64,000 bases of DNA from Myxococcota bacterium (GTDB taxonomy: Bacteria > Myxococcota_A > SURF-8): assembly GCA_965140415.1 (NCBI GenBank), contig OZ223209.1:4384001-4448000 (forward strand), given 5' to 3'. The position numbers and the translations under genes were made by a program. Shown one piece after another: positions 1 to 64,000 of the stretch (within the stretch, counting starts at the first letter, position 1; every line of letters begins with the position of its first letter). The notes beneath the pieces are model-generated. The model worked only from the letters and a program-made list of their open reading frames with translations. It made no database searches and had not been told where the DNA came from.

Positions 1-1082
1 AGGTAATTCTCGCTTTGATTGGTGAGTGTCAGAGTCGTGGGTTGCGATTCGCTATAGCTGAATTCACCAAGCTTTCGAAAAGCTCCGCCCACGAGTTTGG
101 TAGAAAGAGAACGGTCTTTCACCTGATCCGGCGCTATCAGCCATTGCAGCGACACAGTAGCGTCTATTGGTCCCGCCGGTGGTTCCGGTTCGGGTTTGCG
201 AGCAGCCTGCTCGGCAAAGGACAAAGGTGCCGCCATTATCCGAGCTAGAACAGATAACGTCACCGGTCCACGCAGCGTAATCGCCAGCGCCTGCCCGGGA
301 GCAAGCATGGAACCGGCAGTATCTTCAGGAAGCGGATCGGGACGTCTGTAGGTCGTCACAAATACCTGTGAAGTGGTGTAATCTACCCCGCTCATACCCA
401 AGGCCGTTAAGCGTTGCCAATCTTTGGACAGCAGCAGCTCGCGCTCCAAAGCGGTCAAATCACGCCAGTCGCTGCGGAAAATCCGTTCCGCCTGTCGGAA
501 CCTCTCCTCCGCCGTCAACGACAATTCCAGGCTGGTAATCTCCAGAATCGAGCGAGGTTGCGTGCGATACGCCCTTACAAACAACGTTGCGTTAGGCCAA
601 CCAAGCAACTCCACCTGCATCGCGCCTTTTTCCTGCGGCACGTCCAAAGGCATATGCACCACCGTCAAGCGGTCATCGGTAATAGGATCGCCTTCGTTAT
701 TGAATGCGCATTCCTTCAACCAGACACCGTCTCTAAGTTCATCCTTGCTTTGCCGCGTTTCCACCCAGTATTCATGCGACCAACTTTCCGTCTCGCCCTG
801 CTCCACAATGGAAATCCGCATACCGTAGGTGTAGGTTTTGTCCGGATCGTAAACCGAATTCTCCGGCAATTTCAAATGAGAAATCAGGCGCACATCACGA
901 TCGGAAGCGAATACGCCTAAAGACAGCGGGTTTTCCGGTGTCACGTCGTAATAGAGGATCGATTTGGCATTCGCCAGTTTCCAGTCCCAGGGATTCTGCC
1001 GTAGCAGATAATCTTTCGCGCCGAAAAGCATGATGGTAATCAGCACCAGCGCGAGCAACAACGGGCCCAGAATGCGCATCAT
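1..1082 (-). CDS. Hypothetical membrane-anchored/exported protein, 3' end truncated by window edge
   Basis: Not in the ORF track because it has no stop in the window. ATG at 1082 overlaps the TGA of the upstream gene (ATGA). Translates MMRILGPLLLALVLITIMLFGAKDYLL... and stays open to position 1. N-terminal hydrophobic helix. Confidence 0.8.
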   Translation of the reverse strand, partial: MMRILGPLLLALVLITIMLFGAKDYLLRQNPWDWKLANAKSILYYDVTPENPLSLGVFASDRDVRLISHLKLPENSVYDPDKTYTYGMRISIVEQGETESWSHEYWVETRQSKDELRDGVWLKECAFNNEGDPITDDRLTVVHMPLDVPQEKGAMQVELLGWPNATLFVRAYRTQPRSILEITSLELSLTAEERFRQAERIFRSDWRDLTALERELLLSKDWQRLTALGMSGVDYTTSQVFVTTYRRPDPLPEDTAGSMLAPGQALAITLRGPVTLSVLARIMAAPLSFAEQAARKPEPEPPAGPIDATVSLQWLIAPDQVKDRSLSTKLVGGAFRKLGEFSYSESQPTTLTLTNQSENY

Positions 1083-4000
1083 GGCAGCACCTCCCCGTTG
1101 CAGACTCCGGCACCCTGGCCATACCGCAGCGTGTTGAGTTCCAACTCACCGGTGGTATTGATTTCCGCATCGCTTGCAGCAGGGCTTTCCATACGAACGA
1201 CACAGCGCGGACCTTGATTGTCCTGCACGAGTAACAAGAAATATTTTCCGCTGCACGAATCACGCAACAGGCTCGGGAGCACGTCTCCCTTCCCTGCCTT
1301 TTCGGATATCGCTTTTAACAGCGAGACGTTTCGCAAGCGGGAAAACTCGTTTGCCAATTCCAGTGTTTCTTTCAATGTCGCGGAAGCCGGTTGTTCAGCG
1401 GGAATTTTTAAAACGTCTTCCATGCTGCTGGAAACCAGCGGATAACCGAGATCGCGAATGGTGGCGACCCAGCGAGCGATTTGCTCGCCGCCTGGCTGCT
1501 GCATTCTCACCTCCGCATTCACCCACAGTACCGCCGCCGATTGCGGGTCCAGCGATGCGGAATAGCGCAGTTGCAGATCATCCACGCCCTTCAATCCAAG
1601 CTGGTATTTGTCTCCCGCATACAACTGCCATTTCAAGCCCTCCAGATCCAGATCGTGCAGCAGATCGTTCATCATCATCGAACGCGGCGAGCGCTCCGGC
1701 AGATCCATGGCAGCGGAAATCAACACGTCTTCATCAATCGGTCTGACTTTCGAAATGCCGCGAACGATCAGCACCCATGGCGTAGTCGCGCCCGGCTTAA
1801 CGGGATAGGCTGCCCGATGCGCGGCATGGAATGGATTGACGACATTCTCCAACCTCGTGATGTCCGCCAGCCCGTCGCGTCGCGCCTGTAAATCCGCCGT
1901 AGCGACATACAAAGCCGACGCATTCAAGCGTCCATACAGATCCATGGCCATCTCGGCCACTCCGGTTTCCAGTAGCGGTCTGGGAACTTCGATGGTCCAG
2001 CGAGACGATCCCGCGCGGAACAGGTAGGCTCCCCAATGTCTCTCGCCATGCGCTTCATGCAACAGCACTTCGAATCCCTTGCGCCCTTCCGAGCGAAAGA
2101 GGGACAGCTCATAACCCAATACCGAAGCACGCTGCTTGATCAAGGTCAAGCTCAGCCGCATATCGGTCTCACTGCGCTTATAGTTCAGTAGTTCACGCCG
2201 CAGCGGTCGAATGATCGCGTTTTCCAAGTAGGTCATCTCAATCGGCATCGGCGTTCGATACGCTTCCGAGTATGGCGGTGCAATCGCCTCTTCGTCGGAG
2301 TCGAGCAACTCGCGCAACGTCGCCAGGCCGGATTGCGACTGCTCCTGCTCGCTCGGCTCGCTTGTCGGCCATAGGTTAAGCAATTCCTGTTCGTTCAACA
2401 CCAGTTCCATAAACTCGATATCCGCGCGGTTTCTGGCCGGATTCTTTTTCTCGTACGGATCGAAACGAATGCTGTAGGTTGGAAAACGATTTTTCAACTC
2501 CGTAAGCGGCATGGCCTCCGGAACACGCTGCTGCACGTAGGCGACCGTCGGTCCCGGACTCGTGCGAATCTGCACGACGGCCTGTTTTGCGAGCAGTTCG
2601 TGTGCAACGGAAAATGGCGATCCCACCGCATGCAGCACCGACCGTTCACGAGGACGGAAAGAGCGCCAGCCGTTTACGAGCAACCCGCAGGCATGCACGG
2701 AAGGGAATATCGCCAGCGCGGCGTCCAGAGCCGCCGCTTCTTCATAAGGATACGGCACTTCAAGCAACACCCCGTCTTTGCAGCCGGGAACGAACACAAC
2801 GGTGCCCCAGCCTTGCAATTGATGCAGCGGACTGTCCAGCGGCTCGCGCAATACGATCAAGGTGGTTTCCGGATCGTCCGGAAGTTGCGTTCGAACAACT
2901 TCCAGGTGCAGGCGCTTCAAGTCTTCGGTAAAGCTCTCATCCAGAAATTGGTTTCCGCGTACGATATTCTTGTTCAATACCAGGTTACGCACTCCGGCCA
3001 ATACTCGCTGATAGCGCAGTCTGGCCGCAGCCGAGGTGGGACGGAAATCCTCCGGCAATACTGCAAAGGTCTGCACGGAGGCCAGATGTAGTTGCAGCGG
3101 GTCCGCATCGAGCAATTGCGATTCGGCATGCGCAACCGAGGACTCGGCCACACCTTCAGCCACAAAGAGCTTATCCACCTGAAACAGAGCCAAGCCGACG
3201 ATGTTTCCGAAAATGAACGCCAGAAACGAAGTCAATAAAGTCGGACCGATCACCAGCGACCAACTGCGGCGCTCCCAGATATTCAACGCAACCAGACTGG
3301 GCAGCAAATAACCGAAGCCGAACAGATCGGATACGCGAAAACCGGGAGCAGTTTCGGTAAAATAGTACCCGAGCATGAACTTCAATCCCAGCCCTACCGT
3401 AAAAATCAGAATCAGTCGCCTGGAACCTTCCAGATTGCTGCGCATGAAAATCGGCAGCGAGGCGATCATCCAGGCGATTCCAGCCACCAAAGAAGCTTCG
3501 ACCAGCGTGGCTGCAACCTTTATCGGCATGTACCAGGCCACGGCCAACAGGGCCGGAATCATGATGCCGTTGAAATCCCAGCCCAGTTTCAAATTGAAAC
3601 GAGCCGCCAGCATCATACCGACGATCAGTGTAATGTAAATTTTTGGAGAGCTGGCAAAGTCCAGCGCCAGATCCTGGAAAGTCAATTCGAAGTTTGCAAT
3701 GGAAAAATTCGTATTGGGAATCAGCAGATATACCAGAATCAAATAGGTCAAAACGACCGGCGTTCCCACCTGTATCGCTCCACGCACGAATCCTGGCTTC
3801 CACATCGCGTGCGCCGTCAGCGGAACGATGACCAGGCCGATTCCGTATAGATGGCTCACCGCCTCCAGCGGCAGACCGAAAAGCTGCACGGTCCAGTCCG
3901 AAAGCGACTGGAAAAACCACGCCTCATAAAACAGGCGCACCAATAGACTGATAATGAAAAAGGCCAGAAAACGATCGCGACCGAACAAGCTGTGCCACCA

Positions 4001-4252
4001 ACCGAACCGGCTCAATAGTTCCGATAAGGTGTAAACCACCACATAGGTGGTTACGATTTCCATGCAGATCACCAAACCGGCTTGCGGCGCAATGACAAAA
4101 ACCGAAGCCAGGTATCCGCTAACCACCAGACCGGCAAAACTCCAGCCCAGCGACTCGGTGAAGAAGGCATGGATCAGCAACCCGATATAAATCGGAATCA
4201 GAATCGAGTTATCCAGCCCCCGAGAGGGGAAAATGGCAAGAACGTCTTCCAC
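1079..4252 (-). CDS. Large membrane protein: tandem CapC/PgsC-like repeats plus two extracytoplasmic hydrolase-like domains
   Basis: 1057 aa, GTG start. Polytopic N-terminal ~360 aa with two CapC-like motif sets (FAGLVVSGYLA..GRDRF..GIGLVIVP; FNGIMIPALLA..GSRRL..GFGYLLPSLVA). Soluble C-terminus contains an internal duplication. Confidence 0.7.
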   Translation of the reverse strand: MEDVLAIFPSRGLDNSILIPIYIGLLIHAFFTESLGWSFAGLVVSGYLASVFVIAPQAGLVICMEIVTTYVVVYTLSELLSRFGWWHSLFGRDRFLAFFIISLLVRLFYEAWFFQSLSDWTVQLFGLPLEAVSHLYGIGLVIVPLTAHAMWKPGFVRGAIQVGTPVVLTYLILVYLLIPNTNFSIANFELTFQDLALDFASSPKIYITLIVGMMLAARFNLKLGWDFNGIMIPALLAVAWYMPIKVAATLVEASLVAGIAWMIASLPIFMRSNLEGSRRLILIFTVGLGLKFMLGYYFTETAPGFRVSDLFGFGYLLPSLVALNIWERRSWSLVIGPTLLTSFLAFIFGNIVGLALFQVDKLFVAEGVAESSVAHAESQLLDADPLQLHLASVQTFAVLPEDFRPTSAAARLRYQRVLAGVRNLVLNKNIVRGNQFLDESFTEDLKRLHLEVVRTQLPDDPETTLIVLREPLDSPLHQLQGWGTVVFVPGCKDGVLLEVPYPYEEAAALDAALAIFPSVHACGLLVNGWRSFRPRERSVLHAVGSPFSVAHELLAKQAVVQIRTSPGPTVAYVQQRVPEAMPLTELKNRFPTYSIRFDPYEKKNPARNRADIEFMELVLNEQELLNLWPTSEPSEQEQSQSGLATLRELLDSDEEAIAPPYSEAYRTPMPIEMTYLENAIIRPLRRELLNYKRSETDMRLSLTLIKQRASVLGYELSLFRSEGRKGFEVLLHEAHGERHWGAYLFRAGSSRWTIEVPRPLLETGVAEMAMDLYGRLNASALYVATADLQARRDGLADITRLENVVNPFHAAHRAAYPVKPGATTPWVLIVRGISKVRPIDEDVLISAAMDLPERSPRSMMMNDLLHDLDLEGLKWQLYAGDKYQLGLKGVDDLQLRYSASLDPQSAAVLWVNAEVRMQQPGGEQIARWVATIRDLGYPLVSSSMEDVLKIPAEQPASATLKETLELANEFSRLRNVSLLKAISEKAGKGDVLPSLLRDSCSGKYFLLLVQDNQGPRCVVRMESPAASDAEINTTGELELNTLRYGQGAGVCNGEVLP

Positions 4253-4258
4253 CCGCGC

Positions 4259-6301
4259 CTACTCCCCTTCTTCCTTTACGGCTTCCATTTCAGCAGATGA
4301 ATCCGCACGCTGCCCGGAATCCAGTTGCGCCAGCAACAAGAATCCCTCCGGCAAAGGCACGCCGCGCTCGCCGACGCGATACAGCAAACGAACCACAAAA
4401 CGATAGCCATGAGAATGAAACACGTTTTCGGCTCGCTGCTGATGCAGGCGGAACATCCAATCCCCCTGTGCACCATCGGGAACGGCTTTGAGCTTGTGCA
4501 GGAAATCCGACAGCGAATTGAAATCCTCGCGCCTGAAACCACACCAGTCCAGAATATCCTTCATGGGCCGGTTGTAATGCAGCAGGCGGCCAAACATATC
4601 GGTAAAGGCAACACCCTCATTCAGTCCGTCCAGTACCGAATGCAGAATCACTTTCTCTTCTACCAAATTGCCGAAAATCCGGTCGATGTCGTCCAGTTGT
4701 TTTTGCATGCGATCGCCGGATAGACGCTCGCGCATCGAACTCATTTCCTTGCGAACCTGATTAGCGCGGCTGTAATACAGCAGCCTCGCCACCTGCTGGC
4801 CGATGGTCATCAGTAATGGCGCGCGCTCGTTTTTCGTTGTTGCATCGAAACTGATGACCCAGAATCCGACAAACTGAGACGGGTAGAACAACGGCACCAG
4901 ATACGTCACCAGGGATTCATCCTGCATGTAGCTCTCGGTCTTTTCCACATACGAGCGTGTAATGGCCGAGGCATAGGGCGCTCGCGCAATATCGCGCCGC
5001 CGTTCCTGGATCGCACTCTCATCCATGCCGTAGAACCGCTTGAATTGAACCTTTCCATCCTGAGAACCGGGCAATGCCAGCGCCATATTTTCCGGCTGCA
5101 AATGAACCGAGGCAAATCCGATCAGGCGCTGCCAGATATCATCCAGCTTGATTTCGCGCGTGTCGGTGGATACCGGGCGCAACGTCAACTCCCAGGTAGA
5201 CGTATTGGCAATCTCACGAGTTCGCGACTGTAACCATCTGGATTTACGTTCGAAGGAAACCAGCAGCGTCAATCCCACCCCTAATGCCATACCGGAAATC
5301 GGCAACAGGATATTCAAGAATAACAAGGCGCAGATGGAACCCACTAGCAAAATGCTCGACCACAGAATTCCCAGCAGCAGGTTGAAGCGCATCGTCGTGC
5401 GCAAAAGAAACAACCAGAACACCAGCACCACAAGCGATAAAATCAATAAAGTCTGCCACACCAGCAGTTTTACAATGCCATTGCCTTCCAATAGCGTAAT
5501 CAAGGCGTTGGCATGGAATTCCGCTTCACTCATCGGATGCGTCAGATCGGAAACGGGCACCGCGACGAAGCGAGTCAGATCGGGCAGATCCAGCCCGATC
5601 ACCACAAAGCGATCCTTTAAAAATTCTTCCGGCGCCGCGCCCTGCACGACATCCGCAACGGACAGATTGGAAATGCTGTTGACGGGTCCGGCGAAATTCA
5701 CGTAAACGCGTTTTTTATCCACCGGTCTTTTAACGACGTCATACTCCCAGGCATATCCTGAGAATCGTCGGTCCGGATAGCGGTCGTAAAGATGGCGCAC
5801 GATGCCGTCTTTATCCGGCAAGGTCACCTGAATCGGAATATCATTTTCATTTTTGCCTGTGCCAACATTCGGCAGTAGCAGCCAGGGTCGATGCTCGTTT
5901 GAAGGATCGGCCAGCACCATCGATGCACTCGAAGCCAAAATCACCCGTTTCGGTCCCATACTGCCGATGGCATCGAAGACCTGATCCGCCGCTTTTCTGC
6001 TCCAGGGAAGCGGTCCAACTTTTTGCACGGTAGCCGCATCGATGCGCAAAAACACGACATCATCGGAAACGGTACGCGCACCACGCAAATACATGACGGT
6101 ATCGCCGAAACGTAAATCGACGGACTGACCGAACCCGGCAGCGTAATACAACAGCACCGCAACCAACACTGCTACAAGTAGTAAAGCAGTTCTAAACATG
6201 ATCCTTCCAATCCAATCCCGGAAGAAGATAACGAAAAAAAATACTTTCCTTATACCTCTCCCGGCTCGACCATCACCCGCCGCTTTGGACGAAACCGACA
6301 A
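4259..6301 (-). CDS. CHASE2-domain membrane sensor with GAF-like and PAS-like regions, no catalytic output (likely start ATG 6199)
   Basis: CHASE2 motifs (VVFLRIDAATV..GPLPWSR, PDKDGIVR, KDRFVVIG, MSEAEFHANAL), three TM helices, C-terminal PAS-like segment (LDGLNEGVAFTDMFGRLLHYN). Confidence 0.75.
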   Translation of the reverse strand: MSVSSKAAGDGRAGRGIRKVFFFVIFFRDWIGRIMFRTALLLVAVLVAVLLYYAAGFGQSVDLRFGDTVMYLRGARTVSDDVVFLRIDAATVQKVGPLPWSRKAADQVFDAIGSMGPKRVILASSASMVLADPSNEHRPWLLLPNVGTGKNENDIPIQVTLPDKDGIVRHLYDRYPDRRFSGYAWEYDVVKRPVDKKRVYVNFAGPVNSISNLSVADVVQGAAPEEFLKDRFVVIGLDLPDLTRFVAVPVSDLTHPMSEAEFHANALITLLEGNGIVKLLVWQTLLILSLVVLVFWLFLLRTTMRFNLLLGILWSSILLVGSICALLFLNILLPISGMALGVGLTLLVSFERKSRWLQSRTREIANTSTWELTLRPVSTDTREIKLDDIWQRLIGFASVHLQPENMALALPGSQDGKVQFKRFYGMDESAIQERRRDIARAPYASAITRSYVEKTESYMQDESLVTYLVPLFYPSQFVGFWVISFDATTKNERAPLLMTIGQQVARLLYYSRANQVRKEMSSMRERLSGDRMQKQLDDIDRIFGNLVEEKVILHSVLDGLNEGVAFTDMFGRLLHYNRPMKDILDWCGFRREDFNSLSDFLHKLKAVPDGAQGDWMFRLHQQRAENVFHSHGYRFVVRLLYRVGERGVPLPEGFLLLAQLDSGQRADSSAEMEAVKEEGE

Positions 6302-8053
6302 TCAAGGAATCAAATCCATCCACTCACTAAATACCGGCACCCCCCACCCACACGCGAAATCCCAACCGGGTGTGGTTTCTCCTGCAAAACCGGGGATGAT
6401 GGTTTCCGTAATATCGAAAAAAGTCGCCTGTAACGCTTCGTTTTCGTACAATGCCCGGTTCAACCAGCCGAGTTGCCCTTTTTCGCTGCGAGCCTGATTC
6501 AAACATCCGACCCAGCCTGCCAGCATCGGAGCCGCCAGCGACGTTCCCCCGGTAGGGAACCACTCCTCCTGGTGAACGACAAAGATGGAGGTGCTCTCCA
6601 ATGTCGGCGTACAATGCAACGCCAGATCGGGAATGGCGCGACGATCCGACTCGGGATCGACGGCAAACTGCCAATAGGGTTTGGCAAACAAGGCACTGCG
6701 TCCACGTCCGCCGAAGAGCGGATCGAGTTCCGCTTTGCGCCCGCCCTGCTCGTCCAGTTGCAACAGACTCGCTCCCACAGCCGTTACCCAGGGAGCGTTG
6801 GCCGGATTATCCACGTTGGTGGAATCGCCGCTGGCGGCCAAAAAGGTAATCCCCTGTGCCGCCGCGATTCGTCCTTCCGTATTCTGAAACTGCTGCAACT
6901 CCCAGGCGGTAATGACTTCCTGGTGAGAAAACGAGTAGGAAATAATGTTGCATCGTCCACGACCGATGGCCTCGTTGATGGCCCATGTCAACGAGAAATC
7001 CGTGTTGTCGTTGGCCAGATACACCAGAATATCGGAATCCGGAGCGGTAATACCGACCATCTGCACATCGACCGTGGTTTCGTTGGAAAAGCGTCTCGGA
7101 GGAACATCTGTATAGATGTACTCCGTCTCTCCGCTTCGCTCCGTTCCCATCAAACGCCAATAGCTGGTCACATCCGCCCGGCGCGCCTCCCAACCACCAA
7201 TCACGCAGATCTGCTGCCCGCGCCCGGTGAAGTTTCCTTCGTACAGGGTGTCCATGTCGTATACATTTCCGATTTGCTCCGGCGTGATCCCCAGTTCCGG
7301 GAACGGCTCGTCAATCGGCTCTGTGGTGTCGTCGATCGGATCGATTAGTTCAGGCTGATCCCGAATCGCCAGCACGGCATCGATGCTCCCTTCCAACCAG
7401 CTCGGAACGGTGAATGGCTTCTCTACTGCAAAATCCTTGCGCTCCACGCGCACGATGCGATGAACTTCCGTATCGAAAGCCCGTTCGACATCGGCAATGG
7501 TTCCTTTAACCAATAATAGCAAGCGATTGGTGGCCAGCTGATCCAGTTTCAAACCATTACGATCCAGATAAGCGATCAGTTCCGCAATTTTCTTCGGATC
7601 GGGAGCATGCATGGCGGTGAAGCCGCTGGCAGAGAAAAACTGCAAGTACTCCGGCAACTCCGGCGTATAAACCAGTTCGAGCCAGTCCTGCAAATCCCCC
7701 GAGCGTTGCAACGGTAAAGACATCAGCACGCGCACCTCATCCTCGCTCGTGGCCTTTCCCTTATCGATGACATCCTGCGTAAAACGCCATAAGCCGTCGC
7801 GCACTTCAATGCGTACGTCCCCATCATCGGGTAGATCATCGGCTGTAAGCTGCGGAATTTCCTCCAGTTGCACCTCCGCCGGTTCACTTATGCGTTCTCC
7901 CGTTTCAGGATTCACGATAATCCGCGCGGCAGGGCTGCTCGGATAAGGAACCGGTGCATCGTCCTTGCAAGCCAGGACCATCATAGCCGCTATCAGCACG
8001 AAAATAATTATCTCTATGCAGCGCCCCATAAAGCTACCTGACTCCTTCAACAA
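6302..8053 (-). CDS. S53 family (sedolisin/kumamolisin) serine-carboxyl peptidase, lipoprotein
   Basis: Pro-domain (GTIADVERAF), catalytic ETTVD, AASGDS oxyanion motif, GGTSLAAP nucleophile, C-terminal GWDFACGWG Ca-site; lipobox-like VLAC. Confidence 0.9.
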   Translation of the reverse strand: MLKESGSFMGRCIEIIIFVLIAAMMVLACKDDAPVPYPSSPAARIIVNPETGERISEPAEVQLEEIPQLTADDLPDDGDVRIEVRDGLWRFTQDVIDKGKATSEDEVRVLMSLPLQRSGDLQDWLELVYTPELPEYLQFFSASGFTAMHAPDPKKIAELIAYLDRNGLKLDQLATNRLLLLVKGTIADVERAFDTEVHRIVRVERKDFAVEKPFTVPSWLEGSIDAVLAIRDQPELIDPIDDTTEPIDEPFPELGITPEQIGNVYDMDTLYEGNFTGRGQQICVIGGWEARRADVTSYWRLMGTERSGETEYIYTDVPPRRFSNETTVDVQMVGITAPDSDILVYLANDNTDFSLTWAINEAIGRGRCNIISYSFSHQEVITAWELQQFQNTEGRIAAAQGITFLAASGDSTNVDNPANAPWVTAVGASLLQLDEQGGRKAELDPLFGGRGRSALFAKPYWQFAVDPESDRRAIPDLALHCTPTLESTSIFVVHQEEWFPTGGTSLAAPMLAGWVGCLNQARSEKGQLGWLNRALYENEALQATFFDITETIIPGFAGETTPGWDFACGWGVPVFSEWMDLIP

Positions 8054-8077
8054 TCACCCGGATTCAGATCCGAGTTC

Positions 8078-8962
8078 CTAATATTCACAGCAGCGAAAAC
8101 CGATCCGTGGTCCGGAAAGGTCGCGATAGGTATCCGCTCCGAAATCGTAATCGCAGCGAAGCACATCCTCCACATTGGCGAAACTACCGCCGCGTATCCG
8201 ACAAGCACCCAACTCCCCGGCGCCGGTACTGCAAACCCCAGTCCATTCGATAACGTTGCCGCTCATATCCCACAGATGCTCTTTGCCTCCTTCGCAGGAG
8301 GTGAACGCGCCAACCGGAGAAGGCGCTTCCACACCCATCGAAAAGCCATTGCAGGCGAATGGATCGAATTCGTCCCCGTAAGGGTAGTTTAAACGTCGAT
8401 TGTTCGAGCAGGCGAGATACCACATATCTTCTTCCGGCTCTTCCCATTCTCCCTTGCATAGTTCTTTACCGGCCCACTGGCAATACGCCTGGGCATCGCA
8501 CCAGTCCACACAGGTTGCCGGACGATCCCCGCGTTCTCCCTCCGGCCAGTCGCAAGTCGGCTCGAAGGTTTCTTTCCAGGAACAATGCTCACTGAGCGGA
8601 TCGATCTGGGGAGAGCTTTGCAGAAAGGCACGATACTGATCGCGTGTCACTTCCGTCGCATCGATGCTGAAAAACCCGAAGTCGATCATGCGCCCGATAT
8701 CTTCCGACGGAGGGTAATAGTAATCCTCCGGTTCATCCGGACAACCGGCCATACCGAAAGTCAGAACCAACACGGCAACGCCAATCAAGACGCGCCAACA
8801 CCAACTCTTGATTCTGCCGATTCCGCAATCCACTTTTACACGTGCGCTATCCACACGTCGCCCCTTTTGAAAATGGCCTACCCGTAAACGGGTCTGACTC
8901 AAAGTCAAGGCTAACTTCTCAGAATGATTTTCCAATCCTAATCCACCACTACTCCCTAGCAC
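8078..8962 (-). CDS. Formylglycine-generating-enzyme (SUMF1/EgtB/PvdO) domain lipoprotein; true start probably downstream of 8962
   Basis: FSIDATEVT, P-x-x-C-VDWCDAQAYCQWAGK, YPYG, DMSGNVIEW, RGGSF, IGFRCC; lipobox MAGC. Confidence 0.85.
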   Translation of the reverse strand: MLGSSGGLGLENHSEKLALTLSQTRLRVGHFQKGRRVDSARVKVDCGIGRIKSWCWRVLIGVAVLVLTFGMAGCPDEPEDYYYPPSEDIGRMIDFGFFSIDATEVTRDQYRAFLQSSPQIDPLSEHCSWKETFEPTCDWPEGERGDRPATCVDWCDAQAYCQWAGKELCKGEWEEPEEDMWYLACSNNRRLNYPYGDEFDPFACNGFSMGVEAPSPVGAFTSCEGGKEHLWDMSGNVIEWTGVCSTGAGELGACRIRGGSFANVEDVLRCDYDFGADTYRDLSGPRIGFRCCEY

Positions 8963-9349
8963 CGGTAAGGCAAAAAGTCAAGTTATTTCTTATATTTCTA
9001 TAACTTCTACAATAAGTTTCCGTTCTCGAATCCTGCCTACACCCACAACCTTCCGGAAATTGATTTTTACCTGCATTTACTACGACTTTCGGTCGGTGAA
9101 ACCGATGCACCCCGAAAATTGCACATGATATCCATTCTTAATTATCGGCCATTATACCAGATTCATTACCTAATTTTATAGGAAGGAGGGTCGGTTTTGC
9201 CAACTGTGACCAGGGAAACACAACGAAAGAAGGGTTTTTTCACGAATTCTACCATCAGCTAGTACTCCACGTTACAAATCAGATAAGCCAATGGCCACAT
9301 CGCGCAGGCCGCGCTTTTTTGAACCACTACTTAAAAACAGGAGGGATAA

Positions 9350-10045
9350 TCACAGACCTACAATACCGTCGATGCCAAAGCTGACCATGAAAATCTTGGT
9401 ATTGTGCTCGATTCCATCGGTCTTGAAAGGGGTATATTGGAACGACACTTCGGCATTGAATCCCAGATGTGCGCTGCGCAGCATCAATCCCACGGCAGGC
9501 TGCACGTTCCAGGTGTGCGCATTCTTGAATTGCTTGCCGATATTCGTATCTTCGCTGTTTACATTAATGAAGGTATACCCTGCGCTTGCACGCAAGTACG
9601 GGGTAATGACGTTGCTCGGATAAAGGAAACGGAATCCACCGTTTGCATTGATCTGATAGAACTTGGTGGTGGAAATAGCCAGTTCATCATCTTCACCGGC
9701 ATCATTCAGGAATAAAGCCTGAAATTCCGGAACGATGCAAATGGTCATCCAGGAAACCGGAAAATACTCGATTACGCCTTTAACGCCACCGCTGATGGCC
9801 AGTGGTTTCGTACTTTCCACTTTCTTATTCGCCGAATCCGTCGCCTCCGAATAAAAAGCGCCATCGATGATGTAACTTCCCATCAGGCTGAACAGAAATT
9901 CGTTTCCATTCGCATAGTCGACCTTCTCCGCTTCCTCCAGGCCCACTCCATCCGAAGCTTCCGCCCCGTTTTGCTCGTCCTGAGCATAGGCGAAAGAACT
10001 CAGCAACAGACATAAGAACGCAGCCATGAGAAGTTGCTTCAGCAT
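9350..10045 (-). CDS. Outer-membrane beta-barrel protein (OmpA-like 8-stranded)
   Basis: Signal peptide (AYA/Q), alternating amphipathic strands, PYLRASAGY motif; RBS GAGGAGG. Confidence 0.7.
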   Translation of the reverse strand: MLKQLLMAAFLCLLLSSFAYAQDEQNGAEASDGVGLEEAEKVDYANGNEFLFSLMGSYIIDGAFYSEATDSANKKVESTKPLAISGGVKGVIEYFPVSWMTICIVPEFQALFLNDAGEDDELAISTTKFYQINANGGFRFLYPSNVITPYLRASAGYTFINVNSEDTNIGKQFKNAHTWNVQPAVGLMLRSAHLGFNAEVSFQYTPFKTDGIEHNTKIFMVSFGIDGIVGL

Positions 10046-10490
10046 CGATATCCTCCTCGGTAAACACTTGAAATTACAAGCAAGCGTATTCGAGTTGCCT
10101 GGTTACGGACACGTCTTCCCGTCTATTTCAACAGGTAAAAAACCAAACTCGGAAACGCGCTGCCAAATTTGTACTAAATCTTGGAATCGGATCATAACAT
10201 GCACGAAGGGATTAATCAGCAAAAAAATATCGCCATTCCATTCAATTAAGGAAAAAGCCCGCAATTTCAGAAAATCACGAATTCTTTCTCTTACTTTTCG
10301 GAGTCCATCGAATAGCACTTTGAAATCCCAAATTCTAAATAAAGACATTTTTGTGAAAAAGGTTGCAATGACGACCCGGCTTAGATATTGTCGTACGGAC
10401 GATTTTTCGTTGGGATTTCAAAAAATCCAAACTATAAAGCATGGAATTTTATTGCTTTCGACCACATTTTTGGGAAGGAGAGTTGTCGTG

Positions 10491-12194
10491 ATGAAACGAG
10501 CGTTGTGGCTGTCCATTATTTTCTGTCTTGTCCTACCGGTTGTTTCTTTAATCGGTTGCAGTTCGGAAATGGACGAAGACGATTGGGTAGACGCGCTGCG
10601 CGACAAGCGAACCCGCGATCAAGCCCTGATGTACGTTCAGGAACACCGAACGAAAAAAGCGGTTCCGGTGCTGCTCAGCTTGATCCAAAAACGCTATAGC
10701 ACGCTGAAAGCGATCTACACCCTGGGTATCATTGGTGATCCCGTTGCCGTTCCGCCTTTGCTTGAAGTGCTCAATTCTGTCGTCACCAAAGACAGTTTGG
10801 ACCACGACCGTATGTCCGAGCAGATCTGCATGGCGCTGGGCATGATCGGTAATTCAACCGCCGTTCCCCCGATGATCAAATTGCTGGACAATCCGCAGTC
10901 CGGTGAAATGGGACGCGCCGGTGCGGTGCAGGCCATCGGCATGATCGGTGATCCGCGCGGCACGGAAAAACTGATTGAGGTTCTCAAGAACGAAAAAGAA
11001 AAGCTGCTGATTCGCCACTATGCTGCCATTGCGTTAGGTCGCATCAAGGCCAAAGAAGCGGCGGATGCGTTGGTTTACGCCCTTTACGTCGACGACGAAA
11101 CCGGACGTAACCTGTTCCGCGACGGTCAGCTTTCGTTGTTGCAGATCGGTGGCGAAGCCGCTCGTAACGCCCTGATCAAGGGATACGAACTGAAGAACGA
11201 AGATGTGACGACAGTTGCCAAGAAAATCGAATTGAAAGACGAGTGGGTCAAAATCAAAGCCATCAACGTCATGGGTCAACTCCGTGATCCGAAGATGGCC
11301 GATTTCATGATGGGCGAACTGGACAAGGCGCTGAAAAATGAATTGGTCTATGAAATCGAAGCCAAGTTGATTCAAGCGCTGGCTTTTACTCCGCTGAGTA
11401 AAGAACAAAAAGGAAAGATCGCTGATGCCTTCCTAAAAAGAGTCACCGGCACCGAGTTCTTGAACGAACGCGAACTGCTTTCGCAGGTGCTCATCAAGAA
11501 CAATGCAACCGAAAAGCTGGACGACATCATGAAACTGGCGGAAGCCGGCGATATCAGAATGAAAAACGCCAAGGGCCAGTACAAGGAATTCTCTCAGCAT
11601 TGCGTGGCAGCGGCTAACATCGTTTCCTTGTTGGGCGATCAGTCGTTTGCCGATCGCTTCGACGCCTTTGTTAAAGAAGGCAAATGCGTTTCCGACATCT
11701 GGGGTCTGAAAAAGAAAACCCCCGAATTGCTGGCCGAATTCAACCAGCGCATGAAAGCCGCCAAAGAATGCGGCAACAACATGGCCTGCTGGCAGGGTAA
11801 ACTGGCTTCCAAAGATTGGCCCGTGGTCGAGAAAGCAGTCATGACGTTGGCCAACACCGGTGACAACAAATACATGCCTGACATCATGAAGGTTTTGACC
11901 TTCCCGAATCAGCAAGTACGCGAAGCCACCGAATACGCCATCTGGAAACTGGCCACCCCGGAACTGCTGCCGCAGTTGATCCGTTACTGGCAGGATCAGA
12001 AGATCAATCGCGAATTCCAGAAGGTTACCGAAAACATCGGCTACATCATCTTCCTGCATATGCGTGACTGGAACATGGACAGCCCGGAAAAACGTCGCGA
12101 AGTCATGCGCGAAGCGGAAGCGCTTCGTGGCACCGGCAAAGGCTTGCTGTTGCCGCAGGCAGAAGACGATCTCGCCCCCGAACCGGCCAACTAA
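10491..12194 (+). CDS. HEAT/PBS-lyase repeat lipoprotein
   Basis: RBS AAGGAG before ATG 10491 (MKRALWLS..LIGC lipobox); repeated ALG-x-IG-D-x-x-AVP-x-L HEAT units. Confidence 0.85.
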   Translation: MKRALWLSIIFCLVLPVVSLIGCSSEMDEDDWVDALRDKRTRDQALMYVQEHRTKKAVPVLLSLIQKRYSTLKAIYTLGIIGDPVAVPPLLEVLNSVVTKDSLDHDRMSEQICMALGMIGNSTAVPPMIKLLDNPQSGEMGRAGAVQAIGMIGDPRGTEKLIEVLKNEKEKLLIRHYAAIALGRIKAKEAADALVYALYVDDETGRNLFRDGQLSLLQIGGEAARNALIKGYELKNEDVTTVAKKIELKDEWVKIKAINVMGQLRDPKMADFMMGELDKALKNELVYEIEAKLIQALAFTPLSKEQKGKIADAFLKRVTGTEFLNERELLSQVLIKNNATEKLDDIMKLAEAGDIRMKNAKGQYKEFSQHCVAAANIVSLLGDQSFADRFDAFVKEGKCVSDIWGLKKKTPELLAEFNQRMKAAKECGNNMACWQGKLASKDWPVVEKAVMTLANTGDNKYMPDIMKVLTFPNQQVREATEYAIWKLATPELLPQLIRYWQDQKINREFQKVTENIGYIIFLHMRDWNMDSPEKRREVMREAEALRGTGKGLLLPQAEDDLAPEPAN

Positions 12195-12217
12195 ATCGTA
12201 CCCGGTTGTAAACGATC

Positions 12218-12251
12218 AACGCCCTCCCGATATCGGGAGGGCGTTTTTTTT
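12218..12251 (+). terminator. Rho-independent terminator of the HEAT gene
   Basis: Perfect palindrome AACGCCCTCCCGATATCGGGAGGGCGTT followed by a T-run. Confidence 0.85.
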
Positions 12252-12271
12252 ATGGAGCATCGAATATTGTA

Positions 12272-12330
12272 TGTCGGGTGATTTCACCCGACAATTCCTG
12301 GATGGATCGGGATTGCAATCCCGATCCATC
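12272..12330. repeat. Two REP-like hairpins
   Basis: TGTCGGGTG-ATTT-CACCCGACA and the perfect 30-bp palindrome GATGGATCGGGATTGCAATCCCGATCCATC (12301-12330), between convergent genes. Confidence 0.6.
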
Positions 12331-12386
12331 TTAGGGCACCCACTTCCAATCAATCAAATCAACTAATGGTAACGTCTAAACCACAC

Positions 12387-12917
12387 TCACCGAATATAGA
12401 GCCAATGCAACAACTGCTCCCACAAAGCCATGAAATAACGCTGTGCTTCAGGATCGACAACCTTCGTCGACCACACATGCTTCCCGACTCCGATCTGGCA
12501 TAACACATATTCGCCTAACGCCATCTGGCCGATGGCCACCATGCCGCAGGCGAATTGCCCCAAGCCGAACAAGCCACCCATCGCGAACTGGGCGATCACC
12601 ACCAATCCGGCAATAAACTGACCGAAACCGAAAAGCAGCCCCACGCCGAATTGAGCCACGGTAATCAAACCGATGGCGAACCAGCCGATGGCGATGATTC
12701 CCTTGGCGACCAGCAGTTTTCCCGTCTGCTGATCGAAACCAATGGCGATGTGTACCAGCGGCCAGCCCAATAGCGACGTTTCGCTTTTCCATTGCCAACC
12801 CCAGCGCTTGCGCCGCACGACAACCGGAACCTCTCGCAAAGGATACCCGCAATGCGGGCAGGAATATGCTTTTTCGCTGATACTGCTTTGGCATTCAGGA
12901 CAGGAAATGTAGGCCAT
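12387..12917 (-). CDS. Zinc-ribbon domain membrane protein
   Basis: CPEC..CPHCG N-terminus; LGWPLVHIAIG..AKGIIAIG followed by Gly-rich hydrophobic repeats. Confidence 0.8.
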   Translation of the reverse strand: MAYISCPECQSSISEKAYSCPHCGYPLREVPVVVRRKRWGWQWKSETSLLGWPLVHIAIGFDQQTGKLLVAKGIIAIGWFAIGLITVAQFGVGLLFGFGQFIAGLVVIAQFAMGGLFGLGQFACGMVAIGQMALGEYVLCQIGVGKHVWSTKVVDPEAQRYFMALWEQLLHWLYIR

Positions 12918-12943
12918 GCTCGTCTACCTCGACCTTAGATATA

Positions 12944-12963
12944 TAATGAGTGAACGCTCATTA
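12944..12963. promoter_or_regulatory. Palindromic operator candidate upstream of the zinc-ribbon gene
   Basis: TAATGAGTGAACGCTCATTA, near-perfect dyad about 27 bp upstream of the start codon. Confidence 0.45.
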
Positions 12964-13045
12964 CATACCACTGGGAAACGCAGCTTGCAAGCCTTAGACG
13001 AGAAACACGGCGCTATTCAATTAACGGATTTTCCGCAACGGTAGC

Positions 13046-13080
13046 TGTAGGTTGGTCAGATTTTCTGCCCGACAATATTG
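13046..13080 (+). repeat. GTAG-type REP-like element
   Basis: TGTAGGTTGGTCAGATTTTCTGCCCGACAATATTG; near-identical inverted copy at 19621-19655. Confidence 0.65.
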
Positions 13081-13117
13081 ACTAACCATTCAATTGCATT
13101 TTACGATGAGATTGAGT

Positions 13118-14401
13118 TTACAGCTTGGCTCCGGCGCTGAAAGCACGCAGGGGAGCGGTCGCCTTTTTAATCCAGCGTGGCGTTTTGCTTTTTGTCGCTT
13201 CCGGTTCCGGAATCGGCAGTGCGATCGTATAGCAATCATCCTGTACGGAAGGCAGCGAGTTGACGAAAGCGGCCAGGTCGGTATTGCGTTTGTTGCTGCG
13301 ACCTTCGTAGGTTTGCAAACGTTCTTGTACGATCTCGAAAGCGACGCTGAAACCATGCGTCATGTTGCCTTTGAGCATGCTTTTATTGTGCCACAAGTTG
13401 TACGCAACGATGCGCAAGGCTTCGCTGTAAAGCGAGAGCCAGGAACTGCCGTGGCCTTCGTGACGAATGTAGGCGGCCTGTGGTTGTCCCTGCTGCAACA
13501 ATTGCAGAAAACGTTGGGCCGGGTCGTAGGGCTCGTGGGAGCGATATTGAACGACGGTCACCACGCGATCCAGATTGCGCAGGTGAGCGTCGGAGCCTGC
13601 CAGCGCGATTTGAGGTTTGCCGTTGGCGGATTCGAGCAGATCGAGATACGCCAGCGCCTGGGCTTTTCCCTGGCAATGTTCGCGTACCTGTTTCGAATTT
13701 TTACAGGCGGTATTATGAAAAGCAACCCATTTCGCCAAATAAGGATAAGTCGAATCCGGGAAACCGCCGTTTAGCACTTCGACCGCGCGTGCGTTGACCA
13801 GCAGTTTCTGAAGCTGCTCGAAGGTCAAATCGTTTCCATCCATGGGATGCGGAACGGCGTAGGCGTAGCCGTGCGATTCCACGAATTCAAGCACGAGTTC
13901 AAAAAGCGCTTCCGGCGCTTCGTCCGGGGCGCAGGCATCGTACAAGAATTCCAGATCCTGCTGAACCAGGCCGTAATGCTGCCGGTTTTCCGTTTGGCGC
14001 AATTGCGGCGGTCCGTAAACAATAATCTCCGGTGCGCGCAGCCAACTGCCGTCCTCGCCCTTGACGACGCAGCTTATTTCCGCGCCGACAATGACACTGC
14101 TGTATGTCTCGGCCAGTCGCAGATTGGAAGGATGCAGCACGTGAGCGCGTTTGGACATGTGATCGGTGATGCACATCACGTCGATATCCGACTCATGCCC
14201 GGAAGCGAATTTCTCCAGCATATGGAAGGAAATCAGCGCCTCTTTCCAGTAAAGGTCGTCGGCCCGTTCCTCTCCGACCAGGCGACAGATGCCGTCGCGC
14301 ACGTATGGATATAGCGGGCTGGCGGGTCCGTCGGAAGCCTGGCTATGCAGGTGTGTGATAAGCCGGTGTGTCTGTTTGTTTGGTTCGTGGTGTTTGATCA
14401 T
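13118..14401 (-). CDS. PHP-domain (polymerase/histidinol phosphatase-like) metallo-phosphoesterase
   Basis: HLHSQASDG, ITDH, VPHPMD, EVLNG and GSDAH motifs. Confidence 0.8.
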   Translation of the reverse strand: MIKHHEPNKQTHRLITHLHSQASDGPASPLYPYVRDGICRLVGEERADDLYWKEALISFHMLEKFASGHESDIDVMCITDHMSKRAHVLHPSNLRLAETYSSVIVGAEISCVVKGEDGSWLRAPEIIVYGPPQLRQTENRQHYGLVQQDLEFLYDACAPDEAPEALFELVLEFVESHGYAYAVPHPMDGNDLTFEQLQKLLVNARAVEVLNGGFPDSTYPYLAKWVAFHNTACKNSKQVREHCQGKAQALAYLDLLESANGKPQIALAGSDAHLRNLDRVVTVVQYRSHEPYDPAQRFLQLLQQGQPQAAYIRHEGHGSSWLSLYSEALRIVAYNLWHNKSMLKGNMTHGFSVAFEIVQERLQTYEGRSNKRNTDLAAFVNSLPSVQDDCYTIALPIPEPEATKSKTPRWIKKATAPLRAFSAGAKL

Positions 14402-14805
14402 GTCCCAACTGACTGTATGTATTCGTTTGGCGTTCGTACAGCTACGGAGTCCGAAGCTACTTCGTCAAATGCCAACATGTGAAAGATAATGCTGCCACGG
14501 CGCCGTATCGGAAGCCATGACGAGAACTTTTTGAAAGTGTGATACACGTCGCAAGCAATTTAGGCTCGCGCGAAAGTATGAACGATTCTGCTTTGTTCGA
14601 ACGGGAAGGAAATGGTTGATCTCCTTGTTGAATGCAGGTAAACCTCCCCGCTGAATCCAGAATATTTTAACTATCGGAATGCAAAAAGTCAAGGCAAATG
14701 CACTGGTTGGTGTAAATCGAAGCAGTAGCTAAGGGGCTGGCCCTCCGTTGGAGCAGTGGCTCCAGTCCTGCTCCTAGTGCTTGTCTTGGGCAAGCCCCCA
14801 AAACC

Positions 14806-14835
14806 AAAAACGGCGCAGAGAGTGACTCTGCGCCG
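14806..14835 (-). terminator. Rho-independent terminator of plsC
   Basis: CGGCGCAGAG/CTCTGCGCCG stem with a T-run on the minus strand. Confidence 0.8.
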
Positions 14836-14856
14836 GGAATTCAAACTGTGTGTGTA

Positions 14857-15684
14857 CTACGCTGCGGGCAGCGGTTTTTGATCGCGGGGCAGACGTTCGC
14901 GGAACAGTTCCCAGACTTCCATGATTTTCTCGTCCATGTTTTCCAGGGTCCAGTCGCTGGTGTCGATGGGAGGCAGCACTTCCATCGTAACCGGAACGGG
15001 TTTGACCATCAACGAGCCGGGTTTCCAGCAATGATGCGCGCCGCTGACGACGAAGGGAATAATCGGCAGGCCGGTTTGAACGGCCATGTGAGCGAAGCCC
15101 TTTTTAAAGGCTTTCAGGCGACCGTCGCGCGAGCGGGTGCCTTCCGGCCAGATAAAGGCGCTAAGCCCGTTTTCCTCCATATATTCGCTCATTTCACGCA
15201 TGCTGTTTTTGGCTTTATCCGTATTGCTGCGATCGATGACCAGATGGCCGGAGAGCGCGTAAACCTGTCCGAAAAAGGGAATACGCAGGATTTCTTTTTT
15301 CGCGACGCCGCTGGTGCCGGGAGGCGTGCGGCTCATGGCGAGAAAAAGGTCGAGCACGGAAGTATGATTCGAGATGTAGATGCCGGGGGTTTTCTTTTTC
15401 AATTGTTCTTTGTTGATGATTTTCAGCTTGCAGCCGGAGATGGTCACCATGCCGCGCCCGGCGAAATTTCCGAAGCGGCTGGTGGCGCGCAGTCGCAGCA
15501 GGCGGCTGGGCAAAATCAGCAATAACAACATGAAATGAAGCGTAAAGGTCACCGCCATAAACGAAAAGCCAACAACGGCCTTTAATAGGCTGATCAGGCG
15601 CTGCCAAGTTTTAATCAGGATATTTGGGTTTGCAATCGTAATGCCGAGATCGCTCATAATCTTGCTTCCTCCCGTTTGCGCCAT
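14857..15684 (-). CDS. plsC: 1-acyl-sn-glycerol-3-phosphate acyltransferase
   Basis: NHTSVLD (HX4D), AKKEI..PFFG, IDRS, WPEGTRS and FKKG motifs. Confidence 0.9.
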   Translation of the reverse strand: MAQTGGSKIMSDLGITIANPNILIKTWQRLISLLKAVVGFSFMAVTFTLHFMLLLLILPSRLLRLRATSRFGNFAGRGMVTISGCKLKIINKEQLKKKTPGIYISNHTSVLDLFLAMSRTPPGTSGVAKKEILRIPFFGQVYALSGHLVIDRSNTDKAKNSMREMSEYMEENGLSAFIWPEGTRSRDGRLKAFKKGFAHMAVQTGLPIIPFVVSGAHHCWKPGSLMVKPVPVTMEVLPPIDTSDWTLENMDEKIMEVWELFRERLPRDQKPLPAA

Positions 15685-15794
15685 GTTGCAGCACAGGGCA
15701 ATTTCGTTGACACTCGCCAGGCATCATAGCGCATCTTGGAAAGGCGCATTGTAAAAGTAATGTAAAAATAGGAAATATGGGATGAAAGAGAAGT

Positions 15795-15968
15795 GATTAC
15801 AATGAGATAAAGATTCAGGGCATGTCGGGCAGATGTCTTGCCCAACATGAATTTGAAAAGGTCGGGGTAAGAAATTCTCGACGATTACAATGAAAGATTC
15901 AGGATCGGTCGGGAAAAAATCTTGTCCGATGGAAATTGGGAAATGTCGGGGTAAAAATTGCCCCGACT
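15795..15968. repeat. BIME-like array: two ~87-bp units, each with two GTCGGG..CCCGAC-type hairpins
   Basis: Units start GATTACAATGA..AAGATTCAGG at 15795 and 15883; four imperfect hairpins in total. Confidence 0.65.
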
Positions 15969-16003
15969 TCCTTCCACGGGAATTGAAGGTTTCAGCCATC
16001 TTT

Positions 16004-17425
16004 TCAGCGGCGTCTTCCTTTTCCTTTTTCCTTCTGCTTCGGTTCGGCCTGTGTCTTCACTTCTTCAACCGTTTGTTGGTCAGGATATGTGACTTCATCA
16101 TACCTGTAGACAGACCATGCTCCACTTTTCCAGTAGCAATCCACACCATCCCGCTTTTCTCCTTTTTGTACTTTAAAATTTATTGGGATTCTGTATGTCG
16201 TGCCTTCGGGTTTGGTTTCCGCGCCAAACCCGGAAACGGAAAACGTGCCTATACTATTGTAACGGTTATTATACTCATTATCCAAATAATAATAAGTCCC
16301 CGAAATTTCATTCGGACGAACATTGCCGAGATCCGTCGAGGAAAATTCAAGCAAAAGCCGTATGGACTTCTTGTCCGTCGATGACGAATTCTTTTCCACC
16401 AACATCAGGCTCGGGATTTGCAGGATTTCCGGGGAAAGGGACAACAATGAGTAGCGGGCTTCTTTGCCTTTTTCTGTCTCGCCGCTGACCTTCTTTTCCT
16501 CTCCGGGCAGCAGAGTCAGAAAATAGGTTTGCCACACTTCGATCTGGAGGAGCATTTGAACTGCGACCTTGCCGTTATTCTTGATGATGAGATCATATGG
16601 ATTGGAAAAGGCCGGGCTGAATTTCTTTGTGTAGGAAACTTTCAAGGGCACCGACTTTTTCAGCCGGGCATCCACTTCTTCCATCCACGGCTTCAGATAC
16701 GCGTTCAGGCTTTTATTAATTGGTGAATGCGGATGCGATTTCATCAATTCCGCCGCCGCCTTGGGATCGCGGCTTTTAACAACATCGGCATAGGCTTTCG
16801 CGAGATCCGCCGGAACTACAAACAGATCGACCAGCGTTTTTTTTGTGTCGATTTCCGGCTTTTTCGGACATGCAAAGCTGCGCTTGCATTGTTTGCCTCG
16901 TCCCGAATACTTAGGTTTCTGACTGCATCCTGTGCCCTTGACATTGATCGCTTTTACGAACTTCTTTCCCGGCTGAATAAAAGTCACCTCGTAAATAGTG
17001 GTGGTTTTCCCTTTCGGCATCTTGTGTTCCAGAAACGCCAAGGGATATTTCGTTGTATTGATTATCGTCTGTGTGTGTTTAAAAGCCGTGTAGAAAGTGG
17101 GAGGGACACCGGAACCGCAGATTTGAAGAGCTTTCGCACTCTCTTCCATCATCCAGGTTACGTGAAATTTTTTACTGCCTGCCGGTGCAAGCTTGTTGGT
17201 GATCTTGATTTCTCCCGGTAGAACGTCCTTCATCAAGCGATAGGCTTCGCCAGCATCTTTCTCGGTCGGATTCGCTTCGATAAACGTCATATAGGCGTCC
17301 ACGGTATTTTCGCGTGTTACATCTTCGAAACTCATCGGAGCCTGCTCATCCTGACTCCAGGCAAACGATAAAAAGGAGAACATCGCAACACTCGCTATTA
17401 CGGCTACCCTGTTCATGAATCGCAT
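16004..17425 (-). CDS. Hypothetical secreted protein
   Basis: 473-aa ORF with a signal peptide (AWS/Q); no family recognised. Confidence 0.75.
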   Translation of the reverse strand: MRFMNRVAVIASVAMFSFLSFAWSQDEQAPMSFEDVTRENTVDAYMTFIEANPTEKDAGEAYRLMKDVLPGEIKITNKLAPAGSKKFHVTWMMEESAKALQICGSGVPPTFYTAFKHTQTIINTTKYPLAFLEHKMPKGKTTTIYEVTFIQPGKKFVKAINVKGTGCSQKPKYSGRGKQCKRSFACPKKPEIDTKKTLVDLFVVPADLAKAYADVVKSRDPKAAAELMKSHPHSPINKSLNAYLKPWMEEVDARLKKSVPLKVSYTKKFSPAFSNPYDLIIKNNGKVAVQMLLQIEVWQTYFLTLLPGEEKKVSGETEKGKEARYSLLSLSPEILQIPSLMLVEKNSSSTDKKSIRLLLEFSSTDLGNVRPNEISGTYYYLDNEYNNRYNSIGTFSVSGFGAETKPEGTTYRIPINFKVQKGEKRDGVDCYWKSGAWSVYRYDEVTYPDQQTVEEVKTQAEPKQKEKGKGRRR

Positions 17426-17861
17426 AGTTGCACCCTTTCATGAGAAAGAAATTCAGAAAATCGATACTAAACGGAATGCAGCCAATCTATGCTTTTTCAA
17501 CAGGTTGTCAATCAAAATATTCGAAGAGACAGATAGAAGGCTGATTTGAAGTCGGATATTGCCCGACGCTGCGGCAGATGGCCTTTTTGGACGCTAACCG
17601 ACCGGTAAACGTACACTAAATGACCGCTAGATGAACGTAAACGCGCAGTGCTCCAAACGCCGATGCTGCCTGCTGTTATCTCGTACTGCGATGCACTCCG
17701 ACGCGCTGCCTCATGCGGCGTGAAAGTGCACTGTCATGCACCGGTCATTTAGTGCTTGTTTGGTGTTGGTTTCCCGGTCAAACAGGTGCTTTTGCGTACC
17801 GACTCGGACAGGGGATTCCATCGGGCTTGCATCGTTGAAAAAATAGCGATTGAGATAGCCG

Positions 17862-17897
17862 AAAAAAGCGACGGGCGTCATCGAGACGCCCGTCGCT
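17862..17897 (-). terminator. Rho-independent terminator of the flavodoxin gene
   Basis: AGCGACGGGCGTC/GACGCCCGTCGCT stem with a T-run on the minus strand. Confidence 0.85.
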
Positions 17898-17919
17898 CAC
17901 AAGTCAAATGATAGCGGTT

Positions 17920-18399
17920 TTACCCGGCCAGCTTTTTCGTCAGGGTCGCCGTCTGTTCGCCGTAACGTTGACATTCGCGCAGGCCGGCGTCGTCGGGAGC
18001 GTGAACGGCCACCGGGCCGTAATGACTGCCTGCTTGCAAGCCTTGAACCACCATGCCATGTACCAATAGGCCGCTTAAAATGCCCATGATCGTCGTTTCG
18101 TTGCCGCCCGCCGGACCGCCGGAAGACGTGAATGCGCCGCCCACTTTGCCGTTTAAGCGCCCGAAAACTTTGATGCTTCGATCGATCAGATCTTTGACTT
18201 CGGCGGCCATTTGACCGAAGTAGGTGGGGCTGCCTAAAATAATGCCGTCAGCCTGTTGCAGATCCTCGATGCTGGTATCGGCGATGGTTTTCAGTTCGAC
18301 TTCAACACCGTCTACGCTTTTTGCGCCTTCGGCAATGGCGCGAGCCATTTTTTCCGTATTGCCGGATTTGGTGAAATAACTGATCAGAATGCGTGTCAT
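17920..18399 (-). CDS. Flavodoxin-like NAD(P)H-dependent oxidoreductase (WrbA family)
   Basis: YFTKSGNTEKMA, GSPTYFG, GKVGGAFTSSG..GGNET; RBS GGAGG before ATG 18399. Confidence 0.88.
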   Translation of the reverse strand: MTRILISYFTKSGNTEKMARAIAEGAKSVDGVEVELKTIADTSIEDLQQADGIILGSPTYFGQMAAEVKDLIDRSIKVFGRLNGKVGGAFTSSGGPAGGNETTIMGILSGLLVHGMVVQGLQAGSHYGPVAVHAPDDAGLRECQRYGEQTATLTKKLAG

Positions 18400-18543
18400 A
18401 GTTCCTCCAAACAATAATGATGTGCGGTGATAAAACGCGCCACGGACTAGCTAATTGATCAACGGCAGACTACGACAAAGCCGGGCGAGTGTCCAGGGCG
18501 TTTGGTGGCTTAATTCAAAACTTCATGAAACCGGCTTGTGCGA

Positions 18544-18939
18544 CTAGCGGCTCAATGCGTCCTTCGCGAGCTTGATGTCGTCGGCCTGGATTACGCAGGT
18601 GGCGGATTTGCTCTGGTCGTCGCCGACAATGTAAACACCCTCGATATTGACGTGCGCTCGTTGCAATTTTGCAAGAATACGCAGCAGGCTGCCTGGAGCG
18701 TCTTTTACGGTGACGATCAACACGTCCTGCTTGGAATAGGAGGTGTTTTCCTGTTTCAGGATATTCTGAAAGCTTCCGGGATCTTGCGGTACCAGGCGCA
18801 TAATGGCGCCGTCTTTCGAGGCGAAAGTGGCAGCGGCAGTCAGGTTCAGGCGCTTGACTTTGTGCAACAGCTTTTTCAGTTCGCCGGGTTTATTGGTAAG
18901 AAAGATACTGAACTGCTTGGCTAGCTTGACCATGGGCAA
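18544..18939 (-). CDS. Tandem ACT-domain protein
   Basis: QFSIFLTNKPGEL and VKDAPGSLLRIL..NIEGVY ACT motifs. Confidence 0.8.
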   Translation of the reverse strand: MPMVKLAKQFSIFLTNKPGELKKLLHKVKRLNLTAAATFASKDGAIMRLVPQDPGSFQNILKQENTSYSKQDVLIVTVKDAPGSLLRILAKLQRAHVNIEGVYIVGDDQSKSATCVIQADDIKLAKDALSR

Positions 18940-19113
18940 GAATCCTTTTTCCTACAGGTAATTGAAGCTATCAGTATAGCCGAAAACCTCTGTTGGGTCG
19001 AAATGTTTTCCGTTTCGGCATGTTTAGAAATCACCGATGGGAATAATGCGCCGGGCTTCTTCGTCCATCAGCAAGGGGAGTGAAAGAACAATTTGGAAAC
19101 AGGAGAATTTACA

Positions 19114-19401
19114 ATGAAGGTTTCATATAAAATCGATGGACGTGAGCATAGCAGCAAAGATTATTCCGAGCAGCAGTTGCGTAATACCGATTTGATGGAT
19201 GCGCTGCTCGATGTCTCTTCCAGCAATCTGCAAGAGGCGAAAGTCTATGTATCCATCGAGAATGGCGAGGAAAAACTGGTGGGTACCTCCAACGGGCAGA
19301 GCCTGTTCGATGTGTTAAACGAAGTCGGTAATGGCGATTTGAAACGGAATTTCGTCGTTGAAATGGTGCCGGACAAGCGCACCTGTGGTCCGAAATTCTA
19401 G
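19114..19401 (+). CDS. Small hypothetical protein
   Basis: RBS AGGAG before ATG 19114; protein-like composition; no competing gene. Confidence 0.6.
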   Translation: MKVSYKIDGREHSSKDYSEQQLRNTDLMDALLDVSSSNLQEAKVYVSIENGEEKLVGTSNGQSLFDVLNEVGNGDLKRNFVVEMVPDKRTCGPKF

Positions 19402-19578
19402 AGGAGATATTACTCATTCCTGTCCATCGAGTAATCTGGATGTGCCATGGTCTCACGGAATGGAAATTCCGGGAGGCCGTGTGTAACCGTATAGAAACAC
19501 ACAGCCTTCCACGATCTTCGACCGCGTAACACTATGGCACTTTTTCGCCGATTATGCGGCCCATAACGACCATTACCT

Positions 19579-19655
19579 AGTACAGGTCGGCCATATTTCA
19601 TGCCCGACACAAAGGGAAATCAATATTGTCGGTCAGAAAATATGCCCGACCTACT
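19579..19655. repeat. Inverted REP doublet (REPIN-like)
   Basis: CAGGTCGGCCATATTTCATGCCCGACA forward and TGTCGGTCAGAAAATATGCCCGACCTAC reverse, between convergent genes. Confidence 0.6.
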
Positions 19656-19665
19656 CTGAAATCTC

Positions 19666-20289
19666 TCAAAACTTCAATGCCGGGCCAAACAATGCGCCGA
19701 AGTCCGTGTAGAGTTGACGAATCCAGCGTTGATGCAGCAGCACGTGCGCGGTAAGTCCCACTGTTGAATTGAAATAATGAACGTAGCCCAGCCGCAGCAA
19801 CCAGCCAGCCCCGATGCGAGATTCCTGGTAGCCGTCTTTTGCCAAATAGCTCCACGCCACGCCACCGCCCGCGCCAAGATACAAACCTTTTACCAGCCGA
19901 TAACGAACTTCAATCCCAGCCGTATGAAAACTGGAGGTCGCATCTTCCCAGGGATGAAACTTGTTTCCGTAGTTCAGCCAAAGCGACCAGTCTTCCCCAA
20001 GTCCCAATCCGGCTCCGGCGCTGAAGAGCATTTCGGCGCTTTGAGAATGATTGGAAAACAAGCCGCCCGCACCGAGTTGCGCTTCCAATAAAACGGTAAC
20101 GAATCGCGGCTGCGTTTCGGCAGAAGCATCCGAAAGGACTTGTTGCTCCTTTTGCTCGCCCGACTCCGGTCTCCCCGATTGCGCATGCAGATCCATCGGC
20201 CAGATCAACAAACAGAGCGCCACTAGCAGGCACACGGCCCCAAAGCCGCCAAGATCTTTCAGTTGTTTGAAACAGGCTCTTTGATTCAT
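19666..20289 (-). CDS. Outer-membrane beta-barrel protein
   Basis: Signal-like segment ending LHA/Q, amphipathic strands, C-terminal Phe. Start set at ATG 20289 because the longer ORF overlaps the RND gene and its terminator. Confidence 0.65.
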   Translation of the reverse strand: MNQRACFKQLKDLGGFGAVCLLVALCLLIWPMDLHAQSGRPESGEQKEQQVLSDASAETQPRFVTVLLEAQLGAGGLFSNHSQSAEMLFSAGAGLGLGEDWSLWLNYGNKFHPWEDATSSFHTAGIEVRYRLVKGLYLGAGGGVAWSYLAKDGYQESRIGAGWLLRLGYVHYFNSTVGLTAHVLLHQRWIRQLYTDFGALFGPALKF

Positions 20290-20321
20290 ACAGGCATTGT
20301 ATCCCGAATATTGCGCATTGG

Positions 20322-20357
20322 CAAAAAAAAGACCGCACAGCGTGAAGCCATGCGGTC
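20322..20357 (-). terminator. Terminator of the efflux operon
   Basis: GACCGCA..TGCGGTC stem followed by a T-run on the minus strand. Confidence 0.75.
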
Positions 20358-20392
20358 CAAGGGAAGACGTGGCAAATCCAAAGGGGATGGAA

Positions 20393-23300
20393 TCAGGATT
20401 CCGCCACATCGGGGGTATTGACAGTTGCTTCCACTTCCGCCGATTCTTTTTTGCCAAGCAGCAGGCGAGCCAGGCGGCTGTGCTCCAGATCGTCGATCAG
20501 CGTGTAGACAACCGGAATCACGACCAGGGTCAACACGGTCGACGCGATCAGACCGCCGATCACCGCCACCGCCATGGGAGCGCGCATTTCCGAACCCAGT
20601 CCGTTACTTAACGCGACCGGCAACATACCGAAAACCATGGCGCCGGTGGTCATCAAAATCGGACGTAAACGAGTGGGTCCGGCCTTCAATAAGGCCTCTC
20701 TCCGGCTGAATCCATCGCGCCTGCGCAACGTATTGGTGTAGTCGATCAGCAGAATCGCATTTTTCGTCACCAATCCCATGAGCATGATAATTCCGATCAT
20801 GGAAATAATACCTAGCGCCTGCTTGGCCAGCAGCAATCCGGCGAGTGCACCGATCAACGACAACGGCAGCGACAGCATGATGGTAAACGGTTGCAGGAAA
20901 CTTTCGAACTGGCTGGCCAGCACCATATACACGATGATGATCGCTAAAAACAGCGCCACCGACATATGCTCGAAGTTTTCCTTCATGAACTTGGCTTCGC
21001 CTTCCCATTCACGCATCAGATGCTTGGGAACCACTTTTTCCGCCACGGCATTGATTTTCTGTACGGCATCGCCCAATGGCAAAGTCGTATCCAGGTTTGC
21101 CAGCACCGTGATTTCACGCTGGCGCGCACTGCGGTCGATCTGTGTCGGACCGGAGCCGACGTAGATATCGGCGGTATTGGCCAGTGACACGAGCTGGCCA
21201 TTGGAAGAGCGGATCTTCAACATGCCCAACTGTTCTTCCCGTTCACGATCGGTTTCCGCCAATTGCACCCGGATTTCGTAGTCCTCGCCAGAGTCTTTGT
21301 ATTTGGAGGCTTCGACTCCGGCCACAAACGCACGCAAGGTCTGGCCGACCTGGGCGGTCATCAAACCGAGATTCGCAGCCCGTTCGCGGTCGATATTGAC
21401 TTTAAGTTCCGGCTTGCTCGCTTCGAAGGTCGTATCCAGATCGACGACGCCGGGAATGAGCTTGATTTCATCCGCCAGTTCGCGTGTCACGCGGTCCAGT
21501 TCTTCCAGATCCCCACCACGAATGCTAAGCTGAATCGGCGCACTTCTAAACCCACCGGAAGAAGCAAAGGCATCGACATCTTCAACGGTGATGGTGGCTT
21601 CCTCGGAACTGGTCAATTCAGCGCGAAGAAGTTCGATAAACTTGCCCTGCGAAATATCGCGCTCACCCTTACCGCACAGCTTCACGTAGATCTGCGCAAC
21701 GTTCTTCTTTTTCTGAGCATCGGAACCGACTGTTGTGACCGTACTTACCACCACATCACGGTGAGCGCGAACTTTTTCCGCCAATTCGGAAGCCATCCGT
21801 TCGGTATGTTCGATGGTGGAACCCGTGGGCAATGTCAATACGACATTGATTTCACCCATATCCGCCCTCGTTTTCATTTCCGTACTGATGAACGTTCCCA
21901 TGTACAGAGAAAGGATAAAAATGGAGATGGCGGCAATTACCGTAGTCTTGCGATAGTTCAGCGCCAAACTGATGACCGAGCGATAACCGGAGTCGATCCA
22001 GTTAAGGAATCGTTCGATGGCATCGTATACCTTATTCTGGCCCCCCTTCTTCAAGAAGCGGGAACTGAGCATGGGCGTTAGCGTGAATGAGACGAACAGT
22101 GACAGCAACACGGCGACCGTAACCGTCAATCCGAACTGATACATAAATCGTCCGATGATACCACCCATAAAGGCCACCGGCACGAACACCGCGACAATGG
22201 ATAAGGTAGTTGCAAGAACCGCCAGCCCGATTTCGTCGGTCGCAAAAGCAGCCGCTTCACGCGCTGACATGCCCTCTTCCATGTGCCGGTAGATATTCTC
22301 CAGCACAACGATGGCGTCATCGATCAAAATACCGATGGAGATGGAAAGCGCCAGCATCGTCAAGGTGTTGAAGGTGAAATCCATCACGTAGATAAAGGTG
22401 AATGTTCCGATAACCGAGGTCGGAATGGCAAGCGCGCTGATAATCGTGCTGCGTCCGTTTCGCAGGAAGAAGAAGATGATCACCACGGCCAGAAACGCGC
22501 CGAAAATCATATCGAACTGCACGTGCTCGATGGACGTCTGAATAAAGGGCGTACTGTCCGCTGCGATGATTACCCGCCAGCCATCCGGGAAAGCGGGTTG
22601 CAATTCGGCCAGGCGCTCTTTCAGTTTTTCCGCGACAGCAACGGTATTCGTACCCGACTGCTTGAGCACTTTCAAAGTAACGGCGCGCGTTCCATCCAGT
22701 TTGGCGGCGGATTCACGCTCTTCCAGACCATCTTCCACCGTGGCGATATCCGCGATCCGAATACGCCTTCCCTGCTGCTCAACAACAGTCAGGTTGCGGA
22801 TTTCGTCCAGATTCTGAAACTCGCCATCTATTTTCAGTACGAATTCGGTGTCACCGGCAGTAACCCGTCCGCCAGGAATACTCAGATTGCTGGCAGCCAA
22901 TACCTGCACGATATCCGTAACCGCCAGGTTCCTCGCTTCCAGTTTACGGGGATCGACCCAGACTTTGATTTCGCGTTCCTGTCCACCGATGATGTCGATA
23001 CTACCGACACCTTGAATTTGCTGGATCTGCTCTTTGATTCGCTTACGGGCGAATTCCGTAACTTCGCTGATCGTTCCGGGTCCACTGACCGCAAGGGTCA
23101 TTACCGGGATGGCGTCCATGTCGAATTTTTCGACTTTGGGAGATTCGATTTCCGCAGGCAGATCCGGCAGAATACGTGAAATCTTATCCCGAACATCCTG
23201 AATGGCCTGTTCGGCATTGACTTCCATTTCGAACATGATGATTACCTGGGAAACGTTCTCCGCGCTGATGGAGCGCAGCGAACGAATACCGTTGATGGTG

Positions 23301-23515
23301 CTCACCGCTTCTTCGAGTTTTTCGCTGATCTCGGTTTCCACAGTCTCCGGGTCGGCGCCGGGATAGATCGTTAATATCGTGGCAACCGGGAATTCAATAT
23401 CCGGGTACAAATCCACGCCGATACGCGGATAACTCACCGCACCAAACACCACGATAGCCAGAATAACCATCGTGATGAAAACGGGGCGTTTGATCGATAC
23501 ATCAGAAAGGACCAT
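20393..23515 (-). CDS. RND efflux transporter permease (AcrB/AcrD/AcrF family)
   Basis: 1040 aa; SIKRPVF, GILIDDAIVVLENI, GLVTKNAILLIDY and RLRPILMT motifs. Confidence 0.97.
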   Translation of the reverse strand: MVLSDVSIKRPVFITMVILAIVVFGAVSYPRIGVDLYPDIEFPVATILTIYPGADPETVETEISEKLEEAVSTINGIRSLRSISAENVSQVIIMFEMEVNAEQAIQDVRDKISRILPDLPAEIESPKVEKFDMDAIPVMTLAVSGPGTISEVTEFARKRIKEQIQQIQGVGSIDIIGGQEREIKVWVDPRKLEARNLAVTDIVQVLAASNLSIPGGRVTAGDTEFVLKIDGEFQNLDEIRNLTVVEQQGRRIRIADIATVEDGLEERESAAKLDGTRAVTLKVLKQSGTNTVAVAEKLKERLAELQPAFPDGWRVIIAADSTPFIQTSIEHVQFDMIFGAFLAVVIIFFFLRNGRSTIISALAIPTSVIGTFTFIYVMDFTFNTLTMLALSISIGILIDDAIVVLENIYRHMEEGMSAREAAAFATDEIGLAVLATTLSIVAVFVPVAFMGGIIGRFMYQFGLTVTVAVLLSLFVSFTLTPMLSSRFLKKGGQNKVYDAIERFLNWIDSGYRSVISLALNYRKTTVIAAISIFILSLYMGTFISTEMKTRADMGEINVVLTLPTGSTIEHTERMASELAEKVRAHRDVVVSTVTTVGSDAQKKKNVAQIYVKLCGKGERDISQGKFIELLRAELTSSEEATITVEDVDAFASSGGFRSAPIQLSIRGGDLEELDRVTRELADEIKLIPGVVDLDTTFEASKPELKVNIDRERAANLGLMTAQVGQTLRAFVAGVEASKYKDSGEDYEIRVQLAETDREREEQLGMLKIRSSNGQLVSLANTADIYVGSGPTQIDRSARQREITVLANLDTTLPLGDAVQKINAVAEKVVPKHLMREWEGEAKFMKENFEHMSVALFLAIIIVYMVLASQFESFLQPFTIMLSLPLSLIGALAGLLLAKQALGIISMIGIIMLMGLVTKNAILLIDYTNTLRRRDGFSRREALLKAGPTRLRPILMTTGAMVFGMLPVALSNGLGSEMRAPMAVAVIGGLIASTVLTLVVIPVVYTLIDDLEHSRLARLLLGKKESAEVEATVNTPDVAES

Positions 23516-23526
23516 CTGTGCCCCCC

Positions 23527-24654
23527 TTAGATTTGCTGCTTAGGCTGGATGTCTTGACCATCCTTCAAATCGTCGACGCCGCTGACAATCAACTGATCGC
23601 CGCTGGACAATCCCTTGTTCACCAGCACGCGCTCTCCCTGGCTTTCCCCCAGAGTCACAAATACCACCTGAGCCTGTTCGCCTTTGGCGAGGTACACAAA
23701 GCTCTTGTCGTTGATGTCGCGCTTGACGGCGCGCACCGGCACGAGAATCGCCTGATCCACGCGATTGCGTTCCAGACGAATTCGGCAGAATGCACCAGCC
23801 TTGATGTCTCCAGTAGGATTGTCGATGCGCAGCCGCACTTCGAAATTCTGCGCGCCCTGCTGAATACGATTACTGGCGAAGATGATTTCGCCGGTGGTTT
23901 CCTTATCCGCGTAACCGATCGTGATCTTAGCCTTGTCGCCTTTTTTCACGTGGGCGGCAGCGTCTTCCGGCAGAAACGCCTGCACTTCCAAAGAGGAGGC
24001 ATCCACGATCTTGATCAAGGGCGTCAACGGCATGGAGGGCGCGTATTCGCCGATTTCTTTCAGGATCATGTCGATCACCCCATCATAGGGGGCTTTCAAT
24101 ACGGAGTCGGACAGCGCCTTCTGCGCCTGTTCCAAACCGCTTTCCGCCATCTGCAACTGAGCCACGGCACCATCGTACTGCGCTTTGACACGATCGTAAT
24201 TCGACTGCGAGGTCGCACTGGATTCAAGCAGTTGACTCATGCGGTCCAGTTCCAGCTTCATTAAATCGGCCTGCGTCCGGGCGGCCTCGCGGGCGGCTGT
24301 GGCTTGCTTGACGCCCAACGAATACCCTCGCTGATCGAAGCGCACAAGCACTTGCCCCTTCTTCACGACATCACCTTCTTTGACCCGGATTTCTTTAATT
24401 GTACCAGGCACTTCGCTGCTCAAAAAACTTTCCCGGAGAGGAAGAGCCGTACCGGTCACTTCGATTTCCGAGGTAAACGGCTCCGTTTTCAGTTCGATTA
24501 CACTGACCAGCTTACCTTTTTGATCCAATACCGCCGCCTGGGCCGGAGATTCGACTTTCGCCGGCTGGCAGCTCAACAACACAAAGGACAGCAGCATCAT
24601 TGCCAGTAATGCACTGTACCTCGTTTCCACTTGTGTTTGCCTTGGATGACTCAT
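23527..24654 (-). CDS. RND membrane-fusion (periplasmic adaptor) lipoprotein
   Basis: Lipobox LLSC; biotinyl-lipoyl-like SEVPG..VKEGDVVKKGQVL; LKAPYDG. Confidence 0.93.
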   Translation of the reverse strand: MSHPRQTQVETRYSALLAMMLLSFVLLSCQPAKVESPAQAAVLDQKGKLVSVIELKTEPFTSEIEVTGTALPLRESFLSSEVPGTIKEIRVKEGDVVKKGQVLVRFDQRGYSLGVKQATAAREAARTQADLMKLELDRMSQLLESSATSQSNYDRVKAQYDGAVAQLQMAESGLEQAQKALSDSVLKAPYDGVIDMILKEIGEYAPSMPLTPLIKIVDASSLEVQAFLPEDAAAHVKKGDKAKITIGYADKETTGEIIFASNRIQQGAQNFEVRLRIDNPTGDIKAGAFCRIRLERNRVDQAILVPVRAVKRDINDKSFVYLAKGEQAQVVFVTLGESQGERVLVNKGLSSGDQLIVSGVDDLKDGQDIQPKQQI

Positions 24655-24691
24655 GCTCCAAACTCCTTGCTCTGGTTGGTTCTTTTCGAAA

Positions 24692-26113
24692 TCAATTTAA
24701 CAGATCGTTGCCCATGCTGAGCATGAGAGCGGTTTCAGCAATCTTGACGTTCATTTCCGCAACAATCAGGTCGTTTTCCGCTTTGATCGCCTGGGTCTGG
24801 GTACCCAGCAAATCGGTGGTCGTCGCTTCCTGCACTTCGTAGCGCACTTCCTCGATTCGCAGGCTTTCCTTGGCTTGTTTCAACTGCGCGCTGGCAACTT
24901 CCACTTCTTGCAGAGCTTCTTTGAGATCCAGGCGCTTCTGTTCCACCTGCAAGCGTACACCGTCGGTAGCCGCTTGCAGACCGTAGGTGGCGATGTCGTG
25001 CTGGGCGTAGGCGCTTTTCGCTTTGTAGAAATCGGCACCCCACTCCCAGATGTCCCAACTCAACACCAACCCGCCGAAATAGGCGTGTTTTTGCGACATG
25101 TCTCCCAAGCCGCCTGCATATTCATACTGGAAGACGGCATTCAGTTCCGGCAACATGGCCGCGATAGCCGCATGTTTGCCCGCTTTGGCCGCTTCTTTCT
25201 GATGTTGGATGGCTTTCAGCATGGGATGGGTTTGCACCGCCGTACTTTTCTGAGCCTGCAACGAATCGTTCAACAACTGCGTTCCGACCTGTTCTTCATA
25301 TACCGGAATCAGTGGAGAATCGAAGCTGCGGCCCATGTACATGTTCAGCGCAGCCTTAGCCAGTTGAATGCCCTTTTCCACCTGGAAAATATTCTTCTGG
25401 ATTTCGGCTTTCTGGACCTGAACTTTCAACAAAGCGTTACGCTCGACCAACTCGGCTTCCATGTAAGCTTCGACCTGCTTTTCGTAGGCTTCCACCTGCT
25501 TGTACGCACTTTTCACGGTTTCGAGCATGCGGGTAGCCGAAATCAAGCTGTAATAGGCTTTTGACACGGTGCCTTCGATATCCTGGCGTTTGGTGTCCCG
25601 ATTGTAGCGGGCGGCGTCCGTTAACTCGTCGTTGGCCCAATATCCGGAGTAAATCTGGTACAGTTGCGTAAGCGGCTGGGCGACGGTCACCTTGGCGCCA
25701 TAAGTAAGCTGCTCGCGCAGCACCATGCTGGTATCCGCCGTCAACAAGGGCTGCAACTGCGCCTGAGTATCTGCCGACAGAAACGGTCCCATTTCTTCGA
25801 ACACCGCGCCCAGTGGTCCCATGAAGTCTCCAAGCATGTCGCTTGTAAACTCATCACCCCAGTACAGGAGATTCGCTTCCGCGCGCACCATCGGCAAGAA
25901 ACGTCCGCGAATGCTGTTCCGCTCGCCAAGCTGTTTCTCGACTTCGGCGTTTGCTGCCTTCAACTGGCTGTAATTACTAACGACTTCATTCAGGCATTGC
26001 TCCAGGGTCATTCGTTCGGCCCATGCCTGATTCGCGGGAAAAACAACCGTTAGCAGCAATACAACAATCAGCCACATCGGAATTTTGATCCACACTTTCC
26101 GCTTCATGTTCAA
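24692..26113 (-). CDS. TolC-family outer-membrane efflux protein
   Basis: Signal peptide, MTLEQCL, OEP repeats (FLP..; LPELN..LSWDIWEWG; RYEVQEATTTDLL). Confidence 0.92.
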   Translation of the reverse strand: MNMKRKVWIKIPMWLIVVLLLTVVFPANQAWAERMTLEQCLNEVVSNYSQLKAANAEVEKQLGERNSIRGRFLPMVRAEANLLYWGDEFTSDMLGDFMGPLGAVFEEMGPFLSADTQAQLQPLLTADTSMVLREQLTYGAKVTVAQPLTQLYQIYSGYWANDELTDAARYNRDTKRQDIEGTVSKAYYSLISATRMLETVKSAYKQVEAYEKQVEAYMEAELVERNALLKVQVQKAEIQKNIFQVEKGIQLAKAALNMYMGRSFDSPLIPVYEEQVGTQLLNDSLQAQKSTAVQTHPMLKAIQHQKEAAKAGKHAAIAAMLPELNAVFQYEYAGGLGDMSQKHAYFGGLVLSWDIWEWGADFYKAKSAYAQHDIATYGLQAATDGVRLQVEQKRLDLKEALQEVEVASAQLKQAKESLRIEEVRYEVQEATTTDLLGTQTQAIKAENDLIVAEMNVKIAETALMLSMGNDLLN

Positions 26114-26697
26114 TTCCTCTTTGTTAATCCTTCAAAGATTAGATCCAGATACTCTTTTACTTTTTGTCTTCCCTGCTCGAATGTCATGTTTCCCATGAAA
26201 ATCTGGTTCAACGCTTCATCCATGGAAATATTCAACAATTCCGCCGCTACCGTAGGTCTCCGGCAGGCGATTTCATTACGCTGTACACCTTCTAGAATCA
26301 CTTCAGTAAAGACGTCCACCGCCTGTTTATGATGAAACTTCAGGCCTATCTCGATTTCACTTTTCATTTCCAGCCAGATCTCGGGAGAAATCGCTTTGCC
26401 ATCCAGGATACGGATCGTGCTATCCAGAATGCTGTCGAACATCTTTTCGAACGTGTCACGCACCGTCTCGCCAAGCTGCCGCGCCTTGTCCATTCGAATG
26501 AAATGGCTTTCGGCGATCCGATTGATACAAGCTAAAAACAGCTCCCGCTTGCCGGGAAAATATTTGTAAATAGCTGATTTTACTAAACCTAAGTCACCTG
26601 CAATATCCTCTAACCGGCACCTGCGAAATCCATTGTGGAAAAAGTACCGTTCCGCAGCATCCAATATCTGTTCTCGTCTCATGTTTTCCGTGCTCAT
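26110..26697 (-). CDS. TetR/AcrR family transcriptional regulator
   Basis: RREQILDAAERYF..IAGDLGLVKSAIYKYFPGKRELF HTH; first gene of the efflux operon. Confidence 0.93.
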   Translation of the reverse strand: MSTENMRREQILDAAERYFFHNGFRRCRLEDIAGDLGLVKSAIYKYFPGKRELFLACINRIAESHFIRMDKARQLGETVRDTFEKMFDSILDSTIRILDGKAISPEIWLEMKSEIEIGLKFHHKQAVDVFTEVILEGVQRNEIACRRPTVAAELLNISMDEALNQIFMGNMTFEQGRQKVKEYLDLIFEGLTKRN

Positions 26698-26715
26698 CTT
26701 ACCACCTGGTGACCA

Positions 26716-26742
26716 AGTGAACAATTCGTTCATTTGTTCACT
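26716..26742. promoter_or_regulatory. Probable TetR operator, next to a TTGACA -35 (minus strand, 26756-26761)
   Basis: AGTGAACAA-N9-TTGTTCACT dyad just upstream of tetR. Confidence 0.6.
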
Positions 26743-26893
26743 ATTGCAATAAAAATGTCAAGCGTTTTTTTGTTGAGTAATATTTTCATGAGAGTAAGCC
26801 GGAAGAATAAGCGCACACACCAGCTTATGCCCCAATCGACAAGAGATTGCAGGTCGGGTCAGATGACCCTTTGGATGGTTCAAGGCTCCCGTC

Positions 26894-28215
26894 CACATCT
26901 GTCCGGTTAACTTTAACGCAAACCACAGTAACTATCCAGTATCTTTAACAAAAACACCTCTTTCAATGTGCTTGCGATAGATTTTCGTTCTCGTGCAAAA
27001 TGGACTTGTTTTCCATGACCCATTTGCAGGAGGAGCATATGCCTCAAACTGTCTTTTCGCAAGTACTTGATTACTTGCCCAATTGGCATTTCAGACGTTG
27101 TGTCCACCGCTATCAGGGGAACAAGCGCATTCGTACCTTTTCCTGCATGGATCAATTCATCTGCATGGCATTCGCGCAGTTGTCTTACAGGGAAAGTCTG
27201 CGCGACATCGAAGCGACCTTGCGTGCGTTGGGATCAAAACTCTACCGAATGGGGGTTCGAGGAAAAGTATCTCGAAGTACACTGGCCGACGCCAACGAGC
27301 ACCGCGACTGGCGTATATACGAAGATCTCGCGCAACCTCTGATACGGCGCGCTCGCACACTGTATGCGGACGAAAAGCTCGGCGTCGATCTGGATGCCAC
27401 CGCTTACGCTCTGGACACCACGGCCATCGATTTGAGTTTGTCTCTTTTTCCCTGGGCCAAATTTACACGTCACTATGGATCGCTCCGACTGCATACGCAG
27501 ATGGATCTGCGCGGACGAATTCCTACCTTTATTTCCATTACAGACGGTAAAAGCCAGGACAAGCGTCTGCTGGATATTCTGCCCCTGGAAGCGGGTGCTT
27601 TTTACATCATGGATCGCGGATATCTGGATTACAAGCGGATGTATAAAATCAATCAAGCAGGAGCTTTCTTTATTCTTAGAGCACGAAAGGATACGCACAC
27701 AAAAAAGATTTATTCTCGTCCTGTTGATAAAAGCACAGGTTTGAGAACAGACCAAACCGTTTCTCTTGTTGATCGCGCTTCCCTCAAGCGTTACCCCGAC
27801 CAGTTGCGGCGTATCAATTACACCGATCCGGAATCGAAAAGCCGATTTGTCTGGCTGACCAACGCTTTCGATCTGCCATCGGAAACGATTCCGGACTTGT
27901 ATCGGCTTCGTTGGAGCATCGAAGTGTTTTTCAAATGGATCAAGCAGAATCTACGCATCAAGGCGTTCTACGGGACCAGTGCCAACGCGGTGAAAACGCA
28001 GGTATGGATTTCGATAACAGTTTACCTTTTAGTGGCGATTTTGAAAAAGGATCTGAATCTCGAGCACAGTTTGATGACGATTCTACAGATTTTGAGCGTC
28101 ACACTTTTCGAGGAAAGCCCCATTTTACAGGTACTGAAGGCAAATGGTGATTCAGCGAAATCCCCCCCTTTCGGTAAACAGTTGGAATTATTCAATAGTT
28201 AACCGGACAGATGTG
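26894..28215 (+). mobile_element. IS4-family insertion sequence, copy A
   Basis: Perfect TIRs CACATCTGTCCGGTTAACT / AGTTAACCGGACAGATGTG enclosing a DDE transposase whose stop codon lies in the right TIR. Confidence 0.92.
27039..28202 (+). CDS. IS4-family transposase (DUF4372 + DDE_Tnp_1)
   Basis: FAQLSYRESLRDIE, ALDTT, MDRGY, YRLRWSIEVFFKWIKQ (YREK motif); RBS GGAGGAG. Confidence 0.95.
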   Translation: MPQTVFSQVLDYLPNWHFRRCVHRYQGNKRIRTFSCMDQFICMAFAQLSYRESLRDIEATLRALGSKLYRMGVRGKVSRSTLADANEHRDWRIYEDLAQPLIRRARTLYADEKLGVDLDATAYALDTTAIDLSLSLFPWAKFTRHYGSLRLHTQMDLRGRIPTFISITDGKSQDKRLLDILPLEAGAFYIMDRGYLDYKRMYKINQAGAFFILRARKDTHTKKIYSRPVDKSTGLRTDQTVSLVDRASLKRYPDQLRRINYTDPESKSRFVWLTNAFDLPSETIPDLYRLRWSIEVFFKWIKQNLRIKAFYGTSANAVKTQVWISITVYLLVAILKKDLNLEHSLMTILQILSVTLFEESPILQVLKANGDSAKSPPFGKQLELFNS

Positions 28216-28288
28216 GATATAATCCTGATCCATCGCAAGAGATACTGTCCCGACCATGAAGACAAACGCAAGGAGCAGGACGGGAGCC

Positions 28289-29594
28289 CACAGCTGTCCC
28301 GCTAACTTCCAGGTTCAGCGCTACAACTACTTATTATTACAGATTGAATTTGTGATTATCAGGTGTCCGCGATAGTTTTTCTGCATTTCGAATAGTCAAG
28401 AAATGCAGGAGATCAAAATGACACAGACTGTCTTTTCGCAAGTGCTCGACTATTTGCCGGATCGCCATTTCCGCCGTTGTGTCAATCGCTATCAGGGGAA
28501 CAAGCGCATTCGTACCTTTTCCTGTATGGATCAATTCATTTGCATGGCATTTGCCCAGCTGGCCTACCGCGAAAGCCTGCGCGATATTGAAGCGACCTTG
28601 CGGGCTATTCAGCTGAAACTTTATCACATGGGTCTGCGTGGAAAAGTCTCTCGCAACACACTGGCCAGAGCGAATGAAAAACGCGACTGGCGCATTTACG
28701 CAGATCTCGCTCAGCCCCTGATACGGCGCGCCCGCGCGCTGTATGCGGACGAGAAGCTCGCCGTCGACCTAGACGCCACCACCTACGCGCTCGACACGAC
28801 AGCGATTGATTTGAGTTTGTCGCTTTTTCCATGGGCCAAATTCACGCGATACAATGGATCATTGCGTCTTCACACGCAAATGGACCTTCGCGGACGGATT
28901 CCCGCCTTTATTTCCATTACGGACGGCAAGAGCCATGACAAGCGTTTACTGGATATTCTGCCTTTGGAAGCGGGCGCATTTTATATCATGGATCGCGGTT
29001 ATGTCGATTACGGACGCATGCATCGCATCCATCGGGCGGGAGCCTTCTTCATTCTTAGAGCCAGCAAGAACACCAGCACAAAGCGAATCTATTCACACCC
29101 CATCGACAAGAGCTTGGGATTGCGCGCCGATCAGACCGTGAGCTTCGTGGACCGTGCTTCCATTCGACGCTATCCGGATCATGTGCGGCGAATCAACTAC
29201 ATCGATCCAGAATCGAACACCCGATTTGTCTGGCTGACCAACAACTTTGATCTTTCTTCGGAAACGATTCCGGACTTGTACCGGCTGCGGTGGAGTATCG
29301 AAGTGTTTTTCAAATGGATCAAACAGAATCTGCGAATCAAGGCGTTTTACGGTCGCAGCGCCAATGCGGTAAAGACACAAGTGTGGATTTCGATTACGGT
29401 TTATCTGTTGGTTGCGATTCTGAAAAAGGATCTGAATCTCGAGCACAGTTTGATGACGATTCTACAGATTTTAAGCGTCACGCTTTTCGAGGAAAGCCCC
29501 ATTTTACAGGTGCTAAAGGCAAACGCCTCCCTGCCTACCAATATCCCTTTTGGTAAGCAGTTGGAATTATTCAATAGTTAACGGGACAGCTGTG
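28289..29594 (+). mobile_element. IS4-family insertion sequence, copy B (diverged relative of copy A)
   Basis: TIRs CACAGCTGTCCCGCTAACT / AGTTAACGGGACAGCTGTG (one mismatch). Confidence 0.92.
28418..29581 (+). CDS. IS4-family transposase (DUF4372 + DDE_Tnp_1)
   Basis: Same motifs as copy A; clearly homologous but with many substitutions. Confidence 0.95.
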   Translation: MTQTVFSQVLDYLPDRHFRRCVNRYQGNKRIRTFSCMDQFICMAFAQLAYRESLRDIEATLRAIQLKLYHMGLRGKVSRNTLARANEKRDWRIYADLAQPLIRRARALYADEKLAVDLDATTYALDTTAIDLSLSLFPWAKFTRYNGSLRLHTQMDLRGRIPAFISITDGKSHDKRLLDILPLEAGAFYIMDRGYVDYGRMHRIHRAGAFFILRASKNTSTKRIYSHPIDKSLGLRADQTVSFVDRASIRRYPDHVRRINYIDPESNTRFVWLTNNFDLSSETIPDLYRLRWSIEVFFKWIKQNLRIKAFYGRSANAVKTQVWISITVYLLVAILKKDLNLEHSLMTILQILSVTLFEESPILQVLKANASLPTNIPFGKQLELFNS

Positions 29595-29666
29595 GGCTCC
29601 CGTCTTGAACCTTCGGCTTTCGGTCGGGGCTCCTGTCCCGACCACAAAGACAAAAGTCAAACGACG

Positions 29667-29721
29667 CTTGCCCATGTGACCCTCGAACACGGGCAAACCT
29701 GCGGTTTAGCCCGCGCCACCC
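29667..29721 (-). repeat. GGTGGC-type REP-like element
   Basis: Near-identical to the reverse complement of 41318-41371; related to 38247-38336. Confidence 0.7.
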
Positions 29722-29831
29722 TGACTGTTGAATACACAAGCAAAAACGGCAGGCTTACGCTCCGCCGCTACAGAAGTCAAAAAGTTGTATCGTCTAAAAT
29801 AATGAGGAACCGCGATAGACCGGAGTTGGGC

Positions 29832-30638
29832 TTAGCCAACCGACAGCATAGAAGAAATCCTATCGGGAGTACAGGTTTCCAAGATGCAACGATCCACGGC
29901 ATAGCAGTATTTCGAGAATCCCCGTTGCTGCAATTCGAAATGCTGGATCATGCGCAGCACCCAGCGCGGAACATCCGTTTCCGTTTTGATTTCCAGCACG
30001 ACGGGAGAATCGTCTTCGTTGCACGAAGCCGTTTCGGCATCGTCGAAGTAGACAAAGGTGTCATCCGTTAGGAAGTTAGTATCTCCATGCGTTGCGCGGG
30101 AGGAAATCCCCCGGTCGAAGGTGATTCGACAGTAGTTCTCGTAATCGCTGATATAGGGTTCACGACTGTAACGAACGTGTATAACCGGAGCGGCGCCATA
30201 TCGTAGAACCGCGTTTTCAAACGACTCACGCAAATTGCTCTTGATGACCGCACCGGGGCGCTCGCCGTTTTCCACCATCCGGCTCGCGGCTTCATCGAAA
30301 ATGCCTTCCCAGCGATCGTATTCGATTCTGCGTCGCGTCTTCCAGGTAATCTTTTGAAGCTTGTGCTTCACCTCGAGCCACAGGTATTTACCCGGCTCGT
30401 TGCCGTAAAAACGCACCCGCAACTTGAAGCGATTGAACTGCTTGAATTTCGTATCGTAGTAGAAGCGCAGATCCGGTGTGTCGAAATAGAAATTGTTCAC
30501 GTTGTAGCGATTATCCGGCCCGGCATAGGAATCCGGCGAGCACATGCACTGGATATAATCCCGAATCGCCCGAGCTTTAGACTCGCTGATGAGGCACTTC
30601 GTTTCGTAACGACTGATGACAACTCGTTCATCCTTCAT
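29832..30638 (-). CDS. VTC-domain (polyphosphate polymerase, CYTH-like) protein
   Basis: RYETK, YFDTPDL, KLRVRFY, LEVK, YSRE, RITFD, VLEIK and FSKY motifs. Confidence 0.9.
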   Translation of the reverse strand: MKDERVVISRYETKCLISESKARAIRDYIQCMCSPDSYAGPDNRYNVNNFYFDTPDLRFYYDTKFKQFNRFKLRVRFYGNEPGKYLWLEVKHKLQKITWKTRRRIEYDRWEGIFDEAASRMVENGERPGAVIKSNLRESFENAVLRYGAAPVIHVRYSREPYISDYENYCRITFDRGISSRATHGDTNFLTDDTFVYFDDAETASCNEDDSPVVLEIKTETDVPRWVLRMIQHFELQQRGFSKYCYAVDRCILETCTPDRISSMLSVG

Positions 30639-30658
30639 GATCCACCTCGATGTAAATC

Positions 30659-31933
30659 CTACTTGGTCAATGAACGCTCGCTTTGCACCCCTACTATAGT
30701 AGACACATTGATGGCTTCAATTGTTACATCGTAAACCGCTTCTTTGAGCATGATTTTCATTTCAATATCCGAAATCTCCAGATCTAGGATCTCATCCTGT
30801 GGCAGTTGCTGCGACTTCGCCTGCTGGATCAGTTGCTCCATTTCACCAAGCGACACTTGTGCCTCTTGCTTCAAAGCCTGATATTCCCCAAATGCCTGCC
30901 GGTATTTCACCATTGCCTTTGAGAGATCCCGGTCGACTTTCGTCTGCTCGGCTTCATGGAAAAGCGAGAGGTTGTTTCGTTCGATTTTCGTGGAGCGCAA
31001 CTTTCCGAGATTCCAGTTGAACAGGGGCACCTCGATTCCCAATACCAGTTCACCCCAATCCGTCTTTTGACTTTCGTAGTGATAGTTCGCCTCGACGAAG
31101 GAAAACCAGGGAATGAGCTTGAAGCGTTCCGCCCGGTAACGACTTTGCGCCAGAGCCATCCTTCGCTTGGAAAGCTCCGCTTCCGGGCGATTGGAAAACG
31201 CCACGGTTTGCAGTGTCTCATCATCCAGCACAAGTTCCACCGGCTCGGATTCAATTACGGTCACGTTCTCTGAAACGCCAACAAGCCTGGCGAAATGCTT
31301 TTTGGTTTCGCTATAGCGACCAGCAATTCCCATGGCCTCGCGCTTGGCCTTGACGAAACGCCGTCTGGCCTTCATGCGATTCCCAAGCGAACGACTACCT
31401 AATTCGCAAAACTTGGAGACGATTTCATTTCGACGTTCTTCCAACTCCTGCTTGCGCTGTGTCAACTCCGTAAGAGATTGCAATAGAACCAGTTCCGCAT
31501 AGGTTTCGCGAATGTCGGAGATCACGTCCATCTTCAAGTCGAAGGCATCGACCCGTTCTTCCCAAAGATCGACCTGACTTTCAGCCTGCTTCTCACTCAA
31601 CTCGCCGATTCTCGGCAAACGCCAGCGAAGGCCGATTTGGAATTCCTGATTGTCCACGCTCGAATCGAAATACTTCGTGGAAAGATCGCGAAAGCGAAGT
31701 TCGGGGTTATCGACTTCGAAGCGGGAAAAGTCGGCGACTTTCTTTCTTGCCAGGACCTGTGCGTTTGCCTTGTTGAGTTCGGCACTTTTTTCAAGTCCTC
31801 GTTCAATCGCAGCGGCTTCGGTAATGACGTTTGTACCTTGTTCGGCAGAGGCCGCCAGACTCGGAAGCAGCAGAAACGCAACGAATCCGACCAGCACTGC
31901 TTTTTGTAGTGTTGCGTATGTCATGACGATCAC
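30659..31933 (-). CDS. TolC-family outer-membrane protein
   Basis: Signal peptide, NPEL, NRPE, LGIEVPLFNWN OEP motifs, long helices. Confidence 0.8.
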   Translation of the reverse strand: MIVMTYATLQKAVLVGFVAFLLLPSLAASAEQGTNVITEAAAIERGLEKSAELNKANAQVLARKKVADFSRFEVDNPELRFRDLSTKYFDSSVDNQEFQIGLRWRLPRIGELSEKQAESQVDLWEERVDAFDLKMDVISDIRETYAELVLLQSLTELTQRKQELEERRNEIVSKFCELGSRSLGNRMKARRRFVKAKREAMGIAGRYSETKKHFARLVGVSENVTVIESEPVELVLDDETLQTVAFSNRPEAELSKRRMALAQSRYRAERFKLIPWFSFVEANYHYESQKTDWGELVLGIEVPLFNWNLGKLRSTKIERNNLSLFHEAEQTKVDRDLSKAMVKYRQAFGEYQALKQEAQVSLGEMEQLIQQAKSQQLPQDEILDLEISDIEMKIMLKEAVYDVTIEAINVSTIVGVQSERSLTK

Positions 31934-33147
31934 AACTTGGTGTTGGAGGAATCGGGTGCGGCCTCCGGTTTTGCGGCATCACTTGCAGCAGGAGGCAGCA
32001 TTTTCGGTTCGTTTTCCACAGCCTTCGACGGAAGCGGCTCCGAAGGGCTCTTGTTGTAGCTGTCCAACAAAGCCTGGGTGGAAGCCGGAATTCCGCTTAA
32101 CAATTTCACCTGGGCGGCCTCACCCGGCACAAGGTTGTCGCCGTCGTCTATTTTCACTCGGAATTTTCTGGCCCAGTAGATCAGCTTTCGAAATGCCAGC
32201 CGCTCGGGAATCGACGAATAGCTCGGGTCCACAAACACGACGGTTCCGCCTGCGGCATACTGCCCCGTACGATGCGGATAGATACCGACACGTTCACCAA
32301 GGCGGGGAATGGTATCGGATGTTTCCGGCACATAAGCATCGATGAATTCGGCATCCGGTTCTTCAACCGTTAGAATCGTGGCAAACGCCTCGACGGAATC
32401 GCCCGGCAGGTAGTTGATTTTCACCACGCGCCCCTCGCAGGGGGTGATGACCTTGATTCGGTTCATGCGGGTATCCAGGATTTTCAACCGCAAGCGAATT
32501 TCATGGATGCGGTCCATACGGTCACTCAACATCGACAGCACCACCCGCTCGCCTTCGCTCTCGCCCCAACTCGACCGGGACGTTTTCTTGGAAGAAGACG
32601 TTTTGTTTCTTTCCGTGCTCTGCGACTGAATGAAACGGGTCAGCGTATCGCGCCGGATGATCAAATTCGAAAGTTCCTCGGGACGCCCCAAGCCCTCTTT
32701 CTGCGCAGCCGTCAAGCGTTCGATTTCTCCATTGACTGCGGCCAGTTCCGCTTTCTTCATTTCAAGTTCCGAGCGCCACTGTCCCAAACGCGAGGCATCC
32801 GTTTCGCTTTGCAGACGGAGTTTTTCGTATTCCAACGAAAAGCGACTGCGGTCGGCTTCCATCATGTCTTCCAGGCGCACCAGTTCCTGCTCCAACCACT
32901 CTTTTTCCGCTTCCAGATCGGTGCTGTCCAACGTTACGAGCAATTGATTGGCCTGCACTTGATCGCCCAAGGTGACGAAAATGCGGTCGATGCGACCGGA
33001 TTCCTGGGCGCTCAATTTATGGGTGCGCGTTTCCACTACACCGATGAAATCGATGTCGATTGCGAAAAAGTAGTACATCACGGCAGATAAAATCGCGATC
33101 AATCCCCAGGCTACCCAAAATACATTCTGTCTTTTTAAAGCTTTCAC
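31930..33147 (-). CDS. HlyD-family membrane-fusion protein
   Basis: N-terminal TM, SAQESGRIDRIFVTLGDQV, long coiled coil, ITPCEGRV..PGDSV, LVPGE. Confidence 0.85.
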   Translation of the reverse strand: MKALKRQNVFWVAWGLIAILSAVMYYFFAIDIDFIGVVETRTHKLSAQESGRIDRIFVTLGDQVQANQLLVTLDSTDLEAEKEWLEQELVRLEDMMEADRSRFSLEYEKLRLQSETDASRLGQWRSELEMKKAELAAVNGEIERLTAAQKEGLGRPEELSNLIIRRDTLTRFIQSQSTERNKTSSSKKTSRSSWGESEGERVVLSMLSDRMDRIHEIRLRLKILDTRMNRIKVITPCEGRVVKINYLPGDSVEAFATILTVEEPDAEFIDAYVPETSDTIPRLGERVGIYPHRTGQYAAGGTVVFVDPSYSSIPERLAFRKLIYWARKFRVKIDDGDNLVPGEAAQVKLLSGIPASTQALLDSYNKSPSEPLPSKAVENEPKMLPPAASDAAKPEAAPDSSNTKL

Positions 33148-33154
33148 GATTCAC

Positions 33155-33835
33155 CTACACTTCCACGGTTGTCTGTTGATTCAGGTACGACAACCCTCGG
33201 ATACCTTCGATTTTTTCAAGTTCAGCCAACAACCGGTCGCAGTCGCGTTCATTATTGAAGCGCACCTGGTAGGCATAATCCATCATTTCGCCCTGCGCCA
33301 CGCTCCGCTTGGTAACCAATGCAAAATGACTTGGTATGCTTCCGATGATTTCGGCTACCTTTGTGGAACTGTCATTTCCGGAAGGCGCTTGAAAACGAAC
33401 CAGGCCGTCGTGATTGCGTCGCTGCCCGAAAGAAGTGGCCTGCATGATGACCGCCGCAAAGGCAAACATGGCGGCTCCGACAACGGCGGTGTGATAACTC
33501 TGCACACCGCAAGCAACACCGACACCCAGAGACGCGAATAAAAACACCAGATCGCGTGGGTCGCGCAAGTTGGTTCGGAAACGGATAATCGCCAGCGATC
33601 CGACAATACCGATGCCGCGTGCGACGTTATCACCGATGGCGATCATGATCAGACTGGCGATCATGCTGCCTAAAACCATTGCCTGTAGTAAATTGCTCGA
33701 CCAGGACAAGCCTTTGAAGGTTTTTTCGTATACCTTGGCCAACAAGCTGGACAACAAAAAGGCCAGTAATAATGACAGCATCGTGTGATGCCATTCCAAT
33801 TTTACCGAACCGAAGCTGAGCAATAAACTTTCCAT
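33155..33835 (-). CDS. DUF4956 membrane protein (MgtC-like TM bundle + ACT-like C-terminus)
   Basis: IGDNVARGIGIVGSLAIIRFRT..DPRDLVFLF..GVACG signature. Confidence 0.88.
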   Translation of the reverse strand: MESLLLSFGSVKLEWHHTMLSLLLAFLLSSLLAKVYEKTFKGLSWSSNLLQAMVLGSMIASLIMIAIGDNVARGIGIVGSLAIIRFRTNLRDPRDLVFLFASLGVGVACGVQSYHTAVVGAAMFAFAAVIMQATSFGQRRNHDGLVRFQAPSGNDSSTKVAEIIGSIPSHFALVTKRSVAQGEMMDYAYQVRFNNERDCDRLLAELEKIEGIRGLSYLNQQTTVEV

Positions 33836-33891
33836 CTTCTTCTCGCTTTTCTTCCATGCACAACTTCAGGCATAGCCGTGCAAGCTACCGA

Positions 33892-34413
33892 TTACATCCA
33901 ACGCTCCAGATGGGAACGCGCCTGCTTTATGTACAAGGGATTTCCAGTCGCCGCGAAGCCGTTGACCTCCTCAAACGGGAAGTTCTGGGCTGCAATCGAC
34001 CCCATTGCAAAAATATCGTCTATAACACCCTTAAAATCGGCATCAAAGACAGAATCATCACCTTTTAAAACCGCCACACGAAAATTGCCTATCCCCTGGC
34101 TTGAAGATTCTCCGCAATCGGAAACATCAGCTTCCCACTCTATCCACTTTTTCAAATCACCAAGGCGACCGACATCCGGTTTCATATAGGTATAATGGTT
34201 AGCATCCGTTTGAAGTGCAGTCCAGGACAAAATGACTTGAAGCGCTCCAATTAGATCCTGAATTTCTTGCACTTGCTTTTCACGGAAGGAAAAAGTGGGA
34301 TGATCCATATCTTCGGGAAAACACTCCCGAATCGTGCCGATGACGATCAGCGAAACGACCTTTTGGATAATTATTCGACGTATTGTGTGACTATTCAACA
34401 CGAAGGGTTCCAT
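33892..34413 (-). CDS. Hypothetical protein (first gene upstream of DUF4956)
   Basis: Longest ORF in the gap, same strand as the VTC operon; start uncertain (ATG 34413 chosen). Confidence 0.5.
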   Translation of the reverse strand: MEPFVLNSHTIRRIIIQKVVSLIVIGTIRECFPEDMDHPTFSFREKQVQEIQDLIGALQVILSWTALQTDANHYTYMKPDVGRLGDLKKWIEWEADVSDCGESSSQGIGNFRVAVLKGDDSVFDADFKGVIDDIFAMGSIAAQNFPFEEVNGFAATGNPLYIKQARSHLERWM

Positions 34414-34616
34414 AATCTTTCTCATCCAGCTCCAACACCCGTATTCACAGGCAATTCTTGCATCGACACTGCAACCACCGCCATCTTTGCAAAAATAAAT
34501 ATACTCACCTAATCTTAAGACTTTCTTAAGCATTGTTAGATATATCATATTTTGATAATGTTTTTTTAACGATTCAATAATAATTGTTGAATCCTCGGAC
34601 TAAGGAACGGCTCGCC

Positions 34617-35285
34617 ATGACAGATACGATTCTCCTTATCGAAGATGATGAGGAACTGGGCAGTCAAATCGTCGAACATCTTCGGAAAGCCGGATTCTGG
34701 ACGATCTGGAAGAAGGAAGGAGAACGGCTGTTAGAGAATGCTGCACCCGAATTCTCGCTGCTGATTCTAGACTTGATGCTGCCTGGAACCTGGGGGATCG
34801 ACATTCTCAAGCATCTGCGTAGCTACTCGGACGTTCCCGTTCTGGTATTGAGCGCGCGCAATCAAACGGCAGACAAAGTCCGGGCATTTAGACAAGGCGC
34901 GGATGATTACATGACGAAGCCTTTCTGGCCGGAAGAGTTGATCGAGCGCGTTCGGGCGAGATTACGTCGTCCGGTCATGCAAAAAGAAGGACCGGTGGAA
35001 ATCGATTCACTGACCATCGATGTCGCAAGACGCGAGATTACGAAAGAGGACAAGCAGATCGACTTGACCCGTGTCGAATTTGACCTGCTCGCGGCCTTGG
35101 TCCACAGACGCGGTGAAGCGGTGACCCGGCGTTGGCTGGTGGACAACATTCTCGATCCGGATAAGGACGGCACCGAGCGCACACTGGACGTTCACATTTC
35201 GCATCTCAGAAAGAAACTGACCGTCGATAACCTGATCGAGACCGTTTGGGGAATCGGCTACCGCCTGAAAACGGAAAAGAATTAA
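34617..35285 (+). CDS. OmpR/PhoB-family response regulator
   Basis: LLIEDD, LDLMLPG, GADDYMTKPF; winged helix DVHISHLRKKL..TVWGIGY. Confidence 0.95.
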   Translation: MTDTILLIEDDEELGSQIVEHLRKAGFWTIWKKEGERLLENAAPEFSLLILDLMLPGTWGIDILKHLRSYSDVPVLVLSARNQTADKVRAFRQGADDYMTKPFWPEELIERVRARLRRPVMQKEGPVEIDSLTIDVARREITKEDKQIDLTRVEFDLLAALVHRRGEAVTRRWLVDNILDPDKDGTERTLDVHISHLRKKLTVDNLIETVWGIGYRLKTEKN

Positions 35286-36898
35286 TGACCCTGCGCCTTC
35301 GCCTAGCTTTGACCACCCTGTTGGTGGGACTTCCCGTACTGATCGGGTTCTGGGTCGTGCAGTATTACTTTGAGGAACGTTTAGACAAAGAATCCATTTC
35401 CCAGTTCGTACTGGCGTACATGCAAAGCGGGGGCCGTGAAGAGTGCGAAGCGAATCCCGCTTTGTGGAACGGTGGAAAGCTTGGCCGTATGCCTTCGATG
35501 TCCGATAATCACCCCCCCGAGATGCCGATGAATCAAGACGACCCTGCCGACCCATGGAACCGGGACCCCGGCGGCGGACCTCCGGGCGATATGCCTCCGA
35601 ATCGAGACGACAGAAATCCGCCTCCACACAAAATGGATGGGATTTACGCCTATAACGCAGGGTATCAGTCCAGCAATAAAGACGCGCCTTCATTGGCCAC
35701 AGAATTGACCGAACAGATCGAAGCAGGAGACAGCGTCGCCCAGCGCCTGATCGAAGATAAGCGGATGCAGTGCCGCCCGCCAAACTGCAGGCAGATTTTT
35801 TTTAGACCACATCCACCGAACGGACCAAAGAAGCCCATGCTGCGCGAAGTGCTGATCCGCATGCCGTGGAACGAGGGTCCCTGCGCACGCATCCTGGTTC
35901 GACGTCCCGCGCCGCCGTTTATCCATCGCGCAGGCCGCATCATTCCCACCACTCAAATCTGGCTGCTTCCGTTTTTCGCCGTGCTGGCGGCGCTGCTGTT
36001 TTCCATCGGTCCGGTCGTAAAACGGATTCGTTTACTGACGCTCGAAGTTCGCGAATTCGCCAAGGGACAATACAAACCGACGGTAACAGTAAAAGGAAAA
36101 GACGAAATCGGCGAACTGGCTCGCGCTTTCAAAGTCGCTGGGGAAGAAATCCGTACGCAGATCGCCAAACAGGAACTTCGGGAACGGACACTGCGCAACT
36201 TCCTTGAAAACACCACCCATGACGTCATGATCCCGCTGACGGTATTGCAAGGCCACTTAAGCGACATGATGGAGCGCACACACGGCGCTGAAGAAATGGA
36301 TGCAGACCTGGTCAGTTCCGCCATGAACGAGGCGCAATACATCTCCTCCCTGATCGAAAATCTGTTGATTGCGGCAAAGATCGAAGAGGGTGAACCGAGC
36401 CTGCACTGGACACAAGTCAACATGAATTCGTTGATCGAGCGAGTGATCGGACGCCATCAGCCGATCGCCCGGCCCAAGCTGGTTACGCTTGAATATGCGG
36501 TTCCCGAAATACCGTTGATTGTAGACGGAGACATTACCTTCATCGAACAGGCTGTGAATAATATTGTTTACAATGCAATCAATCACAATCTGCCGCAGGG
36601 CCATGTGGCCGTGGTACTGGAACCGGAAGGAGCAGATGACTTCATATTGCGTGTTATCGACGACGGTCCCGGCATTGCCGAAGAAGAACTTTCCAGACTT
36701 GTAGACCGCTGGTTTAGAGGTAACGCCGCGCGAAGTCGCGGAACGAAAGGCCAGGGCCTGGGTCTGAGTATCGCCTATCAACTTGCCAAACTGCACCATT
36801 GGAGTTTCGAGCTGAGTCGTTCCTCTTTCGGAGGATTGCAGGTCGAACTTGCAGGAAAACGCATAAGTAACGAGGATCACTCCAGCAATTCCGAATAG
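35285..36898 (+). CDS. HAMP-domain sensor histidine kinase
   Basis: Two TMs, HAMP (DEIGELARAF), H-box THDVMIPL, N-box NIVYNA, DDGPG, GLGLSI; start overlaps the regulator stop. Confidence 0.93.
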   Translation: MTLRLRLALTTLLVGLPVLIGFWVVQYYFEERLDKESISQFVLAYMQSGGREECEANPALWNGGKLGRMPSMSDNHPPEMPMNQDDPADPWNRDPGGGPPGDMPPNRDDRNPPPHKMDGIYAYNAGYQSSNKDAPSLATELTEQIEAGDSVAQRLIEDKRMQCRPPNCRQIFFRPHPPNGPKKPMLREVLIRMPWNEGPCARILVRRPAPPFIHRAGRIIPTTQIWLLPFFAVLAALLFSIGPVVKRIRLLTLEVREFAKGQYKPTVTVKGKDEIGELARAFKVAGEEIRTQIAKQELRERTLRNFLENTTHDVMIPLTVLQGHLSDMMERTHGAEEMDADLVSSAMNEAQYISSLIENLLIAAKIEEGEPSLHWTQVNMNSLIERVIGRHQPIARPKLVTLEYAVPEIPLIVDGDITFIEQAVNNIVYNAINHNLPQGHVAVVLEPEGADDFILRVIDDGPGIAEEELSRLVDRWFRGNAARSRGTKGQGLGLSIAYQLAKLHHWSFELSRSSFGGLQVELAGKRISNEDHSSNSE

Positions 36899-37047
36899 CA
36901 ACGGCGAGCTTAATTTTCACTGAAAAAATTAATTCGTTTGAGTGCGTTTAGTGCTTGCAAATCCATTTTCGACTAGATATAGTAAGGGTGAGGGTGACAT
37001 TAACCACCCGTCGGGGAGCTTTACATCATTGATTTTGTTTTCTGGTT

Positions 37048-38154
37048 TTGTTCCTTGCATTTTCGTGTTCGATGAATTTTGAAGTCCTGACGGGTATCGC
37101 AACAAGCGCGGGCGCTACCATGGACGAGGTCATTGGCAGAAATTCCGAGGGGTTGCAGCATTCTAGGCGAAGGGAAGCTGTCAGCAGCACCACTTCGAAC
37201 CAATTATCTATCAATGAAATTCTAAATCTTCTTCACACTCCCTTAGACATTTTAGAACTGCAAGCTGAAGAAATCACAAGAGATCAATTTCAGGGGCGGG
37301 TAATGCCGATGGCGTCCATCTCGTTCAGCAACTACTGCAAATTGAATTGCTCTCATTGTCGCTATCGCAAAGATCATCAGGAATTACAACGATTTCGGAT
37401 GATTCCGGAAAACATCATCAACACAGCAAAACAAGTTGTCAACCAGGGAACGAGCCGCATTCTGCTGCGCAGCAGCTACGATGTCGCCTACTCCAGCGAA
37501 ATGCTCAGTTCCATCATTCGAGAGATCTCTTCTCTGGGTCCGGTATCGGTACATGCTCAATTCGGAACGAGACCTCATAAAGATTATAAAGACTGGAAAA
37601 AAGCCGGCTTGTACGGATACGCCTTACGTTTTGTGACCAGTTCCAAAAAGCTGATGCGCTGGCTTTGCGACCGTGACTATCCTGCACAACCGGAAGTTGA
37701 TTTAGGTGTTTTGAATCGACTCGGTGTTTTTTTGGCCTGTGGCTCCACTCTTGGGCTGCCACGCCAGAGTTTGGAAGACATTGCAACGGATCTTGAACTT
37801 TTCGCCAGACATTCCGTGGACATGCTGATCCTTACGCCCTTCACTCCGCATCCCATGACACCGCTTGCACTGGCTCCGGCAATGCCCTCCGGTCTGTATC
37901 GAAGAGTGATGGCCGTCGCTCGTATTCTGATTCCGGAAGTGGATATCTTAGTCAGCGAGAACGCCATAGCCAGCCGCATTGACATGGAAGACCTGCTGCG
38001 CATCGGAGCGACTTCCATTCTGATCAATGCCCTCCCAAACGTGTATGAAGACCGGGATGTACGCACCTCGTATCGACAACAGGCGGTTACCTTTAAAGAT
38101 CGCCTCGATTTTTATACCGCCCGAATCGAAAGCGCCGGTTTTACATTCGTCTAA
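37048..38154 (+). CDS. Radical SAM protein, BioB/HydE/PylB-like (start uncertain)
   Basis: SNYCKLNCSHCRY (CX3CX2C); GLPRQSLEDIA..PFTPHPMTPL..AVARILIP, typical of the HydE-like fold. Confidence 0.8.
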   Translation: MFLAFSCSMNFEVLTGIATSAGATMDEVIGRNSEGLQHSRRREAVSSTTSNQLSINEILNLLHTPLDILELQAEEITRDQFQGRVMPMASISFSNYCKLNCSHCRYRKDHQELQRFRMIPENIINTAKQVVNQGTSRILLRSSYDVAYSSEMLSSIIREISSLGPVSVHAQFGTRPHKDYKDWKKAGLYGYALRFVTSSKKLMRWLCDRDYPAQPEVDLGVLNRLGVFLACGSTLGLPRQSLEDIATDLELFARHSVDMLILTPFTPHPMTPLALAPAMPSGLYRRVMAVARILIPEVDILVSENAIASRIDMEDLLRIGATSILINALPNVYEDRDVRTSYRQQAVTFKDRLDFYTARIESAGFTFV

Positions 38155-38173
38155 GTAGCTGAATCAAGGTTCT

Positions 38174-38373
38174 AATCCACAAGACCCACCATCAAGGAAG
38201 GGATTCCCTTCCGCCTTACGTCACCTGCCACGCATCATATAGCGGTGGGAGGCATGGGCGAACCGTAGGTTGCCCATGCGCCGGAACAAGAACACGGGCA
38301 AGCTCCATTCCATTCCGCTTAGCCACGTGCCACCCTTTGCCATGGCCACCCGTCCGGGGAAGGGAAAAGGAAG
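38174..38373. repeat. ~200-bp dispersed structured element, copy 1 (contains a REP doublet)
   Basis: First 65 bp match 62661-62725 at 62/65; 3' GGGGAAGGGAA.AGGAAG block also shared. Confidence 0.7.
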
Positions 38374-38481
38374 GTCAAGCTTTCGCAACCCCACTCGAAA
38401 TCAACAGATTCATTCGGCAAGGTTGCCTTTTTCTAAAACAACCCGCATAATCGAAGCAGACTTTCCATTATTGCAAGGCAG

Positions 38482-39924
38482 GTGATGGACGTGCGAACGA
38501 AAACTCTGATACTTCTCTTTGCATGGATGCTGCTGGCATATGGCTGCGGCTCGGATACGGACAACACACCGGGAGATTCGGATTCACTGACTCCCGCCGA
38601 TCAGGACTCCGATGTGATCTGGCCACCGGATGGCGATACGGATGACGATACGGATCAAGCCGGTTGCGAACAACTGGGCTGCGACAATGGCCGCTATTGC
38701 GACCCGCAGGACGGCTTATGCAAGGTCTGCACGGAAGATCGTCAGTGCGGCGACCCGGACCCGTTGACCGGCATTACGCCGCTTTGTCTGGATGGCGTGT
38801 GCAAAGATCTGGTCTGCTCCGGCGTGATCGAACCGGTTGCTCCGGAAGACGGCGCCTCGTTGCCGGTCGATCCGCTAGCCCCTAGTTTCAACTCCCAAGG
38901 GATTCTTTCGGTAGAAAACCGCCTGGTTTTCCCGATTGGCGTGCAGGGCATACACCCGGATAAATACGAACAGGTCAAAGGCTGGGGTGCGAACCTGGTT
39001 ATCAGCAATCGCGATTGCTGCCTGGATGTACGCGACTACAACTACCAGCTTGACACCGTGCTGGGTGATTTGGCCGGTGCTGGCGAGGCCGATCTGTTTG
39101 CGGCGGTACGACCGATCTGGCCGCCGGATTCGCTGAATCATCCCGATCAACTCTGGCTGATGAAATCGGTCCGCAATCGGAACAATCGGGTGCCGCTGCT
39201 CTTCTGGATGGGTGCGGATCGACCCGAAGCCGCCGGATTTACTTCCAATGTGGATGAGTTGGCCGATTTCGTTCGGGATTCCACCACCACCCATAAACCC
39301 TTCGCGGTGGCCGAAGATCCAGGCTTTGCCGTGGAAGCGGTTGAATCGTCTGCCGATTTATTGATCGCCACCATCGATCCGACGTCGGTTGCACCGGGTG
39401 CAGAAATCGCACGTGTTCGCGTGAAAACCGACAAGCCGATCTGGGCCAGAATTCCGGCTGCCGGTTTGTCCGCGCAGCGTCTTTACGCTTTAGCCATTCA
39501 CTGTCTGGCGGCGCAGGTCACCGGACTGATTTTCGAAGTGGACAACGAAGATTCCGCCTCTGCCATTCCCGATGCAGCGGCTCTACAATCCGCAATTCGG
39601 AAACTGCGTGACCGCACATCCTATTGGCTCTCGCAGCCGGTCAGCGGCCAGGTTGACGTGTCGCCGCAGTCGCCGGAAATCGGGCTACACGTCATTCACT
39701 ATGAAGGTAAAGTCTGGCTGGCAACGCTGGTCAATACCGGCACGACGGAGAAAACGCTAACCGTTACCTTGCAGACGGAAAAGCTCCCCTATTGCTATGG
39801 CGTGGAAGAAGAAGATCAACTGCTGCATCTGAACAAGGTGAAGGAACAAGAGATAATCTTACCTGCTAATGGCGTGCAGGTACTGCAATTCAGCGAAGCC
39901 GCCTCTCCCGGTGAGAGCCGCTAA
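38482..39924 (+). CDS. Lipoprotein with acidic linker, Cys-rich module and glycoside-hydrolase-like barrel
   Basis: Lipobox AYGC; D-rich tether; C-x-x-D-x-x-C module; FPIGVQG..GANLV..WMGADRP segment resembling GH-A-like TIM barrels. Confidence 0.6.
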   Translation: MMDVRTKTLILLFAWMLLAYGCGSDTDNTPGDSDSLTPADQDSDVIWPPDGDTDDDTDQAGCEQLGCDNGRYCDPQDGLCKVCTEDRQCGDPDPLTGITPLCLDGVCKDLVCSGVIEPVAPEDGASLPVDPLAPSFNSQGILSVENRLVFPIGVQGIHPDKYEQVKGWGANLVISNRDCCLDVRDYNYQLDTVLGDLAGAGEADLFAAVRPIWPPDSLNHPDQLWLMKSVRNRNNRVPLLFWMGADRPEAAGFTSNVDELADFVRDSTTTHKPFAVAEDPGFAVEAVESSADLLIATIDPTSVAPGAEIARVRVKTDKPIWARIPAAGLSAQRLYALAIHCLAAQVTGLIFEVDNEDSASAIPDAAALQSAIRKLRDRTSYWLSQPVSGQVDVSPQSPEIGLHVIHYEGKVWLATLVNTGTTEKTLTVTLQTEKLPYCYGVEEEDQLLHLNKVKEQEIILPANGVQVLQFSEAASPGESR

Positions 39925-39948
39925 CGGATCGAAAACAGGAGGAAAAGC

Positions 39949-40716
39949 ATGTTCGAATCCATCGTGCGAAAATTCTTGTATTATCCGTTGGTTTTAAGAC
40001 CGGATGCTCCCCTGCCCGCTTACGCGCGCGATGCCCGGGAAATATTTTGCGAAGCATCAGACGGAAACACGATCCACGGCCTGTATTGGCCCGCACGATC
40101 GGGACGACCGACGATCCTGTTTTTGCATGGCAATGCACAGTCCGTGTACGAATGGGCGCTGATTCGTGAAGAGTTGGAACCGCTGGATTGTGGCCTGTTG
40201 CTGATCGACTATCCCGGCTATGGAAAAAGCAGCGGACGCCCAAGAGAAGAATCCCTTTACGCCGCCGGAGAAGCCATGCTGAACTGGCTGTTGGAGGAAC
40301 AGTCCATTTCTGAAAACCAGTTGATTCTGTTCGGGAAATCCTTGGGCGGCGGCGTTACGACGAAACTGGCTCCCGGTCGTTGCTTACTTGGCGTGGTACT
40401 GGAATCCACTTTCCGTTCGATTCCTTCGGTAGTGGACAAACTCATTCCCATGCTGCCTGCGGATGCCGTATTCAAATCCGAACGCTATGCTTCGATAGAA
40501 CGAATCGACCACATCACAGCGCCGGTGCTGGTCGTTCATGGCGAAGAAGACGAACTGATTCCACTGGCGGAAGGCCAGGCCTTATTCGAAAAAGCCAACC
40601 CACCAAAAGACTTCTACCTTGTGCCCGGAGCCGGTCACAACGACGTGTCCATGATTGCAGGTGCCGCCTATGGAAAACGCCTGCGGCAGTGGCTGGACTC
40701 CATTTTCCCAGAATAA
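39949..40716 (+). CDS. Alpha/beta hydrolase (ABHD13/17/Bem46-like)
   Basis: LHGNA, DYPGYGKSSG, GKSLGG, HGEEDELIP and GAGHND motifs. Confidence 0.92.
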   Translation: MFESIVRKFLYYPLVLRPDAPLPAYARDAREIFCEASDGNTIHGLYWPARSGRPTILFLHGNAQSVYEWALIREELEPLDCGLLLIDYPGYGKSSGRPREESLYAAGEAMLNWLLEEQSISENQLILFGKSLGGGVTTKLAPGRCLLGVVLESTFRSIPSVVDKLIPMLPADAVFKSERYASIERIDHITAPVLVVHGEEDELIPLAEGQALFEKANPPKDFYLVPGAGHNDVSMIAGAAYGKRLRQWLDSIFPE

Positions 40717-40891
40717 GCGGATTAGCTGATTTCCTTTTACGTAGAACTGACTTGTCAACTCTGAGATGTAAACTTTTATTTGGAATTGTTTTTATTTAGG
40801 GAAGATTTCAGGTTCAATTGTTCTCTTTTAAGCGGGGACGGAGTTGTGGACAAACAATCGGTTCTTCGGAAAAAAGGGAGAAAAGCGGGTC

Positions 40892-41233
40892 ATGAGCACG
40901 TACACTGCACTGACGGAAAAAGGCGAATCATTTGAATTTTCAGGTGTTTTACTTGATGAAGAATTCGAAGAGCATCAGGTGGAAATCCGAACGCCCATCA
41001 ACACGGAAAGCGTTGCGTTGTACCGAACGGATGATGACAAGTATATTCTGACCATCCAGTTCCAGTTCGAGGAGATGGACCCGCATCATCATGAAATCCA
41101 TATCGGTAGCTCGCCACAGGAGATTCTGACTTCGCTGGGTTATCCCACCGATGCAACGAAGATTCTGATTGAAAGAGTGCTTTCCTCCTCCTCCTCCTCA
41201 AAAAGTGAGACGGAGGTCGTTGCCACGGCGTGA
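40892..41233 (+). CDS. Small acidic hypothetical protein
   Basis: GGGAG upstream; FSGVLL..LYRTDDDKYIL loosely resembles EXLDI-type domains. Confidence 0.6.
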   Translation: MSTYTALTEKGESFEFSGVLLDEEFEEHQVEIRTPINTESVALYRTDDDKYILTIQFQFEEMDPHHHEIHIGSSPQEILTSLGYPTDATKILIERVLSSSSSSKSETEVVATA

Positions 41234-41317
41234 GCTTTAAGAGTTACCATTCATAACGAGCGACGCTTTTTTGTAGCGGCGGAGCGTAAGTCGAAAAATA
41301 CTTTCGAATAACGGAAA

Positions 41318-41402
41318 GGTGGCGCGGGCTAAGCCGCAGGTTTGCCCGTGTTCAAGATCCACATGGGCAAGCTTCGTTTTTCTTCGCTTCGCCCATGCCA
41401 CA
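41318..41402. repeat. Inverted GGTGGC-type REP doublet
   Basis: GGTGGCGCGGGCTAAGCCGCAGGTTTGCCCGTG followed by the inverted CATGGGCAAG..CGCCCATGCCAC, between convergent genes. Confidence 0.7.
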
Positions 41403-41437
41403 TCCCAATTATTCGACAGATAGGGAACCTATGTCTT

Positions 41438-42862
41438 TCACGATGTAGGTTCTTCGTGTTTGTAGAGATCCGGATAGAGTTTTTTGGCGCAATCGGGACA
41501 GATTCCATGGCTGAAATCGGCTTTGCTGTGCTGGCTGATGTAGGTTTCGATCTGGTTCCAATAGCCTTCATCATCGCGAATTTTTTTGCAGGAAGCACAG
41601 ATCGGAATCAGACCGCTCAAGGTCTTGACTTCGCTAAGTGCCTGCTCTAACTGATCATTCTTTTCTTGAAGCGTTTTCGTACGCTGCTGGACCGTCTCTT
41701 CCAGCAGTTCCTTGTGTTCGATCAGTTTCAAATTGGCTTCTTGTAATTTCTGAGTTCGCAGCGCAACCAGATTGGATAACCGCCGATTGAAAACGATCAA
41801 CACGACAGTGATCATGATGGCCCCCAGACAAATCACTGCAATGACCACCAACAGTGTTTTAAGCCAGCCGTAATCCGGTTCCGGCTCATAGATGAATCCC
41901 TTTAACGAATAGTGCGGATCGATCATTCCGAGGCTGGCGCAGGTATCGGCAATATGCTTCCAGCGCCCGGCATTCATATGCCCGATTTCGATCAACTCAG
42001 GATGCAGTAAATTGAGCATCGATCTCGCTTCGTAGGTCAACAGCGCTTTCATGGAATCGGCTTCGAATTTCAGATGACCGGCGCTTTTATCCGTTTTGTA
42101 CTTCTCGATGATGTAGTTCGCCATCTCGTCGATATGCGTCATTGCATATTCCCAGCCCTGCAAACTGGCTTGTTTAAACGCTGCAACGATTTCCGGCTGA
42201 TTGTGTACGATGCTCTCGGTAGTAAATAAGGTATCCCCGTAGAAGTCGATACCGTAGCTGCGGGGTTGAATGACGGAAAATGGAATCCCTTTCTGCCGCA
42301 AATAGTAGGTCTGATCCGAAACGTAAGCGTGGTAGACGTCGGTTTTACCGTCGATCAAGTCGTTGATATCATAACTCAGATCAAGCCGCGTAAATTGATT
42401 GGCATCGATGCCTTCATTTCTGAATACCGCCAATAATTCAGCCGAATCAAACCCCTTTCTCAGCATCACCCGCTTTCCGATCATGCCGTCCGGACTCATG
42501 ATTCCGCTATTGCGCAACGCCAGAAAAACCGACGGGCTATGCTGAAAAATCACCGCCAGCGCCACAACCGGTTTGCCTTTTAAACGGTGAATCAGCAATT
42601 CGGAATTCGCCACACCGAACTCCGCTTTTCCACGAAGCACTTCTTCCACCGGAACGAGGCCGGGACCGCCCTCGATCAACTGTACATTCAACCCGGCCTG
42701 TTCGTAGAACCCCTTATGAACCGCCGCATAAAAACCGGCGAACTGGAACTGGTGTTTCCATTTCAATTGCAATCGTACAGTTGGATGCGCAGCACCGGCG
42801 TATGCCGTAATGGGAAAAAACAGCAACAGTAAAAATGTGGAAAACAGAATTCTGATCGGCAT
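41438..42862 (-). CDS. NMT1/THI5-like periplasmic binding domain sensor with TM, coiled coil and C-terminal Cys4 domain
   Basis: LQLKWKHQFQFAGFYAA..IFQHSP..DFYGDTLFT; tail LIPICASCKKIRDD..FSHGICPDC. Confidence 0.85.
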   Translation of the reverse strand: MPIRILFSTFLLLLFFPITAYAGAAHPTVRLQLKWKHQFQFAGFYAAVHKGFYEQAGLNVQLIEGGPGLVPVEEVLRGKAEFGVANSELLIHRLKGKPVVALAVIFQHSPSVFLALRNSGIMSPDGMIGKRVMLRKGFDSAELLAVFRNEGIDANQFTRLDLSYDINDLIDGKTDVYHAYVSDQTYYLRQKGIPFSVIQPRSYGIDFYGDTLFTTESIVHNQPEIVAAFKQASLQGWEYAMTHIDEMANYIIEKYKTDKSAGHLKFEADSMKALLTYEARSMLNLLHPELIEIGHMNAGRWKHIADTCASLGMIDPHYSLKGFIYEPEPDYGWLKTLLVVIAVICLGAIMITVVLIVFNRRLSNLVALRTQKLQEANLKLIEHKELLEETVQQRTKTLQEKNDQLEQALSEVKTLSGLIPICASCKKIRDDEGYWNQIETYISQHSKADFSHGICPDCAKKLYPDLYKHEEPTS

Positions 42863-42966
42863 GAAATTTTCCAGGTGTAAATGATAGACGGCACAGACTC
42901 CATCAATATCGGACATCATACCGCGAATATTCAACGATGGAAGTTAAAAACGCATGTTGCCAATAC

Positions 42967-42999
42967 AAAACGGCGGCCCGTTACCGGACCGCCGTCTTT
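42967..42999 (-). terminator. Terminator of the EEP gene
   Basis: ACGGCGG..CCGCCGT stem with an A-run on the + side. Confidence 0.65.
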
Positions 43000-43023
43000 C
43001 ATTTTAGATAAACCGCTTACAGA

Positions 43024-44184
43024 TCAGTTGTCCAACTGCAACTGGACCAGCACACCATAATGATCGGAATAGCGGCTGGCGATCTCTTCGCCTTCCACCG
43101 TAAGCGTGACTTCCTGATCCAGAATTCTCGCGCTGGTTGCCACGGAATTTTCCGGTGCATTCTTGAAGAATACGTGATCGATAATGTGATCGGCACGATC
43201 TTCACCGGTCAGCGGATTCTCCATGCACCAACTACAGGGCGAGGTATCGGATTTCGCATAAGGTGCAAGGTATCCGGCATCGGTGAATTTGGAGAAGTTT
43301 TCCGGCAACTCCGCCGAAACCTGCGCCGTTTCCGGTCCGCAGTTCATATCGCCCATCACCACCGACATGTTTTCACTGGACTGGGTCGTGACATACGCCA
43401 GCAGATCGTTGATCTGCGCCGCCTGTTCGTCACCCCAACTGTCATACTCGCCGCCATAACTGACATCCGACAGATTCGCGCTTAAATGCGTGCAGAACAC
43501 GGAAGCGGACACGGAATCGGTCAGGGCGATGTCGGCAGACAAGACCACGCGACGGTTCAAGGTCGAATCGAAGATCTTGTAGTCTTTATTGGTAAGTTGA
43601 TGCTTGGACAGGATCAGCAATCCGTTATGGCCTTCATAGGCAAACTGACCGGAACCTTCGCTGCTCTTGCAGATGGTCAGGATTTCGTCTACGGATTTAC
43701 CGATGTTGGCCACCACACAATTGGTGCATTCCTGCGACAACGCGCCGAATTCATCGCCACATTGGGCCAATACACAGGCGGTAATGTTTTCTGGCGCGAC
43801 ATCCGCACAATTGGCCGCCACACAGGTTTCCAGAGGATCGGCTTCCTCGTCGGTGCAGGAGGCTTCGCCTTCACCTTCCGACGCTTCTTCCAGGGTCATC
43901 TCATAGTAGGAGTATTCAAACGAAGGCTTGGCGCCTTCGATCAGCGACTTCGCCTGATCCTCGGTCCATACTTCTTCCAGGCAAATCACATCCGCATTCA
44001 CCGCGGCCAGGGCGTCGCCGATCAAGGCTTCGCGCTCCGGCGCGTAGGACACGTAGCCCGTAGCCAATCCCGCGTTGTAGGTGGCAAAACCGAAAATGGG
44101 ACCATCGACTTCGTCATCACCGCCACAAGCGACCAGAAGCGGCAGAATAACCAGCGAAACCAGCAATATCCAACGGTATTTCAT
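43024..44184 (-). CDS. Endonuclease/exonuclease/phosphatase (EEP) family lipoprotein with Cys-rich insert
   Basis: Lipobox LVAC; TYN, ADVICLEEVW, CTHL, GDMN, IDHVF and SDHYGV motifs. Confidence 0.88.
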   Translation of the reverse strand: MKYRWILLVSLVILPLLVACGGDDEVDGPIFGFATYNAGLATGYVSYAPEREALIGDALAAVNADVICLEEVWTEDQAKSLIEGAKPSFEYSYYEMTLEEASEGEGEASCTDEEADPLETCVAANCADVAPENITACVLAQCGDEFGALSQECTNCVVANIGKSVDEILTICKSSEGSGQFAYEGHNGLLILSKHQLTNKDYKIFDSTLNRRVVLSADIALTDSVSASVFCTHLSANLSDVSYGGEYDSWGDEQAAQINDLLAYVTTQSSENMSVVMGDMNCGPETAQVSAELPENFSKFTDAGYLAPYAKSDTSPCSWCMENPLTGEDRADHIIDHVFFKNAPENSVATSARILDQEVTLTVEGEEIASRYSDHYGVLVQLQLDN

Positions 44185-44390
44185 GAAACCCTCTCCTTTA
44201 TTTATACACAATCGTTCTTTAACCAGATTCAATTTCCCTGAAATTCTTTCCGGAAATCGAAACTTTACAAAAAAAGCCGTTTTGATACGAATCCTTCGAT
44301 CATTTCCTTTTACCAAAACAAAAGGATGACCAAATTCGTTATAATTCAAAACGACTTTTTAATCAAATCCAAACAATTCAAAGAACGGAG

Positions 44391-47048
44391 TTATTGCTCC
44401 ACACACCAGTTGATGACCTGGTATTTCACGCCATCGTCACGCTCGAAGTTGTAGACGAACATACCGAAATAGTATTCGTAGTCATTAAAATGACTACTGG
44501 GGATATCCCCTACGCTACCGGCGTAATCCGTCGACTCCGCCACGGCGATTTCGTAGATATTGGTATTGCTTAGACCAACGGTGCTTTCCACTCCTACACC
44601 ACCAACCGAAAATCCCGCCGAAACCTCAACCCCCAGGGTGCGAGCTTCGGACTGGGCGTTTTCTTTACCCATTGAAATAAAGGCTTCCGTGCCACCTGCC
44701 GAAGCTTCACCAATTGACAACAGCTGCTCCGAAGGATCCGGCGTCATCCAACCCGTATAGGTTGCCAGCAGCGCGTCGCGGGCATCTTTGTCCGGGTAGG
44801 TGCTCGGATCGCCGACTGTGTGAGTGAAGGTTTCCACGCCGATGTCGCGATAATCTCCGTTCTGCTCGTTGAAAGCCTTAACGGTTTTCTTAAAGGTATT
44901 GGTTTGCAGGGGAACGTCGATCGTCAACAGTGTACCAACCTTCGTCGGGTCTTCATGGGTGATGACTTCATACTGGAAGCGTTCGTATTCCGTTGCCGTG
45001 TAAATAACAAAGTCGCTCAGGTCATCCGGCGCCCAGTTCCCGACCCGCTTGACACCCGTACTGACGGTTTTCGTTTGAGTCTGAGTCTTGGTCAATTCCG
45101 TTTTCAAGGTCGTCGAAGCCTTTGCACTGACAATATTGAACGGATCGGAGGCTTCCACCGACATGGTGACGGAAGCGGACATGCTGATTTCATTGGATTC
45201 CGAACTGGATTCCGTCCGAACCTGCCCATAACCAACCCAGGTATTTCCCTTGTTATCCTGCGGAATGGAAGCCCAGCCAGGCGGCATGGCCATCGCCACA
45301 ACGATGCGCGGCTCGCTCATGGCCAGCCAGCTGTCACCCGTATATCGCACCACCATGCTGTCTCCGTCGAAATCCCCTAAACCGACCAAGGGTTGCACCC
45401 AGGTATCGAGCGGTAATGTTTCCGGCCAATCCCAACTCCATTCATCCTCCACTTCGAATTCATCATCTTTGAATGCAAAACGTTTGGCATCGAATCCTTC
45501 CACGACAATTTCATCTTCTCCGTAGGGCGGTTGTCCTTGAATCGTCTTGTATCGATAGTACATGGCGAATACATCGGCTTTGCCATCGCGGTCGTAGTCG
45601 CCGACATCCATGCGGAAACCGCTCGGCGTCCAATTCAGGCTGTAACGATCGGCATCGTTGACATTTTCCCACGATCCACTAAACGCCCGGTATTGCACAT
45701 ATCCCGAATCGTCGCGATCCGGACGAAAATAATACACGTACCAACCACGATCATTGTAATAGACATCATGAACGGCAATGAGTACATCGTCTTTGCCATT
45801 GCCATCGATATCGCCGGCTTCCAGTTGCAACGGTACGTTATGATCCCAGGTTCGATTCGGGCAATCCTCGATGTATTTTCCCTCTAAATGCACGAACTCG
45901 TTTAGTGCATCGTCGTAAACCCTTGTCTGTAAACGGCAATAACCGTTTCTGGATACCGCTCCGAAAGTCACTTCATCGATTCCGTCCCCGTCGAAATCGC
46001 CACACACTACGTTGGGTTTACCAACACTATAGTCGAAAAGTTCGTCGTCGCGATTATGCCAGTGATAAAGCTCGGTGTAGCCATCTACATGGTCATCCAA
46101 AGCCCAGGCCTGGGCAAACCAACGGTCTCCATCCCCGGTATCCGCCTTTTTATGACCGATGATAAAGATTTCATCCCGGTTGTCGCGATCCACATCACCG
46201 GCATCGACTTTAATTTCGGTAACACCGACTCCCGCTTCGCTATTGAAAGCCAATTTCGAGAATCCGTTTCCCGCATCATCGAAGGTCACCAGCACGCTGG
46301 CATACTGATACGTCCGGTAGCTGTCGTTATATTCGGCGATATCGATACGCCCATAGGTTCCAGCGAAGACGATTTCTAACCCGTCGTCATCGTCCAGATT
46401 GGCCAGTGCAAGATCCGCCGTTAGGTAAGAATCGAATTCGGGATTAAGCGGATCGACGGCAAACGGGGTTTTATCGATGGTGCCAATAATGGCAAAACCG
46501 GCATCCTTGTCGTCGATGATGGTAATCCGGGGATAATCGTAGCGATAGGTACGATCATCGTTTTCGTGGTCCGTGTACAGGCTGAGAATAACCATTTCAT
46601 CTTTGCCATCGGCATCGATGTCCCCTGACTTGATTTCCATCAAACGGCCATTCGGTTGGTCCGTCATCAAAAGATCGGTAATCTGTCCGATCTCTTCCCC
46701 CGGAGTTTCGCTGCCCTTGTCATCGCGAATGGTTGCGAAATAATCTTCACTGATTTGAGGCAGAAAGAAAACCGGCTCATCCACATCGATCAAGGTCGTG
46801 GTTTTACGCGCTAAAGGAGGGTATTCCAATCTCTGAACGGAGTCGCCATCGGTCGTATCCCCATCAGCGGAGTCGCCATCCGTGGCATCACCATCGGCGG
46901 CATCGCCATCGGCCAGATCTCCATCCGAGCTATCGCCATCCGACGCATCTCCATCCGTTGGATCGGAGTCGTCGTCTGAGCCACATGCAAAGCACGCAAC
47001 TGACATTATAAGTAAGATTGTAAATAGCACCTGTTGAAATCGAGTCAT
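44391..47048 (-). CDS. FG-GAP/VCBS-repeat lipoprotein with DGD tether and S/T-rich beta C-terminal domain
   Basis: Lipobox FAC; about seven GDxDGDGxD(E/D) repeats; C-terminal domain starting EPRIVVAMAMPP. Confidence 0.85.
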   Translation of the reverse strand: MTRFQQVLFTILLIMSVACFACGSDDDSDPTDGDASDGDSSDGDLADGDAADGDATDGDSADGDTTDGDSVQRLEYPPLARKTTTLIDVDEPVFFLPQISEDYFATIRDDKGSETPGEEIGQITDLLMTDQPNGRLMEIKSGDIDADGKDEMVILSLYTDHENDDRTYRYDYPRITIIDDKDAGFAIIGTIDKTPFAVDPLNPEFDSYLTADLALANLDDDDGLEIVFAGTYGRIDIAEYNDSYRTYQYASVLVTFDDAGNGFSKLAFNSEAGVGVTEIKVDAGDVDRDNRDEIFIIGHKKADTGDGDRWFAQAWALDDHVDGYTELYHWHNRDDELFDYSVGKPNVVCGDFDGDGIDEVTFGAVSRNGYCRLQTRVYDDALNEFVHLEGKYIEDCPNRTWDHNVPLQLEAGDIDGNGKDDVLIAVHDVYYNDRGWYVYYFRPDRDDSGYVQYRAFSGSWENVNDADRYSLNWTPSGFRMDVGDYDRDGKADVFAMYYRYKTIQGQPPYGEDEIVVEGFDAKRFAFKDDEFEVEDEWSWDWPETLPLDTWVQPLVGLGDFDGDSMVVRYTGDSWLAMSEPRIVVAMAMPPGWASIPQDNKGNTWVGYGQVRTESSSESNEISMSASVTMSVEASDPFNIVSAKASTTLKTELTKTQTQTKTVSTGVKRVGNWAPDDLSDFVIYTATEYERFQYEVITHEDPTKVGTLLTIDVPLQTNTFKKTVKAFNEQNGDYRDIGVETFTHTVGDPSTYPDKDARDALLATYTGWMTPDPSEQLLSIGEASAGGTEAFISMGKENAQSEARTLGVEVSAGFSVGGVGVESTVGLSNTNIYEIAVAESTDYAGSVGDIPSSHFNDYEYYFGMFVYNFERDDGVKYQVINWCVEQ
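46841..46960 (-). repeat. Coding tandem repeat, 15-nt period (DGDxx x8)
   Basis: DGDAS DGDSS DGDLA DGDAA DGDAT DGDSA DGDTT DGDSV. Confidence 0.85.
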
Positions 47049-47141
47049 GTGAGCCCCCTGCTCCGTTACCTAAAATTGAGTAGAAACAATGTGCTTGTAC
47101 CTAGTTTCTATACTAATCTTTCAAGAAAGTCCAAAAAATTG

Positions 47142-47173
47142 AAAAATCGGCCTCCTCCGTAGAGAAGACCGAT
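47142..47173 (-). terminator. Terminator of the acyl-CoA dehydrogenase gene
   Basis: ATCGGTCTTCTC..GAGGAGGCCGAT stem plus T-run on the minus strand. Confidence 0.65.
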
Positions 47174-47203
47174 CATGAAATACGGACCGACAAATTTGAC
47201 GTT

Positions 47204-48901
47204 CTACGGATTCATCTCATAAGCCCCGTCATAGCTGTGCACCAGTTCCCAGATTTTCCCATAGCGCTCTGCATCTGCAATCGGCTTGCGAATCATCTTC
47301 ATGCAAAAATCCTTCTGTGCTTCGCTTGAACTCGGCTTCAAGTAAACCGACAAAGCGTGCTTGGAGAAATCGCGCACCATAAAGTCGAAGATCTGATCAA
47401 CCAGATTCGGGTCCACATTCATAAGTTTGGCGTTCTCTAAAATCAACTGCCCGTATGCGATCTGCGTGAAAATGTCACCCACGCTAAGTAGGAAATCAAT
47501 ATCGCGCTGCTGTGCCTTGTCCGGCGGCGCCATCATCAGGGCTTGCTTGAACACGGAGATCTGTTCCTTGAACACATTCACATTGGGCAGATCCCAGGCG
47601 TCGTAAGCCAGGTTGTAATCATGGAACTGAATCTTTCCCAGCCCCTTGGTGGGCCCCTGCTCGAACAGGAAACTATCGTCACGCGGGTCATCCACGGTCG
47701 GAACCGGATCGAAAGGCTTGGGATTGAACAGGTAGTTGGCCATAAATTTGATGATCAGCGCCACGTTGACATGCACCGTACCTTCCAGCTTGGGCAGGGC
47801 GCGAATATCGCGCGCAGCCGCTTCGAAGTAGGTCTCGCCCTCAAAGCCGCGCGCTGCAATGACATCCCAAAGCAGGTTGATCACGTCCTCGCCCTGAGTG
47901 GTGACTTTCATTTTCATAATCGGATTGTACAGCAGGTAGCGTCGGTCCTCCAATGAGGCGACGCGCATGTAATCCGAGGCGCGCAAACCGAAAAGTTTCA
48001 TGGCGACCAGACGGGTATAGGCATCCACAAAATTCTGTTTCACATGCGGGAAATCAGTTACCTTCATGTTGTAGAGGGTGCGGTTGGAGGCATGAGTAAT
48101 GGATTCATAAAAGGCATGCGTACAGATGCCGATAGAAGCCCAGCCAAGGTTGTATTTTCCGATATTGACGGTGTTGAGGGCAGCGTAAAAAGCCTCTGTG
48201 CCACGATGCAGAATATCAGCTTCGGCAATAGGATAATCGTGCAATGAAAATTCCGACACGTAGGATTGGGTATTCACCAGATTACGTCGGCAGACATAGC
48301 AATCATGCTGGGAATCGACTGCAAAGAAAACGTATTCGTCCGTGCCTTCGATTTTGCCGAACACGGAGACCATGGCAGCTTCGTTGCCATTGCCAATGTA
48401 ATACTTGTAACCATTGGCTTTGAAGGTTCCATCATCCTGTGGAGTCAGGATCATGTCCGTGTTATACACGTCTGCGCCATGTTCCTTTTCCGATAGTCCG
48501 AATGCGAAAATTCCGCCTTCACGCAGAAATTGGGCTGCTTTTTTCTTGGCCTGCTCGTTGTCCGACTGAAAGATCGGACCCAGACCCAGAATGGAAACCT
48601 GCCAAGTATACCAATAATGCAGACCGTAAAAGCCCAGCACTTCGTTGAATTCGCAGGCTCGCCAAGTATCCCAGCGTGTATCCGGATCCCCGTTTGCATA
48701 TTTTTCAGGCGTGATCAATTGGGAAAATATTTTATTTTCCTTTATGAACTCAAGCATATCTGCATACCACAGGCGCTCGTGGTCGTCTTCCTTGAGCTTT
48801 ACCTTGCCTTTGTTTTCGAAAAATTCGATGGTTTTTAAAATTATTTCCTTGGATCGTGCGTCCGGATACTTGCGATCGTGCTTCTTGGGATTGAGCAACA
48901 T
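47204..48901 (-). CDS. Acyl-CoA dehydrogenase family protein
   Basis: FGLSEKEHGAD, GYKYYIGN, TVNIGK, LPKLEGT motifs. Confidence 0.93.
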   Translation of the reverse strand: MLLNPKKHDRKYPDARSKEIILKTIEFFENKGKVKLKEDDHERLWYADMLEFIKENKIFSQLITPEKYANGDPDTRWDTWRACEFNEVLGFYGLHYWYTWQVSILGLGPIFQSDNEQAKKKAAQFLREGGIFAFGLSEKEHGADVYNTDMILTPQDDGTFKANGYKYYIGNGNEAAMVSVFGKIEGTDEYVFFAVDSQHDCYVCRRNLVNTQSYVSEFSLHDYPIAEADILHRGTEAFYAALNTVNIGKYNLGWASIGICTHAFYESITHASNRTLYNMKVTDFPHVKQNFVDAYTRLVAMKLFGLRASDYMRVASLEDRRYLLYNPIMKMKVTTQGEDVINLLWDVIAARGFEGETYFEAAARDIRALPKLEGTVHVNVALIIKFMANYLFNPKPFDPVPTVDDPRDDSFLFEQGPTKGLGKIQFHDYNLAYDAWDLPNVNVFKEQISVFKQALMMAPPDKAQQRDIDFLLSVGDIFTQIAYGQLILENAKLMNVDPNLVDQIFDFMVRDFSKHALSVYLKPSSSEAQKDFCMKMIRKPIADAERYGKIWELVHSYDGAYEMNP

Positions 48902-49118
48902 GGGCTTCTCCTGTAGGTTTACTGGTTGATTACTCCCGCTCTATACAACTCCTATATTACTATTTCCAACAGGTCAAGAAAGTAAGATCCACGATGAGTA
49001 TTACCTTTTCACAAACGGAATTGCAACCTGTATGCAAATCAGTTTCTGAATAATACAAATTATACAATCACTTTCCAAATTTCCCTTTCGTGAGATAGCA
49101 AACAGAAACAAAAAACGA

Positions 49119-49167
49119 TTGACAATTATCAAACAAAGAGCCATTTCGTTTACTAATAAAGTAACGA
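49119..49167 (+). promoter_or_regulatory. TTGACA -35 and imperfect dyad TCGTTTACT-N5-AGTAACGA upstream of the DUF2087 gene
   Basis: Both seen directly in sequence; autoregulatory operator role is inference. Confidence 0.4.
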
Positions 49168-49198
49168 CGTGTCGCGTTGTTTGAAATTGGAGGCAACG

Positions 49199-49963
49199 AT
49201 GCTAGAGGAATATCGAAATAAGTTGTACGATCTCGATCCGCAGGATCTGTCGAAAGGTTATGTGAGCGAACCGGATGGGCGACGCTACCGCTGCATGTTC
49301 TGCGAGGCTGTTTTTGAAGAGGGAGAAGTGTATCCCTTTGAAAAGAAAATGCTTTTGGCTGAGCGTGCCGTACGTGAGCACATTCGCCGCAGTCATGGCG
49401 AGGTCTTTGACCTGTTAGTGGAACTGGGCAAACAGCATACCGGCCTGTCCGACATCCAGCAGACGGTGCTCAATGGCCTGTACCACGGAAAAACGGATAA
49501 GCAGATCGCGCAGGAGTTGGGGGGGAAGTCCGCTTCCACCGTGCGCAACCATCGGTTTCAACTACGAAAACGAAAGAAGGAAGCCAAGCTGTTTCTTGCA
49601 TTGATGCAGCTTGCGGAACAGCGGGAAAGCCAGGAGAATGTGTTTGTCGAATTCCACGCCGATCTGCCAACCCAGGACGAACGTGCAATCGTGACCAAAC
49701 CGGAAGAACAAAAGCTGATCGACAAGTATTTCGAGCCGGGTCCACAGATGAAGTTAAAACGCTTTCCTGCCAAGCAAAAGGCCAAGCTCGTGATTCTGAA
49801 TCGCATTAGCGAGCAGTTCTGGCGCGATAAGCGCTATGGCGAGCAGGAAATCAACGAGATCCTGGCGGCAATCTACGATGATTTCGTTATGGTGCGCCGC
49901 TATTTGATCGATTACCGTTTTCTGGATCGCACACCGGATGGACGCGAATACTGGATCAAGTAG
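49199..49963 (+). CDS. DUF2087-domain protein with Zn-finger-like and LuxR-like HTH segments
   Basis: CMFC..H..H; DKQIAQELGGKSASTVRNHRF; FPAKQKAK..YGEQEIN..RRYLIDYRFLDR..YW. Confidence 0.85.
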   Translation: MLEEYRNKLYDLDPQDLSKGYVSEPDGRRYRCMFCEAVFEEGEVYPFEKKMLLAERAVREHIRRSHGEVFDLLVELGKQHTGLSDIQQTVLNGLYHGKTDKQIAQELGGKSASTVRNHRFQLRKRKKEAKLFLALMQLAEQRESQENVFVEFHADLPTQDERAIVTKPEEQKLIDKYFEPGPQMKLKRFPAKQKAKLVILNRISEQFWRDKRYGEQEINEILAAIYDDFVMVRRYLIDYRFLDRTPDGREYWIK

Positions 49964-50028
49964 CTCAAAACCCAGGTAAATATCAGCTTATATAAGTGAA
50001 TTGTTGAAATTCGCAAAGGAAGTACATC

Positions 50029-50958
50029 ATGAGAAGCATACGCAGTAGCTTGTTTATTTTGATGTTGCGCTATCGCAACTTGTTGTTGTTACAGTGGAAA
50101 CGAAAACCAATGGTGAGCTGGGACACGTCCATTCCAGAACTGCGGGCCAAGGTGAACAAAGGCTCCGGCTTGTTCGGAAAATTGCCTGCCGATTTCCAGG
50201 TCACGCCGGTGGATCAAGACAACTTCTGTGCAGAGTGGTTGCTGCCGGGTCAGGCGAAAGAAGGTAAAGCGATTCTCTACCTGCACGGCGGTGGCTACGT
50301 TCTCGGCTCGGCCAAGGGACATCGTCCCATCGTCGCCAAGTTCGTCAAGGCGACCAACGTTCCAGCCTTGGTCGTCGATTATCGCCTGGCACCGGAGCAT
50401 CCCTTTCCGGCAGCATTGAACGATGCGCTGGCGGGGTATCGCTACCTGTTGCAGCAGGGCTATCTGCCAGAAGATATCGTAATCATGGGAGATTCCGCCG
50501 GAGGCGGTTTAGCGTTGGCACTGTTATTGGCCATTAAAAAGGAAGGGTTACAGCAGCCTGCGGCAGCGGTGGCTTTGTCTCCCTGGACGGATTTACTGAA
50601 TACCGGGGAATCGCTGCTTACCAACGAAAAGGTCGATCCGCTGACCTGGCGCGAATCGCAGGCGGTGTTCAGCGCCTATTATGCAGCGGGACAGGATGCA
50701 GCCAACCCCTTGATTTCCCCACTTTATGGCGAGTTGGAAGGCTTGCCGCCGCTTTTACTGACAGTCGGTGGCGATGAATTGCTCCTGGACGATTCGACCC
50801 GCTTTGCCCAGAGAGCGAATGCGGCAGATGTGGATGTTGACTTGATTGTGATGCCGGGAATGTTCCATTGTTACCCGGTTTGCGCACCGGTCTTCCCGGA
50901 AGCGACGCAATCGATGCAAAAGATCGTGGCATTCATCGAAAAACGGATCGGAGTGTAG
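50029..50958 (+). CDS. HSL-family esterase/lipase (Abhydrolase_3)
   Basis: HGGG, DYRLAPEHPFPA, GDSAGG, LSPW, catalytic acid and His motifs. Confidence 0.95.
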   Translation: MRSIRSSLFILMLRYRNLLLLQWKRKPMVSWDTSIPELRAKVNKGSGLFGKLPADFQVTPVDQDNFCAEWLLPGQAKEGKAILYLHGGGYVLGSAKGHRPIVAKFVKATNVPALVVDYRLAPEHPFPAALNDALAGYRYLLQQGYLPEDIVIMGDSAGGGLALALLLAIKKEGLQQPAAAVALSPWTDLLNTGESLLTNEKVDPLTWRESQAVFSAYYAAGQDAANPLISPLYGELEGLPPLLLTVGGDELLLDDSTRFAQRANAADVDVDLIVMPGMFHCYPVCAPVFPEATQSMQKIVAFIEKRIGV

Positions 50959-51137
50959 GAAATCCATGTTTAGGATTTCGACGATTGGGAAATGGTTATT
51001 TTTCGATCTCTCGTTATTATTGAAGCTACGGCAAAAGCTCCAATTCCCTTGACGCTCGGGTCGTTTACCGGTAGGTTCAGGGCGTTTACGGTCGTTCTGG
51101 CCGGGAGGCAATCGTTTAATCGAAAAGAGAGGCGCTT

Positions 51138-52889
51138 ATGAACGGTAAGTTTTGGTGTTGGATGGGAGTATTTTGTGTGCTGTTACTGATGCTTTGCGCC
51201 TGTAGTGACGACAGCTCCGACCCGGATGGCGACGTGACCGATGGTGACACCATCGCGGATGGCGATTCGACGGAAGGCGAATCGGTAGACGGTGACAGCG
51301 AAGTGGATGGCGATACGACGGAAGGCGAAATTTCCGATGGCGATCTGGATTACGCCCCGGTGGAAAACCTGCTGCCGCCTTCCGAAGTATTCTCGGAGCT
51401 GGGTTTTGCTCCACCTGCCAGAGAGGCAAACGGCACCGCGCCCAACCAGGAGGAAATCACCGCGTTCACGAAAAAAGTAACCGCTTTTTTCAAAGAAACG
51501 AATTATTTCGATTGGGTCTGGCGCATGAGCCACGGCCTGGACGCCTCCTACGATTCGAGTATGATGGACTATAAACTGTGGTGGCAGGATGTCGGTATGC
51601 GGCGCGAGGGCGATACAATCATCTTCAATCATCGCGGCAAGGCGGAAAACATTCTGAAGCGCTCCATCAAGGTGATGAGTAACGCCATCGCCGGCTATCT
51701 GCTTACCGGCGACGAGCGCATGGCGGCCATCGGTACGCAGTATCTGAAAGGCATTGTGGCGTTATCCTTGGGTTTGGAATTTGGAAGCGAAGATCCGCTG
51801 GTCAAGTATCTACAGGCACGCGCCGTTTTCAATCACGATCACGCCTATACGGTGGACGATCGCAAAGTGCAGGTAAACTACACCCCTGCCTGTTACGATT
51901 CCTTCAAGTGGAACGTGCATGTATTCGAAATTCCCGACAATCCCACTTACGGCGATATCTGGGTTTCGAATATGCGTTCCAAAGACGACGTTCCTTACGT
52001 GAACAGATCGCTACCCATCGCAACCCGTGCCTTCCACGAATCGCAGAATCAGGAATTGCGCGACGCCGCCGAGCTTTACATCGAGTACATACGCGGATTC
52101 TCCAAAAACATCGTGGACAACGACTGGTTTATCATGACCAAATATGAAGATGGCGAAGCGGTGCGGCCTTACGACGCCACCAAACCGACCAAACCGCTGG
52201 CGGATTTGGGGAGCTACGTTCATTGGGAGATTCTGTTCGGCGAAGACGCCGAGTGCAACGCCCAACTGGGTGCTGCGTTACTGGGTTACGGCAACACACA
52301 AGGCAAGGGCGATTGCGGCAGTGGCATGACCGGCTGGGATTTCGAAGCGATGGCCGGTGTAGGTAACTGGTTCAACTATAATATCTACAACTATTTCCAT
52401 ATCGGCGCACTGGCCGCTGCCGAAGCCTGGGGCCATACCGCATTGGCGGAATCCTTGATGAGCGGTCTGCCCGCGCGTTTCGACACGATGATGCACGACG
52501 CGGAACTGAGCAACCGCGAACACCAGGAGTTTCAGTCGGATATGTCCGGCTGGCTGCTTTCCGCTGCGACCTACGGCTACCCGCTGGACGCGGAAGAAGC
52601 ACGGCACATCATGCAATGGTATGGCGACAGTTCCGACTGGTACCGCCAATGGGAACATTGGGATCCCTGGGCGACGTTGCCGGAGGATACGGATTACAGT
52701 GATTACAAAGCCCCGCGCGTGGAACAGGTGGATAACGGTCAGGGCGGCGTGACCAATATCAGCTACGTACGCCTGGTGGAAATGCCCTACATTTTCGAAT
52801 ACTGCCTGAGTTCGGTACGAGACAAACAGGGAGTACAGTTTATCGACTGCGACATCGTGGCCGATCCCAGCAAATGGGGCGAGGATTGA
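51138..52889 (+). CDS. Lipoprotein of unknown function with DGD tether
   Basis: Lipobox LCAC; DGD/EGE repeats; ~500-aa aromatic-rich globular domain. Confidence 0.8.
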   Translation: MNGKFWCWMGVFCVLLLMLCACSDDSSDPDGDVTDGDTIADGDSTEGESVDGDSEVDGDTTEGEISDGDLDYAPVENLLPPSEVFSELGFAPPAREANGTAPNQEEITAFTKKVTAFFKETNYFDWVWRMSHGLDASYDSSMMDYKLWWQDVGMRREGDTIIFNHRGKAENILKRSIKVMSNAIAGYLLTGDERMAAIGTQYLKGIVALSLGLEFGSEDPLVKYLQARAVFNHDHAYTVDDRKVQVNYTPACYDSFKWNVHVFEIPDNPTYGDIWVSNMRSKDDVPYVNRSLPIATRAFHESQNQELRDAAELYIEYIRGFSKNIVDNDWFIMTKYEDGEAVRPYDATKPTKPLADLGSYVHWEILFGEDAECNAQLGAALLGYGNTQGKGDCGSGMTGWDFEAMAGVGNWFNYNIYNYFHIGALAAAEAWGHTALAESLMSGLPARFDTMMHDAELSNREHQEFQSDMSGWLLSAATYGYPLDAEEARHIMQWYGDSSDWYRQWEHWDPWATLPEDTDYSDYKAPRVEQVDNGQGGVTNISYVRLVEMPYIFEYCLSSVRDKQGVQFIDCDIVADPSKWGED

Positions 52890-52908
52890 TCCTTCCGATT
52901 GTGTAGAT

Positions 52909-54774
52909 CTATTGCCCTAGCTTTTCGGCGGCGGGGTGTTTAAAAACCTGCAATCCCTTTGCGATGGCCTGTCGTATCTGCGCGGGCAATTTCGGATCAC
53001 TGGCGAAAGCGGCGATCCGATTCAGGATCTGTTCACTTGGAAAAGGTTCGATGGCAACCATGCGCGTCAATAACGCACGGGGAGCTAAGGCATCTTCCGG
53101 GTTATCTTGCACGCTGCGGGCGACATCGGCCAGCAGATTCTCCCAAGCGACTTCACTATCGACCTGTCGCAGATAGGCGGGGTCGGTCTGCATGGGATTG
53201 AGAATGCGATACGCCTGCCGCTCGCAGAAATCCTTCGACAACAAATCGCAACGACCGAAAAGCAGGTTGCGGTCATCGTAATACAGCAAACGCCACTCCG
53301 CAGAATCCCATAGGTGTTCCGCGATGGTTCGATTCGGCGCGATTCGATAGCCTTCGTCGATCATCACCAAACCGATTTCGTATTCGCAAAGCGTGCGGTC
53401 CAATTCTTTCGGATCCCCCAGCGAACGAAAGCGATTCAGAAATTCCGTAGGGTACAAGGTCGGGACACGACCATCGATGAAGATACGTTGTTTGGGCCAG
53501 CGTCGATACAGTAGATAGTCGGCACCGCAAAAGGTATTTGTAAGCGGCCTGGCGCGTAAATCGTGACGGGTAATGTAGTTCACCGCTCCGATTGGATGTA
53601 GCTGCGGGCTGGGACCGACGCCGGGCGGGGTGCCCATAGCCAGCATTTCCACTCTTGTAACTCCGGTAAACAACAGAACAGACAACAAAAGGATCACAAC
53701 GGAAAAAACCGGGCGCATGTCTGCGATTCTGCCAACTCGCCAGCCACCGAGATTGCGGATAAGAATCGGATAGGCCAGTAGTGCGAATTCGGCGGTGAAG
53801 CGTGCATGCAGTATGGCCATCACACCCAATGACGCCATCAGCAGCCAGTCGCCTATGCGGCGCTTGTTTCCGGCCAGCAAAAAGGAAGCCGCGACAAATA
53901 GCAGTAACAGTAAAAACAGCTTCAACCCGATGGGACCGGTGAAACTTAAAAAGTCAGCGAACGCTCCCCATTCGGCGGAGACCTGCTCGCTCATGACCGT
54001 TGGAAAAGGCAGCAGAACCTCAAAGGTATGGGGATTGACAAAAGCCGCCGCCAGCATCCCCAATAGTGTCAGGGGCCAGCGATAGCTGCCCAGCAGGACG
54101 TCAAAGAAACGTTCGCTGCGAATACGCTGGCCAAGTTCGTTACACCAACTCGCGCCCACGATCACCAGGGAGATCGTCCAGGAGGGATGCAGGTTCACCC
54201 ACAGGGCCGTCAGCGGAATCAACAGCAGCAACCCGCCGTTTTTGCGGTAAAGCCGCGCCCGTTCCGCCAGCAAATGGGAAAGCGTCCACAAGGGAAAGAC
54301 CAGCGTATGCGGACGATCGGAGAAACGTGGAAAGACGACCGCCAGCACGAGCAGCAGCAGCAAAAAGCGCCAAGCGACGGCGGGACGACCTTCTTCCTTT
54401 TCGGCCAGTCCGGCATGAGCCAACAGCGCGGCAAGCATCAGGATGTAAATCAATAGGCGCAACAACACCGGGCCCAAATCGAGATCGACGGACCAGACGA
54501 CGTAAATGATCAGGCTGCCCAGCCATTCCCAGTTGGTCCAGCTATGATCCGCAAAGGTGTAGGAAAAAGGATCGGTATCCGGGATCGAGCCGTTTTGGGC
54601 GATGATCTGACCGGTCAGGTAATGCCAGTAGTGATCGTCGCAACCCAGTTCGTGATAGCAAGCCAGCAGAACCCACACAGCCAATAATGCCAGACCCAAC
54701 AGGGTCAGGTTGCGAATAGTGACCGGAGAGGCTTGCGAATTATCGGTATTCATTCGAGCAAGCCTTACATGCAA
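52909..54774 (-). CDS. Polytopic membrane protein, putative GT-C-fold glycosyltransferase
   Basis: DD motif after TM1 (DDHYWHYLTG..DPFSYT..EWL), RPH, WVNLH, SAEW, GxYL..FIDGR; about 11 TMs. Confidence 0.6.
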   Translation of the reverse strand: MHVRLARMNTDNSQASPVTIRNLTLLGLALLAVWVLLACYHELGCDDHYWHYLTGQIIAQNGSIPDTDPFSYTFADHSWTNWEWLGSLIIYVVWSVDLDLGPVLLRLLIYILMLAALLAHAGLAEKEEGRPAVAWRFLLLLLVLAVVFPRFSDRPHTLVFPLWTLSHLLAERARLYRKNGGLLLLIPLTALWVNLHPSWTISLVIVGASWCNELGQRIRSERFFDVLLGSYRWPLTLLGMLAAAFVNPHTFEVLLPFPTVMSEQVSAEWGAFADFLSFTGPIGLKLFLLLLLFVAASFLLAGNKRRIGDWLLMASLGVMAILHARFTAEFALLAYPILIRNLGGWRVGRIADMRPVFSVVILLLSVLLFTGVTRVEMLAMGTPPGVGPSPQLHPIGAVNYITRHDLRARPLTNTFCGADYLLYRRWPKQRIFIDGRVPTLYPTEFLNRFRSLGDPKELDRTLCEYEIGLVMIDEGYRIAPNRTIAEHLWDSAEWRLLYYDDRNLLFGRCDLLSKDFCERQAYRILNPMQTDPAYLRQVDSEVAWENLLADVARSVQDNPEDALAPRALLTRMVAIEPFPSEQILNRIAAFASDPKLPAQIRQAIAKGLQVFKHPAAEKLGQ

Positions 54775-56609
54775 CGACCGCTAAAGGGATCTGCCGTTGC
54801 TTCGCCGGTGCAGGTGCAGGAGATAGCCTGCTCGCCCTCCGACCAGCTCCACTCCCCGTTACTCTGGCAGGTGTTCGTCATGCAGACATTGCCGGATTCC
54901 AGTTCCACACAGCTCATGGAACTGTCGCAGTCGTCGTCGGTGTCGCAACGCCCCAAGCAACTCCAGGCAGCCTGTTGCGGCGTTACCAATACCGGTAAAC
55001 AGCGTTCATAAGGCTGGCATTCCTCGTCGACGGCACAGGCGGCGGTACATTGACCGATGCTCGCCAGTTCATCATCCAGAATAAAGCCCTGGCAACTCAA
55101 CCCTTCTGCACAGCTATCGTCGGTCTGACAGGCAATGTCGCGATTGACGTAGCAGATGCCCTCGCCGCAGGACTGATTGGAGGCGCAATCGGAGTGCGTC
55201 TGGCAGCTACCCAGATCCTCGCAACGGTTGGAGTAAGGATTCAGCGCGAAACCATCGTCGCATTGACAGGACAACAGCCCGTTGGGTTCGACCTGCCAGC
55301 TTCCGTTGGTCTTGCAGTCTTCCGGCACACAGCCTTTCACTCCCAGAATCTCGCGGCAGATCTGCCCTTCTGGGCAGCCCTCTTCCTCGTTGCACAGCGC
55401 GTGGCACTGCCCCTCTGTTGCGCTAGTAGGCATGCAGACTTCCCCGGCCAGGCAGTCCGCACTTTTTTCGCATACGAGCGTGCAAACGCCGTCGCCCAGT
55501 AAATCGCCACCGCTTTTTTCGCCGATACATTTTGTAGGATCTTCGCACTGACGGTCGGCGCGGCAACTGATGGCGCGCGTTTCGTGGCAGACGTTATCCC
55601 TGCCGCAGACTTCACCGACTTTGCAATCGTACATATCTTCGCAGGCCAAACCCACATCCGGCATGGGACACAATTTGCCGATGCGGATATCATCCAAATG
55701 CCCGGCCAAACCCAGGAAAAGGTAGTTCAACGGATGGTCGCTGTCGATGCGGTCGGAAAAGAGACATTGATCCTGTTCGCATAAAGTCACCCGGTCCACA
55801 TCCAGACGCCAGCTTTCGCCGCTCTGGTACAACTCGACGCGGTGCCAGCCGTTGTCCAGGCCGTCTCGTTTGCGATGCTGCATACCCGACTGCTCCAGCG
55901 CTTCGATGCGCTGCGGGCTGCCTTCGTCGCCCGTGGGCAGGGCGGCATGGTGATACAGGCGGATTTCCGGCGTCCAGTTTCCGGTCGGATCGGGCGTATC
56001 GGAAGGAACACTTTGACCGTAGAGCCACAGGTAGTTGTCTCCACTGGCACCGGGCAGGCGCGTAAGAAAATGATAGGAAAGCTGCATCAGGCGCAAGTCT
56101 TCGGGAATCGACGTATAGATACGCGCCGCAGGCAAACCGGACTGTGTATCTTCGGAGTCGCCGGAGAGATAATGATTCTCCCTGCCTTCTTCGCTGACGA
56201 TCACGGGAACCGCCGCTCCGCTGGTATCTCCGCTCGGGTTGCCCTCTACCTTGTAATCCAGTTTCCACTCTTCATAGGCGCTGAAGTCCTCTTCTTCAAA
56301 AGTTTCCTCAAATGCGATGAAGCCGCCCTGACAGAAGGGGCGCACGGTCCATTGGTCGTAGGTGTCGTCCTCCCATTTCAGCCAGGCCGCCTCGGGCCGT
56401 TCGCGGTCGGAGGCATCGTCTGCATCCAGATCGCCGTCCGGGTTTTCGCTTTCATGTTCTACGGGATCGAGGTCCAGGTCACCGTCCGAGATGGGCTCGT
56501 CGGAATCTCCGCAGCCTGCCAGCATCGACAGGGAGAGTAAAACCAGCGACAAGACAAAAGAAAAGCGGCCATAGTGTAGAAGATTCGGGAAAGCTTGTGG
56601 AATCGTCAT
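54765..56609 (-). CDS. Lipoprotein with beta-sandwich-like domain and Cys-rich repeats
   Basis: Lipobox LAGC; DGD tether; many C-x-x-D-x-x-C-x-x-G-x-x-C units and EGF-like ends. Confidence 0.8.
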   Translation of the reverse strand: MTIPQAFPNLLHYGRFSFVLSLVLLSLSMLAGCGDSDEPISDGDLDLDPVEHESENPDGDLDADDASDRERPEAAWLKWEDDTYDQWTVRPFCQGGFIAFEETFEEEDFSAYEEWKLDYKVEGNPSGDTSGAAVPVIVSEEGRENHYLSGDSEDTQSGLPAARIYTSIPEDLRLMQLSYHFLTRLPGASGDNYLWLYGQSVPSDTPDPTGNWTPEIRLYHHAALPTGDEGSPQRIEALEQSGMQHRKRDGLDNGWHRVELYQSGESWRLDVDRVTLCEQDQCLFSDRIDSDHPLNYLFLGLAGHLDDIRIGKLCPMPDVGLACEDMYDCKVGEVCGRDNVCHETRAISCRADRQCEDPTKCIGEKSGGDLLGDGVCTLVCEKSADCLAGEVCMPTSATEGQCHALCNEEEGCPEGQICREILGVKGCVPEDCKTNGSWQVEPNGLLSCQCDDGFALNPYSNRCEDLGSCQTHSDCASNQSCGEGICYVNRDIACQTDDSCAEGLSCQGFILDDELASIGQCTAACAVDEECQPYERCLPVLVTPQQAAWSCLGRCDTDDDCDSSMSCVELESGNVCMTNTCQSNGEWSWSEGEQAISCTCTGEATADPFSGRCM

Positions 56610-56924
56610 CTTGTGAATCCATTTTTGTGGTTATCCCCCACCGACAGACAAAACGACGGCAGGGAGTGTTTGGCTGACTCATTCCGCTTGAGTGTAGCAG
56701 AAAGCGGCGATAAAGAGAAAGAAATTGCCGAGATCGGGAGAAGAAGCACCGGAAAAAGAAAATGAAACGGACGGGTGCGTTCAAGTTGTTCTATTTGTTG
56801 CCTCTCGATGCAAAAAGCTGCTGAAAGCTGCCGATACACGGTTGAACTTTAAGCGGAAATGTGGTTTGTTAGCAGCGGAACAAGTTTCGAATCGGCATCA
56901 AAGATGCCACGGGGAGGAAAATAG

Positions 56925-57674
56925 ATGAGCAGGGAATTCTTCTGGCAGGATGTATTGCCGGATGTCAAAAAACGTATCGAGCCGTTTATACAGGAACTTT
57001 TTGCATTGGACGATCCCTTGCCAAGCAGCGTTTTCCTGATTGGAGCGGCAGTTCGCGGCGAGCACAGCGAGTCGCACCCGGATCTGCATCTGCTACTGGT
57101 GTATCCGTCTATCGATGCGGCGCTGTTGGACCGCATCAGCCGGTTGGGTGTTCGTTACGGAAAAAAGGGCTTGCGCGCACCGTTATTGTTAACGCCGGAT
57201 CATTTCAACGATGCACAAGACAGCTTCCCGATGGAACTGCTGGATCTCAAAAGCAATCACGTTCTGCTGTGCGGAGAGGATCTGCTGACACAGGTGAACA
57301 TCGCCAATGAACATTTACGTTTACAGGTAGAGCGGGAGCTTCGCGCCTGGCAATTGCAGTTGAGGCAGGCGTATCTGCGTTCGGCAGGTGATGCCAAGTG
57401 GATGGCCAATTGGTACGCCGCCAATGTAGAGGAGATCTTCCCCTTGTTGCGTGCAGCCTTGCATTTGTTGGGTGGTGATGAGCAGGCGGGCAATACGGAA
57501 GCAGCCAGGCGACTGGAACAAGCGACCGGCATCGGTTTCGAGCCTTTCGTTTCGGTCTATGCGCGCTACAAGCAGGGCAAGCGACCGGACAAGGCGGATG
57601 TATACGATCTGTATAGCGCCTGGGAGCGGACCTTTTTCGAACTGGTGACGCATATCGACGGGCTGGAGTCGTAG
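56925..57674 (+). CDS. Nucleotidyltransferase-like protein (LemA/TPM-associated, degenerate motif)
   Basis: LIGAAVRGE..PDLHLLLV; DSFPMELLD..LLCGED..LRLQVERELR. Confidence 0.7.
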   Translation: MSREFFWQDVLPDVKKRIEPFIQELFALDDPLPSSVFLIGAAVRGEHSESHPDLHLLLVYPSIDAALLDRISRLGVRYGKKGLRAPLLLTPDHFNDAQDSFPMELLDLKSNHVLLCGEDLLTQVNIANEHLRLQVERELRAWQLQLRQAYLRSAGDAKWMANWYAANVEEIFPLLRAALHLLGGDEQAGNTEAARRLEQATGIGFEPFVSVYARYKQGKRPDKADVYDLYSAWERTFFELVTHIDGLES

Positions 57675-57675
57675 A

Positions 57676-58479
57676 ATGAACGCGAGAAAGCAGCGGCACT
57701 ACATTCTGCGCAGCATCGTAGAAACACTGTTTCTTTTTCTCTGTATGACCGGGGCGGCCTTTGCGGCGCTACCGGGCGAGTGGCCCTCCCAGCCGAGAGA
57801 TTACGTAACCGACCGGGCAGGCATGATCGAAGCCGGTCATGAATCGGCGCTGAACGGACTGCTGAAACAGTTGGAGCAGAAAAGCGGCATTCAACTGCTG
57901 GTCGTGACGGTGCCATCGTTGGAGGGAGAGAGCAAGGAAGGCTATGCGCTGGCATTGGCCGAGCGTTGGAAACTGGGCCGCAAAGGTAAGGATGACGGCC
58001 TGCTCTTTTTACTGTCCCAAAAGGATCGCGTGTACCGTTTCGAGGTGGGATACGGATTAGAAGGCATCCTGCCGGATGGTCTGATGGGGCAGATCGGGCG
58101 TGAACGGCTGATTCCTTATCTCAAGCGCGGCGAAAGCAGCAAAGGCATCACAGCGGCAACACTGGCCATCGTGCAGGAAATCACTGCGGCCAAGAACATT
58201 TCTATTACCGGGATGCCCGAGCAACGGCGCGTCAAGCGAAAAAAGTCGAACATCGCCGGGTTGATTTTTTATCTGCTGCCTTTGATCTTCATGTTCGGAC
58301 CGCTGATCGGTCGGCGGAGACGAGTGAATGGCATGCGCACCTGGCGCTCGGGCAGGCGGGGGCTGTTCATCGGAGGGATGGGCGGCTTCGGTGGAGGACG
58401 TGGTTTCGGCGGTGGCGGTTCTTTCGGCGGCGGTCTGGGCGGCGGCTTCGGCGGCGGCGGCGCCGGTGGAAGCTGGTAA
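57676..58479 (+). CDS. TPM-domain (YgcG-like) membrane protein
   Basis: VTDRAGMI, WKLGRKGKDDGLL, EVGYGLEGILPD, Gly-rich GGGGAGGSW tail. Confidence 0.93.
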   Translation: MNARKQRHYILRSIVETLFLFLCMTGAAFAALPGEWPSQPRDYVTDRAGMIEAGHESALNGLLKQLEQKSGIQLLVVTVPSLEGESKEGYALALAERWKLGRKGKDDGLLFLLSQKDRVYRFEVGYGLEGILPDGLMGQIGRERLIPYLKRGESSKGITAATLAIVQEITAAKNISITGMPEQRRVKRKKSNIAGLIFYLLPLIFMFGPLIGRRRRVNGMRTWRSGRRGLFIGGMGGFGGGRGFGGGGSFGGGLGGGFGGGGAGGSW

Positions 58480-58553
58480 GAAATCCGAGAGCTGATTGGT
58501 AAATTGGATAGAACGGTATAGGAAAAACCGAATTTTTCGATAGGAGCAAAAAG

Positions 58554-59105
58554 ATGAAACGGGCATATGTGATTGTTGTGGTTGGGCTTGTGTTGCTGAT
58601 GTTGAACGGTTGCGGCTATAACAAGACGATTGCACTGGAAGAAGGCGTAAGCGCGCAGTGGGCGCAGGTGGAGAACCAGTTGAAGCGCCGCTACGATCTG
58701 ATTCCGAATCTGGTGGAAACCGTAAAAGGGTACGCCACACATGAAAAGGAGCTTTTGACCGATATTGCCGAAGTGCGCAAATCCTATTTCGGTGCGAATG
58801 ACCGAGCTGGGAAAGTCAAGGCCGCGACTCAACTTGAAGGAATGCTGTCCAGACTGTTGCTGCTTAAAGAAACCTATCCGGACTTGAAAGCCAATCAAGG
58901 ATTTCTGAAGCTACAGGATCAATTGGAAGGAACGGAGAACCGTATCGCCGTTGAACGCAAACGTTACAACGACGCCGTGCGCGAACTGAACACCTACATT
59001 CGTGGTATTCCCGGAAAGTGGTGGGCGGATATGACCGGTGTGAAAACGGCGGAATACTTTGAGATCGCCGAAGCAGAAAAGGCCACGCCACAGGTGAAAT
59101 TCTAG
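58554..59105 (+). CDS. lemA: LemA family protein
   Basis: WAQVENQLKRRYDLIPNLVETVKGYA, YPDLKAN, LEGTENRIAVERKRYN. Confidence 0.96.
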   Translation: MKRAYVIVVVGLVLLMLNGCGYNKTIALEEGVSAQWAQVENQLKRRYDLIPNLVETVKGYATHEKELLTDIAEVRKSYFGANDRAGKVKAATQLEGMLSRLLLLKETYPDLKANQGFLKLQDQLEGTENRIAVERKRYNDAVRELNTYIRGIPGKWWADMTGVKTAEYFEIAEAEKATPQVKF

Positions 59106-59138
59106 TTCGATTCGTTTAGAGGAAGAAAGAGAGACGAC

Positions 59139-60443
59139 ATGGTGACGACTCCCACAAACTCATCGACCGCGAAAAGCCGTCCGCGTGTGCCTTTGGCCGT
59201 ACTGCTTTTAGCCGGAGCGGCGCTGGGGTTTGCAATCGGAGGTGTGTGGGGAGAACATTGGATCGCCGGTGACTGGCCTGTCTTTACCGGCCTGCTCAAA
59301 CTGCTGGGCGATCTGTTTATGAATATGCTTAAAATGGTCGTGGTGCCTTTAATCGTGTGCAGCATGATCGTGGGCATGGCTGCCTTGGCGGAACACCGGT
59401 CGGTCGGAAAAACCTTCGCGTTTACCTTTACATACTATCTCGCCACCACCTTGATCAGCGTGTCTATCGGCTTGATGCTGGTATCCATCGTACAACCGGG
59501 AACAGTCAGTGGTTTGGCCGGTGATGGCGCCATGAAAGTGGACAAGGTCGTCACCTGGTACGAAGCGCTCTTCGACATGTTGCGCGGACTGGTGCCGCCC
59601 AACCTCTTCGAAGCGGCGGCAGAGGGGCGCATCCTGGGCTTATTGGCGTTCTCCCTGGTTTTCGGCGGCATTCTGGTGCGTATGGGAAAAGCGGGAGAAC
59701 AGGTTGTGGCGTTGATTTCGACGGTCAACGACGCGCTGATGACGCTGGTTCGAGTTATCGTCTGGCTGGCCCCGGTGGGCGTAATGGGCCTGGTAGCGGA
59801 TCGCATCGGGCAGGCAGGCGGAGGCAATGCCGTATGGACGGAACTGGCGCGGCTGGGCACGTATTTTCTAACGGTGTTGGCTGGGTTAAGCCTGCACGCC
59901 TTTGTGGTCTTGCCAATATTACTGCTGGTATTCGCTCGAAGGCGTCCCTTGCTGCATGCGCGTCACTTTGCTGATGCGATGTTGACGGCCTTCAGTACCG
60001 CTTCCAGTGCAGCCAGCTTGCCGGTGACGATCCGAAACGCGGAAGACGAAGCAGGCATATCACCACGCGCCAGCCGTTTCGTTCTGCCATTGGGAGCAAC
60101 GGTCAACATGGACGGCACCGCCTTGTATGAAGCTGTGGCGGCGGTATTTATTGCGCAGGCCTACGGAATCGATCTCTCCGGCGCACAACTGGTGATCGTG
60201 CTACTGACCGCCACACTGGCGGCGGTGGGAGCGGCGGCTATTCCTCAAGCTGGATTGGTAACGATGGTGATGGTGCTGGCGGCGGTGAATGTGCCGGTGG
60301 AAGGAATCGGAATTTTACTCTCTGTCGACTGGCTGTTGGATCGCTTCCGCACGACAGTCAACGTTTGGGGCGACAGTGTCGGTTGCGCCATTGTGGATCG
60401 GCGTTTGGAATTGGAAGATCGTAAAAACATGGAAAGGGGATGA
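59139..60443 (+). CDS. Dicarboxylate/amino acid:cation symporter (GltP/DctA family)
   Basis: AFSTASSAASLP, LPLGATVNMDGTALYE, LDRFRTTVNVWGD. Confidence 0.96.
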   Translation: MVTTPTNSSTAKSRPRVPLAVLLLAGAALGFAIGGVWGEHWIAGDWPVFTGLLKLLGDLFMNMLKMVVVPLIVCSMIVGMAALAEHRSVGKTFAFTFTYYLATTLISVSIGLMLVSIVQPGTVSGLAGDGAMKVDKVVTWYEALFDMLRGLVPPNLFEAAAEGRILGLLAFSLVFGGILVRMGKAGEQVVALISTVNDALMTLVRVIVWLAPVGVMGLVADRIGQAGGGNAVWTELARLGTYFLTVLAGLSLHAFVVLPILLLVFARRRPLLHARHFADAMLTAFSTASSAASLPVTIRNAEDEAGISPRASRFVLPLGATVNMDGTALYEAVAAVFIAQAYGIDLSGAQLVIVLLTATLAAVGAAAIPQAGLVTMVMVLAAVNVPVEGIGILLSVDWLLDRFRTTVNVWGDSVGCAIVDRRLELEDRKNMERG

Positions 60444-60552
60444 ATTCCCCCTGTAGATCCCTCTATCCCTGTACGAGAAAACCGAGGTTTTCCAAAAAAG
60501 GGATAAAATAGGCGGTGCTAAACCTAAAGCAGTAAAGGAACAGGCGACGGCA

Positions 60553-62136
60553 ATGGGACAGAAAACAGAATCTGCGGAAAAGCAAACGATGCTGGTCAGT
60601 TACAATCCCGCCAATGGCGAAATCGTGGGCGAAGCGCCGATGATTTCCGCACAGCAGGCGCAAGAAGCGCTGGATCGTGCGCGCGCGGCACAGAAAAGCT
60701 GGCAAGAACGCGGCTTGGATTATCGTATCTCGGTGTTGCGACGCTTCCAGCATCTGCTGATCGACCGGGCAGAGGAATTCTGCGAATTGATTTCCAAGGA
60801 AAACGGTAAGCCGTTGCAGGAAGCCGCCGAAACGGAAGTGGTACCGCTGATCGATCTGACGAAATACTTTCTGGATCGCGCCGGTAAAATTCTGTCGGAT
60901 CAGAAAATCCCGTTACATTTGATGAAGTTCCGCAAGAGTTTCATCAACTACCGACCGCGCGGCGTGATGTTGGTGATTTCCCCCTGGAATTACCCGTTCA
61001 CCATCGCGGGAGGCTCGATCATCATGGGTCTGATAGCCGGAAACGCCGTGTTGCACAAACCGGCCAGCCTGACTCCGATGATCGCCTTAAAGATGCGCGA
61101 TTTAATGGATGAAGCCGGTCTGGATAAGGATGTTTTCCAAGTGCTGATTACGCCGGGAAAAGTGGCTTCGCAGATCATCGATATGGGAGTGAACTACGTC
61201 AACTTCACCGGATCGACCCAGGTTGGATTGGGCGTGGCGGAGCGCTGCGGCAGAAACCTGATTCCATGCAGCATGGAACTGGGCGGCAAAGATCCGATGA
61301 TCGTGATGGAAGATGCCGATTTGGATTACGCGGCTGGCGCGGCGGTGTGGGGCGGTTTGTGCAATGCCGGGCAGACCTGCGCCTCGGTGGAGCGGGTATA
61401 CGTACAGGAAAGCGTGTACGACCAATTCGTGTCTCGTGTAACGGAGCGAGTCAAAGCGCTGCGCGTGGGCGACCCGTCCCAGGGTGAAATGGACATGGGC
61501 CCGATGACCGATGCCAATCAGCTTGAAATCGTTGCGAATCAAGTGCAGGACGCCATCGAAAAAGGCGCGAAGGTGCTGACCGGTGGTAAGCGCATCGATG
61601 GTCCGGGACAGTTCTTCGAACCGACCGTGCTGGTCGATGTAACCGAAGATATGGAAGTTATCAAGGAAGAGACCTTCGGTCCGTTGATTCCGATCATGCC
61701 CTTCGCCACCGAAGATGAGGCGATCCAACGCGCCAACGATTCCATTTACGGACTTGACGCCTATGTGTTCACACGCGAACCGGAACGAGGTCGGCGCATT
61801 GCGCAACAACTGGAGGCGGGAACGGTGATGGTCAACGAGGTGATCATCAGTCACGGTATGCCCAGCACTCCATGGCAGGGTGCAAAAAAGAGCGGTATCG
61901 GTAAGGTACATTCCGATCAGGGACTGCGCGATTTGTGCTACCCCTATCACATTAACGAAGACGTCTACCACCCGAAGAAGAGCCCCTTCTGGCAACCCTA
62001 TTCCAATGCCATGTACGCAAAGTTGCTGGCAGCGATCCGAAGCGTTTACGCAGAGGATTTAGGCAAGAAATGGAACGGCGTAAAAAATCTGTTCAGCGGC
62101 AAAAGCGGCCAGTCACCGACGTCGCCGGAGGTCTGA
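60553..62136 (+). CDS. Aldehyde dehydrogenase family protein
   Basis: PWNYP, FTGS, MELGGKDP, NAGQTC, EETFGP. Confidence 0.96.
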   Translation: MGQKTESAEKQTMLVSYNPANGEIVGEAPMISAQQAQEALDRARAAQKSWQERGLDYRISVLRRFQHLLIDRAEEFCELISKENGKPLQEAAETEVVPLIDLTKYFLDRAGKILSDQKIPLHLMKFRKSFINYRPRGVMLVISPWNYPFTIAGGSIIMGLIAGNAVLHKPASLTPMIALKMRDLMDEAGLDKDVFQVLITPGKVASQIIDMGVNYVNFTGSTQVGLGVAERCGRNLIPCSMELGGKDPMIVMEDADLDYAAGAAVWGGLCNAGQTCASVERVYVQESVYDQFVSRVTERVKALRVGDPSQGEMDMGPMTDANQLEIVANQVQDAIEKGAKVLTGGKRIDGPGQFFEPTVLVDVTEDMEVIKEETFGPLIPIMPFATEDEAIQRANDSIYGLDAYVFTREPERGRRIAQQLEAGTVMVNEVIISHGMPSTPWQGAKKSGIGKVHSDQGLRDLCYPYHINEDVYHPKKSPFWQPYSNAMYAKLLAAIRSVYAEDLGKKWNGVKNLFSGKSGQSPTSPEV

Positions 62137-62137
62137 G

Positions 62138-62596
62138 ATGATCCCCGACGATGTAGCTGAAGCGCTGTTGGCACAATTGGATCGAAAGCTGAATGGCATC
62201 AATACCCAAAAAGAGCGGGCGGCAATAAGCATGGAACTGATTGCCGAAAAGCTGCCGCACTATCAGTGGGTTGGTGTGTATTGGTTACAGGATGACGAAC
62301 TGCTGCTGGGACCGTTTGTCGGAGCGGAGACAGAGCACCGGCGTATCCCTGTGGGACAGGGCGTCTGCGGTTCGGCGGTTTCAGAAAACAAAAACCAGGT
62401 CGTGGACGACGTGCGGGAGTTGTCGAATTATCTGGCGTGCAGCCTGCAAACGCGCTCGGAAATCGTGGTTCTGATTCGGGATGAACAAGGAAAGATTATC
62501 GGCCAGATCGACGCCGACGGTCATCGGGTCCATGATTTCGATGCCACTGACGAAGCGTTTTTGCAGCAGGTAGCCAGTCGTATCGCGGCAGTGTGA
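62138..62596 (+). CDS. msrC: GAF-domain protein, free methionine-R-sulfoxide reductase-like
   Basis: WVGVY..LGPFVG..GQGVCG..YLACS..SEIVV..QID-x-D; the third, upstream Cys of the E. coli-type enzyme is absent. Confidence 0.75.
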   Translation: MIPDDVAEALLAQLDRKLNGINTQKERAAISMELIAEKLPHYQWVGVYWLQDDELLLGPFVGAETEHRRIPVGQGVCGSAVSENKNQVVDDVRELSNYLACSLQTRSEIVVLIRDEQGKIIGQIDADGHRVHDFDATDEAFLQQVASRIAAV

Positions 62597-62660
62597 GGAT
62601 AGAACCGGAAGAAAGTATTGGTTTTAATCCCAAAATCGGGCAGCGGCACGGAAGAACAAG

Positions 62661-62866
62661 AATCCACAAGACTCACCATCAAGGAAGGGTTTCCCTTCCG
62701 CCTTCCGTCACCTGCCACGCATCATCGTCGGCTTGTACCGGGGCGCGCGCAGCCGTCAAGGCTATATGAACGTCGCTGCGCTCCGGCCTTGACTGCCGCT
62801 TGCTAACACCCCGGTTTTTCAAGCCTTATGATGCGAGGCGGCTCCGTCGGGGAAGGGAATAGGAAG
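62661..62866. repeat. ~200-bp dispersed structured element, copy 2
   Basis: Shares ends with 38174-38373; self-complementary (CGCATCAT/ATGATGCG, TCCCTTCC/GGAAGGGA). Confidence 0.7.
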
Positions 62867-62949
62867 CGCCCCACACGTTCCATAAGAACAAAAAAACTCC
62901 CCGGAAATGGGAGTCAAAGCAAAAAATATATTCTATAGCCTGGGGCGTC

Positions 62950-62978
62950 TTGACTTTATCCGTCTTGATTGCTAGGCT
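62950..62978 (+). promoter_or_regulatory. Sigma70-like promoter candidate
   Basis: TTGACT-17 bp-TAGGCT upstream of the 63050 ORF. Confidence 0.45.
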
Positions 62979-63049
62979 TGCGCCAAGTTCCCGGCAGGTG
63001 AAGTCGCAGGTATCTCAAGTGTGATTTCTCTGCCTAGGTTGGATACGAA

Positions 63050-63610
63050 TTGTGGGTAATCCCCGGAGAATGTACGGTGCAATCCGAAACAAGCAAACGC
63101 TATCCCGTATCACGTGCGATCGTCTATTCGCTGGTCGGCGTGATACTGTTCTGGGTCTTTTTCAGCATGGCTTTTTCGATCGGCTACAGCGTTTTCTGGG
63201 AACGTGAACGCAAAAGCGCCATCCCAAGTGAGTCCTTCGTGCCATTGCAGACCTTGCAGCAGGTCCAGGAATGCCGCTGGGGCGTTCAGCGTTTTCATTC
63301 CGATCTGATGTTCAACGTGCAGCGTTTCGCCAAGCGCTACCGCCAGGAACCATTGTCTTCGATGGAAACCTGGACCCGCTGGGAAAAGAAATGGCGAGAG
63401 GATTTCAAGGAATTCGGTAAGCGCTACGGACTGATGAAGGCACGCACCGACAACAAACGACAGCAGAAATTGAGTAAAATCTACCTGGAGCTCAAGCAGT
63501 TACAGGAAGGCTATTCGTACGAATTCCAACGCTTGCTGACACTGTTCAACCAGGATCAGAAGCTGCTGAACGAATCGTTGGAACAACTGGAACGGGAATT
63601 CAGAAACTAA
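63050..63610 (+). CDS. Hypothetical membrane-anchored helical protein
   Basis: One TM followed by a helical/coiled-coil domain; start may be the GTG at 63077. Confidence 0.7.
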   Translation: MWVIPGECTVQSETSKRYPVSRAIVYSLVGVILFWVFFSMAFSIGYSVFWERERKSAIPSESFVPLQTLQQVQECRWGVQRFHSDLMFNVQRFAKRYRQEPLSSMETWTRWEKKWREDFKEFGKRYGLMKARTDNKRQQKLSKIYLELKQLQEGYSYEFQRLLTLFNQDQKLLNESLEQLEREFRN

Positions 63611-63636
63611 GACAGCAACAGGAAGTATTCACGACG

Positions 63637-64000
63637 ATGCGCGTACAGAATCTCTCTTCCGGCAGCAAAGGCAACTGCACTGTCGTTCAATCCGATGGCA
63701 CCACGGTGCTGGTTGATCTGGGGTTAAGCTGCAAGGAAACCGAGCGCCGCATGTCGCTGGCCGGTGTCGATCCCGCCGCAGTCGACGCCATTCTGGTTAC
63801 CCACGAGCATTCCGACCATATTCGAGGTATTCGTGTATTCAGCAAACGCTATAACGTGCCGGTCTGGATCGGAGAACGTGCCCACAAACACATCTACGGA
63901 CCGATGGCCGGCTGGCAGCTCGTCAATTATTTCGAGCCGGGTCACGAATTCCGAGTGGGCTCGATTGCCGTGCGACCCTTTCGCATTCCACACGACACCA
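63637..64000 (+). CDS. MBL-fold metallo-hydrolase (YycJ/PhnP-like), truncated by window edge
   Basis: Hand translation: MRVQNLSSGSKGNC..VDLG..THEHSDHIRG..PHD; open to the end of the window. Confidence 0.92.
   Translation, partial: MRVQNLSSGSKGNCTVVQSDGTTVLVDLGLSCKETERRMSLAGVDPAAVDAILVTHEHSDHIRGIRVFSKRYNVPVWIGERAHKHIYGPMAGWQLVNYFEPGHEFRVGSIAVRPFRIPHDT

Follow-up and report, generated by a model that had tools for sequence, protein, structure and literature searches.

What is carried by a periplasmic adaptor and an outer-membrane channel whose operon encodes no pump, and why do their genes lie between those of a small membrane protein and a Vtc4-like tunnel enzyme? The question is raised by four genes on the reverse strand of a 64-kb window, which is the whole stretch of DNA analysed here. 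The first gene, at 33155..33835, encodes a DUF4956 inner-membrane protein of 226 amino acids (Pfam PF16316, 2.4e-12; 47.4 bits against a curated cut-off of 30.6). It is followed at 31930..33147 by a periplasmic adaptor (membrane fusion protein, MFP) of the HlyD/EmrA-like kind, with 405 amino acids and a GTG start, which matches Pfam HlyD_D23 (9.3e-11; 41.8 bits against a cut-off of 30) as well as HlyD_3 and Biotin_lipoyl. The third gene, at 30659..31933, specifies a TolC-family outer-membrane factor (OMF) of 424 amino acids. It also begins with GTG, with an in-frame ATG 9 nt inside, and its match to Pfam OEP (7.7e-15; 55.6 bits against a cut-off of 22) is split over two stretches. The last gene, at 29832..30638, codes for a VTC-domain triphosphate-tunnel protein of 268 amino acids (Pfam PF09359, 2.4e-37; 129.2 bits against a cut-off of 23). 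The ORF listing and the sequence place a 7-nt gap between DUF4956 and the adaptor, a 4-nt overlap (GTGA) between the adaptor and the OMF, and a 20-nt gap before the VTC gene. Such spacings suggest a single transcript with translational coupling. They agree exactly with the co-oriented, tight packing given in a preliminary description of this DNA, and each Pfam match scores above its curated cut-off.

The answer favoured here, to which we give about an even chance, is that the products of all four genes form a single machine spanning the envelope, which synthesises polyphosphate (polyP) and exports it across both membranes in the course of synthesis. The soluble VTC protein, on the cytoplasmic side of the inner membrane, would polymerise polyP from a nucleoside triphosphate within its basic tunnel, in the manner of Vtc4. 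The growing chain would pass to DUF4956, an oligomer of five-helix subunits whose arginine-rich loop and ACT-like domain would act as the entry and as the docking or regulatory site. The membrane-anchored, EmrA-like adaptor would span the periplasm to the TolC-type channel, so that the polymer would exit the cell or reach its surface while bypassing the periplasm. Energy would come from the phosphoanhydride bonds spent in polymerisation, and the inside-negative membrane potential acting on the polyanion would probably help. The same route had been proposed in the preliminary description. That interpretation stands as to the gene linkage, the lack of a co-located pump, the dedicated paralogues and the Vtc4-type residue set; we infer polyP as the product, DUF4956 as its conduit, the direction and final destination of its transport, and the physical contact between the parts.

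The VTC protein is cytoplasmic and has no signal peptide, SPX domain or membrane domain. Its family profile matches the catalytic domain of yeast Vtc4 (3g3q, E 1.3e-9) better than Vtc2 (3g3o, 3.8e-5). Residues K14, R74, R76, K91, Y157, R159, E216, S242 and K243 of the window protein align with Vtc4 K200, R264, R266, K281, Y359, R361, E426, S457 and K458, respectively, and all nine are invariant among 40 aligned sequences. According to the available text of a study of the yeast enzyme, these nine residues of Vtc4 are triphosphate and Mn2+ ligands, and the K458 position is occupied by Ile or Leu in the inactive Vtc2/3 (bioRxiv 10.1101/2023.01.27.525886). The window protein carries K243 at this position, the lysine that is absent from the inactive paralogues. 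The intact basic tunnel reported earlier is confirmed by this complete set of ligands, and the residues lead us to propose the protein as a candidate polyphosphate polymerase. The literature searched contains no biochemical evidence for any bacterial VTC-domain protein.

The inner-membrane conduit, and the site at which the polymerase docks, would be provided by DUF4956. The AF2 model of this protein (pLDDT 75.4) has helices at residues 15-39, 47-67, 70-87, 93-110 and 114-133, with an ACT-like C-terminal alpha/beta domain at 144-219. On one side of the model there are only loops of 2-3 residues; opposite lie the ACT-like domain and an invariant arginine-rich loop, R85-F-R-T-N-L-R-D-P-R-D95, and a cytoplasmic location of this side agrees with the positive-inside rule. 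DUF4956 is the most conserved of the four gene products, with a mean column identity of 69% (48 sequences) and a mean pairwise identity of 0.57. A fold search gave no match at E <= 1e-3; the matches obtained include the ACT domain 3ibw (E 2.5e-3) and the C-terminal domain of MgtC, 2lqj (E 1.1e-2). The Pfam match to MgtC is weak (6.3e-4; 20.5 bits against a cut-off of 31.4), that in NCBIfam (3.4e-4) is also below cut-off, and Atlas scores of 0.76-0.79 against MgtC proteins serve as leads only. Judged from these comparisons and the model, the closest relatives of DUF4956 appear to be the MgtC proteins, and it is predicted to be MgtC-like, with five membrane helices and an ACT-like domain in the cytoplasm. 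MgtC is known as a regulator of other membrane proteins and not as a channel, and we know of no shown channel function for MgtC proteins.

These features bear on a different account of the same system, which gives the VTC protein some role other than polymerisation. The protein would act as a triphosphate-tunnel hydrolase or cyclase, or would sense a phosphorylated ligand, and DUF4956 would be its MgtC-like partner in regulation or transport. Some other cargo would then pass through the duct, perhaps a nucleotide or a different small phosphorylated molecule usable by secreted CotH-type kinases. The tunnel fold (CYTH/TTM superfamily) is common to enzymes with other activities, such as triphosphatases and cyclases. 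The MgtC-like sequence of DUF4956 and its ACT-like domain point the same way, small-ligand binding being usual for ACT domains, as do the secreted CotH/LTD proteins often encoded nearby, since an extracellular kinase needs a phosphoryl donor. However, at 129 bits the window protein is a true member of the VTC family, its profile is nearer to Vtc4 than to Vtc2, and it retains the lysine that separates active Vtc4 from its inactive paralogues together with all other ligands. A nucleotide passing through a TolC-sized duct would also be unusual, and we regard this account as unlikely.

For the partnership of VTC and DUF4956 that the polyP machine entails, a complex prediction lends weak support. 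The pair scored 0.43 (runs of 0.00, 0.49 and 0.43), and the best of three controls scored 0.00. The mark set for such predictions is reached by 116 of 157 solved complexes against 2 of 215 mismatched pairs, and scores of 0.60 or below comprise just 18 of the 157 solved complexes and both mismatches that passed. Contact agreement between the runs was at least 0%, with a partner pLDDT of at least 68. The AlphaFold-type modelling of this pair called for in the preliminary description is weakly favourable, one of three runs having scored 0.00. A search for natural fusions found none of VTC to DUF4956 or of DUF4956 to the adaptor. A single 512-amino acid "fusion" looks like a frameshift read-through and was rejected.

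The gene neighbourhood was surveyed in 80 loci fetched by alignment of the VTC family, the best 80 of 94 confirmed. All four genes are present near full length in 57 of these, in the order DUF4956-MFP-OMF-VTC in 54; the others have MFP-OMF-VTC-DUF4956 (two loci) or VTC-DUF4956-MFP-OMF (one locus). The median spacings as called in complete loci are 5, -4 and -4 nt. Of the 23 incomplete loci, 20 are cut by a contig end, with the expected neighbour present wherever at least 400 nt is available, and in three (L042, L057 and L066) one member is damaged or very divergent. None of the 80 loci contradicts the four-gene pattern. As the loci were chosen through the VTC subfamily itself, these counts describe that subfamily and are silent on the share of diderm VTC/DUF4956 pairs that have no duct. 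The record titles name more than 10 phylum-level lineages, including Myxococcota, Latescibacterota, KSB1, Neomarinimicrobiota, Calditrichaeota, Ignavibacteriae, Gemmatimonadaceae, Cytophagia/Bacteroidia, Fibrobacterota, Delongbacteria and Halobacteriovorax, among others. With the same set in 57 of 80 loci and the remainder cut short or damaged, the arrangement is far beyond chance. Pairwise identities rise and fall together across the four families (r 0.90-0.94), indicating that the genes are inherited as a unit. A lack of linkage in other genomes had been named at the outset as grounds for abandoning the proposal, and the linkage proves to be conserved. Found in many bacterial phyla, the four-gene set looks like an undescribed machine for making and exporting polyphosphate.

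The adaptor is anchored in the membrane at its N-terminus and ends in a low-complexity tail of P, A and S; its lipoyl and beta-barrel domains surround an extended helical insertion, and there is no membrane-proximal domain. Its best NCBIfam match is EmrA/EmrK (2.9e-16; 59 bits against a cut-off of 390.8). EmrA-type adaptors, whose transporters have no periplasmic domains, likewise lack a membrane-proximal domain, and the match suits the proposed machine. The R-x3-L-x6-S sequence, reportedly an adaptor tip motif, is not evident among the conserved adaptor positions. In its translation, the OMF has an N-terminal segment resembling a signal peptide, ending ...LAASA/EQ, with no lipobox cysteine, and its NCBIfam match to TolC is distant (2.1e-5; 23.7 bits against a cut-off of 225). 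Both proteins stay far below all curated NCBIfam subfamily cut-offs. No electrostatic signature of a polyanion duct was found in the OMF or the adaptor, with median net charges of -4.5 and -2, respectively; OMF columns conserved at 80% or more comprise 3 K/R and 4 D/E.

No pump lies inside the operon, as the intergenic gaps are too small to hold one, and none of the 47 ORFs scanned beside the window cluster is an ABC, RND or MFS transporter, in line with the original observation. Across 11 surveyed loci, none of 86 flanking ORFs within 10 kb encodes such an efflux pump. The sole pump of the window, an AcrB-type RND protein at 23515..20393, about 6.3 kb downstream of the operon, sits in its own TetR-OMF-MFP-AcrB operon, and two IS elements lie between that operon and the VTC gene. 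The adaptor and OMF have no significant BLASTP similarity to their RND-operon counterparts (E 0.024 and 0.005). By these comparisons they appear to be divergent, dedicated paralogues, distinct from those of the neighbouring RND operon.

These data bear on whether the adaptor and OMF instead serve a conventional transporter (ABC, MFS or RND) whose gene lies elsewhere, and are placed between DUF4956 and VTC merely for co-regulation, for example in a phosphate-stress response joining polyP metabolism and efflux. Several pumps often share TolC-type proteins, the 64 kb is the whole of the genome portion inspected, and well-studied tripartite adaptors and OMFs need an energised transporter, in the available text of PMC8277102. 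Against this, 54 of 57 complete loci, from many phyla, have the two genes sandwiched between those of DUF4956 and VTC, with reading frames that overlap or nearly abut, and the pair co-evolves with both at the correlations given above. The pump-free surroundings of the 11 loci, the unrelated adaptor and OMF of the only pump in the window, and the position of the pair below every curated subfamily cut-off weigh in the same direction, and this alternative is very improbable.

A context overlooked in the preliminary description is that relatives usually have neighbours for secreted CotH-kinase/LTD proteins and often an adaptor with a beta-propeller; both are absent from the window. A CotH gene occurs in 28 of the 80 loci and the LTD/CotH cluster in 57. 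The neighbours also include genes for carbohydrate-binding Cthe_2159 proteins, metallophosphoesterases and type-IX-secreted LTD proteins. The CotH-kinase/LTD flanks point to an extracellular use of the product. A C-terminal propeller is carried by 40 of 69 adaptor ORFs, and the window adaptor is the short form, without the propeller seen in most relatives. The propeller is modelled with confidence (pLDDT 92), and its nearest PDB structure is the calcium-activated nucleotidase/apyrase 1s18 (E 2.4e-7, TM 0.51), and Pfam gives weak "phytase-like" matches.

Such neighbours could mean that polyP, once synthesised, passes the inner membrane but is kept and not released, ending up in the periplasm, in the outer membrane or on a surface polymer. 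The long-form propeller or CotH/LTD proteins, for example, would trim it or use it on the spot, giving a surface or envelope polyP layer or modification. Apyrase is a phosphoanhydride hydrolase, which together with the phytase-like matches and the Cthe_2159, metallophosphoesterase and LTD neighbours would suit this outcome, and Gram-positive versions are located in pel exopolysaccharide loci in the available portion of PMC7112168. The window lacks the propeller and CotH/LTD genes, yet its four core genes are intact; TolC-type channels normally open outside, and the likeness to 1s18 is at the level of any propeller (TM about 0.5, 15% identity). We consider retention of polyP in the envelope improbable.

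Upstream, on the forward strand, lie a response regulator of the OmpR/PhoB family (34584..35285; Pfam Response_reg and Trans_reg_C) and a histidine kinase (35246..36898; HAMP, HisKA and HATPase_c). The pair reaches no NCBIfam equivalog cut-off, with MtrA, BaeR and PhoB scoring alike. A regulator and kinase are also found upstream on the opposite strand in at least seven related loci (L004, L006, L007, L008, L010, L011 and L064), and this divergent two-component system is a candidate regulator of the operon. The 748-nt intergenic region (33836..34583) presumably holds the promoters; promoter-like sites within it did not exceed shuffle expectation (6 against 4.3 +/- 2.3), and a palindrome lies at 34571-34593. 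An orphan ORF of 218 amino acids (34548..33892) inside this region matches neither a Pfam nor an NCBIfam family, and none of the 80 loci contains a relative. A comparison with 1.84 billion representatives returned only itself and one 27-residue match (E 4.8e-5), and it is probably outside the system.

Among known systems, conventional tripartite pumps share with the window an HlyD/EmrA-like adaptor and a TolC-family OMF, here encoded side by side, and differ in having an ABC, RND or MFS transporter, which is found neither in the operon nor near the surveyed relatives. The MgtC/SapB family resembles DUF4956 in its architecture, with about five hydrophobic helices in the N-terminal domain and an ACT-like domain in the cytoplasm after them. 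The likeness in sequence and language-model features is weak, below the Pfam and NCBIfam cut-offs, and DUF4956 is set apart by its invariant RFRTNLRDPRD loop and by its constant pairing with a VTC enzyme.

The yeast VTC complex Vtc4/Vtc3/Vtc1 (PDB 8i6v, 7ytj) has the same PF09359 tunnel domain and shares the nine ligands, including the Vtc4-specific lysine. Its polymerase is docked on a channel with rings of basic residues at the cytoplasmic mouth, according to the available text (bioRxiv 10.1101/2023.01.27.525886), and coupling of synthesis to translocation is the logic proposed for both systems. Unlike the yeast complex, the window VTC protein has no SPX domain, fused membrane domain or second inactive tunnel subunit. 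Its membrane partner is the five-helix DUF4956 with its ACT-like domain in place of three-helix Vtc1-type subunits, and the operon adds an adaptor and an OMF. The proposed target is the cell exterior, across two membranes, rather than the vacuole lumen.

Gram-positive pel loci combine cotH, a polyP polymerase and DUF4956 without an adaptor or OMF, as far as the available texts describe them (PMC7112168; bioRxiv 10.1101/2024.04.20.589940). The VTC and DUF4956 pair is common to that module and the window, and the module's secreted CotH-like kinase is also the commonest extra neighbour in the diderm loci surveyed. The window differs in having the adaptor and OMF and no CotH gene. The envelope parts therefore look like an addition that accompanies possession of an outer membrane. 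In the available part of the S. intermedius preprint, the authors guessed that polyP stays cytoplasmic (bioRxiv 10.1101/2024.04.20.589940).

A precedent for the design comes from polysaccharides. In Sinorhizobium meliloti, the glucan synthase BgsA, the HlyD adaptor BgsB and TolC have been proposed as a synthase-driven tripartite exporter, and a cyanobacterial cellulose system of the same design is cited in the available text of that work (PMC13438883). The operon had earlier been called an unconventional exporter. With pump-less synthase-HlyD-TolC systems already described, the design is less unprecedented than was stated. In both cases a processive polymerase would replace the pump, with synthesis thought to be coupled to export. 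The Bgs polymerase is an integral-membrane glycosyltransferase with its own channel and a glucan product, as the same text describes it, whereas the window operon has a soluble tunnel enzyme, a separate small membrane protein, a presumed inorganic polyanion as product and its TolC gene inside the operon.

The VTC cluster comprises four genes on the minus strand. The first encodes a DUF4956 protein (33835..33155, 226 aa; PF16316, 47.4 bits against a cut-off of 30.6). It is followed by genes for an adaptor of the HlyD/MFP superfamily (33147..31930, 405 aa; HlyD_D23, 41.8 bits against 30, and HlyD_3, 24.2 against 22.2), a TolC-type OMF (31933..30659, 424 aa; OEP, 55.6 bits against 22, in two stretches) and a VTC protein (30638..29832, 268 aa; PF09359, 129.2 bits against 23, residues 10-249). 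From the ORF listing and the sequence, the first two genes lie 7 nt apart, the adaptor and OMF genes overlap by 4 nt, and 20 nt separate the OMF gene from VTC. The preliminary description of four tightly packed, co-oriented genes proved exact in all checkable detail, and the Pfam families all lie above their curated cut-offs. That description had also reported the operon to be free of an ABC, RND or MFS pump; none is there, and a Pfam search of the operon detects no energised ABC, RND, MFS or PET component. Pfam likewise reveals no glycosyltransferase in the operon and no other family in the four proteins, with DUF4956 being the sole membrane protein among them. There is no Rfam match on 29000-35000 at E <= 0.1. 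The counts of terminator-like sites (9, against 6.3 +/- 2.6 in shuffles) and of promoter-like sites (6, against 4.3 +/- 2.3) are uninformative.

Conservation of this arrangement was surveyed by scanning an alignment of 52 VTC relatives against one genome per GTDB species. The scan matched 120 stretches, 94 of which encode a relative, and the best 80 of these 94 were kept with at most 10 kb on each side (related loci, identified here by L numbers). All ORFs of the 80 loci were translated and searched with the four proteins of the window and with HMMs iterated on the matches. All four genes are present near full length in 57 of these best 80 loci. The gene order is DUF4956-MFP-OMF-VTC in 54 of the complete loci, MFP-OMF-VTC-DUF4956 in two and VTC-DUF4956-MFP-OMF in one; successive genes, as called, have medians of 5, -4 and -4 nt between them. 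Most of the incomplete loci (20 of 23) end at a contig edge, and the expected neighbour is found wherever at least 400 nt remain upstream. In the contig-cut locus L074, the upstream ORF matches the OMF model (E 2.7e-6). The other three, L042, L057 and L066, each have a single member that is damaged or very divergent. DUF4956 is in two pieces in L042, and an intact VTC ORF is absent from L057. In two Halobacteriovorax loci (L066:8799-9980 and L068:739-1920), the OMF slot holds a 393-aa signal-peptide protein that is rich in predicted helices. This protein matches the OMF model weakly (E 8e-4 and 3e-3) and belongs to no Pfam or NCBIfam family; either it has replaced the OMF or it is a very divergent form of it. 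With 57 of the 80 loci complete and none contradicting the four-gene pattern, the linkage on which the preliminary proposal had been staked is conserved elsewhere.

By the titles of their records, which are metagenome-assembled genomes, these loci would belong to Myxococcota, Latescibacterota, KSB1, Neomarinimicrobiota, Calditrichaeota, Ignavibacteriae, Gemmatimonadaceae, Cytophagia/Bacteroidia, Fibrobacterota/Chitinivibrionales, Delongbacteria, Halobacteriovorax, Planctomycetota and Nitrospiria. The pairwise identities of the four families co-vary (r 0.90-0.94), and mean pairwise identity is highest for DUF4956 (0.57), followed by VTC (0.44), the adaptor (0.33) and the OMF (0.28). As the loci were picked through the VTC subfamily itself, they show its constant linkage to the duct formed by adaptor and OMF, and not the share of VTC/DUF4956 pairs that are duct-less. 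The four genes very probably constitute one functional unit.

Of 672 candidate relatives of the VTC protein, 338 passed at E <= 1e-3, the closest non-self sequences being 58-60% identical. Those of the closest that bear a name, from Myxococcota, KSB1 and other uncultured lineages, are labelled "polyphosphate polymerase domain-containing protein". Yeast Vtc4 is a better match than Vtc2 to a profile built from 40 orthologues, its catalytic domain (3g3q) giving E 1.3e-9 against 3.8e-5 for Vtc2 (3g3o). In the available part of a cryo-EM study of the yeast complex (bioRxiv 10.1101/2023.01.27.525886), the Vtc4 residues K200, R264, R266, K281, Y359, R361, E426, S457 and K458 hold the triphosphate and Mn2+, and polyP accumulation needs each of them. 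The same part of the source gives K458, replaced by Ile or Leu, as the sole differing position in the inactive Vtc2/3. Counting along the printed alignment places the nine equivalents at K14, R74, R76, K91, Y157, R159, E216, S242 and K243 of the window protein, respectively, and all are invariant in the 40-sequence alignment. The tunnel motifs had earlier been called intact, and this holds for every one of the nine triphosphate and Mn2+ ligands, including K243 as the equivalent of K458. It is against this ligand set that a rival explanation is to be weighed, whereby the VTC protein is a non-polymerase tunnel enzyme with another cargo. The available parts of the full-text literature searched, in which most subscription journals are missing, contained no description of the four-gene system or of the biochemistry of bacterial VTC-domain proteins. 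By Pfam and translation, the 268-aa protein is devoid of a signal peptide, an SPX domain and a membrane segment. Longer forms representing fusions did not occur among 746 candidates, which is a weak negative.

The mean column identity of DUF4956 is 69% (48 sequences, many phyla), and the 48-sequence alignment contains the invariant stretch ...GDN.ARG.G..G.LAIIRFRTNLRDPRD... The AlphaFold2 model of the protein (pLDDT 75) consists of five helices and then an alpha/beta domain at residues 144-219. Tentatively, the fold of this domain is ACT-like: it matches 3ibw, an ACT domain, at E 2.5e-3 and 2lqj, the MgtC C-terminal domain, at E 1.1e-2 (TM on target 0.59), with no match at or below 1e-3. This ACT-like domain is the sole matching region in the PDB fold search, which returned no structural relative of the membrane part, and by sequence no solved structure was matched at E <= 10. 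Sequence matches to MgtC are sub-threshold in both Pfam (PF02308, 20.5 bits against 31.4, E 6.3e-4) and NCBIfam (NF011912, 20 bits against 255, E 3.4e-4), and the MgtC likeness of 0.76-0.79 from a protein-language-model atlas serves as a lead only. A like "4 TM + ACT" build is described for the S. intermedius DUF4956 protein in the available part of bioRxiv 10.1101/2024.04.20.589940. Because of the five helices of the model and the positive-inside rule, the N-terminus would be periplasmic, with the Arg-rich loop and the ACT-like domain in the cytoplasm beside the enzyme. This arrangement is reminiscent of the yeast VTC channel, which has rings of basic residues around its mouth on the cytoplasmic side, as reported in the available part of bioRxiv 10.1101/2023.01.27.525886. 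In this predicted topology, DUF4956 is a putative channel.

A possible contact of VTC with DUF4956, the pair proposed to replace the pump, was examined by a single complex prediction using paired alignments from the same loci. The pair scored 0.43 (runs 0.00, 0.49 and 0.43), against 0.00 for the best of three controls. Of 157 solved complexes, 116 reach the mark used for such scores, as do 2 of 215 mismatched pairs; just 18 of the 157 solved complexes, together with both of the passing mismatches, score 0.60 or less. Contact agreement across the runs was at least 0%, and the partner pLDDT was at least 68. The score stands above the controls but one run fell to 0.00, and the prediction lends weak support to a physical contact of VTC with DUF4956, the odds of which it slightly raises. 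No natural fusion of DUF4956 with either VTC or the adaptor was accepted, the searches for longer forms being weak negatives. The one "longer" form among 5015 DUF4956 candidates (P0121, a 512-aa protein with DUF4956 and adaptor regions from a 2-kb metagenome contig) was rejected as a true fusion: its DUF4956 C-terminus leaves the family consensus before the adaptor starts, which is probably the result of a frameshift or sequencing artefact.

The adaptor and OMF were compared with NCBIfam subfamilies (EmrA/EmrK, RND_mfp, type_I_hlyD, MacA and DevB for the former; TolC and NodT for the latter), and none was matched above its cut-off. The best matches are EmrA/EmrK for the adaptor (59.4 bits against 390.8) and TolC for the OMF (23.7 bits against 225). 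As judged by sequence comparison, the two are a dedicated, divergent pair. The TolC-binding tip motif of adaptors is R-x3-L-x6-S. It is not evident among the conserved positions of this adaptor family, where the conserved tip reads EI.RL..AE.AGLG..RDL..L. An electrostatic signature of a polyanion duct was sought in both proteins, and none was found.

Under a second rival explanation, the duct would instead be served by a pump encoded elsewhere. For the pump survey, flanking ORFs no shorter than 130 aa (86 in all, from 11 full-length loci of different lineages) were compared with Pfam. There are no ABC, RND or MFS efflux transporters among them, and the absence of a pump extends from the operon to the flanks of these 11 loci. 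The transport proteins that do occur among the flanking ORFs are a housekeeping SecDF about 7 kb off in L001 and some sodium symporters, with no others. In the window itself, an RND operon on the minus strand lies downstream of VTC, beyond two IS elements, and encodes TetR (26733..26110), an OMF (26113..24692), an MFP (24654..23527) and AcrB (23515..20393; ACR_tran, 939 bits). Its adaptor and OMF show no significant similarity to their counterparts in the VTC cluster (BLASTP E 0.024 and 0.005, respectively). Complete by itself and equipped with its own unrelated adaptor and OMF, this operon is therefore self-sufficient and was rejected as the missing partner.

The adaptors of the related loci fall into length classes, with 40 of 69 ORFs at ~640-720 aa and 20, including that of the window, at 330-419 aa. 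The C-terminal ~320 residues of the long adaptors are modelled as a beta-propeller (pLDDT 92), for example in L001:6632-8686, L009:6656-8719 and L034:6547-8625. In the PDB, this propeller matches best 1s18, a calcium-activated nucleotidase/apyrase (E 2.4e-7, TM 0.51), and 3qqz, which is E. coli YjiK, and Pfam gives weak matches to DUF6929, DUF6910 and "phytase-like" families. A periplasmic propeller akin to phosphoanhydride hydrolases would suit a polyP system, the modelled likeness being at the level of a generic propeller. The window adaptor (31930-33147) has a P/A/S-rich tail instead of the propeller, and neither the window nor the short-form loci carry a stand-alone copy.

The commonest extra neighbour in the related loci is a secreted Lamin-tail-domain (LTD) protein, often fused to a CotH kinase domain. 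The LTD/CotH BLAST cluster spans 57 loci (e.g., L009:10714-12384, L006:4388-5977, L041:10119-12158 and L032:207-4817), and a CotH-specific HMM detects CotH in 28 of the 80. Several of these proteins carry type-IX sorting domains, C-type lectin domains or carbohydrate-binding modules. The CotH/LTD neighbours of the diderm loci agree with the adjoining cotH - polyP polymerase - DUF4956 module of Gram-positive pel loci described in the available part of PMC7112168. The window departs from this module, as no CotH or LTD gene is found among the 47 ORFs scanned.

The usual CotH/LTD slot, just after VTC, is filled in the window by two tandem IS4-like elements (~26892-28217 and ~28270-29613). Each has terminal inverted repeats and a transposase with DUF4372 and DDE_Tnp_1, and the two copies are ~80-92% identical. 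A deletion of CotH/LTD linked to these insertions is possible. Other neighbours recur in the related loci: Cthe_2159 beta-helix carbohydrate-binding proteins (L001:3335-5188, L002:4565-6583, L020:3842-5686 and L034:3963-5762), proteins with the PPDK_N domain, which is ATP-grasp-like and associated with phosphotransfer (L003:4363-6522 and L042:3218-5314), and metallophosphoesterase/purple acid phosphatase and a type I phosphodiesterase fragment (L071:10904-12484, L077:1829-2797 and L020:260-910). These may be part of a larger neighbourhood for extracellular phosphate or glycan modification.

Upstream of the operon and divergent from it, the plus strand encodes an OmpR/PhoB-family response regulator (34584..35285) and a HAMP histidine kinase (35246..36898). 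A similar divergent two-component system occurs in at least seven loci of the closest clade. With similar scores for MtrA, BaeR and PhoB, and none above an NCBIfam equivalog cut-off, the system is not assigned to PhoBR. The upstream region has no operator direct repeats and two short palindromes. A near-perfect palindrome at 34571-34593 (GATTCAATAAT-A-ATTGTTGAATC) overlaps the start of the response-regulator gene and is a possible operator. Between the operon and the regulator gene lies a 218-aa ORF on the minus strand (34548..33892), a 213-aa version of which (from residue 6) occurs in the protein collection searched, apparently as the predicted protein of the same genome. It was rejected as a fifth gene: it belongs to no Pfam or NCBIfam family, the 80 loci contain no relative, and among 1.84 billion representatives it effectively matches itself alone; it may be an orphan or a non-gene. 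Elsewhere in the window, a separate four-gene group on the minus strand (1079-4252, 4259-6301, 6302-8053 and 8078-8962) includes a 1057-aa protein with two CapC-like (capsule biosynthesis) stretches. Its companions are a CHASE2 protein, a kumamolisin/subtilase-type peptidase and an FGE-sulfatase-like protein. Some related loci (e.g., L003:6566-7582) also have genes of the FGE-sulfatase-like type close to their VTC cluster.

It had been proposed at the outset that VTC and DUF4956 replace the pump, with polyP sent out via HlyD and TolC. The best-supported reading is this proposal in sharpened form. The Vtc4-like polymerase would act at the cytoplasmic face, an oligomer of DUF4956 would provide the passage through the inner membrane, and the EmrA-like adaptor and TolC-like channel would take the chain outside. 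Judged on sequence, the prospects that the four-gene unit both synthesises and exports polyP are evenly balanced. A third rival explanation concerns the last step, in that polyP would be delivered to the envelope or cell surface and not released. For the export reading, the distribution of the duct is informative. In the diderm subfamily sampled, the adaptor and OMF are always there, inserted between the DUF4956 and VTC genes, and monoderms have VTC and DUF4956 without the duct according to the available parts of PMC7112168 and bioRxiv 10.1101/2024.04.20.589940. This pattern is expected if the product of VTC/DUF4956 passes the inner membrane and must then cross the outer one.

A bolder and rather improbable extension is that of a new class of trans-envelope machines in more than 10 diderm phyla, in which a polyP polymerase "motor" would sit on an MgtC-like channel and feed a HlyD/TolC duct. 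Secreted CotH-type kinases, and other LTD proteins too, would then draw both phosphoryl groups and energy from the exported polyP. If true, this would amount to an extracellular phosphorylation economy without ATP outside the cell.

Bacterial polyP is seen as a cytoplasmic store that is produced by PPK enzymes, and its route to the outside is unclear. A dedicated and widespread synthase-exporter would give bacterial polyP release a concrete, testable gene set. It would also be the first function for bacterial VTC-domain proteins and DUF4956, and would add to transporters and glycan synthases a further kind of inner-membrane partner of HlyD/TolC. An unexplored chemistry of extracellular phosphorylation is hinted at by the repeated association with secreted CotH kinases. 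For a direct test, this widespread and uncharacterised system needs four genes.

There is a precedent for this design. In the available part of PMC13438883, the glucan synthase BgsA, together with the HlyD-type BgsB and TolC, is proposed to be a synthase-driven tripartite exporter, and a cyanobacterial cellulose system is cited as similar. The inner-membrane part of Bgs-type exporters is an integral-membrane glycosyltransferase synthase, whereas the window operon is without one, and the likeness is of design only. The eukaryotic VTC complex has SPX and three-helix Vtc1-type subunits with a pentameric channel, both of which are absent from the operon. The system would suggest a bacterial counterpart, built on a different channel, of the membrane passage that eukaryotic VTC couples to polymerisation. 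Overall, the operon is rated as joining tripartite ducts, synthase-coupled polymer export and the coupled synthesis and translocation of polyP of the VTC type, with the inner-membrane module as the new element.
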